A program made the translations under genes and the position numbers. The notes below the pieces were generated by a model. The model was given only the letters and a program-made list of their open reading frames with translations, searched no databases and had not been told where the DNA came from. This document shows, in pieces, positions 1 through 64,000 of a DNA stretch of 64,000 nucleotides. The DNA comes from an uncultured Mollicutes bacterium (GTDB taxonomy: Bacteria; Bacillota_I; Bacilli_A; RFN20; CAG-826), in the NCBI GenBank assembly GCA_900539595.1, contig UQCQ01000001.1, positions 172,291 to 236,290 on the forward strand. Direction: 5' to 3'. The stretch's first letter is position 1. The number at the start of each line of letters is the position of its first letter.

Positions 1-396
1 ATCCAGGCATAACGTAAGGCCATATTCCGCCGCATTTCCACCCCAATTCCGTTCATCGTATTGCTCCACGTTAGCCAAACTATCCGCGGTATAGAGGATC
101 ATCCCCCATGTCGCTTTTCTAAAAGCGGCGCAGGCGGCAAGAGCGGAGCATTCCATTTCCACGACGGCACATCTTTCGCTTTTGCGGTACATGACTTTTT
201 CTTTGGTTTCGCGAAAGAAGCCATCGGTCGTCCACGTCATCACTTCTTGGTATTTCAAGTTGTGCTGAAGGATGTCCTTTTCAATCGCCTTTTGAGCCCT
301 TTCATCGATTTCCATAAAACGCGAGGGGGGAGCATAGTGATAGGAAGTTTCTTCATCTCGCAACGGTGATAAGGAAACGGATAACAAGCAAACCAT
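1..396 (-). pseudogene. PNP/UDP-family nucleoside phosphorylase fragment (MTAN/PNP-like). Only the C-terminal half of the fold is present. The ORF runs off the window start.
   Basis: Minus-strand translation from 396 down gives ...TWTTDGFFRET...AVVEMECSALAACAAFRKATWGMILYTADS.... This matches the C-terminal half of MTAN/PNP (VEME..A.A motif, ~res 150-200 of MTAN). About 90 N-terminal residues of the fold are absent, and a stop lies at 412-414. Confidence 0.35.
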
Positions 397-1030
397 TTGT
401 AAACCCTGCTTTCAGCACTCAAACCAAAGATATCGTCTTAGACTATGGGCCCCACTATTTTAGCGAATGGATTCCTGTCCAAGAGCCCACGGAAGAACAA
501 GGGGGCGTCCAAGGCCATAAAGATTGTTTGGTATGTCATAAGCATTTCGACCAAGAAGAAAATGAAATCCAAGATTTATCGATCCCTAAATTGCCTAGGA
601 AAGTAACTATCACCGTCATCAACGGATCTAACAGTGCTTCAAAAGTGGAGGTGGGAACCTCAGTTACCGTTACCGCGGATCAGCCAAAAGAGGGCATGCA
701 ATTCAAAGGATGGGTAGATACTTCTAACCGTATCGTCAGCCAAACAGAGGTCTATACATTTGTAGTAACCGAAGACGTAACGTTAGCAGCCGTATACGAA
801 CGGATTCCTATAGATACCAGTTCTAGCGAAGGTACGAATTCCAGCAGTTCTTCTTCTAGCAAATCCAGCGGGGACAGTGGGTCAAATAAGCCAGATTCTC
901 CAAACGAAAATACGCCTTCTCTTTATCATCCGCGGGCATCATTGCTATCTCCGTTATCTCAGTAGCAGCAGTAGCTTTTTTGGGCGGCGTGATTATTTAC
1001 AATGCAACGAAGAAGCGAAAACTTAAATAG
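366..1030 (+). pseudogene. C-terminal fragment of a cell-surface protein: Listeria-Bacteroides-type repeat, Ser-rich linker and TM anchor. Frameshifted, with no signal peptide.
   Basis: ORF 366..965 contains ...EGMQFKGWVDTSNRIVSQTEVYTFVVTEDVTLAAVYE (Flg_new-like repeat), then SSSEGTNSSSSSSSKSSGDSGSN. The +2 frame continues as SAGIIAISVISVAAVAFLGGVIIYNATKKRKLK* (hydrophobic anchor plus basic tail). No N-terminal signal is present and GC is elevated. Confidence 0.4.
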
Positions 1031-2261
1031 CCGTTACGGGAACGATTAAAACTTGAGGGGATAAAGCGCTCACGCTATCGGCGGTGCAAACCACACAGCT
1101 CTTGCCTCTTTCATATTTCGTCGCATCTAATTCTTTGAATCCAGAAACCTCAGATAACGTATGCTTATCGCCAAATTTGCATTCCACCGCATACAGGGTT
1201 CCTTTTTGGATAAAAACGAGGTCCACTTCGTGTTGAGCGTAATCCCGATAATAATAAAAATTCGTTTTATTCCCTTCGTTTTCATAGGATTTACGAATTT
1301 CGTTCACGACAAATGTTTCGAATAAACGGCCTTTGAGAAAACTTCTGGATAACGTCTCTTTCGAATCGATTCCTAGCAAAAAGCAAGCGATACCTGTATC
1401 AAAGAAATAGATTTTCGGACTTTTGACCATGCGCTTAGTCCACGAATCTTCATAGTAGGGCTGCAGCAAGTGGATGATGCCGGTCTTGGCCATAATACCC
1501 ACCCAGGTGCGGATTGTTGTCGCGGAAACACCCACCTGCTTGGACAAACTATCGTAATTCAATTCCTGTCCCGTCAAAGACGCTACTAATACAAGCAGGT
1601 TATAGAATTTGGATTCGTCCTTTAATTCAATTTGATCCCGAACGTCTTTTTCTAAGTACGTACTGATAAAGGAAGAATAGAAAATCGAGCCCCTCAGTCC
1701 TTCGTCATCATAGAGTTCCGGCATCTGTCCTTTGACGATGAAATCCAGGATTTCTTCCGCGGTTAAACGAGCAACAGCCGAACGTTGGCTAAGGGCCATA
1801 GGATCCGGCAAGAAAGGAATATTATGCTGACCCGAAATTTCGCTAAGCGATAACGGGGACATATCAAGCAACGCCGCACGTCCCGCTAAAGACTCCTTGG
1901 CCTTCTCTAGCAAATCCCTTCTGCTAGACCCGGAGAGAATGAACATTCCGTTAGCGGCTTGATTCCCTTCTAGCCTTCTTTTCTCGTTAACAAGGTATTC
2001 GACTTCTTCAAATAACCCCGTTGCTTTTTGGGCTTCATCAATAATAAGGGGACAGGGGTGGATAGCTAAAAAGGTTTTGGGGTCGTTCTGCGCTAATAAG
2101 CGGTCGGAGGAGTTATCCAGCGTCACATAAGAAAAACCGTGTCCGTCATATTTTTCCGACAATAGTGTCGATTTTCCGACTTGTCTGGGCCCCGTCAAGA
2201 TAACACAGGGAAAGTGCTGTATGGCGTAATCGATAACTTTTTTAATGTGCCGCTCAATCAT
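1023..2261 (-). CDS. AAA+ ATPase of the DUF4143/AAA_14 family (ATP-binding protein)
   Basis: Walker A VILTGPRQVGKSTLL. The size and architecture fit the abundant AAA_14-DUF4143 family. The start is reassigned to MIERHIKK at 2261 (RBS GAGGTGA 6 nt upstream); the first ATG of the ORF at 2312 overlaps the palindromes. Confidence 0.7.
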   Translation of the reverse strand: MIERHIKKVIDYAIQHFPCVILTGPRQVGKSTLLSEKYDGHGFSYVTLDNSSDRLLAQNDPKTFLAIHPCPLIIDEAQKATGLFEEVEYLVNEKRRLEGNQAANGMFILSGSSRRDLLEKAKESLAGRAALLDMSPLSLSEISGQHNIPFLPDPMALSQRSAVARLTAEEILDFIVKGQMPELYDDEGLRGSIFYSSFISTYLEKDVRDQIELKDESKFYNLLVLVASLTGQELNYDSLSKQVGVSATTIRTWVGIMAKTGIIHLLQPYYEDSWTKRMVKSPKIYFFDTGIACFLLGIDSKETLSRSFLKGRLFETFVVNEIRKSYENEGNKTNFYYYRDYAQHEVDLVFIQKGTLYAVECKFGDKHTLSEVSGFKELDATKYERGKSCVVCTADSVSALSPQVLIVPVTAI

Positions 2262-2297
2262 ATAAATCACCTCAACTTTGGATTTTCTGAAGTTCAA

Positions 2298-2335
2298 CTT
2301 TGGATTTTCCAAACTTCTACTTTGGATTTTCCAAA
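2298..2335. promoter_or_regulatory. Two copies of a perfect palindrome, CTTTGGATTTTCCAAAG-like, about 40-75 bp upstream of the ATPase start. Operator-like.
   Basis: Direct reading gives aaCTTTGGATTTTCCAAAct (2298-2313) and taCTTTGGATTTTCCAAAGtt (2320-2335). Each copy is self-complementary. Confidence 0.35.
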
Positions 2336-2500
2336 GTTATATTACACCATTTTTAAAAATTGGGGGATATCAATAAGTTTTAAGCGCGAAGGAAAAATAA
2401 CCGACAGCAAATATTCAGCTTCTAAGCTTAATTTTGGCCGTCATTCATGATTGCACATTTTTGCAATCGTTTGCCTTTTTTCTTAAGGACGCCGAATTTG

Positions 2501-3901
2501 TTATTTCAAATCAAGCCGTTCCTCGTAAAACTCATCTAACGAATAAGTGATGGGTGCCCGTTTTTTTGCTTCGGGTGTAAATCCATTGCGGGAAATGTAT
2601 CCTAAACGATAAAAGGGAAGGGGGGATTGCAAGGTCTGCTTCTCCTTTTCGTGAATCGTGTCCATGCCAATTGGATCCTTCGTGTATTTGCATTCATAAG
2701 AAGCAAAGCCATTCTTATCTTGGGTAACCACGTCAAATTGAAGGTTCTTTTTATTCTTCGCATCATTGAAGCTATAAGTTCCAATCTGAAAGAACGGGGG
2801 TTTGATTTCACCCGCCTTGTTTTTGCGAATCAAGAAATCCTTGCTCACTCTTTCAAAGGCTTTTGGAAGGTAACATTTTTCAAAATCCGGCTCGACCATC
2901 TCTTGATAGAAAAGGTCTTTACCCATGAAGGAAATGGATGATCCGTTGGAAAAAATATAACGGAAATAAAACCGAAGCAAGTTATCGTCAAAGTCGTAAT
3001 AAGTCAGTTTCTTATTTTGTGAATCGTTAATCGGGGAAACCTTCGTCAAGAAATGCAAGCCAACCCCTTTGGACAAAGCATATTCGGGGCGGGAATCCTT
3101 GCCCAACGCCGCAACCAAATCGCTAAATTTATGCTTTCCAACAGCTACAAGGTTAAGAACGCTATTTAAGGAAGCGACCTTCGTTCCTTCGCTTTCAATC
3201 ATTTCTTGGCATAAAAGCGTCATGGTGGAGGTATCTACGCCAAAGCAATCTTTGATATTTTCTTCTACGCTTTTTGATGGATTCACCAAGGATAACGCAT
3301 AAGGGAGTCCGCCAAAAACGGCATAGGCTTTGAATTTCTCTTCTGGTGAATAATGAGGAAAGAATTTTGCGGCGTCATAGTAATCGAATTCATGAATTTC
3401 TTGAATAAGGTCAAAATGGCCATGCAGCGGAGAGGAACGATCCACGATGTTCTGCATCAAATCGCAATAAGACCCGGAAAGAATAAGCTTTAAATGCAAA
3501 TCATCGCCTTTCCTTAAGTCGATTAATCGAGCCAAGCTGGCGTCCACCCCATCATCCCCGCCTAGCGGAAGATAAGAAAACTCATCAATCACGAAAATGA
3601 TTTTTTGATCCTTTGCAGCAAGAAAAATAGCGTCGAACAAATCGTCGTAACTGGAAAAGGTGGTATACGCAGGCAAGCCCAATACCCTTTTGGATTCTTT
3701 TTCTAATAGGGAAAGATTGATAGAGGGCAATACCTTTTTGCATTCGCAATGGAGAATTATCCCTTCTTCTCCTTCCAGGGCTTTTTTGATGATTTCTGTT
3801 TTGCCAACGCGTCGACGGCCAAAAATCATCATCGCCTTGTATGCGTCGCCCGCCATCAACTCTTTCAGCTTTCGAATCTCTTCTTTTCTTCCTACAAACA
3901 T
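2501..3901 (-). CDS. AAA+ ATPase of the so-called archaeal ATPase family (DUF234-type ATP-binding protein)
   Basis: Walker A FGRRRVGKTEII and Walker B-like IFVIDEFSYL. The start is reassigned to MFVGRKEE (RBS GGAG at -7); the ORF's first ATG is at 3994. Confidence 0.6.
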   Translation of the reverse strand: MFVGRKEEIRKLKELMAGDAYKAMMIFGRRRVGKTEIIKKALEGEEGIILHCECKKVLPSINLSLLEKESKRVLGLPAYTTFSSYDDLFDAIFLAAKDQKIIFVIDEFSYLPLGGDDGVDASLARLIDLRKGDDLHLKLILSGSYCDLMQNIVDRSSPLHGHFDLIQEIHEFDYYDAAKFFPHYSPEEKFKAYAVFGGLPYALSLVNPSKSVEENIKDCFGVDTSTMTLLCQEMIESEGTKVASLNSVLNLVAVGKHKFSDLVAALGKDSRPEYALSKGVGLHFLTKVSPINDSQNKKLTYYDFDDNLLRFYFRYIFSNGSSISFMGKDLFYQEMVEPDFEKCYLPKAFERVSKDFLIRKNKAGEIKPPFFQIGTYSFNDAKNKKNLQFDVVTQDKNGFASYECKYTKDPIGMDTIHEKEKQTLQSPLPFYRLGYISRNGFTPEAKKRAPITYSLDEFYEERLDLK

Positions 3902-4071
3902 ATCAATCTCCAGTAGTATTTTAACATAAATTTTTTTGGGACAAATATTTTTGTGTAAAAATTTATAGAGAAAAGCATGCTTATCAATTAACACAAATCA
4001 ATTTATGATAAATGAATTTGTGCTATTTTATAAATCGTTAATCTTAGCATCAAGCCAATGACCTAAAATAG

Positions 4072-5256
4072 CTAATGATAAGAGTCCTTAATGAAGCCGC
4101 AAGGGTCGATAGCGATACCATTTTCAAACAATTTCTTATATGGTTCGAACACTTTGTGCGGTTGAGCCAGAATTAACACGTCCGAACGTCTTATCGCCTC
4201 TTCAATGGGGACATTAATAATGCCTTCTATCATCTCAACATGGGAATTCGGTTCACACCCAATGACGTCAAAGCCATCTTCCGTCAATTTTTTTGCAATA
4301 ACAAGGCCGCTAGAATTACGTAAATCTCCAATATTCGCTTTATAACTCAGTCCAAACACCCCGATTGTTTTACCCTTTCTTGCGATGCATAGTCTTTCCG
4401 CTTCCTCCGCAACGAGAACCGGTTTCTTATCATTTATCGTTCTCGCCATAGAAAGCAAACCGACATCGTCACCATAACGATTAATCAAAAACAATGGGTC
4501 CACAGGAATGCAATGGCCGCCTACGCCGCTGCCCGGGTTTGGAACCTTAATACGTGGATGTTTATTTATTTTGTTAATCAAGGCAAATGGGTCTATCCCC
4601 TCTTTTTCCGCAATAAATCCCACCTGATTTGCAAACGCCAAATCGACATCCCTCGCCGCATTTTGAAGGAGTTTCACCAATTCGGCTTCTTCAAACGAAC
4701 AAACGTCGATATCGGATAGGCTGATTTTAGAATAAAGGGATTTTGATCTCCTTAAAGCCACGGGGTCGTCGGACCCAATCACGCGGGCGTTGTTCTTAAT
4801 TTCCGCCATCACGTTTCCTGGCAAAATCGTTTCGGGGCAATACGCGAAACAACCTTCAAAGCCCAAACTCGAAAGCATCTTTTTTATTCGTTTCCCAGTT
4901 CCAACAGGAACGGTGCTTTCAAGAATAAGCAACGTGTCTTTTTTCAATATTCCAGCAACATCTTTTAATGCGCCTGTAACGCTAGATAAATCAGGTGTTC
5001 CATCGAGTTTCGTCGGCGTTTGAACGGCAATAACAATGCGGTCGCACTCCTTCGGTTTGTCCACATATGAAATCCGACGCGAATTTTCTTTCAGCAAGGC
5101 ATCGACGTCGGGTTCGCCATATAGAAAAGATCCGTCGATTAGTGATTGAAGACGCGAAACATTCTTCTCAACGACAATAACCTCCGCGCATTGAGAAAAG
5201 GCAGCGGCCAGCGGAAGTCCAATATAACCAGCACCAATGATTTCAATTTTTTCCAT
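4072..5256 (-). CDS. UDP-N-acetyl-D-mannosamine / UDP-sugar 6-dehydrogenase family (WecC/Cap5O-like)
   Basis: N-terminal Rossmann IEIIGAGYIGLPLAAAF. The catalytic Cys region GGHCIPVDP and overall length are typical of nucleotide-sugar dehydrogenases. It overlaps the upstream epimerase-containing gene by 14 bp. Confidence 0.7.
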   Translation of the reverse strand: MEKIEIIGAGYIGLPLAAAFSQCAEVIVVEKNVSRLQSLIDGSFLYGEPDVDALLKENSRRISYVDKPKECDRIVIAVQTPTKLDGTPDLSSVTGALKDVAGILKKDTLLILESTVPVGTGKRIKKMLSSLGFEGCFAYCPETILPGNVMAEIKNNARVIGSDDPVALRRSKSLYSKISLSDIDVCSFEEAELVKLLQNAARDVDLAFANQVGFIAEKEGIDPFALINKINKHPRIKVPNPGSGVGGHCIPVDPLFLINRYGDDVGLLSMARTINDKKPVLVAEEAERLCIARKGKTIGVFGLSYKANIGDLRNSSGLVIAKKLTEDGFDVIGCEPNSHVEMIEGIINVPIEEAIRRSDVLILAQPHKVFEPYKKLFENGIAIDPCGFIKDSYH

Positions 5257-8200
5257 ACACATGCTCCAAAATTACCGACGCGATTTTAGCTCCAGCGCCG
5301 CCTTTGCCATAACGATCATCTGGTTGAATAGTCCCCGACTTGATTAATTCATTCAGAAGCTTTGCCATGCCTTTTCCTGAAGGAGGGAACATGCACTTCC
5401 CCGCTCGTTCCGTTTTTTCGCGGACAATTAATGCGGGAATGCCAAGAAATAACGCTTCTTCTTCCACGCCGCCAGAATCCGTTATGACGGCAATAGAAGA
5501 CGATAGTTTCCTTTGAAACTCTTGTGGCTCCAACGGATTGGTAAGCGTTAGATTCGGAATGTTCTTCAGTTTTTGCGCTGCGGCAACAATCACGGGATTG
5601 GGGTGAACGGGGAACAAAAACTGCACGCGTGGATTCAATTGGCAGCATTCCCTTATTTCGGAAAAAATATTTGTCAAAAAAGGGAGGTTTTCCTTCCGAT
5701 GAATGGTAATAAGAACACCCTGCCTCGATTCGGAAACAACATTTTGTCTCAAATAATCAACGAATGTATTACCGGTAACAATCACGCCGCGTGCGCCTTC
5801 TCTTATCAGGTTTTCTTCTTCCTTGCTTGATGGGGCGAAATTCAAAGCGGCTTCTTTGCTGATTCTTTTTCGAATAATTTCTTCAGGAAAAGGATTCGAT
5901 TCATCGAAACTACGCAAACCGGCTTCCACATAATAGAGAGGAACGCCAAGCAGCAGTGACAGCTTGGCACCAGACAATGCGGATGAAGTATCACCCTGAA
6001 CACAGATATAAGAAGGGGCGAACGGCAAGACTCGCATAGTATCTTCGGCCCATTTTTCGGATATCTTGTCAAAATCTCCTTGTCGCAGCTTAACGAAACA
6101 ATGCGTATCAATCCCACCTTTCATTAGTATCTTCGTTGGAAGACCATCATGTTGATGCGTATCAAGAACATAAAAGGGTGCCTCTCTTTGTTGCAATGAT
6201 TCTAGAATCGGAAGCATCTTGATCGCTTCGGGGCGGGTTCCAAGAACAAATAAGCCTGGATGCCGATCCATGGTAAAAAGCAATTTCTCTTGCTCTTTTT
6301 CATAGGAATACAAAGATGCAATCGCATAGGCCCGCTCCGTAAGGGCATTTGTCCTTTGAACATCACGGTTCAACATTTCTATCAAGTTGGCGGCCTCTTC
6401 AACATTGGAATAAAACGCCATAGAGTCTCCAAACGTGTATTGAATGCGATTTAGGCGAGAGCTAACGACGCACGGAAGCCTCGACAAAGCGGCCTCATAA
6501 ACGCACCTCCCAAAAGTTTCCTGCAAAGAAGTGCAAAGATAAAAATCCGACTGATCGAGAGCCGTCTTCAACTGCAGCTGACCAACAGAGCCCTTAAAGA
6601 AAATGAAATCACCAGCGTCCTCTATCATGGATTCGTAAATTGTCTTCTCGTCGATTGTCCCATAGATGCTAAGGGTCGCATCATATCCACGTTTTCGTAG
6701 CAAAGAGACAATTTCTTTGGATTCGGGAAGATTTTTTTGAAGTTTAGTGCTGGAAATCATGACGATTCGCACTCTACGTCCTCCAGTCTCCCTTTCTTTT
6801 GGTTTTGAATCAAAGATTTGAGATATGCCTCTTGATATTACTTTGATGCGATTAGGATTCGCACCATAGTGTTTGGTTATCACTTCTTTGTCTTCTTCGT
6901 TTGGAACAACAATCGCCATGACATTTTGGTAAACCCTTCTTTCGGCGGCAAAATATTCTTTAGGCGGAAACTCGCCAGACCTTAAATAATCGCAACCGTT
7001 AAACATTGGGAATACTATGGCTTTCGCAAGATTTGCGTCATTCAGTCCAAAAGCTTTGGATGTATGAACAACAACAATTTCATCATAATTTTCCAAAAGA
7101 CCATTAATTCTCTCTTCGTAATGAGCGATCGAGTCAATCCTGCGGGAAAATTTCCCTTCTCGACAAGGATTTGGTAGAAATACGTGATGACGAAAAGCAT
7201 TGATATCTCCGTAATCACTTCTTGGCGAACGCAGGCAATAAAAGTCTAAATCATAGTGTCCTTTGGCGGCTTTCACTATTGACGAAACCATGCTGGATCC
7301 CCCGCCATCAGGGACCCCATAGAACTTGGAAGTAATGAGAGCAACTCGTTGACGCTCCCAAAAACGTAAATATTTTTGGAATATCGCCTCGAAGTCATAA
7401 CCATCAACCTCTTCATCTCGAGGAAGTTCTTCAAGAGGTGCCGCCAACACGGCTGCCGCGATTTCAGACGGCGAATCACCACAAATAACCCCCCTCTTGC
7501 CATTTATAATTTCACTTAATGCTCCAGAATCGGTTGAAACAATATAGGTTCTCGAAGCTATAGCCTCCAAAATCGTTCTTCCCATTCCCTCGCAATGAAT
7601 ATAACGGCCTCCAGGAACCTCATATTCAAGGTTCCCAGAGCATTGCAAATAAATATCTGCGCCTACAATATAAGGAAGTACTTTCTCGTGTTCTTTTTTT
7701 CCAAGAAAATAGATGCGCTCATTTTTTTCGTATTTTAGTTTTAGTTCCGAAAAGTCTGGGCCATCGCCGATAATGGTAAGGTCGTATGGTTTTGGAAGCA
7801 GATTAAAAGCAGTTAAAAGAAGCCCCATGCGCTTATAAGGCTCAAATCTAGCGCTGCACACAAGGTGAATTCTTTGCTCTTTAAAAAGCTTCTTCTTTAT
7901 TGCCTTTTTATCCAGCGATTCAATGGAAGAAAGTGGTACGCCTCCCCTACAGAGGCGGAGCATCGACCCTCGAATCCCCAATTCTTCCAATCGTTTTTCC
8001 GTAAAACAACTATTGGTAATGAGAATATCGACATTGCGATTAAGCGTTTCGATCCAATACCTTTGCCTATTTTCAAGTGGTTTGGTTAAATCCAATAACG
8101 GGGCCGAAGGGATTTCGTTACCACCCGTCCGATAGAGAACCCTGGCCTTTGGAAAAAACGATTTGATTTCATCCATTTCCTCAATCCAATGGCCAGAGTT

Positions 8201-9127
8201 AAAGAACACGCGAATATCGCGATGCCCAATTACGGTTTTCAAATCGGCGTACTTAGTCGAGCACCCCATGTTTGACTCGACAATTGTATTTTCGCCGTTC
8301 CTATGTGAAACAACATAAACGTCGCCTTTGTCCCAAAGAAACTTTTTAAGATACTTTGCATGGGTTTCCATGCCACCAATATCGTCAAGACTTGATTCGA
8401 TGTAGAGAAGATAAACGGGTGGCAATAGATTTAATATACTTAACGCGTTACTAACCCCATTTTCGAATGAGGCGGCAGTCACGAACTTCGCGGCGTAGCC
8501 CACTTCCGCCGGGCATCCGGCCATCGCAACGGAATTTGGAAACGATTGAATCATCTCAAAATCATTCGGGCCGTCACCAAAGACCGCAACTTCTTCTTTG
8601 GACCATCCTTCTTTATTGCAAATTAATTCAATCGCGGAAGATTTGGAAACACCTTTTCTAAGGCAAACATCCACCCCGGATTTTTGCCAGCGAACCACAT
8701 GGTATTGCTTTGGAGAAGCGCCTGTTTCATAGACCAGAGCATAAATGTTTCCTTCCGGTCGGGAGCAATCCGTCGTCACAAACCCTTTCTTTAAAAGTGA
8801 CTTTTGAATTTCTTCATTCTTTGCATGAATACCAGAATCGGCATAGGCGGCGAGCCAATTATCATTTAAGACAGCCGAAATTGGCCTTTCCGATATTTTT
8901 GTTTCTCGCTTGTATATAACAGCACCATCAAACAAAACATAGTAGTCGAATTCAAAATCCCCCAGAGCGGCTTTTGCCATACCCATATTTCGAATGCTGC
9001 ACACTCCCAGTTTAATGCCACGTTTTTGCAAGGATCTAAGATCGTTTTGCAAGGATGGCGGCATCCCCAATCCTTTGCTCTTGCAAACCAGCGTATTACC
9101 AATATCAAAGAAACAGGCTTTAATCAT
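5243..9127 (-). CDS. 1294-aa multidomain glycan-synthesis protein. Domain order: HAD-like hydrolase, GT4 glycosyltransferase, a second GT4-like domain, then a non-hydrolysing UDP-GlcNAc 2-epimerase (WecB-like) C-terminal domain.
   Basis: N-terminus MIKACFFDIGNTLV (HAD-like motif I). GGMETH and EGMGRTILEAIA are GT4 signatures. The C-terminal ~370 aa carry GTRPEAIKM, VEAGLRS, TGNT, HRKEN, DSGGVEEEA and TER motifs colinear with WecB. It is a single uninterrupted ORF. Confidence 0.65.
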   Translation of the reverse strand: MIKACFFDIGNTLVCKSKGLGMPPSLQNDLRSLQKRGIKLGVCSIRNMGMAKAALGDFEFDYYVLFDGAVIYKRETKISERPISAVLNDNWLAAYADSGIHAKNEEIQKSLLKKGFVTTDCSRPEGNIYALVYETGASPKQYHVVRWQKSGVDVCLRKGVSKSSAIELICNKEGWSKEEVAVFGDGPNDFEMIQSFPNSVAMAGCPAEVGYAAKFVTAASFENGVSNALSILNLLPPVYLLYIESSLDDIGGMETHAKYLKKFLWDKGDVYVVSHRNGENTIVESNMGCSTKYADLKTVIGHRDIRVFFNSGHWIEEMDEIKSFFPKARVLYRTGGNEIPSAPLLDLTKPLENRQRYWIETLNRNVDILITNSCFTEKRLEELGIRGSMLRLCRGGVPLSSIESLDKKAIKKKLFKEQRIHLVCSARFEPYKRMGLLLTAFNLLPKPYDLTIIGDGPDFSELKLKYEKNERIYFLGKKEHEKVLPYIVGADIYLQCSGNLEYEVPGGRYIHCEGMGRTILEAIASRTYIVSTDSGALSEIINGKRGVICGDSPSEIAAAVLAAPLEELPRDEEVDGYDFEAIFQKYLRFWERQRVALITSKFYGVPDGGGSSMVSSIVKAAKGHYDLDFYCLRSPRSDYGDINAFRHHVFLPNPCREGKFSRRIDSIAHYEERINGLLENYDEIVVVHTSKAFGLNDANLAKAIVFPMFNGCDYLRSGEFPPKEYFAAERRVYQNVMAIVVPNEEDKEVITKHYGANPNRIKVISRGISQIFDSKPKERETGGRRVRIVMISSTKLQKNLPESKEIVSLLRKRGYDATLSIYGTIDEKTIYESMIEDAGDFIFFKGSVGQLQLKTALDQSDFYLCTSLQETFGRCVYEAALSRLPCVVSSRLNRIQYTFGDSMAFYSNVEEAANLIEMLNRDVQRTNALTERAYAIASLYSYEKEQEKLLFTMDRHPGLFVLGTRPEAIKMLPILESLQQREAPFYVLDTHQHDGLPTKILMKGGIDTHCFVKLRQGDFDKISEKWAEDTMRVLPFAPSYICVQGDTSSALSGAKLSLLLGVPLYYVEAGLRSFDESNPFPEEIIRKRISKEAALNFAPSSKEEENLIREGARGVIVTGNTFVDYLRQNVVSESRQGVLITIHRKENLPFLTNIFSEIRECCQLNPRVQFLFPVHPNPVIVAAAQKLKNIPNLTLTNPLEPQEFQRKLSSSIAVITDSGGVEEEALFLGIPALIVREKTERAGKCMFPPSGKGMAKLLNELIKSGTIQPDDRYGKGGAGAKIASVILEHVYGKN

Positions 9128-9842
9128 TGTCGAAAGCCTCTTTCATTAAACAACAACGGTAACCATGCGTCTTTAAAGCCTTAACAAGGTCAATGAACAA
9201 ATTTGCAATCCCATAGCCGCAATATCTTCTTTCATCGATTATGTTTTTATCAATAGAACGGTATTCCTGTCGTGACAATTGGTCCTTTAGTGTTCTAGTC
9301 AGTTGGTAATCGAATGAATTGAAGGCAAGGTGAATCGGATGAAATACAAAAACCAAATTATCCGCATTTTTTGCAGCATTCATAACCACATTAACGTCAA
9401 AGGGCAGACCTGCTTTGATAAATGCGCCGTCTTCAAAGAAAACCGGCATCTCGATACAATTCTCCTCAACGCGAATGGGCAACGGCTTCAGCAAAGACAA
9501 AACATTTGATGTTACCGTTATCCCAGTCATATTCATAAAAGAGCCGAAAGCCGGTTCTGGGGCGTGGTACAAATGGCATCGTACTATTCTTTTTTCCGCC
9601 GGAATATTTTTGAGTGAATTCGCAATCTCTTTCACAGAACCCCCATGGCTAGAACCAAGCATGAAATTCGGGTGCCATTCCAACGAAGACAAATGGTTTT
9701 TACAATACAAAAGAACACGCTCTGACTTATGAGTTTGGAAAAAAGTAATTGGAACATTCGCGTCCGCCACAATTGTTAGCGCTTCGCCAATAACAGCTTC
9801 GCTCGCCCAGTCTAAATCGATGGTTATATAAGCTTTATTCAT
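9120..9842 (-). CDS. Hypothetical protein, possibly a divergent polysaccharide deacetylase-like enzyme
   Basis: 240-aa ORF translationally coupled on both sides (8-bp and 4-bp overlaps). It shows weak NodB-like motifs (ITIDLDW, H..H). The assignment is speculative. Confidence 0.35.
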   Translation of the reverse strand: MNKAYITIDLDWASEAVIGEALTIVADANVPITFFQTHKSERVLLYCKNHLSSLEWHPNFMLGSSHGGSVKEIANSLKNIPAEKRIVRCHLYHAPEPAFGSFMNMTGITVTSNVLSLLKPLPIRVEENCIEMPVFFEDGAFIKAGLPFDVNVVMNAAKNADNLVFVFHPIHLAFNSFDYQLTRTLKDQLSRQEYRSIDKNIIDERRYCGYGIANLFIDLVKALKTHGYRCCLMKEAFDND

Positions 9843-10747
9843 GATAGTTTATGAAAGCGATCAAATTGAGAAGCATCGATTCCAAGTTCCTCTTTTAACT
9901 CATCCATACTCTCGTATTCCCATATACTCCGCGAGATCACCTTTGTTCTAACGCCATTCACGTCTTTAAACGCTTCAATTCTCCCCGCATGTGACAGATT
10001 AACCATCGAGTCTTCCATGGTTTTATTGTCCTTGAACGCCAACTCAATTCCAGACCCTTGACACATCTCGTTGATTTTTTCGCAAATTGAAGCGTACCTT
10101 TCATCCGAAATTGAATAAATTTCATCTTTAGCCGGATCGTTGTATGTCATGTATTGATAGAACTTCCATTTTGTAATCGGATATTCCCTTTGATGAGATA
10201 AGACCATGGCAACAACATCAAGAAGACCATCGTAATTTACAGGCGTAACAACAGAATGTAGTTTGATGTCGAACCCCCGTTCTTTGATGGATTTAATTCT
10301 TTTTTTGAAGCGTTCCAAATATTGAGTGTGTTGTCCATAGTTTCTCCCAAGTCTAGTGAGAATATTGTCGTCAACTGAATCAACGGTGATTGTAATACGG
10401 TCCACGACTCCAACGAGCTTATCAAGCACCCAATCCTCCAAAAGCACTGCGTTAGTTAAAAGTTCGATGCGGAGATTGCTCTCTTTGTTTTTTGGGTATT
10501 TATAGCGTTTGATGAAATCGATTAAAGAAAGAAAGTCAGAAACTTTATTCCCTCCAATGAAGAGCGGTTCTCCCCCGGACAGCGTAAGTTTTCTAACATT
10601 GAGGCGATACAAAGCTTCTACGGCTTTCTTTTTGTTTTCAAGCGACAGTTCAGACGCAACGGATGCCGGTGAACAATCACGAAAGCAGTATCCACAATTC
10701 AATACACACAAAGGCGTTAGCATCCAATAAACGGCATACTGATCCAT
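9839..10747 (-). CDS. Radical SAM enzyme
   Basis: CVLNCGYC (CxxxCxxC) at residues 14-21 and GGEPLF glycine-rich SAM motif. No obvious SPASM cysteine cluster. It is the first gene of the glycan operon. Confidence 0.7.
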   Translation of the reverse strand: MDQYAVYWMLTPLCVLNCGYCFRDCSPASVASELSLENKKKAVEALYRLNVRKLTLSGGEPLFIGGNKVSDFLSLIDFIKRYKYPKNKESNLRIELLTNAVLLEDWVLDKLVGVVDRITITVDSVDDNILTRLGRNYGQHTQYLERFKKRIKSIKERGFDIKLHSVVTPVNYDGLLDVVAMVLSHQREYPITKWKFYQYMTYNDPAKDEIYSISDERYASICEKINEMCQGSGIELAFKDNKTMEDSMVNLSHAGRIEAFKDVNGVRTKVISRSIWEYESMDELKEELGIDASQFDRFHKLS

Positions 10748-10942
10748 TCGTTCTCCTTATCAATTACTTCCGTTTAGGTGGGAAATATTGGCTTTAATTG
10801 TTTTTGATTTTATCAGTGTAACAAAAAGGAGAAAATGTTTTTATTTTCGTTGCGTAAAAATCAAAAACCGCAATCGACTTTTTGAGTTGCTACAAAACGT
10901 AAATTACCGGCATGACGTGAACGGGTAGTTCAATCACCCGTT

Positions 10943-11512
10943 TTATAAATTGATGTAATTTCGTTTTGCTTTGAATTTCGTCTCGGAGTCATGATCAAAT
11001 TCCTCTCCAGGCTTATCGAGACGATTTTTAATATCCGTACCCTTCAGAATATCAAGGAGTGGAATCATATAGTCGCCCTGTATTCCAAGCTCATGGTCCG
11101 GGAATTTGAAGAGAATCGCTACTAGGAACCTGGCGTCATCCTTTTTGCCGTCCCATTCTACTTCAACATCATCTTCCACAAGCGTTATCCCTTCAATTCT
11201 ATCCTTGATATTTACATCGATTTGCTCGACGTTTTGGAGGGCTGACGTCGCCTCGCTTTCTTTAATTTCCTTAACGAAAAACCTAGGATGGTCATCGTCT
11301 TGACTTCCAAACAAGGGATAGGGGCTATAGTCGTAATCAATCATGACCACGGAATCTTCGAGAAACAACTCAACCCTTCCGTAAACGGTTCCATCCCCAA
11401 ATTTGTCCAAGGGGTCGTGTCGTATTTTGCTCAACTTTTTCCCTATCAAGCTTTTAAGCAAAGATTTTTCTTTGTCGCTTAGACACAAATTGATCATATC
11501 AAGTTTAGCCAT
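10943..11512 (-). CDS. Hypothetical acidic protein (189 aa), a candidate partner of the upstream DinJ-like antitoxin
   Basis: ORF with strongly acidic composition. It lies 45 bp downstream of the antitoxin-like gene on the same strand. No recognisable RelE/YafQ motifs. Confidence 0.45.
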   Translation of the reverse strand: MAKLDMINLCLSDKEKSLLKSLIGKKLSKIRHDPLDKFGDGTVYGRVELFLEDSVVMIDYDYSPYPLFGSQDDDHPRFFVKEIKESEATSALQNVEQIDVNIKDRIEGITLVEDDVEVEWDGKKDDARFLVAILFKFPDHELGIQGDYMIPLLDILKGTDIKNRLDKPGEEFDHDSETKFKAKRNYINL

Positions 11513-11557
11513 CTATTCCCGTTGTATTCCTCGATTAAGCGACGTCGCCCTTAAAAC

Positions 11558-11812
11558 TCACTTAGCCAATTCCTCATAAACTTTGCCGTGCTTCTTGTCC
11601 GACTTCTCCGAAAGCTCCATCAAGGTCTTTCTATCAAGATATTGAATATCGGTGCTTTTAGTAACTTTGAAAGGAATGCTCTGCTCTCTGATAGACTGTT
11701 TGATGAACATATTGAAGGCCGCGTTCATTGTGAGTCCAAGCTCCGAGAAGAGCTTCTCCGCCTTCACCTTGTCATCCGCATCCATTCTGATGGTTACGTT
11801 TACGCTTGCCAT
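11558..11812 (-). CDS. DinJ/RelB-family antitoxin (ribbon-helix-helix)
   Basis: MASVNVTIRMDADDKVKAEKLFSELGLTMNAAFNMFIKQSIREQSIPF aligns motif-for-motif with E. coli DinJ (V.aRiDedLK..A..vl..mGLT......i.L..v.re..lPF). Confidence 0.65.
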   Translation of the reverse strand: MASVNVTIRMDADDKVKAEKLFSELGLTMNAAFNMFIKQSIREQSIPFKVTKSTDIQYLDRKTLMELSEKSDKKHGKVYEELAK

Positions 11813-12239
11813 AAATTGTCTCCTTGTTTTGGAATATTATATCAGAAATCTAAAGTAATAGAAGGCAAAAAATGTGCTATATATGTGCAAATAAACATTT
11901 GTAGTTTTTTCTCGCGTGGATAAAAAAGAATAAGAGGCAATCCGCATTACCTCACCTTTTCAATAAAGTCAGTGGGAAAACTCGACACGACGAGAAAAAC
12001 GGGCGATTCATTCTTCGTTTTGTCTTTGTTTAGCTACTTGTTCAGCCGTCTTTAATGTTTCTATGTATCGCTTGAGCCGTCCCGTGAGATATTTTACAAG
12101 AAGTTTGAACATTGCTTTGGGGGAACCGGTGAACCAAGATGAATTTTTCTACCCATTATGGCTCATTTTCTTTTCTGTCCGTATCCTTCATCAGGAACCA
12201 TTAGGAACCTTGCTGAATTGCCGATGCGGACGAATTGCG

Positions 12240-12780
12240 GACCATTTAAGCGTCCACGATGATGGCCCTATAAGTTCCTTCCTCGGTAATGGCTTCCCCG
12301 GCTTTGTAGTCATAGGCCTCGCCGTTTCTAGTGACGACGATGGTCTTTTTTTCGCCTGGGGCGATAGTGACCGGATCGTTGGTGATGTCACCGTCTGCTA
12401 CGTTCATATCGAAGGCGACAGTCTTGTCGATCACGATGGTGAAGGAGGTCTTGTTGCCATAGGCGTCCTGAACGGTGATGGGGTCGTGACCATTGACGGC
12501 CTAACCGAAGAGGGAACCGTCGAGGTCTATAAGGGCGGCCAGAAGATTGCCTACAGCCTCGGCGACGAGATCAAGGACTACGGCCACTACGAAGTCGTCG
12601 TGACCGATGCCTTGGGCAACTCCAGGACCTACGCCTTCACTCTCCAGTTCCAGATGAACGCCTGGGCAATCAATCACCCTCATCGCCGTTGGCCTAGCCG
12701 CCGCCATCGGTGTCACTGCAACCATCGTTCCGAAACGCAAACGCGTCTTCAAGAAGCGTGGCTAAGACCTTATTGGAGGG
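12240..12780. pseudogene. GC-rich remnants of a repeat-domain cell-surface protein gene, present on both strands and with a frameshifted C-terminal TM anchor
   Basis: The minus strand (12246-12434) encodes ...GEAYDYKAGEAITEEGTYRAIIVDA. The plus strand (12483-12660) encodes LTEEGTVEVYKGGQKIAYSLGDEIKDYGHYEVVVTDALGNSRTYAFTLQFQ. A shifted frame gives ITLIAVGLAAAIGVTATIVPKRKRVFKKRG* after a stop. The 323-aa ORF 12063-13034 is a chimera of sense and antisense pieces. Confidence 0.35.
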
Positions 12781-13490
12781 GGAAAGTGCCCCGTCTTGCT
12801 AAACAGGATAAGGAGGTGGCTCAATCTGCGCCACTTCCCCTCCGGACCAGGGTTCGGCAGTGGGAAACCCACATGACGAGAACACAAACAGAAATGGACC
12901 TAATTGAAGAAGATTATTGTCTGATGGCAGAAACGGTTCTGGCAATGGTATATTTCTGCCATCTATCCAGGACGTTAATAATTCGGTCTCTAAAACTATT
13001 TGAGATTGGTAAAACCCTGCAGCTCAACTCCTGAGCTTCCAAACGAAGAAGGTAGAACTGAACAGCTCGCCATGTCCTTAAAGCGTCTGGTTTATTTCCT
13101 TCTTCGAAACATTGAATCTCTTGCCGATGGCCGAGGCCTTCTGGTTGACAGCCACGGGCAAAGTATCAAAAAAACGAAAGTCCACCCTCTATGAAGAGAG
13201 GGTCATCGTTTATACATCAATGTCAACGAAGAGTTGTTTCTTCTTTTTCTTGAATTTGTTGATGATTGATATCTGCTTGTTTCGACGGCAGGTTGGACCA
13301 CATGTTTGGCACTGTATTTATTACGGCCGAGATTCATGTATCGCCTCTTTCTTTTTATTGGCACATTACTCCGACACCAAAAAATCACAAACTGACGGTG
13401 TGATTCAAGGACGATTTCTCAGATTACTTTCAGGGACGAAAAAAGAAGTCCACAAAGGATTTGATTGTAACGTTGGAGCTCTAGTTATGT

Positions 13491-14708
13491 TCAGTTGAAA
13501 TCCAGATTCTCTTGTTCCAGTTTGACATCGTGCTCAAGCATGTAGCGGATGGTTTCGTGGAATTCCTTGGCTTCTTCCTTGTGGAGCATTAGGCCAAGGC
13601 GCTTCTTGTCATTTTCAGAAAGATGCATGCATTCGGTTGCGTATTTCTCCAGTTCAGGGATGCCCATCATAAGAGGATGAACGTCAATACCCGTCTTCCT
13701 TCTTAGGTCAAGGAGGATGTTGAATCCACCCCAATCGATGTCACCGATGTGGTAGAAAGGCAAGGAAGGATTGAAATCATGAATCTTTTTTAAGAGTTCC
13801 CTCTTGATGGAATTGTGGTAGCCGGCGAGATAGATCACGATGGCATCTTTGCCTAGGTAGTAATAGTAGGTTGTGAGGTTCTCGATGGTGATGACTTTCT
13901 TCTTGGATATCGAAAGGATTTTCATCTCGCCGATTTCTTTGTCCGTCATAGAGAAATCATCATTCAGGGCATCAAGGTCAATAATCTGGCTGTTGATGGA
14001 AAATGACATCCCATACCGGAGATAGGCGAACAAAGGGTTCTTGACGATGCCGTGTTCGGCATAGACATCGTCGATTTTTTCATATTCCTCCCCCGAGAAT
14101 TCCTGGAAAATGCGTAGAATCTTGGTTTCGTTGCGCTGAAGGAGTTTGGAGTCGGAGAAATTTCTGGCCGAAAAGTTCCGCAGCAAGATTTCTTCATGCT
14201 GATTTTCGATGGCGCGGACGATGCTGACCTGTGTCTTCAAGTCATCCAAGTCTTTGTAATGGCTGAGGTGGGATTTATGGGCCTCAACCAAGCCAAGAAG
14301 AAACAGCAGATAGGATTTCTCCGTTGGCCCTGCTTCAGTATCGGACAGGCGGGACTGGATGAATTCCTTTTCAGAAGAGACGACATTGCTTTTCCTTTTG
14401 TGTCCGGTTAGCCGATACGCCTCATTCAGTTTCTTTTCGCTTTGGTTAAGCTCGATATGGTGTAGAAGTTTTGTCTTCCGGTCCCAGTCGAGGAGAACCA
14501 GGCCATCCTTTTCCAGAGATTTGGCGGCCTGATCGATGTCATCCCGGTATTTGTAGGAATCCTCTGCCATATATTCCGGCAGAGCCTTGTCTTTCCAGAC
14601 ATCAATTCGGATTTTCGTTTGTTTTGAATCCTCGGCTTCAAAGCCTCTTTCCCCGCCTTGGTGTTTGTCCAAAAGCCGGTTTAGGATGATGTTTTCATAA
14701 TCCTTCAT
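13491..14708 (-). CDS. jetD: Wadjet JetD (Toprim/DUF2220-type nuclease subunit)
   Basis: C-terminal Toprim-like FYHIGDIDWGGFNI. It is ~405 aa and the last gene of a four-gene operon following an SMC-like ATPase; its start overlaps the jetC stop by 4 bp. Confidence 0.7.
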   Translation of the reverse strand: MKDYENIILNRLLDKHQGGERGFEAEDSKQTKIRIDVWKDKALPEYMAEDSYKYRDDIDQAAKSLEKDGLVLLDWDRKTKLLHHIELNQSEKKLNEAYRLTGHKRKSNVVSSEKEFIQSRLSDTEAGPTEKSYLLFLLGLVEAHKSHLSHYKDLDDLKTQVSIVRAIENQHEEILLRNFSARNFSDSKLLQRNETKILRIFQEFSGEEYEKIDDVYAEHGIVKNPLFAYLRYGMSFSINSQIIDLDALNDDFSMTDKEIGEMKILSISKKKVITIENLTTYYYYLGKDAIVIYLAGYHNSIKRELLKKIHDFNPSLPFYHIGDIDWGGFNILLDLRRKTGIDVHPLMMGIPELEKYATECMHLSENDKKRLGLMLHKEEAKEFHETIRYMLEHDVKLEQENLDFN

Positions 14709-17700
14709 GATTCCTTGAACCTCGGACGCGGGAAGATCCGGTCTTTGATTTTGACGAGCCCAATCGTTGTGTCGACGTAAGGGAATATCGGTTTTGCGTT
14801 CCTTGAAGGAACGGCGATGATGGGCTGGATGGATAGCTTGCGGAAGAACTGCATCATGGAATCGACGTGGGCCTCGTCCATCTTCTCAAAGGCCTCGTCG
14901 AACATGACGATGCACCCTTTGGATCGCTCGGAGTAGCCTGACTTTACGATTTGGTCGAATGAGGCGGCAATAATGACGTAAAAAGGCGTCTGGGTCTCGC
15001 CACCGCTCTTGGACTTGTTAATCTTGGAGAAACGATAACTCTTGCCGTATTTGTTCGTGATGATGATGTCGTAACTCATGAACTTCCGGTAATCGGTGAA
15101 ATCTTGTATGACTTTCATGGATTTCTCGTCCTTAGTATCTGCCGTAAGTCTCTTGAAGAGATCGTTCATGAGCTCCATGTTGCTGGTTGAGAGCTGCTCG
15201 GTGAAAAGATCCTTGATGGAATAATCTTCATTGCTTCGGAAGATTTCGTAGAATGGCGCAAACGTCGGATCCTTGGCTTTGGAAATCTCGAACTGATAAA
15301 TCTCCTCAGACGAGCCGAAGGGCTTGTCCTTGAGAATTTTGTTCAGATCTTTTATGTTCCTGATCTCATTGTTGATGTTGTTTCTAATCTCGGCGATGTA
15401 AGAGTTCTGGAAGGTTGTTTTCGCCTCTTCTTTGACTTTATTGAGACGATCTTCGTATTCGGCGAGATGACGCTTGACCACATTGTTGTATTCCTGGTAG
15501 AAGCCATCCAGACTGTCCATGTCGGCTCTGGCGTCGAAGGAAAACTTCGCGATGTATTCATTCATCAGGGCAATAATCGCTCTGAAATCGCTATCAATGG
15601 TTTGCGCATAATTGCCGATACGGGATTGCAATTGACCGTCGTTCAAAGGGTTTTCGGCGATAAAGGAATCCAAGTGTGCGCTTATTTGCGGGTCGCGCAT
15701 CATACCCAAAAATTCCCCATTGGCTTTTTCTAGGCCGGCAGAAGAGCTCTTCAGCTCCTCTTCTGCTTTTGTGGAAGAGGCTATGGATGCCTTTTCGCTT
15801 TTGTCGGCATCGGTCTGCTGTTTTTTCAGCCCGTCAATTTTGTCATTGATTGTATTGACCTGCGCCGTCAGTTTGCCGACGTTTTCCTTAAGACTATCGT
15901 ATTGTGTCTGAAGCCCGCTGACCTCCTTTTCCTTTTCTATCTTCTGCTGCCAGTAGTTCTCGATTTTAGAGAGTCGGCTATAGTCGTTTCCTTCGCCTAA
16001 TTTGATAAGCTGGCGGAGTTCGCCTGCCTTTGCTTCCAAAGGCGGCATCTTTTCCCCGACTTCCTTCAGTTCGTTTTCAACTTGTTCCAGCTGTATCTTG
16101 ATGGAATTGAGGCCGATATAAGGCGTCCTGTAGACTTCGGGCCTCGTCTGCCTTGCGGCCTTGTTTCGATAGACCATGACGGTCTTCGTGATGGAGCAAG
16201 GGTACTTTTTCAATTCATCCTCGGAATCCACGCAGATGACCTGACCAAGGATATAGCTGGCGTATTTCCCGGCATCCTCAGTCAAAGCGGTGACTTTCTC
16301 AGCAAGGGAGCCTTCGAGAGGCTTATCGTCTTTGAGCTTGGCGACGTCGACCAGTCCGACTCCGGAGATGTGTCTCTCAGTTTTGTATCTTTCATAAAGT
16401 CGAAGCGCCTCATCGAAGTATTCTTTCGGCACGAAAAGGTCAAAGCGTCTGGTGTTCAAATAACCTTCAATGGCGTTTCTCCACTCCTCGTTCTCCTGAG
16501 GAATCTCCAGCAGCTCACAGAACGGTTTAGGCTCAACGTCGACTCCGTATTTCCGCTTAAGGCCTGCTTGCATGACTTCTTTAAGCGACGTTATTTTTGG
16601 GTCATAATCCGGGATGCCCTTCTTCAGGCTATCCCTCCTAGCCATCAGCTTGCTCTGCTGATCTTTCAAGTCATTCAGCTCTCCCTTCAGATCTGATTCA
16701 ACTTGCCTGTTTTCGGAAAGGGCCGCGTCCAGTTTGGCCTTATAGGCTTCCAGTTCTCCTTTGAGCTCGGCAAAATCCTCTTCCGCAACGGCGTGGGAAA
16801 ACCTCGTCTGGATACGGAAGGCCGTGGCGATCTCCTTCTCCTTGAGAACGTCCTGGCTCAATTCGGTAGCCTTGTCGGCGAGCCTGCGGAGTTCCTTGCT
16901 GGCCCCATCGAGTTTGTCTTTGATTTCCTTGATTCGGATGTATGCCTCCTGGTGCTCGATGGCATATTTGCTTTCCTTCAACTCGTCGAGCTGGTCGGAA
17001 ATCTGTGCCTTTAGGGTGTTCAGAGCCTCTTGGCGCGCCTTTTCCTCGATGATTTTTCTTTGGCAGGAGGTGATAGAGCCGTTGAAGCGGTCGATCTGCC
17101 TCTTTTTCTGATAGGCGAAGCAAAGTTTCCGGTTCAGCAAGGCCTCTTTGTATTCATCACCGCGATGGATGATGTTCTCGAGGATCGTCTGTTTGGCCTT
17201 GTCGGTCTCAACAATGGCGAGAGTATCGTTATAGGTTCGGATGTTGGCGCGTATTTCCTCGATACTGACGTTCTTTTCCGGCATCAGGAAGCGGTAGACG
17301 AAACTGTCCACATCGTCGATCGGCTTGAAGGAGACGGCCTTGGGGAGGAGTTCGTAATACTTTCCGCCTTCAAGGGAGAGAATCGAATACAAAGCCCTTC
17401 GGATATCTTTTTTGGCGTCCCCGAGGTCATTCAGATCCTTGAATCTTTTCTTCATCGCCGCGAAATTCAGGTAAACCTTCTTTCCTTCAATTTCGGTCGA
17501 GAAAAGATCCTCGGTCATCTTGGTGTCTTTGAAATGGTAGAAGCCTCTTCCGGTCCTTGCCTTTCCCTCTTGGATTTCAAGGACGGCCCCGATGACAAAA
17601 TATTTTTTGGCTTCCTCATCAAAGAACTCCAGGGCGATGTGACTCACCACCGAAGGTTCTGTACGGAGGTCAGGATGGTCCACTTCTCCTGTGTGGCCTC

Positions 17701-17914
17701 GCATATAGGTCTCGATCGTTCTGTCGTTTTTGTCGTTGGCGGCTGCGTTGAAATAATCAGTGTCCCCACCTGTCAATAGGAAATACAAAGCATCGATGAG
17801 GGAGGATTTCCCCGAGCCGTTCTCTCCGGTTACGAGAATCGATCCCCTCACGTCGACGGTCTCGTCATAGAAGCCCTGCCAGTTGATGAGCTTAATCTTC
17901 GTCAGCGTCTTCAT
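14705..17914 (-). CDS. jetC: Wadjet JetC (SMC-like ATPase, MksB-like)
   Basis: N-terminal Walker A GENGSGKSSLIDALYFLLTGG. It has a long coiled-coil middle and a C-terminal Walker B/D-loop (IVMFDEAFEKMDEAH). 1069 aa. Confidence 0.8.
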   Translation of the reverse strand: MKTLTKIKLINWQGFYDETVDVRGSILVTGENGSGKSSLIDALYFLLTGGDTDYFNAAANDKNDRTIETYMRGHTGEVDHPDLRTEPSVVSHIALEFFDEEAKKYFVIGAVLEIQEGKARTGRGFYHFKDTKMTEDLFSTEIEGKKVYLNFAAMKKRFKDLNDLGDAKKDIRRALYSILSLEGGKYYELLPKAVSFKPIDDVDSFVYRFLMPEKNVSIEEIRANIRTYNDTLAIVETDKAKQTILENIIHRGDEYKEALLNRKLCFAYQKKRQIDRFNGSITSCQRKIIEEKARQEALNTLKAQISDQLDELKESKYAIEHQEAYIRIKEIKDKLDGASKELRRLADKATELSQDVLKEKEIATAFRIQTRFSHAVAEEDFAELKGELEAYKAKLDAALSENRQVESDLKGELNDLKDQQSKLMARRDSLKKGIPDYDPKITSLKEVMQAGLKRKYGVDVEPKPFCELLEIPQENEEWRNAIEGYLNTRRFDLFVPKEYFDEALRLYERYKTERHISGVGLVDVAKLKDDKPLEGSLAEKVTALTEDAGKYASYILGQVICVDSEDELKKYPCSITKTVMVYRNKAARQTRPEVYRTPYIGLNSIKIQLEQVENELKEVGEKMPPLEAKAGELRQLIKLGEGNDYSRLSKIENYWQQKIEKEKEVSGLQTQYDSLKENVGKLTAQVNTINDKIDGLKKQQTDADKSEKASIASSTKAEEELKSSSAGLEKANGEFLGMMRDPQISAHLDSFIAENPLNDGQLQSRIGNYAQTIDSDFRAIIALMNEYIAKFSFDARADMDSLDGFYQEYNNVVKRHLAEYEDRLNKVKEEAKTTFQNSYIAEIRNNINNEIRNIKDLNKILKDKPFGSSEEIYQFEISKAKDPTFAPFYEIFRSNEDYSIKDLFTEQLSTSNMELMNDLFKRLTADTKDEKSMKVIQDFTDYRKFMSYDIIITNKYGKSYRFSKINKSKSGGETQTPFYVIIAASFDQIVKSGYSERSKGCIVMFDEAFEKMDEAHVDSMMQFFRKLSIQPIIAVPSRNAKPIFPYVDTTIGLVKIKDRIFPRPRFKES

Positions 17915-18536
17915 CGCTATCCTCCTCTCCTCCGCTCTCGTGCTTCAGGGCGCTGATTCGCCCGATAATGTCCTCCAGCTTCTCTTGCGGAATCACGATC
18001 TGGATGGAAGGAAGAATGTGAATCTGGGTGTTCTCATCGATTCTCGTCGCCGAGAATTCGACGATGCTATGAGCACGGAACTTCCTTAGAGCGTCATTGT
18101 ATTTGGATACCTGTTTCGAATCGGGAACTACCTGAGCGGTGTCCATCTGGGTGATGAGCTCATCCACGGAGACGAAGATCTCGTCGCTCGAGGTGATCTC
18201 CCGCTTCTTCTGGTTGTAGACTTTCCTCAGGATCAGCAGCAAGGCCGTGTCGAACTTGGTGAGCCTCATCCGGTCCCGATTGGCAAGCGTCTTGACGTAG
18301 ATAACACCGATTTCCTTTTGGGCGATGAGGTCGTAGTCAAGCAAGGAAAACAGGGAGGAGAAGCACTCTAGGTTTTCGATGACGACGAAATAGTCCTGGT
18401 AGTCGTCCTTCTTCTCCCGAATCAGGAAGTTGTTCCCGAGGAGCTTGGCTGAGATTCGGGAGAAAGTTTTACTATCCGTCTCCCCCAGAGCCATGTATTT
18501 GGTATAAAACGTCTCGCAGTCCTGCTGCTTACTCAT
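17892..18536 (-). CDS. jetB: Wadjet JetB (MksE-like, DUF4194-type)
   Basis: 214-aa acidic protein between jetA and jetC with overlapping start/stop codons. Assigned by its position and size within the jetABCD operon. Confidence 0.55.
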   Translation of the reverse strand: MSKQQDCETFYTKYMALGETDSKTFSRISAKLLGNNFLIREKKDDYQDYFVVIENLECFSSLFSLLDYDLIAQKEIGVIYVKTLANRDRMRLTKFDTALLLILRKVYNQKKREITSSDEIFVSVDELITQMDTAQVVPDSKQVSKYNDALRKFRAHSIVEFSATRIDENTQIHILPSIQIVIPQEKLEDIIGRISALKHESGGEEDSDEDADED

Positions 18537-19939
18537 CTTTTTTCCTCCTTCCTGCAGATCTCGAATTCCTTCTCTCGGAAGCCGTTCTGCGCGTAATAGT
18601 CATTCCTGAATGTCACCGTATAGCACATGTCGTCGTATTCAGAATAAAGTTCCAGCATCAGCATGAGGAACTGTTTCTCCTTCGTATCCTGATCGATATC
18701 CTTAGAGGAGACTTTGTTTCTATCTCCCAGCACCTCGGAGGCAAACTCGTTGACCTTTTCCTTAGAGAAGGCATCCTCATCGAATAAATGAGCTTCTTCT
18801 TTCTGGATTTCCTCATCAGAGACATTGGGTATCTCACTTGGAGAATAGGTGATTTTCTCTTTATCGAAGCTTCTGGAGTATGTGGACCGGTCATCGATCT
18901 GGATCGTCGAATAAATCCCCACCACATCCTCGAAACTCTCTTTCGGATCTGCTTTGGCAAGAGCCTTCAAGGCAGAATTCAGAAGCCCATTGACATCCCT
19001 TCTAGTATTGATGAGGAACTTCAGTCTTGCCAAGGCTGAATTATGGAATTTCATGTTCCGGCGATCGATGAGCGAGACGAAGTCGTTCACAGACTCGAAT
19101 TTGGCGATGCAGTCGTCCAGCCCGTCGGCGACGGATTTCTCTAGTTCTTTGTACTTCTCGCCGGTCAGGCCACTGGTGTGGGTGGCAAAGCTATCGACGA
19201 TGCGCTCGAAATCCTCTCTGTTGTAACGAAATGCTCTTAGCTTCACCAGGATCTCCGACGTATACTTTGAAGGATTGTCTTTCCCCTTCAGGCTGTTGAA
19301 GGCAGTCAGGACGACCTGGTCTTGGTATTTGTATAGCAAGGTATCCAAGACTTCCTCTGGGGTGATATCCGGCCGGTTGATCATCTCCTCAATGAAACGC
19401 CGGATGGTCGAACTCAGCCCTTGAAGGCTGTTGAACAGATCGACAGTGTTCTTTTCTATTTGCTCAAGGCGGGCTTTCGCCTCATTGAACTCAAACGTCT
19501 GAAGAAGAGAATAGACCGTGTAGAAATAACCGGTGTACTCCAAGGGACGATCCTGCTGCGAAACGATTTCATGGAAAACCTGAAGTAGTTTCAAGGCGTT
19601 GTCGTTCAAGGAGTAGGCGACCGTGAACTGATGAGTCTCGTCCGGGTCCTCTTCGAGCCAGCCGGCCTTCTTGAACTGCTTGATTTTGAGAACAGCTTTG
19701 TCTTTAGCGCTTTTGGTTGCGATGTCTTCCCCTTCCTCGTCTTCTAAGCTGCCGAAATCCCGTGACTGGATATAGGCCGTTAAGTCATCAATCAAGTCAT
19801 CCCTAGAAATGGTCTGCCGTCTCTCGCCTTTGGTGAAAAGGTCGTAAATCACCGAAAGAAGGTCGTAATTGGCATTGCGATCTTCTCGGGAGAATACGGT
19901 GAAGATTCTTGGGTTCAGGATTTCAAACAGCTGATTCAT
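18533..19939 (-). CDS. jetA: Wadjet JetA (MksF-like, DUF3375-type)
   Basis: 468-aa first gene of the operon, with a 4-bp overlap onto jetB. Assigned by operon position and size; no catalytic motif is expected. Confidence 0.55.
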   Translation of the reverse strand: MNQLFEILNPRIFTVFSREDRNANYDLLSVIYDLFTKGERRQTISRDDLIDDLTAYIQSRDFGSLEDEEGEDIATKSAKDKAVLKIKQFKKAGWLEEDPDETHQFTVAYSLNDNALKLLQVFHEIVSQQDRPLEYTGYFYTVYSLLQTFEFNEAKARLEQIEKNTVDLFNSLQGLSSTIRRFIEEMINRPDITPEEVLDTLLYKYQDQVVLTAFNSLKGKDNPSKYTSEILVKLRAFRYNREDFERIVDSFATHTSGLTGEKYKELEKSVADGLDDCIAKFESVNDFVSLIDRRNMKFHNSALARLKFLINTRRDVNGLLNSALKALAKADPKESFEDVVGIYSTIQIDDRSTYSRSFDKEKITYSPSEIPNVSDEEIQKEEAHLFDEDAFSKEKVNEFASEVLGDRNKVSSKDIDQDTKEKQFLMLMLELYSEYDDMCYTVTFRNDYYAQNGFREKEFEICRKEEKR

Positions 19940-19978
19940 AGTGATGTGTACCCATCTAATTAGACTACGTTGAAAACA

Positions 19979-20233
19979 TCATATCACAAGCTCAGACGCT
20001 AGATGTCTCCTGAACAGTTCAGAAGACACCTTTAGTCTGAGTTTGATGCGCTTCGTGTTATACCATTGAACATCCTCGTCTTCTCCTCGCATAAGCCTTT
20101 TTGGCTCATGCTTCGGATGTCCTTCTCTCCGCCGCCATTTGGTCCGCAAGGACTTGGTGGCACTCATGCGGACAGACATGGGAGTTTTTGACCTCGAGAT
20201 GTCCGCAGTTTCTCTTGTCCGCGCCACCATCAA
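19979..20233 (-). mobile_element. IS3-family (IS150-group) transposase C-terminal fragment; a scar with no intact transposase
   Basis: The ORF ends ...VQWYNTKRIKLRLKVSSELFRRHLASEL, resembling the conserved IS3 OrfB tail ..YYNNKRIKAKLKGLSPVQYRTQAL. The surrounding 19.94-20.55 kb is GC-richer and contains only broken ORFs. Confidence 0.45.
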
Positions 20234-20615
20234 TTTCCCCTGGTTCTATCAGGGGTTTTCGGTTACCCGAATTCCTCACGCGTTAGATCCTAAGTCCTAC
20301 ATAGTCCTTTCTTTCCTTTGGAAGAGCAAAGCGTATCCGATAGGAATAGGACGGAAAATAGCGTATTTGTTTCCAGCCCAAGGTACGAAAAAGAATGCCA
20401 ATCAATAGCGTATATTGGCTTTTGTGGACGAGCTGCAGACGGAAGCGGACGGCCATGGCAAGCGTATTTTTGAGACCTGCCAGATGATGGCGTTTCATCA
20501 GTCGGAACCGCCTTCGTTCCTGTAAGCATTATAACAAAACAAAATGCGAATACAATAGGGAAAACAAAGATTTCATCGAACTTTTTTCGATGCCAGGATA
20601 GGATTCTATCGTGTT

Positions 20616-20933
20616 CTATTTAAGGCGTGCGGACGCATCGGAATTATTGTTTTCACTTGCGGAACTTTGTTCGTTCGCGTTGTTTATGGCTGTGCAAATT
20701 TTCTCTATTAGTCCCTTGAATCTATCAAAAATGATTTTGTCATTTTCCGTTAAATGTTCTTTGCCGATTACATTGATTTCAACTTGCTCATTGATTGGTA
20801 CTGATTTAAAGATAAAATCATATAAATCTTTACCAGTAACCGAGTGATCCTTTGAAATGGAAAACAATTTGCTTTCTTCTTCCATGACTACTAATTCTTC
20901 ATCAATACGTTTAATCTGTAATTGTTTTTTCAT
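20616..20933 (-). CDS. Hypothetical 105-aa protein translationally coupled to the upstream PHP-ATPase gene
   Basis: Its start overlaps the stop of the 815-aa gene by 23 bp. It has the same very low GC content and no recognisable motifs. Confidence 0.5.
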   Translation of the reverse strand: MKKQLQIKRIDEELVVMEEESKLFSISKDHSVTGKDLYDFIFKSVPINEQVEINVIGKEHLTENDKIIFDRFKGLIEKICTAINNANEQSSASENNNSDASARLK

Positions 20934-23358
20934 ATCTTTTCCATCTCTTTCTTAATGAATCTACACCGCCATCTAGATTTTCACTTACTATTTTTAAAAT
21001 ATCTAGATTTTTATCCTGATATTCTAGCGCACCACTTTCTATTTGAAGAACGCCATCTTTTGTATCGTGAAAATAAATCACATTATCAGCATCGAGGTTA
21101 ACAACAAATTGGGGATTATGAGTGACTAAAATGATTTGTTTGTTTTTTGACATTTCTTTGAGGTCTTTTACAACGCTTGCTTTGATACTTGGCTGGGAAA
21201 TGTCATCCTCCGGTTGATCAATAATGTAAATGGTATTTTCTTTGCTATGTGCCAAGATATCTATATATTTAGCCGAATTAAAGCCGGCCGAATAAGTTGC
21301 TGTTACATCCTCTCCTTTTTTGATTATGACTTGTTTTGACTTGAGGGCATTTTCTATTTCGGTATCAATTTTAGCCTTCAATATATCAACTGGATCTTCG
21401 GAGGTGGTTTCATCTTTATCTTTTATGGATGATAAAAATTGATCTTTTGTTAAGCTTTTAAGGTCAAAAATTTTATTTAAGTCTGCTCCTTGTTTCATTA
21501 CATTAGCTAATAACTCTTCGCAAAACGAACTATCATAGAAAGCTTTATTGGAAGCAAAGCGACTTACAAGTTTGACATCGCTTAATTCTGTGTATTTATA
21601 GTCTGGTGTGTATTTTTCAAAAGAAAATCTGAAGACTGTAATTTTTGATTTTTTTCTTAGAATGGTCGAGATTTTGTCGGCAAAATGTTCAGAGGTTGTT
21701 TCGAAGGTTGTCCATTTCGCATCTTTGCTATTTTGAATAGCGCTTTGCTCGGAAATTAAAGAATCAATCGAATCATTAATACAATTTCTAATTTTGTTAT
21801 TCCATTCGATAAGATTCGTTTTACTTGAATATTTCTTTATAAGAGACTCGATATTATTACGCGTTTCAGTCAAAAGTTTTTTATCGACAGGGTCTGTGAT
21901 GAATTTAAGTGCTTCATCGATAGGGGTTAATGTTTTTTTGAGATTGGAGACAATTGATTCAAATGTGGAGCTTTCCTCAAAAGAAAAATCGGGTATTTTC
22001 TTTGGCTGTAAAGAAACTCCAGGAGAAGGTTCTATATTCAAATCGATTGTTTCATTGAAAAAATTAAGAATTTCTTGGTCTAAAGAAAATTTATCTGATA
22101 AAGCCCCATAAAATTTTTGAAAACTATTTTCGAGCTTCTCCTTCAAAACGGAAGAATCTGTTTCGGCTGGTTGGAATTTTTTGATGAGGGGATTGGAAAA
22201 GAATGTACCAGTTTCAAATGAATTTCGAATTTCACCTTGGAAGTCGAATTGAAAATTTAGGTTATTTTTAATTCTATCTATTTTTATGTCTTTGCTTTTT
22301 AGGTAATTGGCATATTCTTTCTTTTTCTTAGGTGTTGCTTTTCCGTCATTTGTCTTTCTATAGTTGGTTAACTCATGAAGAAACATCGATTTTCCTTTTG
22401 AGTTGTCACCTATTATCGCATTTATGCCTCGAGACAAAGGTATGCTGAATTTGTTTCCTTTAATACTATAGTCGAGCGATTCGAGAAAATTGTTCGAATT
22501 ATAAAAGAAAGTATTATTGCGAAGTATCCGAGTGTCATCCGTCAAAGCCATGGCCAGCCCTCTAAATGTTGGCAAGCATTTGAGGAAGGTCGGAGACATT
22601 TCTCCTTCCCTAGCGTTGCATTTGTCATGATGTGGGTAGGCCTCCCATTGATGACAATCAGAGCCGGTGATAAAACGAACCTTTTCGTAGGTTTCATTTG
22701 CTCGTTTCTTAAAGAGGTAGTGAAAGACATGGGTGTTTTCGGTCTTGAATTCATAAGCTTCGAAGTACCCAAAATTTAAAAGCTCATTAAATTTATCCGT
22801 TCCTAAAGCTTTTGCATCAGGTGAGGATTGCTTCTCACTCCCTGGCGAGTTTTTTTGGTGCGCAATTAAGCAAACGTTCATTCCGCTTTTTTGAAGTATG
22901 TCTCGGAAGGTTTTTTCAGCAAACATTTGCAAATTATGGGAATTCTTGGATCCAACAGCATCATAATTTTGGGATTTCAACAACCTTTCCAAGTCTTTTA
23001 CTTTTTCATCGTTTGAATCGTCAAATATTGCTATTACATGAACTTGTTTTGTTGTCACAATGCCTTCATCTTTTGTCTCTATTCCGACAGAGAACTCAAC
23101 GCCGGGAAGGATTTTCTTGAATTCTTTTCCTTCGTGTTCTTTCAAAGCATGGTAAAGGGAATAATCAAAGCAATCATGGTCAGTTATAGCAAACATATCT
23201 ATCGAATTATCTTTGAGCTTTGACAATAAGACTGGGATATTTTTAATCGTTCCGTCCTTTACAAGACTTCCGTCTTTTTTTGATGAAGCTGCTGAATGAA
23301 TATGAAAATCGACTTTTTGGCCTTGCAGAACTATCTTATCCATGATGGCGTCCCCCAT
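20911..23358 (-). CDS. PHP phosphoesterase domain fused to an ABC/SMC-type ATPase; Ppl-like defence protein candidate
   Basis: N-terminal PHP motifs (VDFHIHSAASS..., ITDHDC, further His/Asp ligands). Walker A NAIIGDNSKGKSMFL. C-terminal Walker B IYIIDQPEDDIS and H-loop LVTHNPQFV. 815 aa. Confidence 0.6.
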   Translation of the reverse strand: MGDAIMDKIVLQGQKVDFHIHSAASSKKDGSLVKDGTIKNIPVLLSKLKDNSIDMFAITDHDCFDYSLYHALKEHEGKEFKKILPGVEFSVGIETKDEGIVTTKQVHVIAIFDDSNDEKVKDLERLLKSQNYDAVGSKNSHNLQMFAEKTFRDILQKSGMNVCLIAHQKNSPGSEKQSSPDAKALGTDKFNELLNFGYFEAYEFKTENTHVFHYLFKKRANETYEKVRFITGSDCHQWEAYPHHDKCNAREGEMSPTFLKCLPTFRGLAMALTDDTRILRNNTFFYNSNNFLESLDYSIKGNKFSIPLSRGINAIIGDNSKGKSMFLHELTNYRKTNDGKATPKKKKEYANYLKSKDIKIDRIKNNLNFQFDFQGEIRNSFETGTFFSNPLIKKFQPAETDSSVLKEKLENSFQKFYGALSDKFSLDQEILNFFNETIDLNIEPSPGVSLQPKKIPDFSFEESSTFESIVSNLKKTLTPIDEALKFITDPVDKKLLTETRNNIESLIKKYSSKTNLIEWNNKIRNCINDSIDSLISEQSAIQNSKDAKWTTFETTSEHFADKISTILRKKSKITVFRFSFEKYTPDYKYTELSDVKLVSRFASNKAFYDSSFCEELLANVMKQGADLNKIFDLKSLTKDQFLSSIKDKDETTSEDPVDILKAKIDTEIENALKSKQVIIKKGEDVTATYSAGFNSAKYIDILAHSKENTIYIIDQPEDDISQPSIKASVVKDLKEMSKNKQIILVTHNPQFVVNLDADNVIYFHDTKDGVLQIESGALEYQDKNLDILKIVSENLDGGVDSLRKRWKRYEKTITD

Positions 23359-23519
23359 TGAATGATTTAAAAAAGTCTTTTGGTTATGTTTACTATAAGT
23401 AGATTATATTATGAATCGCATTTTATATGAAAAATCAAACGTCAGGAAGGGCGTCAGGTACTTGCTTGCCATTTGGAACAAATCGATTGTTTACGAAGTT
23501 TGAAATGGATAAAGCAAGA

Positions 23520-25286
23520 TTAACCTTTAAGTTTAAACTTTTCTTTGAGGTATTTGTTTAAGTTTTTATCGCAGCAGTAAATATACGTTCCCTTCATTCC
23601 TCTAGTCAGAAGAACGAGATAGGAATTGATGATGTCCTCAATCGTTTTGTTGACATCCGTCCCTACTTTTCCATGCTTATCATAATAGGAACTTGGAACG
23701 AATTCGATGATGCCTTTTTCTTTGTTGAAACGGATATCGTTTGAAAAGATGACGCCTGCATAATTCAGATCATATCCCTGGCAGGTGAAAACCGAGCCGA
23801 TAAGCGATACGGATTTCTTATCGGTTGCGAAGTTTTCGTTGATTCCATTCCAACTGTATTTCTTTCCGTCAATCATAAAATCATAGTCCTGGGTGGAATG
23901 GATTCCTTTCTTATCTCGCATGGATTTTGTGAATGGGAAACCATAGCCAGAGACGACTCGGCATAATCCGTCGTATTCCTTGTCTTTTTCCTTTATCGCA
24001 TCCATCATTTCGGCACAGTCGTCGAATATCTTGAAATCGTATCCTGTAGAACGAAAGTCGGGTGCGTTTTCCTTTGTTTCGTTTCGCAGCAACTTCGACC
24101 AATAGGAGATGTAGTCTTCTCCGGCAATGAGCCGGATCTGATGGTTAATCGGATACCAGTTGTTCTTTTTCTCATCCTTCATGGCAAGGAAATCCTTCTC
24201 TGGAACATCGGCACCGGAGGTGGACTGCTTTCGGTCATAGAAAAAGATTGCGACATGTTTCGCCTGCTTCTTGATCCAGTCGAGCTGAGTGGTGTTTACA
24301 TAGTCAGTGAAACCAAGACGATTATCGGCTTGCTTGAACGAGAGATGGCTTGTGGATTTTCCGTATGTGGCGAGGTGGTGAGCTTCGTCTACTAAGACGA
24401 TGTCGTAGCCTTCTTTTCTCTTCGTCAGGTCGACAGGGCTGACGACATCCACGTTTTTCAAGGATGGTATATTCTTGAACACGGACTTCACCGTGTTTCT
24501 GAACTCCGTCATCGGAGCAACGAAGGCGATGCTCGGCTTTGGAAGATTTGCTAGCTCCCGGTTCATCTGCATGTAGCTGATTGTGCTCTCAAGATCCTCG
24601 TAGCTATCGATGTCGGTATAGTCGATTTTCTGGGTGCAGACGTCTGCGATGTATTTGATGAGGGAGACGGCGAGAATCGATTTCCCGGTCCCCGCTCCTC
24701 CTTCTACGACGATGTTTCTCTTCTGCCCAGTTTTCAATGCGTCGGTTATATCAGCAAGGAGTTTTGCTTCAAGGTCATATTGCTCATCTGTAAGCTGTTT
24801 GAATGGTGAGTATTTGAAAATCTTGGAGTTCTCTACTTGTAGGATGGTTTTGTCTGCTAAGCCCTTGTCTCTCAATTGTTTCCAGATTCTCTTGAACAGC
24901 TCTTTGTATAAGGCACGCTGATAGTAGTTGTGGAACTTGGACTGCCCATTGTTCAGGTTTTGGAGCTCATACTTTCCATCTGCGTGCATGTGCTCGATGA
25001 GCATGTTCTCGATATCCAGAATGGCGGATTTGTTGAACATGTCGTTGAAGAGGACGTATTCGTTTATCATTGGCTTTCTTACGGAATTTTCCAGATGCTG
25101 AAGCATACGATTATATGCGCTTGAGGTTTCACCAACGTAGGCAACAGGCTTCTGCCCGTCTTTTCCATCTAAAATATAGACGACAGGCCAGTCGACTCCT
25201 TTGTTTGTGCTCAAAAGAGCCTTTGCGCCGTCTTCGTTGAAGCTGTATGTTCCGATGGTTGTCGTAGGAAGTGCTGTGTGTTCCAT
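23520..25286 (-). CDS. GIY-YIG nuclease domain fused to a DUF2075-type P-loop NTPase (Schlafen-like helicase-related ATPase)
   Basis: N-terminus VVYILDG....AYVGETSSAYNRMLQHLEN (GIY-YIG). Walker A VVEGGAGTGKSILAVSL and Walker B/DEAH IVLVDEAHHL. Confidence 0.65.
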   Translation of the reverse strand: MEHTALPTTTIGTYSFNEDGAKALLSTNKGVDWPVVYILDGKDGQKPVAYVGETSSAYNRMLQHLENSVRKPMINEYVLFNDMFNKSAILDIENMLIEHMHADGKYELQNLNNGQSKFHNYYQRALYKELFKRIWKQLRDKGLADKTILQVENSKIFKYSPFKQLTDEQYDLEAKLLADITDALKTGQKRNIVVEGGAGTGKSILAVSLIKYIADVCTQKIDYTDIDSYEDLESTISYMQMNRELANLPKPSIAFVAPMTEFRNTVKSVFKNIPSLKNVDVVSPVDLTKRKEGYDIVLVDEAHHLATYGKSTSHLSFKQADNRLGFTDYVNTTQLDWIKKQAKHVAIFFYDRKQSTSGADVPEKDFLAMKDEKKNNWYPINHQIRLIAGEDYISYWSKLLRNETKENAPDFRSTGYDFKIFDDCAEMMDAIKEKDKEYDGLCRVVSGYGFPFTKSMRDKKGIHSTQDYDFMIDGKKYSWNGINENFATDKKSVSLIGSVFTCQGYDLNYAGVIFSNDIRFNKEKGIIEFVPSSYYDKHGKVGTDVNKTIEDIINSYLVLLTRGMKGTYIYCCDKNLNKYLKEKFKLKG

Positions 25287-25590
25287 GTTTTGCGTTTTTT
25301 CTTTGGAAAAGCTTTAGATCCCCAAAGGTCAATTGCGGTATTCGAATGTGATTTCAAAGACGCTTATATGATATCACAAATGTTTTCAGAACTTTTTGGA
25401 AAGGATAAACTCGTAGGAGAATTGTGAAAAACGATGAAAATGGATGAAAATAGCCTGTCAAGTCCTGAAATTCACTATTTTCGAAGCTATAATATAAGTA
25501 GATTAAAGGGCTTTGCCCCATTTGCTTACGATCATGGAGTACGTAAGGAAACAAGACTCCTTAACAAAAGAAAGAAGGAGGTTTTTCTTT

Positions 25591-25743
25591 ATGAACTATG
25601 AGTACACAGTCCTATCCGAGAACAATTATGGAGTGATGCAACAGGAACTCAACAGCTGCGGAAGATATGGGTGGAAACTTGTCAATGTCGTCTGGGACAA
25701 CGACAATGCCTGTTCGGTTGCTGTGATGATGTGGGGGAAATAA
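25591..25743 (+). CDS. DUF4177-like small protein (50 aa), divergent from the DUF2075 gene
   Basis: Consensus RBS AAGGAGGT 8 nt before the ATG at 25591. MNYEYTVLSE....GRYGWKLVNVV resembles DUF4177 (YEYKV....GWELV). Confidence 0.45.
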   Translation: MNYEYTVLSENNYGVMQQELNSCGRYGWKLVNVVWDNDNACSVAVMMWGK

Positions 25744-26014
25744 TCTTTTCCAGCTCTTTTATGTTTCATCTTGTGCACTAGGACTGTCTAGAAACCTAGC
25801 CTTTTTTCGTTTGGTTATAATGTTGCATATTCCTGCCGACAATGTTATATTGTTTATATGGAATTTTAGGATGATATTGGTTTGGCGAAGTTGCTTTTCC
25901 GTGCCATATGCACTCCTGGTTCCTGGGTCGAGCCGTTCAATCAGGGACTTATTGATGACGCTCCTTTAGCAAAGACATGCCTTCCATCGTTTGATGGGAG
26001 AATAGGGGGAGGAA

Positions 26015-29000
26015 ATGGCAGAGTACATAGACAACAAGACCAAGCTTCTTGGTGACGATTTGAAGAAGGAACTTAGCGAATCATCCCAAGTGGAAATCAT
26101 CGCCTCGGTCTTTACTATTTACGCTTTTGAATCCCTGAAAGAAGAACTCGAAAAAGTCTCGGAACTCCGTTTTATCTTTTCTTCGCCTGCCTTTGCCCAG
26201 AAGATGCTAAATGGTGTAGACAAGAAACCCAAGGAATTCATGATATCCGAGGCGTTCTCCAAGACGTCCCTTTATGGGACTTCTTTTGAGTTGAAGCTTA
26301 AGAATCAGCTTACCCAGAAGGCGGTTGCCAGAGAATGCGCAGACTGGATTCGAAAGAAAGTGCGCTTCAAGGCAAACGTGTCCGGTCAGGACGCCAACAG
26401 CTTCATCGCTGTGAACAAACCTTATGATCCTAGCTCTACCATTGCGTATAGCCCTATCGCCTCTGGCTTTTCTAGTGACTCCCTTGGCTATTCGAAGACA
26501 AAGCAGCTTTTCAGCATCACCGTGAAGATAGGGGCCAACGAAGGCGCGTTGTCCTTTTCTAAGAATTTCGAGGATTTCTGGAATGATTCTGAGAAAACAC
26601 AGGATGTCACCGATGCCGTTATCGATTATATCGGAACAGCCTATAAGGACAATTCGCCGGAATTCCTCTATTACGTCACTTTATACAATATCTTCAAGGA
26701 TTTCCTTGATGATATCCTTTCAGAAGACAATATGCCCAATGACGCCACAGGTTATAAGGATTCCCTTATTTGGAAGAAGCTTTACTCCTTCCAAAAAGAC
26801 GGGGCCATTGGCGTCATCAACAAGCTTGAAAAATACAACGGATGCATCCTTGCCGATTCTGTCGGTTTAGGTAAGACATTCACCGCGTTGGCGGTCATGA
26901 AATACTACTCTTCCCGGAACAAGAACATCCTCGTCCTTGCCCCAAAGAGACTCTCCAACAATTGGAACCAATACAAAGACAATCTGAAGACGAACCTTTT
27001 CTGGAATGATCATATCCGCTATGACGTTCTCTACCATACAGATTTGGGAAGATCCAAGGGTTATTCCAATGGCCATGATTTATCTATATTCAACTGGGAG
27101 AACTATGATCTTCTTATTATCGATGAATCCCACAACTTCAGGAATGCCCAACATTTCCGCGGAAGAGAGACGAGATATGAATTCCTGATGAATCATGTCA
27201 TCAAGCCAGGCGTGAAGACCAAGGTTCTCATGCTTTCGGCAACTCCGGTAAACAACCGCTTTACAGATCTTAGAAACCAGTTGGCCCTTGCCTACGGAGA
27301 CAATCAGGAAGAGTTCAACGAAAAACTGGATACCAAGAAAAACGTGGACGTCATCCTCAGAAACGCCCAGCAGACTTATAACGAATGGTGCAAGCTTCCG
27401 AAAGCGGAACGCCATACCAAAGATCTTATGAACAGTTTGGATATGGATTTCTCGGTGCTTCTGGACAACGTCACTATCGCAAGATCGAGAAAGCACATCA
27501 CGAAATACTATGATATGAGTGAAATCGGCCATTTTCCAAAGAGAAAGAAACCTATCTCACTTTATACGGATATTGCCAAGGACGAAGACAGAATCGCCTA
27601 TGATGATTTGTTCAAGACGCTGAAACAATTAAGACAGGCAGTCTACGCCCCGATGAATTACATCCAGCCGAGCAAACTGGTAAAATACGAGAACATGTAC
27701 GACACTACCGGAGTTGCCGGCAATCGCCCTGATCTCAAGCAGATCAACCGTGAGCTCGCCCTTCAGAACCTGATGACCGTGTCCCTCCTCAAACGACTTG
27801 AATCCTCCGTGGATGCGTTCCGAATCACCTTAAGCCATGTGAAGAATGTCAACAAGAACACTCTTTCGGCTATCGAAAATTTTGAGAGACTCCATATTTC
27901 AAGTCTCAAAGGCGAATTCGCCAACATCAATCCTGACGATTTCGACGAAGAGGATATGGATAACGACGAGAAGTGGGGGACCACAGGCAAGATCACCATC
28001 GACTTCGCCGATATGGACCTGCTTTCCTTCAAGAACGACATCACACGCGATATCGAAATCCTTTCCGGTTTATTGGAACTCATGGAATGGATCACTCCTT
28101 CCAAGGATTTGAAACTGAACAAGCTTGTCTCCATCATCGAGGACAAGATTTCGAATCCAATCAATCCTGGTAACCGGAAAGTGCTTATCTTTTCCGCATT
28201 CGCCGATACGGCAAACTACCTTTATGAAAACCTGTCAGTCCATTTCAAGGAAAAGTATGGAATGAATAGTGCGGTCGTTACCGGAAGCAAAACGAACAAG
28301 TCTACTATTGCTTCTCTTCATGACACCGAGGAAATCCTCACCTTGTTCTCTCCGCTTTCCAAGGAAAAAAGGGTCAAGATGCCGAATGATAATCGTAACA
28401 TCGATATTCTTATTGCTACGGACTGTCTTTCCGAAGGACAGAACCTGCAGGATTGTGATGAGTGCATCAATTACGATATCCATTGGAATCCAGTGAGAAT
28501 CGTCCAGAGATTCGGCCGTATCGACCGAATCGGCTCCAAGAACGACTATATCCAGCTCGTCAATTTCTGGCCGAATATGTCTTTGGATGAATACATCAAC
28601 CTGACCAACCGTGTCGAAAATCGTATGTCCATCGTCGATGCCACGGCAACCGGGGATGACAACATCATCTCCGAAGAGAATGTAGAGCTTGATTACCGCA
28701 AGGAGCAGCTCAAGAAACTCCAGAACGGCGAACTCCAGGATCTGGAGGATATCGACGGCTCCATTACGATTACGGATCTTGGATTGAATGACTTTAGAAT
28801 GGACCTCGCTAACTATATCCGTGAGAAAGGTTATCCTGATGGTGTTCCCTATGGCTTATATGCCGTCACAAAGGAAGACAAGGAAAAAGGAATCGTTCCT
28901 GGTGTGATCTTTGCCTTGAAGAATACCAATGACAAGGTATCCATCCACACGAAGAACAGACTCCATCCTTATTATCTTGTTTATCTCGATATGGATGGAA

Positions 29001-29296
29001 ACGTTGTCTATGACTATACCCAGGTGAAGAAAATACTCGATGTGATGCGGACAATATCCAAGCATCATCCGGAACCGGACCGCTCCCTCTGTTCTTCTTT
29101 TAACAAGGAAACGAAGGATGGAACCAAAATGGAGAAGTATTCGGATCTCCTCGAGGCGTCTGTCGCCTCGATCATCGACGTGAAGAAACAGGATGATTTC
29201 GCTTCCCTGCTATCCGATGGAAGCGATGTTCTTTATGACGGAGGCATAAAGGGGTTAGATGACTTCCAGCTCGTCAGCTTCTTTGTGATCAGATAA
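26015..29296 (+). CDS. SNF2-family helicase with a ~250-aa N-terminal extension of unknown function
   Basis: Motif I LADSVGLGKTFTALAV, motif II LLIIDESHNFRN, motif III LMLSATPVNN, motif VI QRFGRIDRIGS. It is the first gene of a four-gene operon ending in a type III R-M pair. Confidence 0.8.
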   Translation: MAEYIDNKTKLLGDDLKKELSESSQVEIIASVFTIYAFESLKEELEKVSELRFIFSSPAFAQKMLNGVDKKPKEFMISEAFSKTSLYGTSFELKLKNQLTQKAVARECADWIRKKVRFKANVSGQDANSFIAVNKPYDPSSTIAYSPIASGFSSDSLGYSKTKQLFSITVKIGANEGALSFSKNFEDFWNDSEKTQDVTDAVIDYIGTAYKDNSPEFLYYVTLYNIFKDFLDDILSEDNMPNDATGYKDSLIWKKLYSFQKDGAIGVINKLEKYNGCILADSVGLGKTFTALAVMKYYSSRNKNILVLAPKRLSNNWNQYKDNLKTNLFWNDHIRYDVLYHTDLGRSKGYSNGHDLSIFNWENYDLLIIDESHNFRNAQHFRGRETRYEFLMNHVIKPGVKTKVLMLSATPVNNRFTDLRNQLALAYGDNQEEFNEKLDTKKNVDVILRNAQQTYNEWCKLPKAERHTKDLMNSLDMDFSVLLDNVTIARSRKHITKYYDMSEIGHFPKRKKPISLYTDIAKDEDRIAYDDLFKTLKQLRQAVYAPMNYIQPSKLVKYENMYDTTGVAGNRPDLKQINRELALQNLMTVSLLKRLESSVDAFRITLSHVKNVNKNTLSAIENFERLHISSLKGEFANINPDDFDEEDMDNDEKWGTTGKITIDFADMDLLSFKNDITRDIEILSGLLELMEWITPSKDLKLNKLVSIIEDKISNPINPGNRKVLIFSAFADTANYLYENLSVHFKEKYGMNSAVVTGSKTNKSTIASLHDTEEILTLFSPLSKEKRVKMPNDNRNIDILIATDCLSEGQNLQDCDECINYDIHWNPVRIVQRFGRIDRIGSKNDYIQLVNFWPNMSLDEYINLTNRVENRMSIVDATATGDDNIISEENVELDYRKEQLKKLQNGELQDLEDIDGSITITDLGLNDFRMDLANYIREKGYPDGVPYGLYAVTKEDKEKGIVPGVIFALKNTNDKVSIHTKNRLHPYYLVYLDMDGNVVYDYTQVKKILDVMRTISKHHPEPDRSLCSSFNKETKDGTKMEKYSDLLEASVASIIDVKKQDDFASLLSDGSDVLYDGGIKGLDDFQLVSFFVIR

Positions 29297-29298
29297 CC

Positions 29299-30006
29299 AT
29301 GTTCATATTACCGAGTAAAGCGTATGTTCATCGCGAATACCCGCTTAAGGATGTCTATAAGGCGATTGGGGCAGACAAGAAGCTGATAGAGGCTTCCAAG
29401 AACATCAAGAAGATCTACATCGAATACGTCTTCAACCAGAAGAACACTAACCTTCAGGTGAAGTCGGTCAAGGAAATCCATTTCTATAAGATAGAGCTGA
29501 CAGACTTCCACGTGCCGGAGGACTTCATCCTGGCACTGGACAAGAAGGATAAGTTCCAGGTGGTGTTCATTATCACGTGTGAGGACTTGGAGAAGGATAT
29601 GACCGCTCCCAAGAGAATCAATGGGGAGGAGGTTACAAAAGCCAAATACATCCAGTCCGAATGGATGAAGATAGGGGATGATGTCAAGATACCTCCTGCC
29701 GATACTTTGGATGAACTATACTGCTTCCTCTATGGAGCCTTCAACGAATATAAGCCCTTCAAAGGTGAACTGCTTGAGAATTATATTAAAAGATGTAATG
29801 AACTGAGGAAACTCGATTATCAGATCAGTAAGACCACGATGGCAATCCAGAATGAAAGACAGTCGAAGAAGAGAATCGAATACAATCACAATCTGAACGA
29901 ATACAAAGAAAGAAAATCCTATCTATTAAACCAAAGGAGAATGGAAAATGCAGAAATTATCAGCGCAATCGAAGGATTTGTCTCAGGAGAACATAAAGAA
30001 GGTTGA
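29299..30006 (+). CDS. Hypothetical 235-aa protein between the SNF2 helicase and the methyltransferase (possibly DUF4391-type)
   Basis: Its start lies 3 bp after the SNF2 stop, and its end overlaps the mod start by 59 bp. The family assignment is inferred from the recurring helicase / DUF4391 / MTase / Res synteny, not from motifs. Confidence 0.45.
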   Translation: MFILPSKAYVHREYPLKDVYKAIGADKKLIEASKNIKKIYIEYVFNQKNTNLQVKSVKEIHFYKIELTDFHVPEDFILALDKKDKFQVVFIITCEDLEKDMTAPKRINGEEVTKAKYIQSEWMKIGDDVKIPPADTLDELYCFLYGAFNEYKPFKGELLENYIKRCNELRKLDYQISKTTMAIQNERQSKKRIEYNHNLNEYKERKSYLLNQRRMENAEIISAIEGFVSGEHKEG

Positions 30007-31849
30007 GGAATTATTCCCCAACTGCGTGACCGAAACCTATGACCAGGACGGCAACCTCGTCAGAAGCATCGACTTCGACATCCTCCGCCAGGACCTCTCC
30101 GACCATGTCGTGGAAGGCCCGAAGGAGAGATACCAGTTCAACTGGCCTGGAAAGAGAGATGCCATCCTTTTAGCAAACGCACCGACCACGAACACATTGA
30201 GACCTTTGCCAGAGAAGTCCGTCAATTTCGAGAATACGAAGAACGTCTATATCGAAGGAGATAACCTCGAGGCTCTGAAAATCCTCAGAGAGACCTACAT
30301 GGGCAAGATCAAGATGATCTACATCGACCCACCGTACAATACAGGTAATGATTTCGTCTATAAAGATGACTTCAAACAGTCTACTGAAGAATATTTGAAA
30401 TCATCCGGCGACATCGACGAGGAAGGCAACCGCATGGAAGTCAACGGAGAATCCAACGGAAGATTCCATTCAGACTGGCTCAATATGATGTATCCAAGAC
30501 TCGTTCTCGCAAGAGACTTGCTCACGGATGATGGATTGATCTTCATGAGCATCGATGACAATGAGCAGGACAATTTAGTTCGTCTAGGAAAAGAAATATT
30601 TGGCGAATCGAATTTTGTGGCGACTTTTCCTTGGAGAAAACGCACTGCGAAATCTGATGTGCCTTTTGGTGTTTCGCAGGATTTTGAATGGGTTCTCTGC
30701 TTTGCTAAATCGAGTCAAACAAGAGTTAGTATTGAAGGAAAAGAAAGAAAATACTTTGAAACGGATGATTTTCCAGGGCGTCCCTGGCGAATTCATGATT
30801 TGACTAAGCAAACCACAGCGTCTGAACGACCTAACAGTTACTTCACTATTGTGGATAAAAAAAGAAATATATCTTACCCTGCAAACCCAAATAGAACATG
30901 GTGTGTCTCTAAAGACACTTTTTCCCAATATGATGCTGAAAATCGAATCGTCTATCCTGGAGACTATCCTTTTTTGAAAATATCGCAGCCTGTTCTAAGA
31001 TATTGGAAAGAAGACGATCAGAAAAAAGATGGCGAATTATTCGGACGTGTTGCATTAAGCACATTATTTCCACAAAGTGTAGGAATGTCCCAAGATGGAA
31101 GTAAAGATGTTTTTAAATTATTCAATTCCAAAATATTCAGCTTTCCAAAGCCGGTCTCATTGATAAAGTATTTAATATCTGCTGCTACGCAAGAAGACGA
31201 TTTAATCGCAGATTTCTTTTCCGGATCCGCCACCACCGCAGAAGCCGTTTTCAAGCAAAACCTTGAAGATAATGGAAACAGAAAATTTCTTTTGATACAG
31301 ATGCCGGAACACACCGGTGATACTGAAGCCTTTAAAAATGGTTTTTCAGATATTTGCAGCCTTGCTGAGGAAAGAATACGTCGTGCAGGAAAAGTTATCA
31401 AAGAGGAAAATCTTCTTACTATAGAGGGATTTGATTTTGGATTTCGTGTATTTAAGACCGATTCTTCCAATATGAAGGATGTTTTGAGTACTCCAAAAGA
31501 AACTCAGCTGAGTCTTCTTGAAAATGCTGAGTCTGCTATTAAACCTGACCGAAGTCCTCTTGATCTTGTCACTCAAGTTATGCTTCAGCTGGGCATGACT
31601 CTCGATGCTGATATAAAAATTGGAAAGTTTGCGGGCGGAGGGCAATTCTATGCCGTTAACGGCAATGATCTCGTCTGCTGCTTTGATAAGAACATTTCCG
31701 AATCTAACATTGAGGAACTGGCTCGGATACAGCCTTTAAACGTTGCATTCAAAGATGATTCCTTTGCTTCTGATCAGGATGAAGTCAACTGTGAGCAGAT
31801 ATTTAAGACTCTTTCTCCGATTACCGGTAAAAATATCTTTGTTCTTTGA
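29948..31849 (+). CDS. mod: Type III restriction-modification Mod subunit (beta-class N6-adenine DNA methyltransferase)
   Basis: Motif IV MIYIDPPYNTGNDF precedes motif I DFFSGSATT (beta order). 633 aa, with a 4-bp overlap onto res. Confidence 0.8.
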   Translation: MQKLSAQSKDLSQENIKKVEELFPNCVTETYDQDGNLVRSIDFDILRQDLSDHVVEGPKERYQFNWPGKRDAILLANAPTTNTLRPLPEKSVNFENTKNVYIEGDNLEALKILRETYMGKIKMIYIDPPYNTGNDFVYKDDFKQSTEEYLKSSGDIDEEGNRMEVNGESNGRFHSDWLNMMYPRLVLARDLLTDDGLIFMSIDDNEQDNLVRLGKEIFGESNFVATFPWRKRTAKSDVPFGVSQDFEWVLCFAKSSQTRVSIEGKERKYFETDDFPGRPWRIHDLTKQTTASERPNSYFTIVDKKRNISYPANPNRTWCVSKDTFSQYDAENRIVYPGDYPFLKISQPVLRYWKEDDQKKDGELFGRVALSTLFPQSVGMSQDGSKDVFKLFNSKIFSFPKPVSLIKYLISAATQEDDLIADFFSGSATTAEAVFKQNLEDNGNRKFLLIQMPEHTGDTEAFKNGFSDICSLAEERIRRAGKVIKEENLLTIEGFDFGFRVFKTDSSNMKDVLSTPKETQLSLLENAESAIKPDRSPLDLVTQVMLQLGMTLDADIKIGKFAGGGQFYAVNGNDLVCCFDKNISESNIEELARIQPLNVAFKDDSFASDQDEVNCEQIFKTLSPITGKNIFVL

Positions 31850-34800
31850 GGAATTTAATTATGAAATTCATATTTAAAGAACAGGATTACCAGATATCGG
31901 CTGTGAAAGCTGTCACGGATGTTTTTGCTGGACAACGTTATCAGTCGCTTTCTCAATACACACGTGACTTGGGAAAACTTTCACCGAAAGAAGCTGGCAA
32001 GAATCAGCAATTAAGACTTGACTTAGGGCTTAATAACAAAAGCGACCTTTTGGTGGCCAAAGGCAACGATAATGATGATTTAGCCATAGGTTTTGCTAAT
32101 GCGCCAATTCAGATTGATGATCAACAGGCCTTGAAAAATATTCAAACCATTCAGATGAAATCCAATTTATCGGTGGATGAGCATCTTTCCAAAGTTCTTA
32201 GCCCTTTGGACTTAGATGTGGAGATGGAGACCGGAACGGGTAAAACCTATGTCTATATCCGCACAATGTTTGAGTTGAATAAACTTTACGGCTTTTCTAA
32301 ATTCATCGTCATGGTTCCATCCATTGCTATTCGTGAAGGTGTCAAGAAGTCATTCGAACAGACTCAGGAACACTTCATGTCCATCTACGGGAAGAAAGCC
32401 CGTTTCTTTATTTATAGCAGTGCAAACCTGGCTGAAATCGATAACTTCGCCAAAGATAGTTCCATCGAAGTGATGATCATCAACATCCAGGCTTTCAATA
32501 CGCACGGCAAGGACGGACGAAAGATTTATGAGGAACTCGATGAATTCCAGTCCAGAAGACCGATCGACGTCATCAAGAAGACTAGACCGATTCTGATTCT
32601 TGATGAGCCACAGAAGATGAGTGGAGACGCTACCAAATCTTCCATAGGTGAATTCAATCCACTTTTCACCATTAACTACTCGGCTACGCACAAAGAAAAA
32701 CACAATCTTGTATATGTTCTTGATGCCTTGGACGCCTATAACGCGAAGCTTGTTAAGAAAATCCAGGTAAAAGCAGTCAAGGTCGATAATGTCAAAGGAA
32801 CCCAGGCTTTCTTATATTTGGAGGATATCATCCTTCGAGGTGATAAAGATCCTCAGGCGAAAATCAGCTTCTTCCGCAACACCAAGCAAGGAATCAAATC
32901 CTATACACAGCTGCTTAGTCGCCAAGACAACATCTATGAACTATCCGGTTTTGATGCCACAAGCCAATTATCGGTCTATAAGAACAACTATATCGTCGAT
33001 GAAATCGATTATGTATCAAATACCGTCAGATTGCTGAACGGCATTGTTTTGCATGCCGGAGAAGTGATTGGGGATAACTCGGAAGATTTGATAAGAAGAA
33101 TACAAATCCGTGAGACTATCGCTTCCCATTTGGAAAAGGAGCAGGATAATTTCCATAAAGGAATAAAGACCCTTTCTCTTTTCTTCATCGACGAAGTCAA
33201 AAAATATAGAGACTATTCTCAGCCCGATGAAAAAGGCGAATATGCCAAGATTTTCGAGGAAGAATACAACTGGGCGGTTACTGAATTTTGCAATAACCTC
33301 ATCAACACAGATGAGGAATATAAGAAGTATCTTCAGCTATTTACTCCTGATCAGGTCCATAACGGCTATTTTTCCATCGATAAGAAAGGACATGCAATCG
33401 ATTCCAAAGCGGATCGCAAGACAGGTTTATCCGATGATCAATCCGCCTATGATTTGATTTTGAAGAACAAGGAACGTCTTCTTTCCTTCGATGAGCCCAC
33501 TCGTTTCATATTCTCCCATTCTGCCTTACGGGAGGGATGGGACAACCCGAATGTCTTCCAAATCTGCTTCTTAAGACATACCAAGAGCGAAACTCAGAAA
33601 CGGCAGGAAGTGGGTCGTGGTCTTCGTATCGCCGTAGATAAGAACGGAAACCGTCAAGACGCCACTGTTTTAAGTGATTTCTTCGGCGTGAATAAGCTTA
33701 CTGTCATTGCTAATGAGGATTACGAGTCATTCGTAAAAGGATTGCAGTCTGAAATCAAGGAAGTCCTCTATAAGCATCCGACCAAGGCGGACAAGGACTT
33801 CTTCTTTGGCAAGCCGATCACGAACGCAGAAACCAATGCTGAAACCAACATTACGGATGCTCAGGCTAGAAGCATTTACCAGTATTTGGTGAAAAACGAT
33901 TATGTGGATGCTTCTGACAATCTTACAGAGAAATTCCGTGACGATGTGGATAAGTCCATATTAGTTGACATGCCGGAAGATTTGAAACCTTATCAGGCAT
34001 CCATCATCGAACTTGCAAACAGCATCCGCAAAGGCGGAAATATTGAAATCGAAAACGGCAAGAAACCTAAGGTTCTCGAAAACAAAGTCAATCAGAATTT
34101 CGATAGAAAGGAATTCAAAGAGCTTTGGAACGCCATCAACCATAAGTACTCCTATCGCGTTTCCTTCAGCTCTGACGAATTAGTTAAGAATTGCATCGAA
34201 AGAATCAAGAAAGAATTGGAAGTTTCTAAAATAACCTATTCGGTCGATGTCGGTGAGCAGAAAGAAACTATTGATCAGAAAGATATTGATAATTCCTTCC
34301 AAAGAGGTGCCGATAGTGGAAAGAAAGAAAAACTCCATGTTGCTGCTCCTTCTTCTGCAAAATACGATCTTGTTCACGAAATAGCTCAGCGCACGCATCT
34401 TACTCGAAGAACGATTGTCCGTATTCTCGTCGGGACAAAAGAAAAGCTTCAGATGTTCCGTAATAACCCGGAAGAATACATCACAAAGATTAGTAATCTG
34501 ATTGATGATGAAAAGGCCTCTGTGATTGTTCGTGGCATCCGCTATGACAAATTGACTGACAAATTTGACGATACCATTTTCAACGAAAAGCACGCCGATT
34601 TTGATAGTCAGAAGGCTTTCAAATCCAAAAAGGCAATCCAGGATTATGTCTTTGTCGACGGTACCGCCAAAAACGGCGAATCCAATGAGATGAAGTTTGT
34701 CAAAAATCTTGAACAGCAAGAAAACGTCAAGGTATACGCAAAAATGCCTAAAGGTTTTTATATTCCTACTCCGATGGGAAGATATTCTCCTGACTGGGCC

Positions 34801-35028
34801 ATCGTCTATGAATCCAATGGCGAAAAAGGCATTTATTTCATTGCTGAAACGAAAGGAAACTTGAGTTCCTTATCTTTGCGAAAGGTTGAGGAATCCAAGA
34901 TTGAATGCGCGAAGAGCCTTTATAACCAGCCCAAATCCAAGGTCAATTATGGCTTAGTACATACCTATGATGATCTTGTCACGAAGGTGATGGACATTTT
35001 GGAAAAACACAACGGAGAGCAATCATGA
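31846..35028 (+). CDS. res: Type III restriction enzyme Res subunit (SF2 helicase plus C-terminal PD-(D/E)xK nuclease)
   Basis: Walker A VEMETGTGKTYV and DEPQ box ILILDEPQKM. C-terminal YSPDWAIVYE...IAETKG nuclease motif. 1060 aa. Confidence 0.8.
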   Translation: MRNLIMKFIFKEQDYQISAVKAVTDVFAGQRYQSLSQYTRDLGKLSPKEAGKNQQLRLDLGLNNKSDLLVAKGNDNDDLAIGFANAPIQIDDQQALKNIQTIQMKSNLSVDEHLSKVLSPLDLDVEMETGTGKTYVYIRTMFELNKLYGFSKFIVMVPSIAIREGVKKSFEQTQEHFMSIYGKKARFFIYSSANLAEIDNFAKDSSIEVMIINIQAFNTHGKDGRKIYEELDEFQSRRPIDVIKKTRPILILDEPQKMSGDATKSSIGEFNPLFTINYSATHKEKHNLVYVLDALDAYNAKLVKKIQVKAVKVDNVKGTQAFLYLEDIILRGDKDPQAKISFFRNTKQGIKSYTQLLSRQDNIYELSGFDATSQLSVYKNNYIVDEIDYVSNTVRLLNGIVLHAGEVIGDNSEDLIRRIQIRETIASHLEKEQDNFHKGIKTLSLFFIDEVKKYRDYSQPDEKGEYAKIFEEEYNWAVTEFCNNLINTDEEYKKYLQLFTPDQVHNGYFSIDKKGHAIDSKADRKTGLSDDQSAYDLILKNKERLLSFDEPTRFIFSHSALREGWDNPNVFQICFLRHTKSETQKRQEVGRGLRIAVDKNGNRQDATVLSDFFGVNKLTVIANEDYESFVKGLQSEIKEVLYKHPTKADKDFFFGKPITNAETNAETNITDAQARSIYQYLVKNDYVDASDNLTEKFRDDVDKSILVDMPEDLKPYQASIIELANSIRKGGNIEIENGKKPKVLENKVNQNFDRKEFKELWNAINHKYSYRVSFSSDELVKNCIERIKKELEVSKITYSVDVGEQKETIDQKDIDNSFQRGADSGKKEKLHVAAPSSAKYDLVHEIAQRTHLTRRTIVRILVGTKEKLQMFRNNPEEYITKISNLIDDEKASVIVRGIRYDKLTDKFDDTIFNEKHADFDSQKAFKSKKAIQDYVFVDGTAKNGESNEMKFVKNLEQQENVKVYAKMPKGFYIPTPMGRYSPDWAIVYESNGEKGIYFIAETKGNLSSLSLRKVEESKIECAKSLYNQPKSKVNYGLVHTYDDLVTKVMDILEKHNGEQS

Positions 35029-35219
35029 ACTATGCCGAGAAACTAAAAAAAATCCGTGAAACTTTACTATTATCTCAGGATGAATTGGCCAAAGAACTTA
35101 GTGTTACTTTTGCAACCGTGAATCGTTGGGAAAACGGACATCATGAGCCATCGCTAAAAGGAAAGAAGGCCATCAGAGATTACTGCAAGAAAATGCACAT
35201 TAAATTGGAAAAGGATTAA
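35025..35219 (+). CDS. XRE-family helix-turn-helix protein (64 aa)
   Basis: LSQDELAKELSVTFATVNRWENGHHEPS is a canonical Cro/CI-type HTH. Its start overlaps the res stop by 4 bp. Confidence 0.6.
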   Translation: MNYAEKLKKIRETLLLSQDELAKELSVTFATVNRWENGHHEPSLKGKKAIRDYCKKMHIKLEKD

Positions 35220-36159
35220 GATTGCTGATTTTATCGTTCTTCAAAAAATCTAAAACAAAATCTCTCCAATTTTGGTACCAATACCATTGTTTACCGACAA
35301 AGACACCATAGTGCTTTTCTGGATTTCTTGCATCATATTTTTTCCATAGCTTTGTGTGTTGATCTAGATTGAAAGTCGGAAAACCATTCTCTTTAACGAA
35401 ATTGACTATGGCACTAGGCAAAAACTTTGGCCTTTCTGTTTCTTTTATCAATAAATTTATTGCGTTGCTTTCCTCACTTCCTGACTTGACAAACCTTATT
35501 GCCTGGTCGGCTTGGTTTGGCTTGTTAACGTTTACAGGTACGAAACATACTCTATAAGAATATTTAGAATTTTCTAATATTTCGCTTGAGAGTGATTTTT
35601 CATAGGAAGAGATAATACTTGTGATGTTGTCAGCTGTCTTTTTGTTGATTAAGCCATTTTTTTGTTCTGGATTCAATGATGAAAATTGTATTGCCATACA
35701 CATAGTTTTATCTAATCCGAATTTGACGCCGAACAATTGCTTGATATAGTAATTGAAGTTGATGCTGCAAGCTTGGATTTTGGCACTTATTAATGAATCG
35801 TTTGTTTCGTAATAGCTATGCTCGATTTTGTTTCTAATTTGGATAAGAAGTTCTAAATTTTTCGCAGTAGGTTCATCTATTGGCGATTTGGTTTCTTTGA
35901 TGCTTCGCGATAAATCCCACTCTCTTTTCCGACCATCTATATATTCGTATTTGTATTTCCCATTGTCTTGAGACTTTCTATAGTAATAGCAAATATGATT
36001 TTTGTAGTAATACGCATGGAATAAATAAGTCCAGGCAATTTCTGAATTTACAATAAATAGTTCGCTTTTAAATGTGATTGTTGGATTGTTGTAGATTGCA
36101 ACTGCTGACATCATTGCTTGTCTAGCTTTTTCGACCAATGTTTTCCATTTGGCTTTCAT
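35200..36159 (-). CDS. HEPN-like protein (RNxxxH motif; Abi/DUF4145-like), 319 aa
   Basis: LELLIQIRNKIEHSYY carries an Rx4H HEPN-type motif. It is convergent with, and overlaps by 20 bp, the HTH gene at the 3' end of the R-M operon. AT-rich. Confidence 0.45.
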   Translation of the reverse strand: MKAKWKTLVEKARQAMMSAVAIYNNPTITFKSELFIVNSEIAWTYLFHAYYYKNHICYYYRKSQDNGKYKYEYIDGRKREWDLSRSIKETKSPIDEPTAKNLELLIQIRNKIEHSYYETNDSLISAKIQACSINFNYYIKQLFGVKFGLDKTMCMAIQFSSLNPEQKNGLINKKTADNITSIISSYEKSLSSEILENSKYSYRVCFVPVNVNKPNQADQAIRFVKSGSEESNAINLLIKETERPKFLPSAIVNFVKENGFPTFNLDQHTKLWKKYDARNPEKHYGVFVGKQWYWYQNWRDFVLDFLKNDKISNLNPFPI

Positions 36160-36319
36160 TTCTATACTCCTTTATTTAATGATTCGTAAAAAGATTTTTA
36201 AAAGAATATTTTGCGAATATTCACGCCTATCTTTTAACACGATAAATGCGCAAATAATTTGTAAACGTCACGTATATATTAAAACAGACCTCGATGAGAA
36301 AGGCAGTTCTGAAAAAGTC

Positions 36320-36490
36320 GGCTCGATGTTCTCCACATCGTCGAAGGGAGCGGATGCAACATGCCTCATCCTGATGATCGCTCAGACCGTACGTCTGAAC
36401 GAGCTGTGCCTGGACGGGTACGTCCGGCATCTTCTCGAGAACCAGAATGAGCTGAGCGACGGAAGGACGATGCAGAAGTATATCCCATGA
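36320..36490 (+). mobile_element. IS66-family transposase C-terminal fragment (scar)
   Basis: ...GSMFSTSSKGADATCLILMIAQTVRLNELCLDGYVRHLLEN matches the conserved IS66 tail ..NWLFS.S..GA.ASA..YSLIETAK.NGL.P..YL..LLE. Only ~57 aa are retained. GC-rich. Confidence 0.5.
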
Positions 36491-36701
36491 TCCAAGTCCA
36501 TTTCGGGCAGTGTGAAGTTCACAAAAGCGGAAATGGAGCAGGCGAAGGAAGCTGTGGTGAAGAACACGAAGAAGGGACAAAAAATAGTGGCCGGTTCCCA
36601 CGATTGCGGAAGCCGGCCTTTCTTACGGCTTTTTACAAGGGGAATTGACGCTTATCAAAAAATCTTCGGACCCATTGAATCCGAAGACTGTTTTTACTGT
36701 G

Positions 36702-36786
36702 TGGTGCGGGCAACAGGACTTGAACCTGCACGGAGTTACCCATTAGATCCTAAGTCTAACGCGTCTGCCAATTTCGCCATGCCCGC
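36702..36786 (-). tRNA. tRNA-Leu (anticodon TAG)
   Basis: The reverse complement folds as a class II tRNA: acceptor GCGGGCA/TGCCCGC, anticodon stem TTAGA/TCTAA with loop CTTAGGA, a long variable arm, T-arm GCAGG-TTCAAGT-CCTGT, and CCA encoded. Confidence 0.8.
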
Positions 36787-36892
36787 ATAACCCGATAACG
36801 ATGGGTAGCCGTCTTTGCGATATCCGAAGAATATCCGTTTCACAAAGCAAGACGATTATACTCGGTTCACAGGGATTTCGTAGTATTTTTTC

Positions 36893-36930
36893 GTAAAAGA
36901 AAACCCTCCGTTTCCTAGAAGCGAAGGGTG
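36893..36930 (-). terminator. Rho-independent terminator downstream of the 51-aa ORF
   Basis: Minus-strand reading ACCCTTCG-CTTCTAGGAAA-CGGAGGGT followed by TTTTCTTTT. Confidence 0.4.
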
Positions 36931-36948
36931 TCTTTCAAGTCGAATGGG

Positions 36949-37104
36949 TTAGAAATTTCCGTTGTTGATGCCATCCGCGAGGTTGATGCCATAGCCTTCA
37001 GCTACAGAATCAAGGAATTTGCGAACGGGGCGACGGGAAGACGACTTACGCGAGTGCTGGACATGAGTGCTACCAGCAAGGTGCTTTTTGATGAATTCAA
37101 CCAT
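36949..37104 (-). CDS. Unannotated 51-aa ORF with a consensus RBS; function unknown
   Basis: AAGGAGGT-ATAACA-ATG on the minus strand. Protein MVEFIKKHLAGSTHVQHSRKSSSRRPVRKFLDSVAEGYGINLADGINNGNF. A terminator hairpin follows. It is below the 60-aa cutoff of the ORF track. Confidence 0.45.
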   Translation of the reverse strand: MVEFIKKHLAGSTHVQHSRKSSSRRPVRKFLDSVAEGYGINLADGINNGNF

Positions 37105-37231
37105 TGTTATACCTCCTTCTCATTTTGTGATGTATGACCTTTTGGGCCATTCCCTCGTTTTTGAGGGACACGTACTTTACTTCAATGAAAAGGAAAAACA
37201 AGAGAAAAGTTTTCAGAAAGCGGTTACAAGA

Positions 37232-38515
37232 TTATTCCTTGGCAGGCTTTTGGGCCTTTAATTTGGCTAGATTGTTCGACCGCCCCGCTTTCTTTAATTC
37301 CTGATAACGGGCATTTAACGCGCGAATATAGGAAGAAGGCGAATTTGGTTCTTCGATAAAGAATTCCACATCCTTAAAGGGATCGGGCAAATATTGCAAC
37401 TTCGGCCACACGTCCGGACGATCATAGGGATATTGATCCTCTTCCTTCACATTGACGGGGGTGAGTTTTAGATAATCTTGAACCACGAAGGGTTGGGTAG
37501 ATGCGAAATCCATGGCCTTTTTCATGGAATCGTCTCCTACGCGAGAATGGGGGGACAAGCATAGATCTACGACCGCATCGCCAAGAGGAATCGTAGCTTC
37601 AGGGAAACCCACTTGTTCTGCTGCTTGAATGGCTAGTTGGGTTCGCATCACCGCTTGAGGATTGGCTAAGCCGATATCTTCATAAGCTGCTACAAGCAAA
37701 CGTCTTTTAATCGAATCCAAATCCTTGGCCACGCAAAGTCGAGCCAGATAATAAAGGGCAGCATTCACATCACATCCGCGAATCGATTTTTGGAGGGCGG
37801 AAACAGAATCGTAATGTTCCTCATCATCTTTATCCATTGCGTAATTCGGAACGTTTTCAATGACGGCTACATCGTCTTTTGTAATGACATCTTTTCCCGC
37901 GAATTGAACCGATGCTTCTTCCAGCAGGTTTAGGGAGTAACGCATGTCGCCCCCGCAGAGCTTAGCAATGTAGCGTAAGGCATCTTCATCAAAAGAGCAT
38001 TTGCCGTTTAGCCCTTCCGGGATTTGAATGGCTCGTTTTAATCCTTGCACCACTTCATCTTCGCTTAAGGGTTTAACTTCCAATAAGCGGCACCGGCTTC
38101 GAATCGCGCGGTTTAAAGAGATGTAGGGGTTCGCGGTAGTTGCACCAATCAAATAGAAAGTTCCGTTTTCCACAAAGGGCAAAAGGTAATCTTGTTTGGA
38201 CTTATCCAAGCGATGAACTTCGTCCATGATAAGAATGGTCGGTTTCCAAATTTTGGCATCTTCTACCGCCTGCTCCATATCCTTCTTAGAGCAGGTAACG
38301 GCATTCAGGGAAACATAGTGAATTTTCATCGAGCGAGCATAAGCTTCGGCGATGGTTGTTTTTCCAGTTCCAGGAGGCCCAAAGAAGATAAAAGAAAACA
38401 ATGCTTTTTGATCGAGGGACTTCCGTAAAAACGATTCCGGCCCAACAAGGGCGGATTGCCCAACAACATCATCTAACGTTTTCGGGCGAATTCTGAATGC
38501 TAAAGGTTCAAACAT
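37232..38515 (-). CDS. rarA: Replication-associated recombination protein A (RarA/MgsA AAA+ ATPase)
   Basis: FGPPGTGKTTIAEAYA Walker A, ILIMDEVHRL Walker B, a C-terminal MgsA-type domain, and N-terminal RPKTLDDVVGQ. Confidence 0.85.
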   Translation of the reverse strand: MFEPLAFRIRPKTLDDVVGQSALVGPESFLRKSLDQKALFSFIFFGPPGTGKTTIAEAYARSMKIHYVSLNAVTCSKKDMEQAVEDAKIWKPTILIMDEVHRLDKSKQDYLLPFVENGTFYLIGATTANPYISLNRAIRSRCRLLEVKPLSEDEVVQGLKRAIQIPEGLNGKCSFDEDALRYIAKLCGGDMRYSLNLLEEASVQFAGKDVITKDDVAVIENVPNYAMDKDDEEHYDSVSALQKSIRGCDVNAALYYLARLCVAKDLDSIKRRLLVAAYEDIGLANPQAVMRTQLAIQAAEQVGFPEATIPLGDAVVDLCLSPHSRVGDDSMKKAMDFASTQPFVVQDYLKLTPVNVKEEDQYPYDRPDVWPKLQYLPDPFKDVEFFIEEPNSPSSYIRALNARYQELKKAGRSNNLAKLKAQKPAKE

Positions 38516-39280
38516 AAGACAACAAAATTATACCAAATAGGTGCGCTAAAACGAGAAATAGGAGGTAAGGAAAAGAAAACTTGTGCATAAAAGGAATGAT
38601 TTTTTGCGCATGAAAACTAGCGGAAACCCAATGCCTATAGAAAACCAACAATTTACTGTGAATTAGCAAATGTAGGAGCATCAAATTGTGTGTCAAACAA
38701 AAGACGAACATTCACGGCAACCTTGCATAATTGTCGAAATGGATCCGACAAAATATTTTTAAAAACTTACGAGAGGTGTGATACAGAACAATCAGGTGTT
38801 ACTATACTTTTTATAGTGTATTTTTGGAAAGTGGATATTAATAATTTACCTGTTTTTAAAAATTAAAAATTATTTTTTTATTAGGTTTTGTCGAATGTTT
38901 ATATTTAAAAGAAAGCAGATAGTAAATTGATTGAACTATATTTTTTATAGTTTATAATTATTATAAATGGTGGGCTATGTTTTACATGGATGGCCTCTAT
39001 GTGTGGAGGGAAACCGACTAAAATTCTAGAAATGAATTCCCATTTTCTAAAATTGTTTAAAAAGAAAAATCTTTCAGTCAATTTACTTTAAAATTTTTAA
39101 AATTTATGGGGCTGTGTTTTGGAAACTGAAATCGATTTATTTTTAAATAATTACGGGATGGTAAATTGGAAACTGAACAAAAAATCTATCATCGAAAAGG
39201 AAACTATTTTTTAAAAATTTCATCCTGGTGGATTTGTTAAAAAATTCGATAACATCTTAACTATTTAACTCTCATTAGGA

Positions 39281-39302
39281 TATATATCAAAGTATATATC
39301 AA
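39281..39302. promoter_or_regulatory. Direct repeat TATATATCAA x2 immediately upstream of the HxlR-family gene RBS
   Basis: The sequence reads ggaTATATATCAAagTATATATCAAtcaaaaaggctcgaatgaaaggaaactcaacATG. Confidence 0.3.
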
Positions 39303-39333
39303 TCAAAAAGGCTCGAATGAAAGGAAACTCAAC

Positions 39334-39720
39334 ATGGAAAAAAGAATGACGTATGAGGAATTTACCTATCGTATTGGTGAACCCATCACTGACGAGTACG
39401 GAAAAAGCCCAATTATGCCCGTTTTTGAACTCCTACAAGGGAAATGGAAGATGCAAACCCTTTACGCCATGATGTGTTTGACCGAAGCTCGATTTGGTCA
39501 AATCCAATCTTTCTGCGATGGGATTACCCCTGCGGCTTTGTCTTCAACGTTAAAAGATTTGGAGAATTTAGGATTCGTTAAAAAAGACGTTTCCGGACCT
39601 CGGGAAACATCTTATCGTTTAACGGATCAAGGTGAAGATTTAATGCCCGCCTTTTATGAATTAATGAACTGGGGTTTCTACTACAAGCCTAAAGATAAAA
39701 GAAAGAAAAAATCCAAATAG
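39334..39720 (+). CDS. HxlR-family (DUF24) winged-helix transcriptional regulator
   Basis: PVFELLQGKWKMQTLYAM is the hallmark HxlR N-terminal helix. 128 aa. Confidence 0.7.
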   Translation: MEKRMTYEEFTYRIGEPITDEYGKSPIMPVFELLQGKWKMQTLYAMMCLTEARFGQIQSFCDGITPAALSSTLKDLENLGFVKKDVSGPRETSYRLTDQGEDLMPAFYELMNWGFYYKPKDKRKKKSK

Positions 39721-39723
39721 AAA

Positions 39724-40503
39724 TCATTCAGTTTCCATTTTCTTGCGTTCACTTGGGAAGGTATATTGTCCGTGAGAGTTAGTCGCTTTTCCATTCCCAT
39801 AATAGATTGCATGTTTAGGACAACGATGAAGGCAGCCTAAACACATGACGCAAAACTCCGCTATCCAAACCGGCTTTTTATCTTTAATTTCAATGGCCTG
39901 AACCGGACAATTCTTTGCACATATACCACAGCCAATGCAACTATTGCTTACCGAAAGATTGCGTGTTTTTCTAACCTTGTTGTCATAAGTATTTTGATAA
40001 TGATCTGAGACAAATCTTGGGGTGGTTAAACCCATGTGATTCCCTATAATTTGTTTTTTTAATTGACACTGTAATTTTTGAATTTCTTTATCCGATTTTA
40101 AAAGTTTCTTATCGACTTTTTTCTTGTTGGATACATCAAATATCACAGTCCAAGTGTCCGGCATTTTAATATCAAAACAAGCATCTAAAGAAAGACCCTT
40201 ATTCTTTAATAAATCCTTGGCAATGGAGCCAGAACTTCCAGGAGTCGTCCCGCACGTAGCAACGTAAAAACAATAGGGTTTTCCCTTATATTTAAAATGC
40301 GCTTTTTCTAGAAAGTCTTTTACAATGCTGGGCAATCCCCAAAAGTACGTAGGGGAAAGAATACCAACCCTATTATCCATTACGTCAAAATCAAACGTTC
40401 CCTTTTTGATTGCATCAGGAATAAAAACGACGGATTCCCCATTTGTTTTAATTTCCTCAACAACGTGCTCGGTATTGCCGGTGGCAGAAAAATAGAAAAG
40501 CAT
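39724..40503 (-). CDS. Flavodoxin-like domain fused to a 2x[4Fe-4S] ferredoxin domain
   Basis: N-terminus MLFYFSATGNTEHV (flavodoxin). CIGCGICAKNCP and CVMCLGCLHRCP are 4Fe-4S motifs. Confidence 0.65.
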   Translation of the reverse strand: MLFYFSATGNTEHVVEEIKTNGESVVFIPDAIKKGTFDFDVMDNRVGILSPTYFWGLPSIVKDFLEKAHFKYKGKPYCFYVATCGTTPGSSGSIAKDLLKNKGLSLDACFDIKMPDTWTVIFDVSNKKKVDKKLLKSDKEIQKLQCQLKKQIIGNHMGLTTPRFVSDHYQNTYDNKVRKTRNLSVSNSCIGCGICAKNCPVQAIEIKDKKPVWIAEFCVMCLGCLHRCPKHAIYYGNGKATNSHGQYTFPSERKKMETE

Positions 40504-40515
40504 TTTATTTGCCCA

Positions 40516-41871
40516 TCAATGTTCTTGAATCAAAAAAGACAAATAATAAGGCAACGACAATTTATCGTCCTGCGTTCCAACATTACCCGAATAAAGTTTA
40601 ATCATTTGATTTACATGATATTTGGGATTACTCAAAACTTCATTGGCGGCCTTTGTTTTTCCGTTTCTAGCCTTTACTTCAATTAACGTAGCTTGACCTT
40701 GGTAACGGGTAACAAAATCAATCTCTAATCCCGTTGTCTTCCGGAAATAATAGAGTTTGCGCCCGTTTTTAGTAAAAGCGTCTGCCACCATCTCTTCGTA
40801 CAATGCACCTTTGTAGATCCCTAAATTGTCGTTAATAATATCGCTTGCCGTCCCTTCTTCGAGTTGAGATACAAAGAGCCCAACATCCGAAAAATAGATT
40901 TTAAATTCGTTCGGTATTGCGGATCCATTTAACGGTAGGTCAAAGCTCGCCAAATTAAAACAAGGGACGAGAAGTCCGTAATCAACAAGCCATTGCAAAG
41001 CTTCGGAGTATCGATCCGATTTTGCATTTTTGTCCACGTTACTAAACTGGAATTTTTTATAATCTTTCGCCAATTGAATGGGTAACGAATCCATGATTTG
41101 ATTCAGTTTAATGAGCAGGGGTTTATCCGTTCGTTCCTGCCCTGTTTCGGAGATAAATTTTCCAAAATCACTTCGATAGCTCTCCATAAGATTTCTTTGC
41201 TTTTCGCGTGTAACCGCATAATCCCCGCTTTTTAGGAAAAGATCTACGACTTCTGGCATTCCTCCCACAACCAAATATTCACGGTAATAACCTAATAATG
41301 CCGTGTGAATAGCCAAAGGAATTGATGTCCGGTTCTCATAGGACTTCTGGAGCAAATTTAAAATGGTCTCATTCACTCCTTTTGCCCAAAGGAATTCCTC
41401 AAAATCCATGGATGTCATCGTAAGAATGCTTTCTTGCCCCACAGATGGTCCTTGCCCAGGTGTACGGTTATATCCTTTGATCCCCAATAAAGAACCAGTG
41501 GCCAAAACATCGTATCTTTGATCCAAAACAAAACTTCGTAAGCTAGAACGGGCATTCGGGCATTCTTGAATCTCATCCATGATAAGAAGGGTTTTCCCAG
41601 GAACCAAATGGAAGGGAGGCAAATATAAAGACAAAGCCGTCATAATAGAATCGACGCGTAAATCCTCAAGAAAAGCGTTCTTGATTTCAGGTTGCATCTT
41701 AAAATTCATATAAACGACGTTTTCGTAGTTTTCTTCGCCGAATTGTTTGGCAATATAAGTTTTGCCCACTTGCCTTAAGCCTTTGATAATCAAAGCCTCG
41801 TGATTTTTTCCAGCGATTTTAGAATTCTTCCAACGAAGAAGTTCCGACATAATCTTTCTTTTGAATCCCAT
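40516..41871 (-). CDS. AAA+ ATPase of the DUF4143/AAA_14 family (paralog of 1023-2261)
   Basis: Walker A ALIIKGLRQVGKTYIAKQF and Walker B LLIMDEIQ. Same architecture as the ATPase at the window start. Confidence 0.7.
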   Translation of the reverse strand: MGFKRKIMSELLRWKNSKIAGKNHEALIIKGLRQVGKTYIAKQFGEENYENVVYMNFKMQPEIKNAFLEDLRVDSIMTALSLYLPPFHLVPGKTLLIMDEIQECPNARSSLRSFVLDQRYDVLATGSLLGIKGYNRTPGQGPSVGQESILTMTSMDFEEFLWAKGVNETILNLLQKSYENRTSIPLAIHTALLGYYREYLVVGGMPEVVDLFLKSGDYAVTREKQRNLMESYRSDFGKFISETGQERTDKPLLIKLNQIMDSLPIQLAKDYKKFQFSNVDKNAKSDRYSEALQWLVDYGLLVPCFNLASFDLPLNGSAIPNEFKIYFSDVGLFVSQLEEGTASDIINDNLGIYKGALYEEMVADAFTKNGRKLYYFRKTTGLEIDFVTRYQGQATLIEVKARNGKTKAANEVLSNPKYHVNQMIKLYSGNVGTQDDKLSLPYYLSFLIQEH

Positions 41872-41905
41872 AACACCAGTCCCTCCAGAATAAGAATAAT
41901 TCTTT

Positions 41906-41968
41906 TTGCCAATTTATTCACCGTATTTTTTGGCATTTTGCCAATTTATTCACCGTATTTTTTGGCAT
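41906..41968. repeat. Tandem duplication of a 31-bp unit (period 32 bp)
   Basis: ttgccaatttattcaccgtattttttggcat occurs at 41906-41936 and again at 41938-41968, between the ATPase start and tRNA-Thr. Confidence 0.7.
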
Positions 41969-42034
41969 ACTTGCAAAAATCGAAAACAGAAAAACAAAAA
42001 ACCACCGAATTTCTTCGGTGGATAGATACATGAT

Positions 42035-42110
42035 TGGTGCCGCGAACCGGAATCGAACCAGCAACCTACTGATTACAAATCAGTTGCTCTGCCAATTGAG
42101 CTATCGCGGC
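42035..42110 (-). tRNA. tRNA-Thr (anticodon TGT)
   Basis: Reverse complement GCCGCGA-TA-GCTC-AATTGGCA-GAGC-A-ACTGA-TTTGTAA-TCAGT-AGGTT-GCTGG-TTCGATT-CCGGT-TCGCGGC-A-CCA. Confidence 0.8.
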
Positions 42111-42119
42111 AAGCGAAGC

Positions 42120-42194
42120 TGGTGGGTGTTGGGGGGATCGAACCCTCGACCTCTTCCGTGTGAAGGAAGCGCTCTCCCTCTGAGCTAAACACCC
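42120..42194 (-). tRNA. tRNA-Val (anticodon CAC)
   Basis: The reverse complement has acceptor GGGTGTT/AACACCC, anticodon arm CTTCC-TTCACAC-GGAAG and T-loop TTCGATC, with CCA encoded. There is one A:C mismatch in the T-stem. Confidence 0.7.
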
Positions 42195-42245
42195 AAGAAA
42201 CAAAATAACCCCGGACCGTGAAGCGATCCGGGGCTTTCTTCTAAA

Positions 42246-42322
42246 TGGTGGGCCTTAATGGGCTCGAACCATCGACCTTGCGCTTATCAAGCGCACGCTC
42301 TAACCAACTGAGCTAAAGGCCC
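42246..42322 (-). tRNA. tRNA-Ile (anticodon GAT)
   Basis: The reverse complement has acceptor GGGCCTT/AAGGCCC, D-arm GCTC-AGTTGGTTA-GAGC, anticodon arm TGCGC-TTGATAA-GCGCA and T-arm GATGG-TTCGAGC-CCATT, with CCA encoded. Confidence 0.8.
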
Positions 42323-42524
42323 ACACCACGCCCGAAAGCGCTTCAATATAATAGGACAACGCTAGGCACTAGGCAAGCATAATTTTTCAACTTTCACAGA
42401 TTTTGCAAAAACCATTTCTCACGACCGTGTAATCGATAAAATTAAGCCAATTTTCGGATGTTATCGGCCTCTTGGCTTTCTTATTCAAAACGAATTACAT
42501 TGGCATATTGATGACATCTTACGC

Positions 42525-42998
42525 CTAGCGTTTCGTGTACATCTCTTTGATTTCTTTCAGTATTTGTTCCTTTGTTTTGCCGACTAGCCCCAATTGTTTC
42601 ATATCAACGCTTTCGTTTTGCATCCTTTGCACAAATTCCTGAATGTCAGCGTAAACGCTCGAAGGAACCGTTATTTTATTCGTTGGATCAACCAATTCGG
42701 TTAAACGGAAAACATCGTTTTTGTGTTTCTTGATATTTTTGTCATCTATGTGTTGTCCCAAGACTTTGTGTTTTGTTAAATCCAACCACGCTTTTGCCTT
42801 AAATGGAATCAAATAGTCCGCGGCAAGAACCGTTATTCCATCCAACGTCACTTTTCCTTCTTTCAAAAACTCATAATAATCGTCATCCAACAAAATGGCG
42901 GATAAACTCGAAATATCCTCATCCATGGGCAAGGGCGTTAATATTGCATCCTTCGGAAGCTGAATGGCATCCAATTTGCGAGTGAACAATTCGATCAT
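42525..42998 (-). CDS. Hypothetical 157-aa protein translationally coupled (ATGA overlap) to the upstream minimal nucleotidyltransferase; a candidate TA partner
   Basis: Start/stop overlap CCATGATCG at 42995-42998. No Rx4-6H motif was found. Confidence 0.45.
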   Translation of the reverse strand: MIELFTRKLDAIQLPKDAILTPLPMDEDISSLSAILLDDDYYEFLKEGKVTLDGITVLAADYLIPFKAKAWLDLTKHKVLGQHIDDKNIKKHKNDVFRLTELVDPTNKITVPSSVYADIQEFVQRMQNESVDMKQLGLVGKTKEQILKEIKEMYTKR

Positions 42999-43294
42999 GG
43001 CTGGATATCGATTCGAAATGGGACGACTAAATCGATAAAACTGCGGGGCCCCGTACTTTTATTGCAATGTTCGTATCCTGCTTGTTTGATGTAATCCCAA
43101 AACTTCCTTCCGAAATTCACATCCACCGCTTCTATAATCAAAACAAGATCAATATCCTTGGTCGCGCGAAAGTCCAGCCCTTCCTTTGCCATCAAGATAT
43201 CGCATGCCGTTCCGCCGATGATGACATATTGTCCTTCGCAACCCCGAAACCATTTTTTAAAAGTCAATTCCTGCAACCATCTATTTCCTTCCAC
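42995..43294 (-). CDS. Minimal nucleotidyltransferase (MNT / Pol-beta superfamily), 99 aa
   Basis: VIIGGTACDILMAKEGLDFRATKDIDLVLI has the G[GS]x...DxD nucleotidyltransferase signature. Confidence 0.55.
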   Translation of the reverse strand: MEGNRWLQELTFKKWFRGCEGQYVIIGGTACDILMAKEGLDFRATKDIDLVLIIEAVDVNFGRKFWDYIKQAGYEHCNKSTGPRSFIDLVVPFRIDIQP

Positions 43295-44223
43295 AGCTCG
43301 CTTAGCATTTCTTCTACCGCATCTTCTACGCGTTCATCGGTGTTTTCCCTCAATGCCAGCGCCAGTGAAAGCCTATCCACACGATTCTGCTTAGCTAACT
43401 TCCAAGGGCTGTATCGCCACATTTCCACAGCAACCTGTGTCCGAGAATCCAGCAACCTTTCCGTCATTACGCCTTGCCACTGAGAGATTTTTTCCGTTGC
43501 ATAACATTTAACACCCGGAGCATTTAACATGGAATACCCCGCCAAGGCCGAACATCCACTTTCCAATAAATTAGTAGATACGCATTCCTTTGGAACATAG
43601 ACCGTACGCTTGATGGGGTTCAACAAAGTATCTTTTGCTTTTTGGAATAATTCTTCGGGGGAATTTTCTGCTGTCAGAATCCTTTGAACCCCCATTTTCC
43701 TTATCTGCAGCAATCCAAATTCCTCAAGTTGTTTGGAAGCTCTTGATATGGAAGTTGGGGTCCATTCCAAATCTTTCGTGGCTTGGCTGGTAGTTAGTTC
43801 TTTTGCCCCGTTATAAATGAAATGTAATAGCAGAACTTGGGCCGACGGAAGAATTGCGTCTCTTTTTTGTATCTCTGCGGTGCCTCGTTCTTGCAAGTAC
43901 ATCGCCATAAAAGGCAAATAAACCTGTTTTTCTTCTACAATAAAAGGAATTCTATCGCGAATTAAATATTCCTTGTGACGGAAACTAAGTCCCCGTAGTA
44001 CCAACACAATAGGCAAATTCACGTTTTCTTGAATTCGAGCAATATGTTTTTTCAAAGCGTCCACTTGCTCTAGTTCAGTCTTAGGGTAAAGAAAAATTGC
44101 CTTTTGTTTATCGATAAATACAGGTTGCACGCGATACCTTGAGACAATAAAGTTGGGTAAATGTTCGATCTTTACGTTGCTATAAGTGACCTTGATTCCG
44201 AGAACTTTGTTGAGATAATCCAT
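43264..44223 (-). CDS. Hypothetical 319-aa protein with a central winged-HTH-like segment; first gene of the NTase module
   Basis: Overlaps the NTase gene by 31 bp. ...LTTSQATKDLEWTPTSISRASKQLEEFGLLQ is wHTH-like. The family is unassigned. Confidence 0.4.
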   Translation of the reverse strand: MDYLNKVLGIKVTYSNVKIEHLPNFIVSRYRVQPVFIDKQKAIFLYPKTELEQVDALKKHIARIQENVNLPIVLVLRGLSFRHKEYLIRDRIPFIVEEKQVYLPFMAMYLQERGTAEIQKRDAILPSAQVLLLHFIYNGAKELTTSQATKDLEWTPTSISRASKQLEEFGLLQIRKMGVQRILTAENSPEELFQKAKDTLLNPIKRTVYVPKECVSTNLLESGCSALAGYSMLNAPGVKCYATEKISQWQGVMTERLLDSRTQVAVEMWRYSPWKLAKQNRVDRLSLALALRENTDERVEDAVEEMLSELWKEIDGCRN

Positions 44224-44346
44224 GCGAGCACCTTTATTCTTAACTCTTTTTATGTATTTTAACTTTTTTAGGTTAAGATACAGTATTTATGTAAAGATAA
44301 GTAAGAAACCGCTAATCAAAACTGTTCTTCAAGGAAATAACGAAAT

Positions 44347-44378
44347 AAAAAACTCCGGAACCTGAATTCCGGAGTTTT
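44347..44378 (-). terminator. Rho-independent terminator downstream of rpsI (bidirectional hairpin)
   Basis: AAAACTCCGGAA-CCTGAA-TTCCGGAGTTTT forms a perfect 12-bp stem flanked by A and T runs. Confidence 0.6.
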
Positions 44379-44406
44379 GAAGCAATTGAATTGGAATTTC
44401 GAGCGA

Positions 44407-44796
44407 TTAACGCTTGGAGAATTGCGGAGCGCGACGAGCGGCTTTGAGACCGTATTTCTTACGTTCCTTAACGCGAGCGTTACGGGTCAACATTCCAGCC
44501 TTCTTGAGGGTGGAACGATCTTCGTGGGCTTCGAGCAACGCACGGGCGATGCCAAGACGGATCGCTTCGGCTTGTCCAGTGAAGCCGCCGCCTTCAACGA
44601 AGGAGACGACATCGTACTTGTCTTCAGCACCAAGAAGGGCAAGGGGCTGCTTCAAGTTCTGGATGAGGGTGGCATAGGGGAAGTATTCCTTCACTTCGCG
44701 GCCATTGACCGTGATTTTGCCGCTGCCAGCAACAACGTAGACGCGGGCGACCGAGGATTTACGGCGGCCAGTTCCATAATATTTTTCGTTAGCCAT
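44407..44796 (-). CDS. rpsI: 30S ribosomal protein S9
   Basis: [12 protein letters not shown] and the C-terminal RRAPQFSKR are universally conserved S9 motifs. Confidence 0.9.
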
Positions 44797-44807
44797 GGGT
44801 TATCTCC

Positions 44808-45251
44808 TTATTTGCTAAGGTCGAGAACGACCGGTTTTTGAGCGGATTGCTCGTGCTTGTCGTCAGCATAGACGTGAAGCTTCTTGATTATCTGACGGCC
44901 AAGAGGTCCTTTCGGAAGCATGCCCCAAACGGCACGTTCCATCATTTCGACCGGGTATTCCTTGAGCATGACGCCGGAGGAACGGGTGCGGAGACCACCG
45001 TTGTATCCAGAAACGTTGTAGTAGTTTTTCTTGGATTGCGGATGGTTGCCGGTGAGTTTCACTTTCGAGGCATTGATGATGATGACGTTGTCACCGCAAT
45101 CAAGGGTCGGAGTGTAGGTGGGCTTGTTCTTGCCCATGAGGATGACCGCGACTTTGGAAGCCAAGCGGCCGAGAGGGATGTTGGTAGCATCAACGACGTA
45201 CCAATCGTGTTGGACAGTCGAAGCTTTCGCCAACGTGGTTTGACGCTGCAT
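44808..45251 (-). CDS. rplM: 50S ribosomal protein L13
   Basis: MQRQTTLAKASTVQHDWYVVDATN...VAVILMGKNKPTYTP is typical L13. It lies immediately upstream of rpsI. Confidence 0.9.
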   Translation of the reverse strand: MQRQTTLAKASTVQHDWYVVDATNIPLGRLASKVAVILMGKNKPTYTPTLDCGDNVIIINASKVKLTGNHPQSKKNYYNVSGYNGGLRTRSSGVMLKEYPVEMMERAVWGMLPKGPLGRQIIKKLHVYADDKHEQSAQKPVVLDLSK

Positions 45252-45369
45252 AGTAATTTCCTTTCTGATAATTGATAGACAGAGTTTCTTTTGAAACGCC
45301 GTGTTGTATTATCCTTAGCATACCCCCCAATGTCAAAGAAATTTCAAGACTTTCATTTTCTTTTAGACA

Positions 45370-45981
45370 ATGTTTTCTTATAATTGTTGCGTGAAAGAAA
45401 AGAAAATTCAAAAATTACTCGATTTTGCCGAACTAAATGATGGATACGTTTCTGTGGCAGAAGCCAGGGAAAAAGGCATTGCTCAGACCTATTTATGCAT
45501 GGCAGAGGAAGAAGGGATCTTCAAAAAAGTCTGCAAAGGGCTCTATGTGAAAAAAGGGTATGAGGTAGATCCCTTCACCATTCTTCATTTCCGATACCGC
45601 AAAGCCGTATTCGCTTCTCGAAGCGCTTTATTTCTCCATGGCATCCTGAAGGAACAGCCCAAGGAATTAGAAGTCTATCTCCCAAGAAACTACATGACTT
45701 CCGGTATCGAAGGATCACGTTCCTATCACGTATCAGGAGACGATTTCCTTTTAGGCCTTGGCCTTGCCGTTTCTCCTCACGGTCCTCTTGTTCCTACTTA
45801 TGACAAGGAACGAGCCTTTCTAGATGTATTACGTCATTACAATCGATACGAGGACGAAGAATACCGTTCCATCCTATCTCAAGCAAAAAGCTACGACTTA
45901 GACCACGAAAAACTATTAAGGTACGCGGACGCGTTTCACGTGCGCGAGGCCGTAGAAATGGCTTTAAAAGGAATTTGGTAA
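45370..45981 (+). CDS. AbiEi-like (type IV TA antitoxin / transcriptional regulator N-terminal domain) protein; no cognate AbiEii adjacent
   Basis: LLDFAELNDGYVSVAEAREKGIAQTYLCMAEEEGIFKKVCKGLYV matches the AbiEi_4 N-terminal domain pattern. It sits on the opposite strand between rplM and yebC. Confidence 0.5.
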   Translation: MFSYNCCVKEKKIQKLLDFAELNDGYVSVAEAREKGIAQTYLCMAEEEGIFKKVCKGLYVKKGYEVDPFTILHFRYRKAVFASRSALFLHGILKEQPKELEVYLPRNYMTSGIEGSRSYHVSGDDFLLGLGLAVSPHGPLVPTYDKERAFLDVLRHYNRYEDEEYRSILSQAKSYDLDHEKLLRYADAFHVREAVEMALKGIW

Positions 45982-46026
45982 GAAAAAAGGGCCCACGAAG
46001 GAGCCCTGAATCGTCTTGTTTTAGGA

Positions 46027-46743
46027 TTAGAGGTTTTCGACGTTGGTATAGACGGCTTGGACGTCTTCGCATTCGTCGAGCTGAGCCTGCATGTCTTGGA
46101 GCTTGCCAAGGGCATCGCCATCAACGGTGATCCATTCGTTCGGATACATCGTGGTTTCAGCGCGGTCGAAGTCAGTCACACCGAGATCCTTAAGGGCGTC
46201 TTTGGCTTTGTCCATGTCGCTAGGAGCAACGCGGACTTCGATTTCTTCGCTGTCATCAATCGAGACTTCGCGAACATCGATGTCACCTAAAATCAAGGCT
46301 TCTTCAACAGCGTCGCGGGTCGCTTGTTCGGTGGCCTTGAAATTCAAGATGCCGAGCAATTCAAAGTTATAGGCAACGCTGGCCATTTTGCCGCCTTTGC
46401 GGGTGACGATGGTGCGAACGTTAACCAAAGCACGGTTCACGTTATCGGTGAGGGTATCAACGATGATGTTGCTGCCTTCCGGTCCCATGAATTCATAACG
46501 GCCCTGGATATAAGCAACGGCGTCTCCGCCTTTGGCTTTTTCAATGGCGCGTTCAATGACGTCTTTTGGGCATTGTTTGCGATATTTTTCAATCGCGCTG
46601 CGAAGCGCGAGGTTGCTCTCGGGATCCGGATCGCCGGATTTTGCCGCTGCATAGATTTCTTTCGAAGCACGCATGTAGATCGCGGACTTCGCTTTGGCGG
46701 TGGCCGCCATGGCCGCTGCACGAACTTCAAAGTGTCTTCCCAT
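46027..46743 (-). CDS. yebC: YebC/PmpR-family transcriptional regulator
   Basis: MGRHFEVRAAAMAATAKAKSAIYMRASKEIYAAAKSGDPDPESN is the canonical YebC N-terminus. 238 aa. Confidence 0.85.
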   Translation of the reverse strand: MGRHFEVRAAAMAATAKAKSAIYMRASKEIYAAAKSGDPDPESNLALRSAIEKYRKQCPKDVIERAIEKAKGGDAVAYIQGRYEFMGPEGSNIIVDTLTDNVNRALVNVRTIVTRKGGKMASVAYNFELLGILNFKATEQATRDAVEEALILGDIDVREVSIDDSEEIEVRVAPSDMDKAKDALKDLGVTDFDRAETTMYPNEWITVDGDALGKLQDMQAQLDECEDVQAVYTNVENL

Positions 46744-46840
46744 AAAAACTCCTGGTTTTTGCGCGTCTACTATACCACTAGGAAAAACCGAGAAAAAGGT
46801 AAATGTAATAAACTACACACGCATACGCACACGAAATAGG

Positions 46841-47653
46841 CTATTTTTCGCTTTTTTTCGTTAATGAGAGCGTTTCGAGGCGGTGTAAATGATGCTTCTT
46901 AATAAATTCGTGGAAGGGAGCGTCGCTTACTTCGTCGTAAATGGAAGGAAGATGAGCGTCGACTCCAATCACGCAGTCTGACCCTTCTTGGGCAACGATA
47001 TCCCAAAAGAGAGGATAAGGATAATGGGCAATGCGTTCGTCGTTTAAGTCCAGTTCCGGAGAACGGGACTTCGGGCCCATATTCACTTCCAAAGGAATTC
47101 CAAGTTCTTTGGCTTTTCTAGCAATGCGTCTAGAAACCTCACGGGTATGCGAATTCCAGCTTGGATACCAAAGCATGAAGAAATCGGGATGGCAGACATA
47201 AAGAAAAAGCCCCGATTCCATCCCCTCGATCACGGCATCGCAATAATCATCCAACGCTTGATCGGCATCTACTTGGTTGCCATACCAGCAAAACTGGTCG
47301 TCACGCAAAAAGCAATGCTGTCCTAAAATCAGGTATTCCACCTTCCCGCTTTCTAACAAATCGCGGTAATAGGATTCGTAACGTCTCCCATACCATTCGC
47401 ATTCAAACCCAGTATGGATTTCGATTTGGTCTTTGTATTTTTCTTTGAGGCGAGCCACGGAATCAAGGTAATCCGGAAGCAGATAGGGGGCTCCCCGCAT
47501 TCTTGGCTGAGTTTTGTCCGGCAAAATGACGTGATCGGAGAATCCAAAAATCGAAATTCCCGCGCGGATACCCGCCTGGACGTATTCTTCATCCTCCCCA
47601 GTCGCGTGCCCACAACGGACCGTATGGCTATGGTAATTCGCTTTTAATTGCAT
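46841..47653 (-). CDS. PHP-family histidinol-phosphatase-like protein (HisJ/HisK family)
   Basis: ANYHSHTVRCGHATG and GFSDHV metal-ligand motifs. The start is reassigned to MQLKANYH at 47653, just after the truA stop; the ORF's first ATG is at 47677. Confidence 0.7.
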   Translation of the reverse strand: MQLKANYHSHTVRCGHATGEDEEYVQAGIRAGISIFGFSDHVILPDKTQPRMRGAPYLLPDYLDSVARLKEKYKDQIEIHTGFECEWYGRRYESYYRDLLESGKVEYLILGQHCFLRDDQFCWYGNQVDADQALDDYCDAVIEGMESGLFLYVCHPDFFMLWYPSWNSHTREVSRRIARKAKELGIPLEVNMGPKSRSPELDLNDERIAHYPYPLFWDIVAQEGSDCVIGVDAHLPSIYDEVSDAPFHEFIKKHHLHRLETLSLTKKSEK

Positions 47654-48396
47654 GGATAAAGCACCTCCAAAAGGCAAAGCCCTTCCGCGGGAGCTTTGAA
47701 GGACATGATTTTCCTTTGTTCTTTTTCTAAACGTTCTTTAATATCTCGGACCTGGATTTTTCCTAATGCACATTGGAAGGCCGCGCCCATTAAAAATCGA
47801 ACCATGTAGGTCATAAAGCCATTCGATTTAAAAACCACGGATCCCGTTCGTTTTTCCATATCCACCTGGATGTCTTGAATATGAACGTCACGGATAAAGC
47901 CGTCCTTATCCTCGGCTTTGGAGGTGAAATTCTTAAAGCAATGTTTTCCTTCAAAGGCTTCTAATGCCTCTTGGAATTTTTCCAAATCAAAATTCCTTCG
48001 GTCGCCTAAATAAGCCACCACATCGGCTTGAAGGGGCAATTTCGGCCCAAAGGAAAAATCGTATCGATAGATTTTCCCGTAACAGGAATGGCGGGCATCG
48101 AAAGACAAAGGGACTTCTTTTAATTCCAACACTTCCATCGTGCGGGGTAACAAACGATTTAACGCGTACATAAAATGGGTTAAATCACAGATTTCTTTCG
48201 CCTCAAAGGTAAAGGTCTGTCCTAACGCATTCACTCCAGCATCTGTTCTTCCCGCGGCTTTAATCACCGTTTTTCTTCCCGTTAAAGAGGTGAGTTGCTC
48301 TTCCAAAATTCCCTGAATCGTCTTCCCTTCTTTTTGCCGTTCAAAACCAAGGTAGGGGGCTCCTAAATAGGAAAGCTTTCCAAAATATTTTTTCAT
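47644..48396 (-). CDS. truA: tRNA pseudouridine(38-40) synthase TruA
   Basis: AGRTDAGVNALGQ catalytic-Asp motif. The start is reassigned to MKKYFGKLSYLG at 48396, abutting the ecfT stop; the longer ORF overlaps ecfT by 169 bp and is unlikely. Confidence 0.85.
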   Translation of the reverse strand: MKKYFGKLSYLGAPYLGFERQKEGKTIQGILEEQLTSLTGRKTVIKAAGRTDAGVNALGQTFTFEAKEICDLTHFMYALNRLLPRTMEVLELKEVPLSFDARHSCYGKIYRYDFSFGPKLPLQADVVAYLGDRRNFDLEKFQEALEAFEGKHCFKNFTSKAEDKDGFIRDVHIQDIQVDMEKRTGSVVFKSNGFMTYMVRFLMGAAFQCALGKIQVRDIKERLEKEQRKIMSFKAPAEGLCLLEVLYPCN

Positions 48397-49295
48397 GGGA
48401 CCATCACTCCAAACAAAGCGAAGATATCCACATGGAGACAAGATAACGTGATAAATCCGGACATAACAATGGCCGCAAAAAGGAAAGCGAATAAGTCGCT
48501 CCAATGGAATTTTAGAATCCGATATTTGGTTCTTTTGGCAGCAGGATCGTATCCGCGACATTCCATAGCGTTTGCCAGTTCCTCACTGCGCATAAAGGAA
48601 GAAACAAATAAGGGGATGATTAAAGAAGTCACCCCCGCAATGCGACGGAACAAAGAACCATGCTCAAAATCCACGCCACGAGAGGACTGGGCCTTCATGA
48701 CACGAGTCGCGTCCTCTAATAACGTGGGAATAAAACGCAAGGCAATCGAAATCGTCATGGCGACTTCCGCGGCGGGGAAATGCAAAATTTTTAAGGGGGA
48801 CAGGTACCATTCAAACGCATAGGTAAGGTCCAAAGGCTTCGTCGATGCCGTAAGAATCATCGTGAGTTCAATCATGAGGACGAGACGTAATAGAATCCGC
48901 CCTGCTTCTGCAAAGGAATCCCAATAGACGGTCCAGTTATTGAAAGCGGGGACGGTCCAAGCCACGCCAAGAGTCGGATTTTGATAAGGAACCAAGCAAT
49001 AGATGACAAGAAGAAAAATCACCATGAACCACAGGGACCTTAAATTCGAGATGACGCTACGAATGGACATGTGGGTGCTCCATAAAATAATAGAAATCAC
49101 TAGGACCATGACCGCCTGCATCAAATAAGACATCGCCCAGGCATTCACCAAAGACCCATCATCCAAAACATGTTGAAAAGGGAAGAAGACCGCGACCATT
49201 AAAAGGATGGTCGTGGCAATTTTCACGCGGGGATCCAACCGATGAACCCAAGAAGAATAGGGTACGTATTTCCCTAAGGCGAACCCCTTCATCAT
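48393..49295 (-). CDS. ecfT: ECF transporter transmembrane component EcfT
   Basis: Multi-pass hydrophobic protein in the conserved position after the two EcfA genes. 4-bp overlap with ecfA. Confidence 0.8.
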   Translation of the reverse strand: MMKGFALGKYVPYSSWVHRLDPRVKIATTILLMVAVFFPFQHVLDDGSLVNAWAMSYLMQAVMVLVISIILWSTHMSIRSVISNLRSLWFMVIFLLVIYCLVPYQNPTLGVAWTVPAFNNWTVYWDSFAEAGRILLRLVLMIELTMILTASTKPLDLTYAFEWYLSPLKILHFPAAEVAMTISIALRFIPTLLEDATRVMKAQSSRGVDFEHGSLFRRIAGVTSLIIPLFVSSFMRSEELANAMECRGYDPAAKRTKYRILKFHWSDLFAFLFAAIVMSGFITLSCLHVDIFALFGVMVP

Positions 49296-50152
49296 AAGGT
49301 TTTCTCCTTGTTGGATGCGATTTGTTTGGCCAAGGTTTGGCAGTCTACGATTTTCCCTTCATCCAGTTTCATTCCCTTTTGCTTTAGGCGGGTAATGAAG
49401 GAATATAGCAACGGGGTTTCTAGGCTAAACCGTTCCATGTCCTCGCTGAATAGTTCTACCGGGGTGGAAATTCGCGCGATTTTCCCCTGATCCATCACAA
49501 TGACTTTGTCGCAATAACGAAGTACCAAATTCATATCGTGGGTCACTAAAATAATCGTGGTTCCCTCTTGGTGGATTTTCTCAAATAAATCCATCAAAGC
49601 CAAAGCTCCCGCTGGGTCTAATCCCGCGGTCGGCTCGTCGATAATCAAATAGGAAGGACGATAAGCCAAAATGCCGGCAATGGCCACGCGCCGTTTTTCT
49701 CCCCCAGAAAGTTCTAACGGGGAACGCTTGTCAAAGGATTCGTCCAAGCCTACCATTCGTAAAGCTTTATGGGCTTCTTCCAATGCCTCCGGCCCCTTCA
49801 TCCCAAAATTCTTAGGTCCATAGGCAACGTCTTTTTCCACCGTATCTTCAAATAACTGATATTCGGGGAATTGGAAAACCAAACCAACGTGACGACGTAA
49901 TTCTTTTGTTTTCTTGGTCCGTTTCTTTTTGTCGCTGGAATTGCAAAAATCATCGACCTTCACTTCGCCCGAAGTCGGGTTAAGCAAGGCGTTAATATGT
50001 TGAATCAACGTGGATTTTCCGCACCCCGTTCGACCAACAAGGGCAACGAAGGACCCGTTTTTGATATCTAAAGAAACGTCTTTTAACGCCTCGTATTCTA
50101 AAGGCGATTTCCGGTTATAGATAAAGGAAACATCATGGAAGTTTATCGGCAT
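49292..50152 (-). CDS. ecfA: ECF transporter ATPase EcfA (second copy, EcfA2)
   Basis: Walker A GRTGCGKSTL, ABC signature LSGGEKRRV and Walker B LIIDEPTAGLD. Confidence 0.85.
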   Translation of the reverse strand: MPINFHDVSFIYNRKSPLEYEALKDVSLDIKNGSFVALVGRTGCGKSTLIQHINALLNPTSGEVKVDDFCNSSDKKKRTKKTKELRRHVGLVFQFPEYQLFEDTVEKDVAYGPKNFGMKGPEALEEAHKALRMVGLDESFDKRSPLELSGGEKRRVAIAGILAYRPSYLIIDEPTAGLDPAGALALMDLFEKIHQEGTTIILVTHDMNLVLRYCDKVIVMDQGKIARISTPVELFSEDMERFSLETPLLYSFITRLKQKGMKLDEGKIVDCQTLAKQIASNKEKTL

Positions 50153-50967
50153 AGATATTCCTCCAGTTCCTGCGTGGTCTTGATGCTATCAGGGATAGCA
50201 AGCCCTTCTTTTTCTAACGCATCCTTCATTTCAAAGAAAAAAGGCACGCCTAATTTCATGGAACGTAGTTCATCGATATGGGAAAAGACTTCGTTTGGCT
50301 TTCCTTGAAGACGGATTTCTCCTTCGTCTAAAACAATGACCTCATCGCTATGAAAAGCCTCTTCAATATCGTGGGTAATAGAAAGTAAGGTCAAGGAAGG
50401 ATTCTCTTCCCTCATCTTGCTAATCAATTCATGGATTTCCCTTTTGCCTTTAGGATCTAGCATCGCCGTTGCTTCATCAAAAATCACTAAATCGGGGTGC
50501 ATGGCCAAAACCCCAGCAATCGCGACGCGTTGCTTCTGCCCTCCGCTAAGCATCTGGGGTTCATGATCGAGGAAGTCTTGCATCCCCACTTCTTGAGCCA
50601 CCTTTTCAATCAGGGGCTGCATTTGTTCGTGGGGAACCTGTCGGTTTTCTAATCCGAAAGCAATGTCGTCTTCCACCGTCGAACCTACGAACTGGTTATC
50701 TGGGTTTTGGAAAACAATGCCGATTCGAGAGCGGATAGAAGCAAGATTTTTACGGTTTAAGGGGATGCCAAAAGCTTCGATGTCCCCATCAAATCCCCCT
50801 AGTAGTCCCATGATGCATTTGGCTAAGGTCGATTTCCCGGAGCCATTATGCCCGATGATGGAAACATATTGGCCAGGATAAACGGAAAAGGAGACGTCCT
50901 TGAGCACTTTAACGTCTTCATCATAGCCATAACGAAGATGGCAAACATCCAAAAGGGGCTTATTCAT
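50143..50967 (-). CDS. ecfA: ECF transporter ATPase EcfA (first copy, EcfA1)
   Basis: Walker A GHNGSGKSTL, signature LSGGQKQRV and Walker B VIFDEATAMLD. The start is reassigned to MNKPLLDV at 50967; the ORF's first ATG is at 51048. Confidence 0.85.
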   Translation of the reverse strand: MNKPLLDVCHLRYGYDEDVKVLKDVSFSVYPGQYVSIIGHNGSGKSTLAKCIMGLLGGFDGDIEAFGIPLNRKNLASIRSRIGIVFQNPDNQFVGSTVEDDIAFGLENRQVPHEQMQPLIEKVAQEVGMQDFLDHEPQMLSGGQKQRVAIAGVLAMHPDLVIFDEATAMLDPKGKREIHELISKMREENPSLTLLSITHDIEEAFHSDEVIVLDEGEIRLQGKPNEVFSHIDELRSMKLGVPFFFEMKDALEKEGLAIPDSIKTTQELEEYLCR

Positions 50968-51184
50968 GTTCTTCCTCCTTTTGGCTTTCTTTCCGTTTTT
51001 TATGCCAAACGATTTCAACGATGATGACCGTTGCAATAAACCCAGCAATCAAGACGCCTAATAACGTCCAAAGAACCCAGTCCGTGCGGTTCTTATCATT
51101 AAGAAGCGGCACAAAAATCGCGATGCCGGCCAATCCGTAGCATAACGCGATGATGAAGATGCGGTAAAAAACGGAATGATTCAC
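50960..51184 (-). CDS. Small membrane protein (74 aa, two predicted TM helices)
   Basis: IFIIALCYGLAGIAIFV and LWTLLGVLIAGFIATVIIV hydrophobic helices. Coupled between comEB and ecfA. Confidence 0.4.
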   Translation of the reverse strand: MNHSVFYRIFIIALCYGLAGIAIFVPLLNDKNRTDWVLWTLLGVLIAGFIATVIIVEIVWHKKRKESQKEEEHE

Positions 51185-51672
51185 TTCGCACTGATCTCCA
51201 CATTCCGCCCTTCGTAGCGGCGGTATTTGACTCCAGCCATATCCAGGATTCTTCTCGAAGCCTGTTCTTCCAAATGGTCATGGTATTTATCATCGGCAAA
51301 GATGATTTCCTTGATGCCGACTTGAACGATGGCTTTCGCGCATTCGTTGCACGGGAAGAGGGTGACATAAATCGTGCATCCATTTAAAGCAGAGCCGTCA
51401 CGGGTATTCAAAATCGCATTGAATTCGGCGTGGCAAACATAAAGGTATTTGGAATCGAGCCCTTCTCCATGCCCCCAGGGGATTTCATCGTCACAAACGC
51501 CGCGAGGCATGCCGTTATAGCCAATGGAGACAACTTTATGGTTATCGTCGACAATGCAGGCGCCCACCTGAGTGGACGGGTCTTTGGAACGCATCGCAGA
51601 GAGCTTAGCAAGCCCCATGAAATATTCGTCCCATTTGAGGTTATTCGTTAAGGGTTTCGTATTTTCAGCCAT
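51181..51672 (-). CDS. comEB: dCMP deaminase (ComEB/CMP-dCMP deaminase zinc-binding family)
   Basis: VCHAEFNAI and PCNECAKAI zinc-ligand motifs. 163 aa. Confidence 0.8.
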   Translation of the reverse strand: MAENTKPLTNNLKWDEYFMGLAKLSAMRSKDPSTQVGACIVDDNHKVVSIGYNGMPRGVCDDEIPWGHGEGLDSKYLYVCHAEFNAILNTRDGSALNGCTIYVTLFPCNECAKAIVQVGIKEIIFADDKYHDHLEEQASRRILDMAGVKYRRYEGRNVEISAK

Positions 51673-51796
51673 AATGATGCGTCTCCTTTGTTAACCAAAA
51701 TATCATACACGAATGCGCGTGCGTGCCTAGAGGGGCAAAGGGAAACAGTTTTCGGAACGCCTATTTTCCTCGGCACGATTAATTCTATCGGAAAGT

Positions 51797-51862
51797 TTTT
51801 CGGTTTGAACCTGAAAAACTTCTCTCTCAGACATACTTTTTTGGTTTCAACCTTAAAAACTT
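51797..51862. promoter_or_regulatory. Two ~20-bp near-palindromic direct repeats upstream of the comEB-ecf operon
   Basis: cGGTTTGAACCTGAAAAACTT and tGGTTTCAACCTTAAAAACTT (18/20 identical), 26 bp apart. Each contains GGTTTSAACC, which is self-complementary. Confidence 0.3.
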
Positions 51863-51939
51863 TTCATAATAGGCAACAAAACAAGATATGTTGTCTATTT
51901 TTATGGAAATACAGGTTTCCAATTAGAGAGAAAGAAATA

Positions 51940-52125
51940 TCAACTTCCGACGGGTCCACCGAGGGCATAAATCACGATAATGCAGGCGGCAATAAGCACG
52001 GCCATCACCGAAAAGAAGATCACGTACCCCGCTATTTTGGGTTTACGGTGCAGTTCTTCTTTTTGTTCTGGGGTCAAAAGCGATTCGTCGATTTCTGGAA
52101 TCGGATCTTGGTCTTTCTTTTTCAT
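51940..52125 (-). CDS. Small membrane protein (about 61 aa)
   Basis: MKKKDQDP...KIAGYVIFFSVMAVLIAACIIVIYALGG has a single TM helix. It begins 3 bp after the folC stop if started at MKKKDQ. Confidence 0.35.
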   Translation of the reverse strand: MKKKDQDPIPEIDESLLTPEQKEELHRKPKIAGYVIFFSVMAVLIAACIIVIYALGGPVGS

Positions 52126-53342
52126 AAACGTTGTTTTAAGTAGGCAACGAATTCCGGGCACCCCGTAGCCACGATTGTTTCGTCTGGATGCTCCGCTTCT
52201 AATTGCATTAAGGCCATCAAGGGATTTCCAATATAGGCGTGGTCTTCCACATATAGGGCATAACCCATCTCGTCTCTGGCGTCTGCATGATCAAAGGTCG
52301 TTAAAGTCACCGAGCCTGCGGCATCATCTAGCAATGGAAGCATCGCAGAAAGATTTTGACGGCGGAGGCAGGCAAATAGAACATGGACGTCTTTCTTTTG
52401 TCCTAAGGTTGCAAAGCAACGACGGAGGACATCCACCGCTTGGGAATTATTCGCCCCATCAAAATAAACGACTCCATGATGGTCGAGGTGGCCTTCTAAT
52501 ATCCCGCCTTCTTGGAAAGAGGCGTTGATTTGTTCTTCGTTTAGCCCTTGTAGGTTTGGAATCGTTTTGGCCGCTTCTAGAGCCAAACAGGCATTGGTCA
52601 CGTGATAAGAGGCTAGCCCCGGAACGATAATGTCCTTATAAGGGGGATAATCAAAATGGAAGGCCTCGCGATGAACAAGATGGGGAAGGTATACCCGTTC
52701 GACTCCGCGAATCCACGTTTTCTTTTTGGCGGCGACGAGGCGAAGCGTTTCTTCCGCGCTTTCGTCCATGCCCCCCACAATCACAGGAACGCCTTTAGCA
52801 ATAATTCCCGAAATCGAAAGAGCGATTTCGCTTAGGGTCGTCCCTAAATATTCAGTATGTTCCAAGGCGACGTTGGTGATGACCACGCCGACTTGATTCA
52901 ATTCTTCGATGTGAGTCGGATCTTCTTCTCCGCCCATCCCACATTCCAAAATGGCAAGGGACATATGGGCTTCTTGGAAAGCCAGCAACGCCACGGCAAG
53001 GCATAATTCAAAACGGGTGATGCCATATTGATTCGCTAATGGCAAAAGGCGTTCTAGGTACTGACAGGCCTTCTCTTCGGAAAGAGGTTTGCCATCTAGC
53101 CAAATAGATTCGGTGAAATTTTGATAATAAAAATTATAAAAAGAGCCGACCCCTGTATGCTTCTTTGCCAAAGCGAGGCGAGTTAAATAGAAAACAGTCT
53201 CACCTTTCCCATTGCTTCCCGCCACATGGATGACGTCGCCATCAAAATGGATTTTGGCTTTGCGTAGGAATTTGGGAAAAGAAAGGCTCGATATTTCTTG
53301 ATTCCGATTTAAAAGGAGGGCATTCGCTTCGGATAAAGTCAT
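52122..53342 (-). CDS. folC: Folylpolyglutamate synthase / dihydrofolate synthase (Mur ligase family)
   Basis: VIHVAGSNGKGET P-loop of FolC/Mur ligases. 406 aa. Confidence 0.8.
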   Translation of the reverse strand: MTLSEANALLLNRNQEISSLSFPKFLRKAKIHFDGDVIHVAGSNGKGETVFYLTRLALAKKHTGVGSFYNFYYQNFTESIWLDGKPLSEEKACQYLERLLPLANQYGITRFELCLAVALLAFQEAHMSLAILECGMGGEEDPTHIEELNQVGVVITNVALEHTEYLGTTLSEIALSISGIIAKGVPVIVGGMDESAEETLRLVAAKKKTWIRGVERVYLPHLVHREAFHFDYPPYKDIIVPGLASYHVTNACLALEAAKTIPNLQGLNEEQINASFQEGGILEGHLDHHGVVYFDGANNSQAVDVLRRCFATLGQKKDVHVLFACLRRQNLSAMLPLLDDAAGSVTLTTFDHADARDEMGYALYVEDHAYIGNPLMALMQLEAEHPDETIVATGCPEFVAYLKQRL

Positions 53343-53344
53343 TG

Positions 53345-53821
53345 TTAATCCTCCGCTCCTCGCCCGTCTTTTAACGCGCGATCGATTCGCTTCTTCGCAT
53401 CTCTTTCCTTGATGGCGTCGCGTTTATCGTGGGCAGCCTTGCCCTTGGCCAAAGCAATTTCGACTTTGGCGTACCCGCGAGAGAGGAAAACCTTCGTAGG
53501 GACGCAGGTCATGCCCGTTCCTTTAAGGTTATTGCTTAACCGGCGTATTTCTTGCTTGGTAAGAAGGAGCTTGCGATCCCGAAGGTGATCCACGTTATAA
53601 ATCGTTCCTTCTTTATAAGGGGCAATATGCATGTTCGCGATGAACACCTCGTTATTTTTGACGTAGATATAGCTATCCGCCAAAGAAGCGTTTCTTCCCC
53701 TTAGCGATTTGATTTCCGTGCCGGTTAAAACAATTCCCGCAGTCATGAAATCGCTCAAGAAATAAAGGAACCGGGCTTTGCGGTTTTCTAGTAGTACGCT
53801 GGAATCACTCTTCTTCGACAT
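53345..53821 (-). CDS. smpB: SsrA-binding protein SmpB
   Basis: NRKARFLYFL...GTEIKSLR...LLLTKQEIRRL are typical SmpB motifs. 158 aa. Confidence 0.9.
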   Translation of the reverse strand: MSKKSDSSVLLENRKARFLYFLSDFMTAGIVLTGTEIKSLRGRNASLADSYIYVKNNEVFIANMHIAPYKEGTIYNVDHLRDRKLLLTKQEIRRLSNNLKGTGMTCVPTKVFLSRGYAKVEIALAKGKAAHDKRDAIKERDAKKRIDRALKDGRGAED

Positions 53822-53876
53822 GGTTGAACCTTAATGGGGCAAATTATAAATTCTACAAAACGAATCCGCCACTTCT

Positions 53877-55469
53877 TTAGGCAAGGCTGATGGTGACGGT
53901 CGCATGATCGGCAGCCACTTCATCAAAGGTGATGCGATAGGGGAAATCCGACCCTTTATTGAAACAAGCATCCCCGTTTGAATTACGGAATGGGAAAGAA
54001 GAACGATACGTCTTCATGGAGAAACTATCCCCCGTGTGGAACAAATCGTTGTTGGTCCCATATTTCCCCGCGGCAAACGCCCCGTCGTTATCCGCTTCCA
54101 TCATGTGGATTAAGGAACAACGACTATCCACGCCGTCGTTTTTATTGCAGTTACTCGCACCTACCATATAGCCATAAACATAACGTCCATCGTAGGCTTT
54201 CATGCCGTCTTTGGGGTTTTCCATATAGGAATAGGTGGTATCGTGCGTCGACGTATTTTGTTTCAATTCCAATAAACGGGAATCGATGTGATAGAGCTTC
54301 GCCCCATAGGTGCTATAGCCAAGTAAACGTCCTGGATAACGTTCATGGGAATCCAAATAGTTGAGGTCGGTCGGAGTATAAAGCTCCAAAAGCATATATT
54401 CATCGTAGGCCGTACCGTTCCAAGAACTAGAAGGGATCAGCAAGCAGTCCCCGCTTGTCGCGGAAGGATTGATGGAATAAGTTCCCGGCCCTTGGACCAC
54501 ATGGGGAGAAGTCCAACCTAACACCATTTTGCTATAGGCGTCATGGTCCAAGATGTTTTCATCCATCATATCCCAGCCACCGGCAAGGTTGGCCTTGCTA
54601 TCGGTCTGATTGGGATAATAGTCATCGAGGCCATACATATGTCCCGTCTCATGAATCAAGGTATGCGCATCCACTTTCGGGGAGCTGACGGCTTGATACA
54701 AAAAGTCATAGGAAAGCCAAAAATAAAGGTTCGGGGTGGGATTCTTGGGGTTAGGATCACACCATCCTCCGGCTGCACTCGTCATCGACATCCAATAGGT
54801 ATAGGCCCAGTAATAATTGGTTTCGGAATCATATAAATTCGTGGGCGCATTCGTGCAGTTGGGCCCTGAATAAACAGCGACAATGCCATCGATATAGCCG
54901 TTTCCGTCCGAATCGAAAGCTTTGGTCGCCCCCTTCCCTTTAGCACTTACGTAATTATCGTAAGCATAATGAATCAAATTTCCGCCATTATCGGATTCCC
55001 CCGTCCGAGAGGAGACGTAACGAGAATAAGCGTTTCTCTGGGTTAATCCCGTTTTGTAGACGGGAGCCACCTCAAAGGAAAGATTGCTCTTGCCGTAACT
55101 GCTTTTGGAATAGAAAGAAGAAACGGATTCCCAATATCCCGTATCCTCTGCCTTGCCATTCAAGGCCACGTCCAAATCTTTTAAGGATCGGCTTGAGAAA
55201 GGCGAATCCGTGAATTCGATGGGCAAGACCAGCAATTTGACGTCGCCAGTAGGAGGAAGGGTGTCCGCCCCATAGGTTTCGTGGGCAGATTTCAAACTAA
55301 AAGGAAGGACGTCTGTGGTCCAATCTCCCTCGTGGTTCACCCCATTGCTGGCATTGGGGTTTCCACCGGGAAAACCACCAAATAGAATGTCATAAATGGA
55401 GCAGCTCGTTAGAGCCAGCGGCAAGGCTCCAACGAAAGTGAATAAAAATAATTTCTTAAGGTTTTTCAT
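53877..55469 (-). CDS. Secreted lipoprotein zinc metallopeptidase (HExxH)
   Basis: Signal peptide with lipobox MKNLKKLFLFTFVGALPLALTSC. Zinc motif HTLIHETGHMYGLDDYY. The start is reassigned to 55469; the ORF's first ATG is at 55550. Confidence 0.6.
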   Translation of the reverse strand: MKNLKKLFLFTFVGALPLALTSCSIYDILFGGFPGGNPNASNGVNHEGDWTTDVLPFSLKSAHETYGADTLPPTGDVKLLVLPIEFTDSPFSSRSLKDLDVALNGKAEDTGYWESVSSFYSKSSYGKSNLSFEVAPVYKTGLTQRNAYSRYVSSRTGESDNGGNLIHYAYDNYVSAKGKGATKAFDSDGNGYIDGIVAVYSGPNCTNAPTNLYDSETNYYWAYTYWMSMTSAAGGWCDPNPKNPTPNLYFWLSYDFLYQAVSSPKVDAHTLIHETGHMYGLDDYYPNQTDSKANLAGGWDMMDENILDHDAYSKMVLGWTSPHVVQGPGTYSINPSATSGDCLLIPSSSWNGTAYDEYMLLELYTPTDLNYLDSHERYPGRLLGYSTYGAKLYHIDSRLLELKQNTSTHDTTYSYMENPKDGMKAYDGRYVYGYMVGASNCNKNDGVDSRCSLIHMMEADNDGAFAAGKYGTNNDLFHTGDSFSMKTYRSSFPFRNSNGDACFNKGSDFPYRITFDEVAADHATVTISLA

Positions 55470-55587
55470 CGTTCTTACTATAGAGGAAATTAAAGGGAGG
55501 TCAATGCTTCTGCAAACGCTTGTCCTTTTCGGTTCTTTGGATTTTAACATTGACTAACCATTGTCAAACAAGGGATAACATTGGGAC

Positions 55588-56763
55588 ATGAAATTCTTGC
55601 GTCGATTATTCATTAAAAATTACCAGAACGTTCAGGACGAAACCGTCCGTTCCGCCCATGGCATCCTCGCCGCTTGGCTTGGCCTCCTCATCAACGTGAT
55701 TTTGGTTGGAATGAAACTAAGTCTCGCCATCTTATTGGCCTCGCAGTCCTCCTGGATTTTTCCAATGGCCTTGCTTGCCGACTGCATTGATAGCGCAGGC
55801 GACATGGCTTCTAACATCGTGACCCTCGTTGGCTTCCGCGCCGCTTCTAAACCCGCGGACGCCGATCATCCCTATGGCCACGAAAGAATGGAATATATCG
55901 CCGGCATTTTAGTCGCCACCTTGGTCTTGGTGGCAGGGGGCGAGCTTATCGTAAATTCTATCAAGGGAATCGTCGCAGGAGACGCCGCCTTCTATACCTG
56001 GCCAACCGTTATCGTCCTAGTTGTCGCAATTGGGTTAAAAGTACTACAAGGCCTTATGAATTTAAGCTTAGCCAAAACGATTTCCTCCCCGGCTTTAAAA
56101 GCCACGGCAATCGATAGTTTCACCGATACGGCCGCCACCTTCGCCGTTGTCTTATCCGCAATTTTGTCCATCACGTTGAATTGGACATTCTTAGATGGGT
56201 ATTTTGGAATTGGGGTTGCTTGCTTCATCATCTACTCGGGAATCCGCATGATTCAAGAGACTGCGAACCCATTAATTGGACTAGCCTTCTCCGCTAAAGA
56301 CGTGGAAGACATCACCTCTTTAGCTATGCAACGTCCAGGAATTCTCGGCGTTCATGACGTTTTGTTCCATCGTTATGGACCGACCAAAGTCTTCATCACC
56401 CTCCACGTAGAAGTATCCGCAGATCAAAAGCTTCCCATTATCCATGAAACGATTGATTCCTTGGAACGGGAGATTAACGCCAAATACCACGCGGAAACCA
56501 CCATCCACATGGATCCGGTAGAATCGGATCAAGAATCCAAGGAAGTGAGAGAAAAAATCATGATGGTTTTGAAAAGGTTCTACGAAAATCCCTCCATGCA
56601 CGATCTGCATATCTATCACGACGACAAGGGGACCCGCATCGAATTTGACGTCCTTCTTCCTTATTCATTAGGAACGAAGAAAGAGGAAATCCTAAAGGCA
56701 TTATCCCAAGCCTTCCCCCATAAACAATTAGATGTGATCTTCGACCATTCTTACGTCGAATAG
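55588..56763 (+). CDS. Cation diffusion facilitator (CDF) family metal efflux transporter
   Basis: Multi-TM N-terminus with ADHPYGHERMEYIAG-type motifs and a C-terminal cytoplasmic domain. 391 aa. Confidence 0.8.
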   Translation: MKFLRRLFIKNYQNVQDETVRSAHGILAAWLGLLINVILVGMKLSLAILLASQSSWIFPMALLADCIDSAGDMASNIVTLVGFRAASKPADADHPYGHERMEYIAGILVATLVLVAGGELIVNSIKGIVAGDAAFYTWPTVIVLVVAIGLKVLQGLMNLSLAKTISSPALKATAIDSFTDTAATFAVVLSAILSITLNWTFLDGYFGIGVACFIIYSGIRMIQETANPLIGLAFSAKDVEDITSLAMQRPGILGVHDVLFHRYGPTKVFITLHVEVSADQKLPIIHETIDSLEREINAKYHAETTIHMDPVESDQESKEVREKIMMVLKRFYENPSMHDLHIYHDDKGTRIEFDVLLPYSLGTKKEEILKALSQAFPHKQLDVIFDHSYVE

Positions 56764-56768
56764 GACAT

Positions 56769-56802
56769 AAAAAATCGCCCCGTTATTCAGCGAGGCGATT
56801 TT
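56769..56802. terminator. Bidirectional rho-independent terminator between the CDF gene and gpmA
   Basis: AAATCGCC-ccgttattcagcga-GGCGATTT hairpin with flanking A and T runs. Confidence 0.5.
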
Positions 56803-56816
56803 CGTTAACCTAAGAA

Positions 56817-57524
56817 TTAGAGATAGTATTTGTTAAGGACCTTGAGGTCTTTCTCATCCAATTCGTAGACCAAGGGTTTTCCCGTCGGAATTTCGACGGA
56901 GATGATTTGATCCGGGGTGAGATGTTCCAACATCATGACAATGGCGCGGAGCGAATTACCGTGGGCCGCGATGAGAACTTTCTTACCAGCTTTGATTTCC
57001 GGGGCGATCTTCTCGTCGAAATACGGCTTCACGCGATCAGCGGTGTCGATGAGGCATTCCGTAAGGGGGCAATCCTCAATCGTCATTTCTCCTTTGGCAA
57101 TCAATTCTTTGTATTTTTCTTGGTTGCCGGGCCAACGCTCATCCTCTTTGGTGAGAGCTAGAGGCGGGACATCCGCGCTGCGGCGCCAGATGTGAACTTG
57201 CTCATCGCCCCATTTTTTGGCGGAATCGGCTTTGTTGAGGCCTTGGAGGGCACCATAGTGACGTTCGTTAAGTCTCCAGGAATAGAACTTCGGAATCGAG
57301 TTTTCTCCCATTTCGGACAAAGCGAAGTCCATCGTGTGGTTGGCGCGCTTCAAAACGGAAGAGAAAGCCATATCGAAGGTATACCCCTTCTCTTTGAGCA
57401 ATTTGCCGGCGGCTTTGGCTTCGGCAACGCCATTTTCCGAAAGCTCGACATCCGTCCAACCCGTGAAGAGGTTTTTGAGATTCCATTCGCTTTGGCCATG
57501 GCGAATCAAGACTAATTTAACCAT
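56817..57524 (-). CDS. gpmA: 2,3-bisphosphoglycerate-dependent phosphoglycerate mutase
   Basis: LVLIRHGQSEWNLKNLFTGW catalytic His motif. 235 aa. Confidence 0.9.
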   Translation of the reverse strand: MVKLVLIRHGQSEWNLKNLFTGWTDVELSENGVAEAKAAGKLLKEKGYTFDMAFSSVLKRANHTMDFALSEMGENSIPKFYSWRLNERHYGALQGLNKADSAKKWGDEQVHIWRRSADVPPLALTKEDERWPGNQEKYKELIAKGEMTIEDCPLTECLIDTADRVKPYFDEKIAPEIKAGKKVLIAAHGNSLRAIVMMLEHLTPDQIISVEIPTGKPLVYELDEKDLKVLNKYYL

Positions 57525-57635
57525 TGAAACAATATCCTTTCGGTCTTATGAACCAAAGGGAATTATAAAGCAAATCAAAGAATGGGGCGAGGTCTTCGCG
57601 TCCAAAAATGAAAGCAAAAATAGCAAAATCAAACT

Positions 57636-58322
57636 TTAAGCCAGGCGAAGAGCCATCGCCATGGCAATTTGAGAAGCGATTGCCGAGCACTTCTTCACGT
57701 TAAGGGGATATTCCACCTCCGGATGTTCGGCGTCGCTGATCACACGAATCGCGCAGAAAGGAACATGGAAGACGGAAGCAATTTGAGCAAACGGGGCACT
57801 TTCCATATCTAAACAAAGGGAACCGAATTCCTCGGTGATGCTCTTCTTCTTTTCGCCTTCGGATAAGAAGGTATCACCGCTAGAGATGGTTCCTTCCACA
57901 TAAGGGATGGATAAGCCTTTGCAAACTTGTCCCGCCACTTCCATTAGGGATTTGCAGCCCGGGAGATAAACCATGTTGATGCCCGAGATAAGTCCTTTAG
58001 GATCCCCAATCGCCGAGGTATCCATATCGTGTTCCACGTATTGATTACCAATCACTGCGGAGAAGATGTCCGCCTTCGCCTTGTTTTGGCTTCCGGCAAC
58101 GCCGACATTGATGAAAGAATCGACTTTATACAAATTGGCGATCGAGGCAATGGCACTCGCGGCAAAGCCTTTTCCAATCCCAGAAATCGCGACCAAAAAT
58201 TTCTTTTCGTCCTTTTTGACTTCGAAAATCTCTGTGTAACCGACGCAGCGGTTTTCAAGGATTTCGACATTTTTTAGAAGCTCCGAAGCTTCTTTTTCCA
58301 TTGCAAACAGTAAACAAACCAT
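57636..58322 (-). CDS. mtnN: 5'-methylthioadenosine/S-adenosylhomocysteine nucleosidase
   Basis: CLLFAMEKEA (cf. IGIIGAMEEE), VAISGIGKG and AIRVISDAE motifs of MTAN. 228 aa. Confidence 0.7.
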   Translation of the reverse strand: MVCLLFAMEKEASELLKNVEILENRCVGYTEIFEVKKDEKKFLVAISGIGKGFAASAIASIANLYKVDSFINVGVAGSQNKAKADIFSAVIGNQYVEHDMDTSAIGDPKGLISGINMVYLPGCKSLMEVAGQVCKGLSIPYVEGTISSGDTFLSEGEKKKSITEEFGSLCLDMESAPFAQIASVFHVPFCAIRVISDAEHPEVEYPLNVKKCSAIASQIAMAMALRLA

Positions 58323-58354
58323 GGCGGTTATTCTATCGTTATCCGCTAAATTGT

Positions 58355-58900
58355 CTACCTTTTCTCGCCTTTTTTACGATGGAAATGCAGTTCTTGGAGG
58401 TCCGTGGAATCAAAAGAAGGAAAATAAGCCGCCCGCACTTTCGAAGAATCGTCCACGACGACAATGGAGAAATCTCGGTAAGCAGACAAATCCAAAAGAG
58501 GGGATATCGTATAGGTTAAGGAAGCGGATCTTCTGGCGTTGCGAGGAATGGCGATGCTATAGGTGGAGCCTCGACGTGAAATAAACCTCGAATCGGGGTC
58601 GTTAGATAAAGGAAGCCCGTCTAAATGGGCAACAAGACTTTCGACGCCATCCTTCTTTCCATAAAGGTCAAATCCCGAATAAACGCGGTCTTTGGCATCG
58701 ACGTTTTCAAAGGTCAAATCCAAACGGACATCCCGACGATCGATATAGGCGTGACGACGGCATTGGACGTTGAAGTCGCCGCTGCGAAAAAGGTTCTGGG
58801 CGATGAAAATTAAAATCGCGACGAGGGCGGATAGTCCCATCGTAATTACCGTGACCCAGAATCCGGCTTTTGCTGCGACATCGAATTGGAAAACAAACAT
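58355..58900 (-). CDS. Hypothetical membrane-anchored protein (181 aa)
   Basis: N-terminal TM helix GFWVTVITMGLSALVAILIFIA. No recognisable catalytic motifs. Confidence 0.4.
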   Translation of the reverse strand: MFVFQFDVAAKAGFWVTVITMGLSALVAILIFIAQNLFRSGDFNVQCRRHAYIDRRDVRLDLTFENVDAKDRVYSGFDLYGKKDGVESLVAHLDGLPLSNDPDSRFISRRGSTYSIAIPRNARRSASLTYTISPLLDLSAYRDFSIVVVDDSSKVRAAYFPSFDSTDLQELHFHRKKGEKR

Positions 58901-58986
58901 ACGTACCTAATGCTTTTCTATCATACGCGGAAATAAAAGCAGGGAAAGGTGCAAGCGCTTTCCCCGCGTCTTTTCCAAAGAAAACC

Positions 58987-59889
58987 TTATTTTCCCAGCA
59001 CGAAATCCCGAATATCCACGAAGACGGTTCCACGTTCCGTTTCATTGGTGATTTCATGACGCATATGGGGATAGAGTTTGACGGTGACGTTCCTCACGCC
59101 CAATTTCTGATAGGCAGCGCAAAGCCAGGTGGGTCCTTTGCCAAATTGACCCACGGGATCCTCTTCTCCAGCAATGATGAAAATCTGTTCGTCTTTCGCT
59201 ACGCGCTTCAGCTCTTTTTTCGTCCAAATCAAGCGCACGCCCCGAAGCAATTCCTTCCAGAAGCCTCCCGTTGGCGGGAAGCCGCAATAAGGATGCGCGG
59301 CATAGGCTTTGCGGTTTTCTTCATCATAAGAAAGCCAATCGAGTTCGGTTTCGGCGTCCTTCACGCTTTTGGCATATCCCCCAAGGCTTAGTTTCGTTAA
59401 CGAGGGGTTTGGCTTATCCCAATTGGATTTATGAACCTTCAAGCAAGCGAGCAAATACCCCATCTTCATAAGGCAAGCCTGGCCGCCGTTGCTGCCAATA
59501 ATCAAGGTACGATCCGAATCATGGGGGTAAACCTGCAAGCGGCGTTGGGTCATGAACGATCCCATGGAATGCCCCGCTTGGGTCGTGGGCAATCCGTTTT
59601 TACGCGCGAGCAGACACATCATATGGATGCCTTCAACGTTTTTAGCAAATCCGTTTTCTGGCCACTTCATCTGGTCTTCGGGGTTGGGGGCGTTGAGTCC
59701 TTGCCCAATCGCATCCAAAACCCAAACTTCGATATGAAAATCATTCAAATATCGGGCGAGTTCATCATAGCGGGCGCTATATTCCTGCATGCCCGTGATC
59801 ATGCAGTAGTTAGCTTCGGGATTCGGGGTCGGCCAATGATGACCCTTCATGATCGTCCCATCGCGGAGTTGTACCTGAAATTCTTCCAT
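58987..59889 (-). CDS. Alpha/beta hydrolase (lysophospholipase / monoacylglycerol lipase-like)
   Basis: GHSMGSF nucleophile elbow (GxSxG). 300 aa. Confidence 0.65.
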   Translation of the reverse strand: MEEFQVQLRDGTIMKGHHWPTPNPEANYCMITGMQEYSARYDELARYLNDFHIEVWVLDAIGQGLNAPNPEDQMKWPENGFAKNVEGIHMMCLLARKNGLPTTQAGHSMGSFMTQRRLQVYPHDSDRTLIIGSNGGQACLMKMGYLLACLKVHKSNWDKPNPSLTKLSLGGYAKSVKDAETELDWLSYDEENRKAYAAHPYCGFPPTGGFWKELLRGVRLIWTKKELKRVAKDEQIFIIAGEEDPVGQFGKGPTWLCAAYQKLGVRNVTVKLYPHMRHEITNETERGTVFVDIRDFVLGK

Positions 59890-60049
59890 TCTCGTTCTCC
59901 TTATTTCGGGTTGGAGTTTCCTTTTCCAAACCCTCTTCTATTTCATTATAAGAAAGGGACGAAAAAATAGAAAAGAGAAAAATTCGACAAAATTGCGAAT
60001 AGGACAAAAGGGGGCTTATGCCCCCCTGCGTTTAAAATTTTACTAGCAA

Positions 60050-61072
60050 TTATTGAATGCCGTTCGGATTCATCTTTTGGAAGCGATAGGCATCCTTGCA
60101 GGCATCTAAAACGTTGCGACGGGCCTTCCAGCCAAGCTCTTCGAAAGCTTTGTCGCAGTTGGCGTAATTCTCCGCGACGTCTCCCGCTCGACGAGCTTCG
60201 ATTTGATAGGGAATCTTGACGCCATTAGCCTCTTCGAAGGCATGGACGATTTCCAAAACGGAAGTTCCCTTTCCCGTTCCAAGGTTATAAACAACAACCC
60301 CCGGGTTATCCGCTAATTTACGGATGGCAGCAACGTGGCCTTCCGCCAAATCGCAGACATGGATATAGTCGCGGATTCCCGTTCCGTCAGGAGTTGGGTA
60401 GTCATCCCCATAAACGCGAAGGAATTTCAATTTGCCAATAGCCACCTGAGAAACATAGGGCAGCAAATTATTGGGGATGCCATTAGGATCCTCCCCAAGC
60501 AGTCCAGAGGGATGGGCACCGATCGGGTTGAAATAACGAAGCAAGACGACATTGAGGTCTTTCCAAGCCTTATGGGTATCTTCCAAAATACGCTCAATCA
60601 TGACTTTGGTCTCGCCATAGGGGTTCGTCGCGCTTTGGACGGGATCGGTTTCTTTTAACGGCACGCGTTCCGGCACGCCGTAAACGGTCGCCGAGGAGGA
60701 GAAGATGATGTTGCGGACATCGAATTCGCGCATCAAATCCAAAAGGTTCAACGTGGAGACCAAGTTGTTGGAATAATATTCAATCGGCTTAGAAACGGAT
60801 TCGCCGACCGCTTTAAGTCCCGCGAAATGAATCACGCCATAGAGGTCTTTCTCTTCTTCAAAAACTTTACGGAATGCGGCTTTGTCGCAGCAATCCACAG
60901 GATGAAAAATCGGGCGGACGCCGGTGATGGTTTCGATACGACCCACGACGGCTTCCTTGGAATTGCAAAGATTGTCGACGATGACGGGTTCATACCCGTT
61001 TTCGATGAGGGCGATGACGGTCTCAGAACCAATGAATCCGGTTCCGCCGGTAACGAGAATACGTTTTTTCAT
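60050..61072 (-). CDS. galE: UDP-glucose 4-epimerase
   Basis: MKKRILVTGGTGFIGS NAD-binding motif and YxxxK region. 340 aa. Confidence 0.85.
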   Translation of the reverse strand: MKKRILVTGGTGFIGSETVIALIENGYEPVIVDNLCNSKEAVVGRIETITGVRPIFHPVDCCDKAAFRKVFEEEKDLYGVIHFAGLKAVGESVSKPIEYYSNNLVSTLNLLDLMREFDVRNIIFSSSATVYGVPERVPLKETDPVQSATNPYGETKVMIERILEDTHKAWKDLNVVLLRYFNPIGAHPSGLLGEDPNGIPNNLLPYVSQVAIGKLKFLRVYGDDYPTPDGTGIRDYIHVCDLAEGHVAAIRKLADNPGVVVYNLGTGKGTSVLEIVHAFEEANGVKIPYQIEARRAGDVAENYANCDKAFEELGWKARRNVLDACKDAYRFQKMNPNGIQ

Positions 61073-61869
61073 TTTTCAGTTTTCCTTTCCCTTTTCGCAT
61101 GCCGTTTTTGGCTTGCTTCTTTCTTTTTGGCTTCCTCGTCTTCTTTTATTTTCTTGGCGATTTGGCTTTCCCTTTCTTTAATCGCGGCTACCCGTTCGGC
61201 TTCATGCATGCCTTGACGGATTTCGTGCTTGGTTTCTTTGGGGGAGAGATTTGCCGCGGCTTTCGCGATGTCTTCGCCGTGCATATCCTTCCGCAACAAG
61301 CCAATGATGTAATCGCTTAAGAGTTTATCCGCCTGCGCTTGAATCGCAAGGCGCAAGGCGATGAGGCCCAAGGAGTCGCGGGCATTGGTTTCCGCCGCCT
61401 GCTTATCCTTCTTTTTCTTTTCGTTTTCGTAACGGAGGGCAACGTCATTGACACGTCCTGCTGTAATGGTCGCCGCGTTAGACAAAATGGATTGTTCCAT
61501 GTTGCTCCAAAAGGCGTAAACCCTTTCTTTGGAGGAAGAAATTCCTTCATCTAATTCGATTAACAAGGACATGTCCCCCATCGATAAGGTGCTTTTGCAA
61601 AGACAGATGGCCATCAAATAGCCAATTTGCTCGCGGGAATATTTCTTTCTATTGGGCTCCCCAATCATTTTGGCCTTCACGTAGTTATTGACCATGAAGG
61701 AGGTGAGCATTTTTTCTCCATCAGGAGACAAATCCTTCAAAGCATCGTTGATAAAGCAAAGGACTTGCTCCATGTAGAGATCGACGCTCGGAAGCTCGCG
61801 AAATCGCGGCAACGAAAATTCCGCGATCCTTTGTAAATACTGTTGCAGTTCTTTAATTTCGTCTTCCAT
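61069..61869 (-). CDS. Conserved hypothetical protein with a lysine/glutamate-rich C-terminal tail (possibly DUF1836-like)
   Basis: 266-aa ORF coupled by a 4-bp overlap to galE. The C-terminal ~60 residues are highly charged (KKIKEDEEAKKKEASQKRHAKRERKTEK). Confidence 0.45.
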   Translation of the reverse strand: MEDEIKELQQYLQRIAEFSLPRFRELPSVDLYMEQVLCFINDALKDLSPDGEKMLTSFMVNNYVKAKMIGEPNRKKYSREQIGYLMAICLCKSTLSMGDMSLLIELDEGISSSKERVYAFWSNMEQSILSNAATITAGRVNDVALRYENEKKKKDKQAAETNARDSLGLIALRLAIQAQADKLLSDYIIGLLRKDMHGEDIAKAAANLSPKETKHEIRQGMHEAERVAAIKERESQIAKKIKEDEEAKKKEASQKRHAKRERKTEK

Positions 61870-61880
61870 GGTCCCCCTTT

Positions 61881-63311
61881 CTAGCGTTTGGCTAATTCTT
61901 CCGCCATGACTTTGGCTACTGCGGCAGGATTGACCTTGCCTTTTGCCGCTTTCATAACTTGACCAATTAAGAATCCCTTGGCGCGATCTTTGCCGGCCTT
62001 GAAGTCGGCCACGCTTTGGGGGTTGGCGTCCAAAACGGCGCTAACAAAGCCCAAAACGGCCCCATCATCGCTCACTTGCTTTTCGATGTGCTTGGCTAAA
62101 CGGGCTTCTTCTGCTCCCACGTTATTTTCAAGGCAATAGAAGAAGATATCCGCGCATTGTTTATGGGTGTACCCGTCATTCTGCATGGAGGCGATTTCAC
62201 CCAAAGTCTCAGGAGGCAATGGGAATTCCTTCATCGAGATTCCGTTCTTGTTCAAATAGGAATTGGCTTCCACGATCAAGAAATTCGCGATGACTTTGGC
62301 TAATTTTTCATTCTTGGCGATCGCTTTCTCAAAATACAGAGCCATATCCATGTTCGCCAAGAGGATGTCCGCGTCGGTTTCGCTTAATCCCGCGCTTACA
62401 TAACGAGCCTTCTTGGCATCATAGAGTTCTGGGCAGGTATCAATCGCCTTTTGGACGAATTCTTCGGAAAGGCGGATCGGGACGATATTGGGTTCTGGGA
62501 AATATTTATAGTCCACCGCGTCGGTTTTCACACGCATCAAGACGGTTTTGCCGCTGGCTTCGTCGAAGCGTCTAGTTTCTTGCTGGACGGGGACGCCGCT
62601 TAATAAGCAGGCGCTTTGCCTTGCAATTTCATAGTCCAAAGCCGTTTCGATGTTTTTGGTGGAATTCAAGTTTTTAAGCTCGACCTTGGTGCCGAATTCC
62701 TCGGAACCATAAGGGCGGATAGAGACGTTGACGTCGCAGCGGAGCGACCCTTCTTCCATCTTCCCATCGCTAGTTCCCGAATAAAGGACGATGTTGCGGA
62801 TGGCTTCCACGTAATGCATGGCTTCCGTGCCGTTACGCATATCGGGAAGGGAGACGATTTCGACAAGAGGCACCCCCGCGCGGTTATAGTCCAAGAGGGA
62901 ATAATCCGCGAAATGGAGCTGCTTGCAAGTGTCTTCTTCCATATGAATGCGTTCGATGCGGATCCGCTTGGTTTCTCCGTTTTTGCCTTTGACATCCAAA
63001 TACCCATCCCGTCCAATCGGATGGAATTGTTGGGTGATTTGAAATCCCTTAGGAAGATCGCTGTAGAAATAATTCTTACGATCGAAACGAACCAAGGGAT
63101 CAATGGTCATATGCAAGGCATTCGCCACGCGAATCGCATTGACGACGGCTTGCTTATTCACTAATGGCATCGTGCCGGGATAAGCCATGTCGAAAGGGGT
63201 AATCTCCGTATTGGGATTACGGGAGAAGGAATTGGGGGAGGCAGAAAACATTTTGGATTTGGTTTTCATCTCCACGTGGATTTCAAGTCCGATGACGGCT
63301 TCAAAATTCAT
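61881..63311 (-). CDS. gatB: Asp-tRNA(Asn)/Glu-tRNA(Gln) amidotransferase subunit B
   Basis: MNFEAVIGLEIHVEMKTKSKMFS is the canonical GatB N-terminus. 476 aa. Confidence 0.9.
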   Translation of the reverse strand: MNFEAVIGLEIHVEMKTKSKMFSASPNSFSRNPNTEITPFDMAYPGTMPLVNKQAVVNAIRVANALHMTIDPLVRFDRKNYFYSDLPKGFQITQQFHPIGRDGYLDVKGKNGETKRIRIERIHMEEDTCKQLHFADYSLLDYNRAGVPLVEIVSLPDMRNGTEAMHYVEAIRNIVLYSGTSDGKMEEGSLRCDVNVSIRPYGSEEFGTKVELKNLNSTKNIETALDYEIARQSACLLSGVPVQQETRRFDEASGKTVLMRVKTDAVDYKYFPEPNIVPIRLSEEFVQKAIDTCPELYDAKKARYVSAGLSETDADILLANMDMALYFEKAIAKNEKLAKVIANFLIVEANSYLNKNGISMKEFPLPPETLGEIASMQNDGYTHKQCADIFFYCLENNVGAEEARLAKHIEKQVSDDGAVLGFVSAVLDANPQSVADFKAGKDRAKGFLIGQVMKAAKGKVNPAAVAKVMAEELAKR

Positions 63312-64000
63312 AAACGAGCCTCCTTTTTGTTGAGGATAGATAATCCGCCAAGGCCGCTGATGGATTCAAAGGCCTCGGAGATTTGGAGCAATTCTTTTTC
63401 TTCGAAGGCGCGGCCCGTGAAATTGATTCCAACGGGTAAATCGCGAACGAAGGTTAGCGGCAAGGTGATGGAGGGAAGGCCCGCGAAATTGCCAATGGCC
63501 AAATGATTGTCCGCGATAAGATATTCGTCAGAGAGCTTATCGCTCATTCCATTGATAAGGGGTGCTTCCTTGGGAGCGGCCAAAGCTAGAATCGCATCGT
63601 AGTCTTTTAAAATTTCGTTGGTTCTACGAACGATTTTGGCACGGGCTTTTTGGGCGCGGAGGAACAAAACATCTTGGTTTTCTCTCATCAAGGCAAACGA
63701 GCCGATGACGAAACGTCTCTTAATGAGCTCGCTGAACCCTTGGGTTCTGGCGTTGGACATGACTTCTTGGTAGGTTTTACCGCCACGGAACGGACCGAAT
63801 TTGATGCCATCCAAATTCGCATCATTCGAAGTGGCTTCCGCGCAGGAAATTACCATATAGGAGGCGTAGATCGCTTCGAGCTCGGCACGGCCAAAATCTA
63901 CGAAATCCACTACAGCTCCCGCTTCTTTTAATGCTCGTAACGATTTTTCGAAGCTACGGCGAACCGTTTCGTCCTTCACGGAATCAAAGATTTCGGAAAT
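63308..64000 (-). CDS. gatA: Asp-tRNA(Asn)/Glu-tRNA(Gln) amidotransferase subunit A. C-terminal part only; the gene continues beyond the window end.
   Basis: Amidase-family C-terminal sequence directly upstream of gatB with a 4-bp overlap. The reading frame stays open to the window edge. Confidence 0.8.
   Translation of the reverse strand: MSEIFDSVKDETVRRSFEKSLRALKEAGAVVDFVDFGRAELEAIYASYMVISCAEATSNDANLDGIKFGPFRGGKTYQEVMSNARTQGFSELIKRRFVIGSFALMRENQDVLFLRAQKARAKIVRRTNEILKDYDAILALAAPKEAPLINGMSDKLSDEYLIADNHLAIGNFAGLPSITLPLTFVRDLPVGINFTGRAFEEKELLQISEAFESISGLGGLSILNKKEARL

Follow-up and report, generated by a model that had tools for sequence, protein, structure and literature searches.

A DUF3644/PDC-S19 family protein with a predicted HEPN fold at the edge of a Type III restriction-modification cassette in an uncultured Mollicutes bacterium

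HEPN proteins associated with restriction-modification systems

Proteins of the HEPN superfamily share a conserved Rx4-6H motif in which the arginine is followed by a polar residue, N, D or H (PMC3710099). DUF3644 was named among them as a new family, "EC042_2821", that "occurs in R-M system operons" (Anantharaman et al. 2013, PMC3710099). An established example of association with restriction-modification (R-M) is PrrC, a HEPN-type RNase whose gene, prrC, lies between hsdS and hsdR (PMC3710099). Two further systems have been described with domains of this kind. HEC-08 combines a HEPN "DUF3644" domain with zinc fingers, is embedded in another defence system, and requires the histidine of its Rx4-6H motif, H128, for phage defence (Payne et al. 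2024, bioRxiv 10.1101/2024.01.29.577857). Ishtar (ist1/ist2) joins a HEPN domain (DUF4145 or DUF3644) to a beta/alpha C-terminal domain; it is a single-gene system located near defence genes, and it leads to the loss of plasmid RP4 with little toxicity (Poire et al. 2026, bioRxiv 10.64898/2026.07.06.735840). PDC systems are explicitly described as unvalidated candidates. In the literature we found no experiment on proteins of PDC-S19 or of Pfam family PF12358 (DUF3644); among the papers searched, none mentioned PDC-S19, and EC042_2821 was named only in the one from 2013 (PMC3710099).

The protein considered here is encoded beside a Type III R-M system in a 64,000-nucleotide stretch of DNA from an uncultured Mollicutes bacterium (hereafter the window, to which all positions refer). 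It is an ordinary member of the known DUF3644/PDC-S19 family, and the original prediction, made from the sequence alone, was essentially right. The HEPN family and its link with R-M have been known since 2013 and the family is already a PADLOC candidate, so the finding is not new. PDC-S19 is a single-gene candidate of defence islands; the window protein is likewise, with no structural difference.

The DUF3644 protein of E. coli 042, located via the genome annotation, is WP_001222856.1 (437 aa), which by its position and length is probably the EC042_2821 prototype. It also belongs to PDC-S19, like the window protein. The two are 23% identical (BLASTP E 1e-07), and hhalign aligns the window protein's subfamily with the E. 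coli 042 protein at a probability of 96.9% (E 1.7e-10); the 248 aligned columns reach beyond the HEPN core. In E. coli 042 the gene lies just after the ssrA-island integrase and is convergent with a DNA methyltransferase; both genes occupy an island edge beside a tRNA or tmRNA gene, with a convergent DNA methyltransferase. The window protein lacks the N-terminal extension of about 90 aa that is present in the E. coli 042 protein and in two other members (P0043 and P0101), and, unlike some members of the EC042_2821 family, it has no match to the REase-like C-terminal domain PF18740.

HEC-08 is a remote relative. Its hhalign alignment with the window protein reaches E 0.24 and covers 32 columns around the motif only. 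PADLOC assigns HEC-08 to the HEC-08 model and PDLC01688, and the window protein to PDC-S19 models only; unlike the window protein, HEC-08 has no PF12358 match at E <= 1. The C-terminus of HEC-08 consists of zinc-finger-like modules, whereas that of the window protein is devoid of cysteine clusters. The separate PADLOC models, the missing PF12358 match and the 32-column alignment rule out membership of HEC-08 for the window protein.

The comparison with Ishtar extends to the homologues in its Table S3: these homologues do not carry the motifs WTYL, WYWY and QAC[SC] of the window protein's subfamily. Most of the entries read are about 165-260 aa long against 319 aa for the window protein, and the three sequences scanned with PF12358 fall below significance. 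With PrrC, the DUF3644 family has its commonest layout in common: hsdM-hsdS-X-hsdR is the arrangement of prrC as well. PrrC and RloC carry an N-terminal ABC-ATPase, whereas the window protein has no ATPase domain by Pfam or PADLOC and has its HEPN domain at the N-terminus; the window gene is convergent with a Type III system, whereas prrC is embedded in Type I.

Predicted HEPN domain and C-terminal half

The gene and its parts are as follows.

35200-36159, minus strand: DUF3644/PDC-S19 gene, 319 aa, an ORF with an ATG start and with Pfam and PADLOC matches
36167-36172, minus strand: Shine-Dalgarno sequence AAGGAG, 7 nt before the ATG of the DUF3644 gene, read from the sequence
35710-36159, minus strand: HEPN domain (aa ~1-150), predicted to have four long helices and, at aa 58-78, an inserted beta-hairpin
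35818-35835, minus strand: predicted catalytic motif R109-N-K-I-E-H114, an Rx4H whose arginine is followed by a polar residue
35431-35577, minus strand: conserved middle segment, aa 195-243 (YRV.F, QAD218, IKE240TE242), structure uncertain
35224-35430, minus strand: C-terminal module, aa 244-312, MerR/excisionase winged-helix-like

The gene had been picked out as an AT-rich reading frame of 319 codons with an RNxxxH motif, and it is real in each respect: the ORF is intact in the window, its GC content of 0.333 is below that of the R-M genes (0.41-0.45), the neighbouring helix-turn-helix (HTH) gene (0.369) and the window (0.44), and the motif RNKIEH occupies aa 109-114 within LELLIQIRNKIEHSYY (aa 102-117 of the DUF3644 protein). 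A promoter scan returned nothing convincing for the gene, and its matches did not outnumber those expected from shuffling.

The Rx4H motif alone is weak evidence for a HEPN domain: among shuffles of the DUF3644 protein, 16% contain Rx4H and 1.5% contain RNxxxH. The assignment is carried by profiles and structure. Pfam PF12358 matches aa 8-189 with E 6.8e-48 and 163.1 bits, against a gathering cut-off of 27.6, and the match covers profile positions 2-182 of 183. The PADLOC PDC-S19 model PDLC04948 matches nearly end to end (E 1.3e-103, aa 6-309 on profile positions 13-320 of 325), and six further PDC-S19 models match the protein as well. NCBIfam holds no model that matches it. Sequence searches of the PDB with the family profile yielded noise only (E >= 0.43). 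Foldseek ranked the same family first at weak E-values of 0.09 to 1; SO_3166 (5YEP) is a PDB neighbour that the window protein shares with HEC-08. About one third of the AF2 model is of low confidence, at aa 155-177 and 204-242.

None of 34 homologues, the most distant at 41% identity, departs from R109 or H114, and the two residues remain invariant in an alignment of 14 sequences, including plasmid, phage and E. coli members, that reaches down to 16% identity. The residue after the motif arginine is N or H in the homologues, matching the superfamily rule; the glutamate of the Ex3K element in helix 1 is replaced by T in the clade of the window protein. A second Rx4H occurrence, RNPEKH at aa 278-283, was rejected as a conserved motif, position 278 being mostly K in the homologues.

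The profiles, the fold prediction and the invariance of R and H together support the original prediction of a HEPN-type protein with an Rx4H motif adjoining an R-M system. The profile search and structure prediction that it had proposed as a check returned a PF12358 match and a predicted HEPN fold, and the arginine and histidine on whose conservation it depended are retained throughout the homologues aligned. The finer assignment to a DUF4145/AbiU2/Swt1-like group did not hold: none of these appeared at E <= 0.1, PF12358 is the sole Pfam match, and no AbiU-type model of PADLOC matches.

The C-terminal half of the protein is where an activity directed at DNA might be sought. Under such a reading, a divergent REase-fold C-terminus together with a DNA-binding winged helix would degrade or evict plasmids or integrative and conjugative elements (ICEs), an outcome like that of Ishtar, and the protein would not be an RNA-cleaving toxin. 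The C-terminal domain of EC042_2821 has been described as having a REase fold (Anantharaman et al., PMC3710099). PF18740, the EC042_2821-like REase-like domain, matches gp39 of a Listeria phage strongly (E 7.6e-31) and the protein of locus L187 weakly (22.4 bits, below the cut-off), at the equivalent position, and the L187 protein aligns at full length with the window protein's subfamily. The window protein itself has no PF18740 match even at E <= 10. The subfamily conserves D218, E240, E242 and K245, and in it the residues of the middle segment are nearly invariant; D218, E240 and E242, however, lie in a segment that is mostly modelled at AF2 pLDDT < 50 and are not uniform in divergent members, so a second nuclease activity is possible but not supported. 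The confidently predicted C-terminal module, aa 244-312, has a beta-alpha-alpha-beta hairpin-alpha topology resembling DNA-binding MerR/Xis domains, and it is without any conserved acidic residue. Ishtar provides a precedent in which HEPN and a beta/alpha C-terminus bring about plasmid loss with little toxicity, yet its homologue table lacks the signature motifs of the window subfamily, and the residues invariant across the whole family are those of the HEPN domain. We consider a DNA-directed function of this kind unlikely.

The Type III cassette and its terminal genes

The DUF3644 gene, on the minus strand, is convergent with a plus-strand operon that runs from an SNF2/HKD helicase through DUF4391, Mod and Res to the HTH gene.

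26015-29296, plus strand: SNF2/HKD helicase (PADLOC C3a139 HKD+Snf2, E 9.3e-120)
29299-30006, plus strand: DUF4391 gene
29948-31849, plus strand: Type III Mod (MTase_III, E 4.3e-208)
31846-35028, plus strand: Type III Res (REase_III, E 6.2e-292)
35025-35219, plus strand: 64-aa XRE-type HTH gene (HTH_3, E 3.8e-11)
35200-35219, no strand assigned: 20-bp tail-to-tail overlap between the 3' ends of the HTH and DUF3644 genes, the DUF3644 stop at 35200-35202 lying inside the HTH gene
36290-36490, plus strand: possible remnant of an IS66-family transposase C-terminus, 67 aa, GC 0.537, from tblastn
36702-36786, minus strand: tRNA-Leu(TAG), right edge of the defence island (ARAGORN), with a terminator at 36661-36689

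The convergence with an R-M operon and the tail-to-tail overlap with a small HTH gene, both noted in the original prediction, are thereby confirmed, the R-M system being of Type III and on the plus strand and the overlap amounting to 20 bp. The cassette at 26015-35028 is co-inherited with the DUF3644 gene in three relatives (L001, L003 and L015), and close relatives at 95% and 84% identity have this cassette too. The window and L001 are homologous exactly as far as the DUF3644 start codon, and the flanks beyond it differ: in L001 they hold ICE-type genes (a MobL relaxase and a TraG-like coupling protein), in the window a possible transposase remnant and tRNA-Leu. The cassette therefore moves as a unit, with the DUF3644 gene at its end. 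The surrounding island has Wadjet JetABCD, among other defence-like genes, to the left. The original prediction made no mention of the defence island and its tRNA-Leu, nor of the conserved C-terminal half of the protein with its winged-helix-like module.

An IS66 scar had also been proposed to flank the gene. The translated fragment at 36290-36490 finds tblastn matches in 40 plasmids at E 6e-3 to 0.7; over the 10 matches listed the annotation reads "IS66 family transposase" in five cases and "transposase" in two, with no feature in the remaining three. Neither Pfam nor blastn against plasmids returned anything for the fragment, and the scar is weakly supported overall.

The position of the HTH gene at the 3' end of the DUF3644 gene raises the question of whether the two form a functional pair. 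They might constitute a lineage-specific module in which the XRE HTH protein acts as the repressor or antitoxin of a DUF3644 toxin, the overlapping 3' ends coupling their expression via antisense. Several features are compatible with such a module. Co-occurrence of the two genes is confined to this cassette lineage: HTH homologues are confined to near-identical cassettes (the window, L001-L003 and L015-L020), in the company of DUF3644. Both genes are missing downstream of 58 related Type III Res loci (0 of 58; Res identity 45-52%), and both are more AT-rich than the R-M genes. No terminator is predicted at their convergent junction, and between the window and L001 the HTH protein is better conserved than DUF3644 (95% vs 84%).

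The wider comparison speaks against the pairing. No HTH homologue adjoins DUF3644 in any of 80 diverse loci, nor in the distant contexts inspected. Translation of the HTH gene is coupled to that of Res, whose stop overlaps the HTH start (ATGA); the gene lies on the strand opposite DUF3644, some 1 kb away from the promoter region of DUF3644. The length of the overlap is not conserved, being 4 bp in the closest relatives (L001-L003) vs 20 bp in the window. HEPN toxins with known antitoxins, moreover, pair with MNT or RnlB-type partners and not with XRE HTH proteins (PMC3710099, Table 1). A toxin-antitoxin relationship between the two genes is in our estimation improbable, and a conserved, family-wide partnership is ruled out from the DUF3644 loci and the Res loci both. 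Coupling of HTH and DUF3644 expression by convergent transcription, which the original prediction had suggested, is speculation without comparative support.

The same distribution bears on the R-M system itself. The lack of DUF3644 at all 58 related Type III Res loci indicates that the R-M system does not need it, and the absence of HTH and DUF3644 together outside the cassette lineage marks them as lineage-specific add-ons to this R-M cassette.

Family distribution and proposed function

Clustering at 50% identity divides the DUF3644 family into about 1,120 clusters, and it has at least 563 matches in GTDB species-representative genomes, some archaeal and Saccharibacteria assemblies among them. 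The family is present on 25 plasmids, and phages seldom carry it (3 records and 7 viral contigs). We surveyed the neighbours of DUF3644 in 80 diverse species-representative loci, scoring R-M components with a BLAST panel that gives a lower bound: an R-M component lies no more than 6 kb away in at least 47 of the 80, with Type I components in 43 of these and Type III in 3. HsdS is the nearest upstream neighbour in 22 of 75 loci and HsdR the nearest downstream neighbour in 14 of 70. At locus L012 the gene sits inside a Type I operon, hsdM-hsdS-DUF3644-hsdR, in which stop and start codons overlap. Type III associations include a gene directly after Mod-Res and beside Thoeris-like genes (L008), and a Saccharimonas locus (L100) with homologues of SNF2, Type III Mod and Type III Res within 6 kb. 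One distant DUF3644 locus adjoins HNH, two C5 methyltransferases and GmrSD, and one other is isolated. Measured against the typical layout of the family, embedded in Type I, the window locus is atypical, its DUF3644 gene lying on the opposite strand to a Type III system, a kind of neighbour that is rare for the family.

The best explanation of these observations, and one we hold to be probable, is that the protein, a HEPN RNase in a latent state, provides a second line of defence linked to R-M. The N-terminal four-helix bundle, probably as a homodimer, would form a metal-independent endoRNase site from R109, N110 and H114. The C-terminal region, ending in the MerR/excisionase-like winged helix, may serve to recognise nucleic acid or a partner. 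The enzyme would stay latent and would serve as an abortive-infection-like or anti-mobile-element effector that backs up the adjacent R-M system, with the logic of PrrC taken as precedent for the back-up role. Our analysis establishes the family, the predicted HEPN fold, the invariant motif, the linkage to R-M and the co-inheritance with the cassette, all of which favour this reading; RNase activity, dimerisation, latency, trigger, target and defence phenotype are inferred. Counting against it are the atypical locus, the lack of a PrrC-type ATPase, the 58 related Type III Res loci that do without DUF3644, the T in place of the helix 1 glutamate, the low-confidence third of the model and the weak Foldseek E-values. 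The original prediction had placed the protein among abortive-infection effectors; the literature (PMC3710099) and the family-wide R-M linkage make it reasonable to infer such a role.

The protein could instead have no toxic activity, being an accessory or regulatory protein, for instance an RNA- or DNA-binding modulator of how R-M is expressed or of its specificity, or a decaying passenger gene. Some HEPN families are indeed non-catalytic binders, MtlR among them (PMC3710099), the literature yielded no toxicity or defence data for the window subfamily, and the gene sits at the cassette edge, adjoining a possible transposase remnant. Non-catalytic HEPN proteins typically lose the motif, however (PMC3710099), whereas the predicted catalytic R and H are invariant in the sample taken here from the diversity of a family of roughly 1,100 clusters. 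The ORF is intact and conserved at full length, it has a good Shine-Dalgarno sequence, and DUF3644 recurs inside Type I operons in which stop and start codons overlap. A non-toxic or decaying gene appears very unlikely in view of these features.

The reading of a latent HEPN RNase can be taken a step further, into a tentative and rather doubtful proposal. DUF3644/PDC-S19 proteins may be ATPase-less, PrrC-like guards of R-M, their HEPN RNase kept inactive until something blocks the neighbouring Type I or Type III enzyme or until the winged helix senses foreign DNA, with the co-acquired, convergently overlapping HTH gene providing a private extra layer of control in this lineage.

The finding is mostly confirmatory and its residual value is practical. 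PF12358/PDC-S19 is widespread and strongly tied to R-M, and a compact member of 319 aa, carried by a clearly delimited mobile cassette of human gut metagenome origin, makes a convenient test case, one that could show whether R-M is guarded, which RNA is targeted, and what the C-terminal winged-helix-like module senses. If the guard proposal were true, the family would be an R-M back-up module that is new in its mechanism and widespread, occurring in bacteria, some archaea and Saccharibacteria.

Extent and right border of the defence island

The window holds a complete Wadjet system on the minus strand (13491-19939), identified by Pfam and PADLOC profiles. Wadjet, the restriction-modification cassette and the gene of the DUF3644 protein together make up a defence island, about 23 kb long and bounded at its end by a tRNA-Leu gene.

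Wadjet genes, right border of the island and nearby tRNA genes
13491-14708, minus strand: JetD (PADLOC JetD, E 1.5e-91)
14705-17914, minus strand: JetC, part of the Wadjet system
17892-18536, minus strand: JetB, part of the Wadjet system
18533-19939, minus strand: JetA (Pfam JetA, E 6.2e-67)
36661-36689, minus strand: strong terminator-like hairpin just downstream of tRNA-Leu(TAG)
36702-36786, minus strand: tRNA-Leu(TAG), right border of the island
42035-42322, minus strand: three clustered tRNA genes: Thr(TGT), Val(CAC), Ile(GAT)

The DUF3644 family member of E. coli 042 likewise lies at the edge of an island, which is integrated at ssrA.

A pair of genes of low GC content (0.33-0.37) occupies positions 20911-25286 of the minus strand. 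The 815-aa product of the first has no Pfam match, and in PADLOC it matches defence ATPases of the ABC/AAA type (Ppl, PDC-M49A, GajA and PtuA) only in part, at their ends; the second encodes a 588-aa helicase of the Schlafen-group-3/DUF2075 type, the N-terminus of which matches PDC-S14. The pair may constitute an undescribed two-gene defence system.

The restriction-modification cassette and the convergent overlap

The gene order SNF2/HKD helicase, DUF4391, Type III Mod, Res, found in the window at 26015-35028 (plus strand), is repeated in two relatives' loci (L001 and L003) and in a Saccharimonas locus (L100). Among related Res loci whose upstream sequence is long enough, about half (24 of 51) have the SNF2 gene. 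Window and L003 share no homology in the Mod segment 30577-31439, and two Mod genes are present in L001; together these observations suggest an exchange of specificity domains.

The DUF3644 protein of the window ends in …KISNLNPFPI, against …KIQQS in the 95% and 84% relatives, and is 5 aa longer at this end. Because of this longer C-terminus, its gene overlaps the convergent HTH gene by 20 bp (35200-35219), compared with 4 bp in the relatives (8942-8945 in L001, 2298-2301 in L003).

Variable modules and naming of the family

The C-terminal winged-helix-like module is duplicated in some family members (P0044 and P0058; columns 400-493 of the family alignment), whereas others (P0043 and P0101), like the E. 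coli 042 protein, are extended at the N-terminus by about 85-90 aa. What varies within the DUF3644 family thus seems to be its predicted recognition modules. A protein combining DUF3644 with PF18740 is encoded by the temperate Listeria phage LP-HM00113468 as gp39 (L186, 4001-4999); the gene is placed between the lysis genes and the integrase, the usual site of prophage-encoded defence or exclusion genes.

The naming of 'DUF3644' is inconsistent between the literature and the profile libraries. In the literature HEC-08 is a 'DUF3644' protein. It matches the PADLOC model of that name (PDLC01688) but, at E <= 1, not PF12358 of current Pfam. True PF12358 proteins, such as that of the window, are classed under PDC-S19. 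Different HEPN families may therefore be meant where claims are made on 'DUF3644' defence proteins.

Follow-up and report, generated by a model that had tools for sequence, protein, structure and literature searches.

Open reading frame analysis of the 64,000-nt stretch of DNA examined here (the window) revealed three ORFs of 319, 99, and 157 aa joined by a 31-nt overlap and an ATGA overlap (Table 1). These features were present as given in a preliminary description of this DNA, which had regarded them as a three-gene, toxin–antitoxin-like module; the residues GGTACD...DIDLVLI were likewise found in the 99-aa ORF, and the 157-aa ORF indeed carried no Rx4-6H motif. Comparison with homologues showed that the locus is instead a two-gene cassette, composed of a DNA-binding partner gene and an AbiE/MenT-like nucleotidyltransferase gene, the second of which is broken by two deletions. 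The native ATG of the nucleotidyltransferase gene overlaps the partner gene by 17 nt.

Table 1. Coordinates of the features at the cassette locus (window positions).
Feature	Position	Strand	Basis
tRNA-Ile/Val/Thr cluster	42035..42322		
Nucleotidyltransferase pseudogene, native ATG (43280) to native stop (42525..42527)	42525..43280	-	homologues, DNA alignments, family HMM
157-aa ORF	42525..42998	-	ORF call
99-aa ORF, GTG start	42995..43294	-	ORF call
Lesion 2: 1-nt deletion in G run (GGGG vs GGGGG in intact relatives)	43049..43052	-	DNA alignments
Premature TAA, native frame, after 7 codons	43257..43259	-	three-frame translation and sequence
Lesion 1: 2-nt deletion, GA of codon 7 (GAT), after codon 6	between 43263 and 43262	-	DNA alignments
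Partner gene, intact, 319 aa	43264..44223	-	ORF call
Non-coding region upstream of the cassette	44224..44378	-	terminator scan, repeat scan
rpsI terminator hairpin	44349..44378		terminator scan

Given the position of the rpsI terminator, a promoter dedicated to the cassette is expected within 44224..44348. In this upstream region, the repeat scan revealed no convincing operator-like inverted repeats, the best repeats being a 16-nt pair with 75% complementarity and an 8-nt direct repeat. No second, compensating nucleotidyltransferase copy was found within the window.

Reconstruction of the nucleotidyltransferase gene

More than 7,000 homologues were single proteins of approximately 252 aa that covered 95–96% of the conceptual 99+157 fusion, with the best showing 99% identity. 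Nearly all of the 2,771 representatives (50% identity) were approximately 250 aa long, and essentially all homologues listed carried the fused form. The family HMM matched the window as two fragments (profile positions 7–82 and 78–250), with the break located exactly at the G run. By this comparison, the 99-aa and 157-aa ORFs are pieces of one gene encoding approximately 252 aa, rather than two members of a three-gene module. The preliminary description had rightly noted that their combined length is that of an AbiEii-type toxin and had raised a frameshift between them; the homologues indicate a single ORF, from which the window is two deletions short.

The site of the first lesion reads GAC-TTTT in the window, and its undamaged form is GACGATTTT. 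The GA dinucleotide was absent from the window and from related sequences L005, L008, L009, and L010, and present in L001–L004 and L011. Because of this deletion, the native frame meets TAA at 43259..43257; the product read from the native ATG is MVAGIDF*, and the native Shine-Dalgarno/ATG thus reaches a stop almost at once. The second lesion, which brings reading back to the original frame, was common to the window and L005–L010, while the G run was intact in L011 and L001–L004. The exact 157-aa fragment sequence was found on 21 contigs, all assembled from independent metagenomes by short reads. Both deletions recurred in contigs 0.8–1.3% diverged from the window, and the same pair was seen in six or more short-read assemblies produced independently from different samples. 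This recurrence in independent and diverged assemblies indicates that the lesions are real and inherited.

Additional damage was observed in sister contigs: L008 carried a third deletion of 1 nt, and L006 and L007 carried R39C, at an arginine kept in 72 of 73 family members. The intact relative L011 was 99% identical. Judging from these alignments, the nucleotidyltransferase was inactivated recently in this strain lineage, with the partner gene still intact, and its gene is still decaying. All nucleotidyltransferase differences from L008 and L009 were synonymous. Purifying selection after inactivation was considered as an explanation and rejected: the four synonymous sites form a 3' block that runs into the intergenic region and is also found in intact L011, a pattern that we read as recombination or older polymorphism.

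Only residues 12–82 of the 99-aa ORF match the native protein (residues 8–78), residues 1–11 and 83–99 being out-of-frame sequence. This fragment holds G23-G24 (43216..43211), R39, T41, D43 (43156..43154), and D45 (43150..43148). The 157-aa ORF corresponds to native residues 96–252, begins at the conserved internal Met96, and holds E98 (42992..42990), K162/A165 of motif III, and the motif IV-like K186-H187..D190. Seventeen native residues, among them invariant Y83-R84-F85 and P94, are encoded by neither fragment, and the catalytic DxD (D43/D45) and the third carboxylate E98 are separated onto different fragments. No Shine-Dalgarno-like sequence was found before the 157-aa ATG or the 99-aa start.

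Seen against the native frame, the 31-bp overlap is the product of a fortuitous upstream GTG in a shifted frame, and the ATGA "coupling site" is Met96 meeting an out-of-frame stop. Two readings in the preliminary description fall with these features: a toxin still functional although divided at a perfect coupling site, and a minimal nucleotidyltransferase (MNT) with a non-HEPN partner following type VII logic, whose 99-aa "MNT" is in fact part of a protein of 252 aa. With two frameshifting deletions, a premature stop, and the loss of invariant residues, the gene is a pseudogene and not a functional gene. Slippage-prone sequence is present at both lesions, so a trace of full-length product could in principle still be made. 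Of the cassette in the window, only the regulator/antitoxin half remains capable of function; the two short "genes" of 99 and 157 aa are wreckage.

Family, partner, and distribution of the cassette

On profile and motif evidence, the nucleotidyltransferase is a divergent Pol-beta-fold member of the DUF1814/AbiEii/MenT superfamily with a length of approximately 252 aa; the earlier assignment of the N-terminal piece to the nucleotidyltransferases was borne out. AbiEii was the sole recurrent Pfam family, with matches at E ≤ 0.1 in 40 of the 73 diverse members and a best E of 1.2e-6. Against the curated gathering threshold of AbiEii (PF08843; 22.5 bits), both the intact member P0001 (16.9 bits, E 0.0065, N-terminal motif only) and the 99-aa fragment from the window (18.9 bits, E = 0.0015) scored below the cut-off. 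These scores are read as kinship at the superfamily level, not as family membership.

The motifs described for DUF1814 are hG[GS]-x15-DhD with an arginine inside motif II (motifs I/II), a lysine among hydrophobic residues (motif III; KLxAaxxR in COG4849), and a +DxxD pentad (motif IV) (Dy et al. 2014; PMC3985639). Motifs I/II were recognizable as I-G23-G24, R39, and D43 and D45 (both in 73/73), with a spacing of 18 residues between G23-G24 and DxD versus 15 in the consensus. For motif III, K162 and A165 were found in all 73 members and an aromatic residue at 166 in 70, with a following basic residue at 172 (R in 47, K in 8), farther off than in the consensus. Motif IV departed from the consensus, reading K186-H187-x-x-D190 (73, 72, and 73 of 73), in which His replaces the first Asp. 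T41 was invariant (73/73) and lay opposite MenT1 T39 in a profile–PDB alignment; Ser/Thr phospho-acceptors beside DxD are found in MenT1 (T39), MenT3 (S78), and AbiEii (T65), and T41 is a putative phospho-acceptor here.

A sequence-profile search of the nucleotidyltransferase against the PDB returned nothing past a weak N-terminal motif match, and Foldseek against the PDB gave no match at E ≤ 1e-3 (best TM 0.40, with no solved structure close). No match was obtained in an NCBIfam scan of the fragments. A PADLOC scan of the fragments and intact members gave AbiEii matches below threshold only; the PADLOC candidates matched weakly were PDC-M21B (nucleotidyltransferase) and PDC-M05A (partner wHTH), and PDC-M21 was named in no paper found by literature search.

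The 319-aa partner comprises an N-terminal alpha/beta domain (residues ~1–115), a central MarR-type winged helix (~125–195), which agrees with the winged helix reported earlier, and a conserved C-terminal domain (~200–319) with a pLDDT of ~40 in structure prediction. The terminal domains on both sides of the winged helix are uncharacterised, and the sequence-profile search against the PDB gave MarR-type HTH matches only. No AbiEi Pfam family (AbiEi_1–4) matched the partner, and its identification as AbiEi was rejected on profile comparison (hhalign probability 1.3%). AbiEi-type proteins of ~200 aa have an N-terminal wHTH and a C-terminal antitoxin domain, whereas the partner has a central wHTH and ~320 aa. 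The suggestion of an AbiE-type toxin with its regulator thus holds for the enzyme's superfamily and for the winged-helix partner but not for a regulator of the AbiEi type. A link between a neighbouring orphan AbiEi and the cassette was also rejected by profile comparison.

Among 80 loci drawn from many phyla, the partner lay directly upstream of the nucleotidyltransferase in 77, usually with an overlap of 1–17 nt, and flanking genes were unrelated between loci. At least ~600 species belonging to many phyla had the cassette. It was also carried by 49 plasmids, of which 32 were conjugative; the nucleotidyltransferase also occurred on three gut phage contigs, and in Shinella the cassette was flanked by IS elements and a restriction enzyme. 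Cultured carriers include Roseburia faecis JCM 17581 (NZ_CP173697.1, locus L016), with an intact nucleotidyltransferase, and a P. aeruginosa strain with the cassette on plasmid NZ_CP095924.1. Its proteins were annotated as hypothetical and left unnamed by PGAP. The tRNA cluster noted earlier does lie nearby, but we rejected the idea that its adjacency marks integration: only 3 of 60 loci had tRNAs within 4 kb, and tRNAs directly adjoined the cassette only in this lineage. The window copy is an ordinary decaying remnant of a cassette family that is widespread, mobile, and unnamed.

Proposed function and comparison with known systems

The broken gene in the window is probably that of a toxin and belongs to an unnamed, AbiE/MenAT-like two-gene cassette in which the partner gene is translationally coupled to the nucleotidyltransferase gene. 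By analogy with AbiE and MenAT, the intact form would most likely be a toxin–antitoxin or abortive-infection module. Its enzyme would extend tRNA 3' ends with nucleotides and thereby stop translation, while the partner would use the winged helix to repress the operon and would also neutralise the enzyme, plausibly through induced auto-phosphorylation of Thr41, the invariant residue near DxD.

The intact cassette could alternatively encode a MarR-regulated enzyme that modifies small molecules (an antibiotic or metabolite nucleotidyltransferase, LnuA/ANT-like), the window copy having been lost through disuse. We consider this unlikely, since AbiEii is the only recurrent sequence family and DUF1814-specific features are kept, namely the motif-II arginine, a threonine two residues before DxD, and K-x-x-A-aromatic. 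The translational overlap of partner and enzyme in nearly every locus and the three-domain partner of ~320 aa, in place of a ~150-aa MarR dimer, also argue against it. A working split toxin, in which coupled 99-aa and 157-aa products form an active enzyme, or an MNT with a novel partner, would accord with the ATGA overlap and with fragments that are still ~99% identical to intact relatives. It is nevertheless very improbable: the homologues listed are essentially all fused, invariant R84, F85, and P94 are among the residues missing from both fragments, the fragment starts are without a Shine-Dalgarno sequence and a stop soon follows the native start, sister contigs have decayed further (third deletion, R39C), and there is no HEPN motif.

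Two other explanations would leave the enzyme intact or partly expressed, and we give each scarcely any weight. If the indels were homopolymer errors of sequencing or assembly, the true genome would contain an intact 252-codon gene; one lesion does lie in a G homopolymer, and together the two total -3 nt, but the first is a 2-nt loss outside any homopolymer of the deleted bases, and the same pair recurs in the independent short-read assemblies described above, diverged strains included. Recoded or phase-variable expression would involve a +1 slip at TTT_TAA, or the frame-2 GTG start, followed by a -1 slip at G_GGG_C, yielding low levels of near-native enzyme. The sequence permits perfect tRNA re-pairing in both slips, and a -1 slip at ACG GGG CCC would be expected to restore native ...STGAPQFYRF.... 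Against this, such expression would depend on two rare events, the sequence shows no evident stimulatory element, classical phase variation calls for longer runs than these, more lesions pile up in sister contigs, and the synonymous excess belongs to the 3' recombination block shared with intact L011 and not to selection.

Under the pseudogenised-toxin reading, the three small "TA-like" genes called in the window are corrected to an intact gene for the regulator and a dead one for the enzyme; at least 21 contigs in public databases already carry the same miscalls. On a wider scale, the analysis defines a gene pair with kinship to AbiE/MenT toxins that is large as a family, mobile, tightly linked, and unnamed in current family libraries, with predicted catalytic or regulatory residues open to testing (G23-G24, R39, T41, D43, D45, E98, K162, K186, and D190). 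There is perhaps an even chance that the intact cassette is an unrecognised major AbiE/MenAT branch active in toxin–antitoxin function or abortive infection, with a new antitoxin class acting via Thr41, that was missed at Pfam/PADLOC thresholds; in that case, the window would show how its decay usually begins, with the toxin lost and the antitoxin kept. Were the system MenT/AbiEii-like, control by antitoxin-induced auto-phosphorylation would extend to a new antitoxin architecture, and a common gut-microbiome and plasmid-borne system would join the defence and TA catalogues.

Among known systems, AbiE (AbiEi–AbiEii; Lactococcus/Streptococcus agalactiae) pairs a DUF1814 (COG2253) toxin with a COG5340 antitoxin. 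Like AbiE, the cassette is bicistronic, with a winged-helix gene first and an overlapping Pol-beta-type nucleotidyltransferase gene, has motifs I/II with an arginine in motif II, a threonine beside DxD (T65 in AbiEii, T41 here), and a lysine motif III, and is found on mobile elements. Unlike AbiE, its nucleotidyltransferase scores under the Pfam AbiEii threshold, with the longer GG-to-DxD spacing (18 vs 15) and KHxxD in place of +DxxD, and its ~320-aa partner carries an additional N-terminal domain ahead of a central MarR-type wHTH and shows no detectable AbiEi homology. The nucleotidyltransferase was 11–15% identical to the MenT proteins of the Mycobacterium tuberculosis MenAT systems (MenT1, MenT3/TglT, MenT4). 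MenAT-type tRNA modification and phosphorylation are putative here, and the partner is unlike both the small helical MenA1 and the AbiEi-like MenA3.

A second DUF1814 gene pair, COG4849–COG4861 (Rv0836c–Rv0837c), was described by Dy et al. 2014 (PMC3985639). It similarly places a predicted wHTH regulator ahead of a DUF1814-type nucleotidyltransferase, and the motif III of COG4849 (KLxAaxxR) resembles K162-x-x-A165-aromatic, a comparison made by motif description only. Possible identity with this pair is the chief ground for thinking that the cassette may prove less new than it looks. MNT–HEPN (type VII) systems share the minimal Pol-beta signature GG...DxD seen in the N-terminal fragment. In those systems, the nucleotidyltransferase is an antitoxin of ~100–130 aa that accompanies an Rx4-6H HEPN toxin, whereas the native cassette protein has 252 aa, its own C-terminal helical domain, and no HEPN partner. 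Helicobacter pylori JHP933 and the Paracoccidioides nucleotidyltransferase-like antigen (PDB 4ok0, 5uvd) were 9–11% identical and are stand-alone proteins without a conserved partner.

The nucleotidyltransferase gene and its fragments

The three minus-strand ORFs of the preliminary description (319, 99, and 157 aa) were recovered at the same coordinates, together with the overlaps between consecutive ORFs (31 nt and an ATGA), the GGTACD...DIDLVLI motif in the 99-aa ORF, and the absence of an Rx4-6H motif from the 157-aa ORF. The 99- and 157-aa ORFs had been read there as separate genes; their homologues are single proteins of ~250 aa, and the two ORFs are pieces of one native nucleotidyltransferase (NTase) gene. 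A conceptual fusion of both ORFs, used as the homology query, was scored against 8,000 candidate proteins and matched 7,382. Almost all of the best 120 matches were 251–252 aa long, with 95–96% query coverage and a top identity of 99%, and representatives at 50% identity, searched exhaustively, yielded 2,771 relatives of ~250 aa. Intact homologues start MVAGIDDFKKWF and run uninterrupted through ...KSTGAPQFYRFSRPISNRYPAMIELF... across the junction. Three-frame translation revealed that the 157-aa frame is open for ~20 codons 5' of its ATG (KYGAPQFYRFSRPISNRYPA-MIELF...) and that a GGGGCCCC run marks its junction with the 99-aa frame; MVAGIDF*, preceded by a well-matching Shine-Dalgarno-like GGAAGGA, lies in the 157-aa frame too, close to where the 99-aa ORF begins.

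The check proposed earlier, for a frameshift joining the 99- and 157-aa ORFs, was made by comparison with intact relatives and gave one gene carrying two deletions in the window. DNA alignment with contigs bearing intact relatives (~96–99% nucleotide identity), which share the order rpsI - 319-aa gene - NTase - tRNA - AAA_14/DUF4143 as far as they reach, revealed exactly two length differences. Lesion 1 brings a premature TAA into frame, and lesion 2 restores the original frame. The 99-aa ORF corresponds to native residues 8–78 flanked on either side by out-of-frame sequence, the 157-aa ORF to residues 96–252, starting at the conserved internal Met96, and residues 79–95 are absent from every ORF. 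The family HMM gave two matches on the window (profile positions 7–82 and 78–250) and no further NTase copy within it.

Positions of the features discussed (window coordinates unless an accession is given)
Feature	Position	Strand	Details
Partner ORF	43264..44223	minus	319 aa
N-terminal NTase fragment ORF	42995..43294	minus	99 aa, GTG start
C-terminal NTase fragment ORF	42525..42998	minus	157 aa
Lesion 1	between 43263 and 43262	minus	'GA' of codon 7 missing
Premature TAA	43259..43257	minus	seven codons past native ATG at 43280
Lesion 2	43052..43049	minus	GGGGG -> GGGG, one G missing
tRNA-Ile, -Val, -Thr	42035..42322		just downstream of 157-aa ORF
AAA_14/DUF4143 ATPase	40516..41871	minus	451 aa; E 2.5e-28 and 2.8e-22; faint NERD-like tail
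AbiEi antitoxin	45370..45981	plus	203 aa; PADLOC PDLC02225 E 4e-33; Pfam AbiEi_4
1,060-aa ORF	31846..35028	plus	L005 counterpart: ResIII/DEAD helicase and RE_endonuc domains
DUF3644 protein	35200..36159	minus	319 aa; adjoins small HTH_3 gene, seen in L005 annotation only
Phage NTase homologue	MT835494.1 20553..21311
Phage NTase homologue	MT835483.1 66578..67348
Phage NTase homologue	MT839224.1 4036..4455

Inheritance of the lesions

An artefact was rejected as the source of the deletions because they recur in independent assemblies and in diverged strains. Gene calls for the identical 157-aa product exist on 21 contigs, assembled independently from metagenomes and mostly from short reads. L005 and L010, which match the window at 100% over 2 kb, share both lesions with it, as do L008 (99.2% identity) and L009 (98.7%). 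L006/L007, whose downstream context differs, have lesion 2, and the closest intact relative, L011, shows 99.0% identity. L008 has an additional third 1-nt deletion in the NTase gene, L006/L007 carry R39C at a position where Arg is kept in 72/73 family members, and in L009 the 319-aa gene only seems broken, by a run of N. In one strain lineage, then, the NTase gene was recently inactivated and is now decaying, with the partner gene at full length. Purifying selection after inactivation was first suggested by the solely synonymous NTase differences from L008/L009; it was dropped since the four sites form a 3' block that reaches the intergenic region and is also found in intact L011, and they reflect recombination or older polymorphism.

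Eleven substitutions clustered at 42407..42597 on the minus strand, spanning the pseudogene 3' end and the intergenic region towards tRNA-Ile, part the window, L005, and L010 from their closest relatives L006–L009 and L011 (the last at its four covered coding sites). At 6 of the 11 sites the window is of the more distant L004 type, and the cluster looks like a short recombination tract. L006/L007 (positions 1..8654) have the window's frameshifted NTase fragment with R39C added; where the window continues with the tRNA cluster and the AAA_14 ATPase, they have an AraC regulator, genes for ABC transporters, and a GH2 glycosidase, so the decayed cassette either adjoins a rearrangement point or has a second genomic context.

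The intact enzyme and its partner

The intact protein matched Pfam AbiEii (DUF1814) below threshold (16.9 vs 22.5 bits), and AbiEii was the sole Pfam family recurring across the diverse set (40/73 members, best E 1.2e-6). PADLOC gave a few weak AbiEii matches and a weak match to the candidate model PDC-M21B in 7/73 members (best 1e-4); no literature mention of PDC-M21 was found, and PGAP labels the enzyme 'hypothetical' on RefSeq plasmids. An AlphaFold model (pLDDT 82, pTM 0.79) comprises a Pol-beta-type NTase core and a helical C-terminal domain; Foldseek returned no close structural match, and its weak matches were all Pol-beta-superfamily NTases. Published DUF1814 motifs, with a GG-to-DxD spacing of 15 and +DxxD as motif IV (PMC3985639), were compared with residue counts in the 73 members. 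The family has motifs I/II, with the characteristic Arg (R39-x-T41-x-D43-x-D45) and a spacing of 18, as well as motif III (K162-x-x-A165-aromatic), but its motif IV is altered to K-H-x-x-D. Invariant T41 aligns with the MenT1 phospho-acceptor T39, which, like its equivalents MenT3 S78 and AbiEii T65, is the residue on which the antitoxin induces auto-phosphorylation (PMC11375011; bioRxiv 10.64898/2026.01.19.700257). The AbiEii-only recurrence, the motifs, and the T41 alignment together place the enzyme, as a divergent branch, in the DUF1814 superfamily outside the Pfam AbiEii family.

A word-indexed search found 898 homologues of the partner, nearly all 319 aa long. In 77/80 genomic loci, spanning Bacillota, Bacteroidota, Spirochaetota, Pseudomonadota, Planctomycetota, Actinomycetota, Chlamydiota, and other phyla, a partner homologue abuts or overlaps the NTase start, typically by 17, 7, 4, or 1 nt; two of the remaining three lack upstream DNA on the contig, and one has the homologue ~350 nt upstream. 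The N-terminal alpha/beta domain was modelled at pLDDT ~83 and the C-terminal domain, conserved as ...AGxxALSxYSML...ExWxYxP...VDxLSLxLSL...DERVE..., unreliably; neither gave any match. Weak recurrent matches to PDC-M05A, a different PADLOC candidate model, in 24/60 partner members (best 1e-5) probably reflect the central winged helix (wHTH). The partner is not detectably an AbiEi: no AbiEi family recurred in the partner set in Pfam or PADLOC, and hhalign comparison with aligned genuine AbiEi proteins gave 1.3% probability.

G23, G24, T41, D43, D45, Y70, R84, F85, P94, E98, L127, K162, A165, K186, and D190 are invariant in the 73 diverse intact members. Of these, R84, F85, and P94 are missing from both of the window's fragments, which also separate the metal-binding pair D43/D45 from E98, the third carboxylate. 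Inspection revealed no recognisable ribosome-binding site before either fragment start. The fragments are very unlikely to be functional; the proposed split AbiEii-type toxin stands as to DUF1814-superfamily kinship but, with invariant residues lost, not as a working split. Since the sequence at both lesions would allow tRNAs to re-pair (TTT_TAA; G_GGG_C), trace recoding could yield some enzyme, although we consider this extremely improbable.

Sequence comparison thus shows a conserved, translationally coupled wHTH-protein/NTase pair with conserved catalytic residues and DUF1814-type accessory motifs, of which the NTase gene alone is inactivated in this lineage. By analogy with AbiE and MenAT, the enzyme would be a growth-arresting toxin adding nucleotides to tRNA 3' ends, and the partner would autoregulate the operon and neutralise the enzyme; it might do so by setting off auto-phosphorylation at T41. 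The NTase has suffered a motif-II substitution and three independent frameshifts, with the partner intact; such damage is expected for a toxin-antitoxin pair, since toxin loss is harmless and antitoxin loss is not, and simple disuse would fit it too. As an alternative function, a MarR-controlled nucleotidyltransferase of small molecules is the main rival and seems unlikely.

Mobility, surroundings, and known systems

The cassette is mobile. From locus to locus its flanking genes show no relation, with 69 upstream neighbours falling into 65 clusters and 75 downstream ones into 73; housekeeping genes occur there alongside integrases, PD-(D/E)XK transposases, HipA, pAgo, AriA, AbiEi, AbiLi, and reverse transcriptases. 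It is borne by 49 plasmids (32 predicted conjugative), lies on a conjugative megaplasmid in P. aeruginosa, and in Shinella sits between IS256 and IS21 elements beside a restriction endonuclease. Three gut phage contigs, unannotated and from human faecal samples, bear NTase homologues of 36–43% identity, and the cassette or its enzyme may also travel on phages. At 41.6% GC, the module differs little from the window as a whole (44%). The tRNA adjacency described earlier is present, but only 3/60 loci have tRNA genes at most 4 kb from the cassette, and these directly adjoin it only in this lineage, including L012, the closest genome at species level (96% protein identity, NTase intact), so this setting is incidental.

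The 203-aa protein is a clear AbiEi and an orphan antitoxin: no AbiEii toxin gene follows it, since a convergent YebC/TACO1 gene begins 45 nt downstream. It lies 1.1 kb from the broken cassette, with rplM-rpsI between, at a position conserved in L005, L009, and L012; its homologues carry the name Candidatus Enteromonas, and homology to the partner was rejected (hhalign 1.3%). The AAA_14/DUF4143 ATPase, of an architecture frequent in variable or defence-type regions, lies on the tRNA cluster's far side from the cassette. The 1,060-aa ORF and DUF3644 gene lie within window positions ~29948..36159 (L005 14840..16474). Together with the HTH_3 gene, the orphan AbiEi, and the broken cassette, they suggest a variable stretch rich in defence genes, with housekeeping genes interspersed.

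The window itself holds something ordinary, a pseudogenised gene for a predicted toxin. The MNT-HEPN logic invoked earlier does not apply to the cassette, whose native enzyme is one ~252-aa protein. The main caveat on novelty is possible identity with a second DUF1814 pairing, COG4861-COG4849 (Rv0837c-Rv0836c), noted bioinformatically in 2014 (PMC3985639), whose motif III, compared by published motif only, resembles that of the cassette NTase. The closest known systems are AbiE (COG5340-COG2253) and MenAT.
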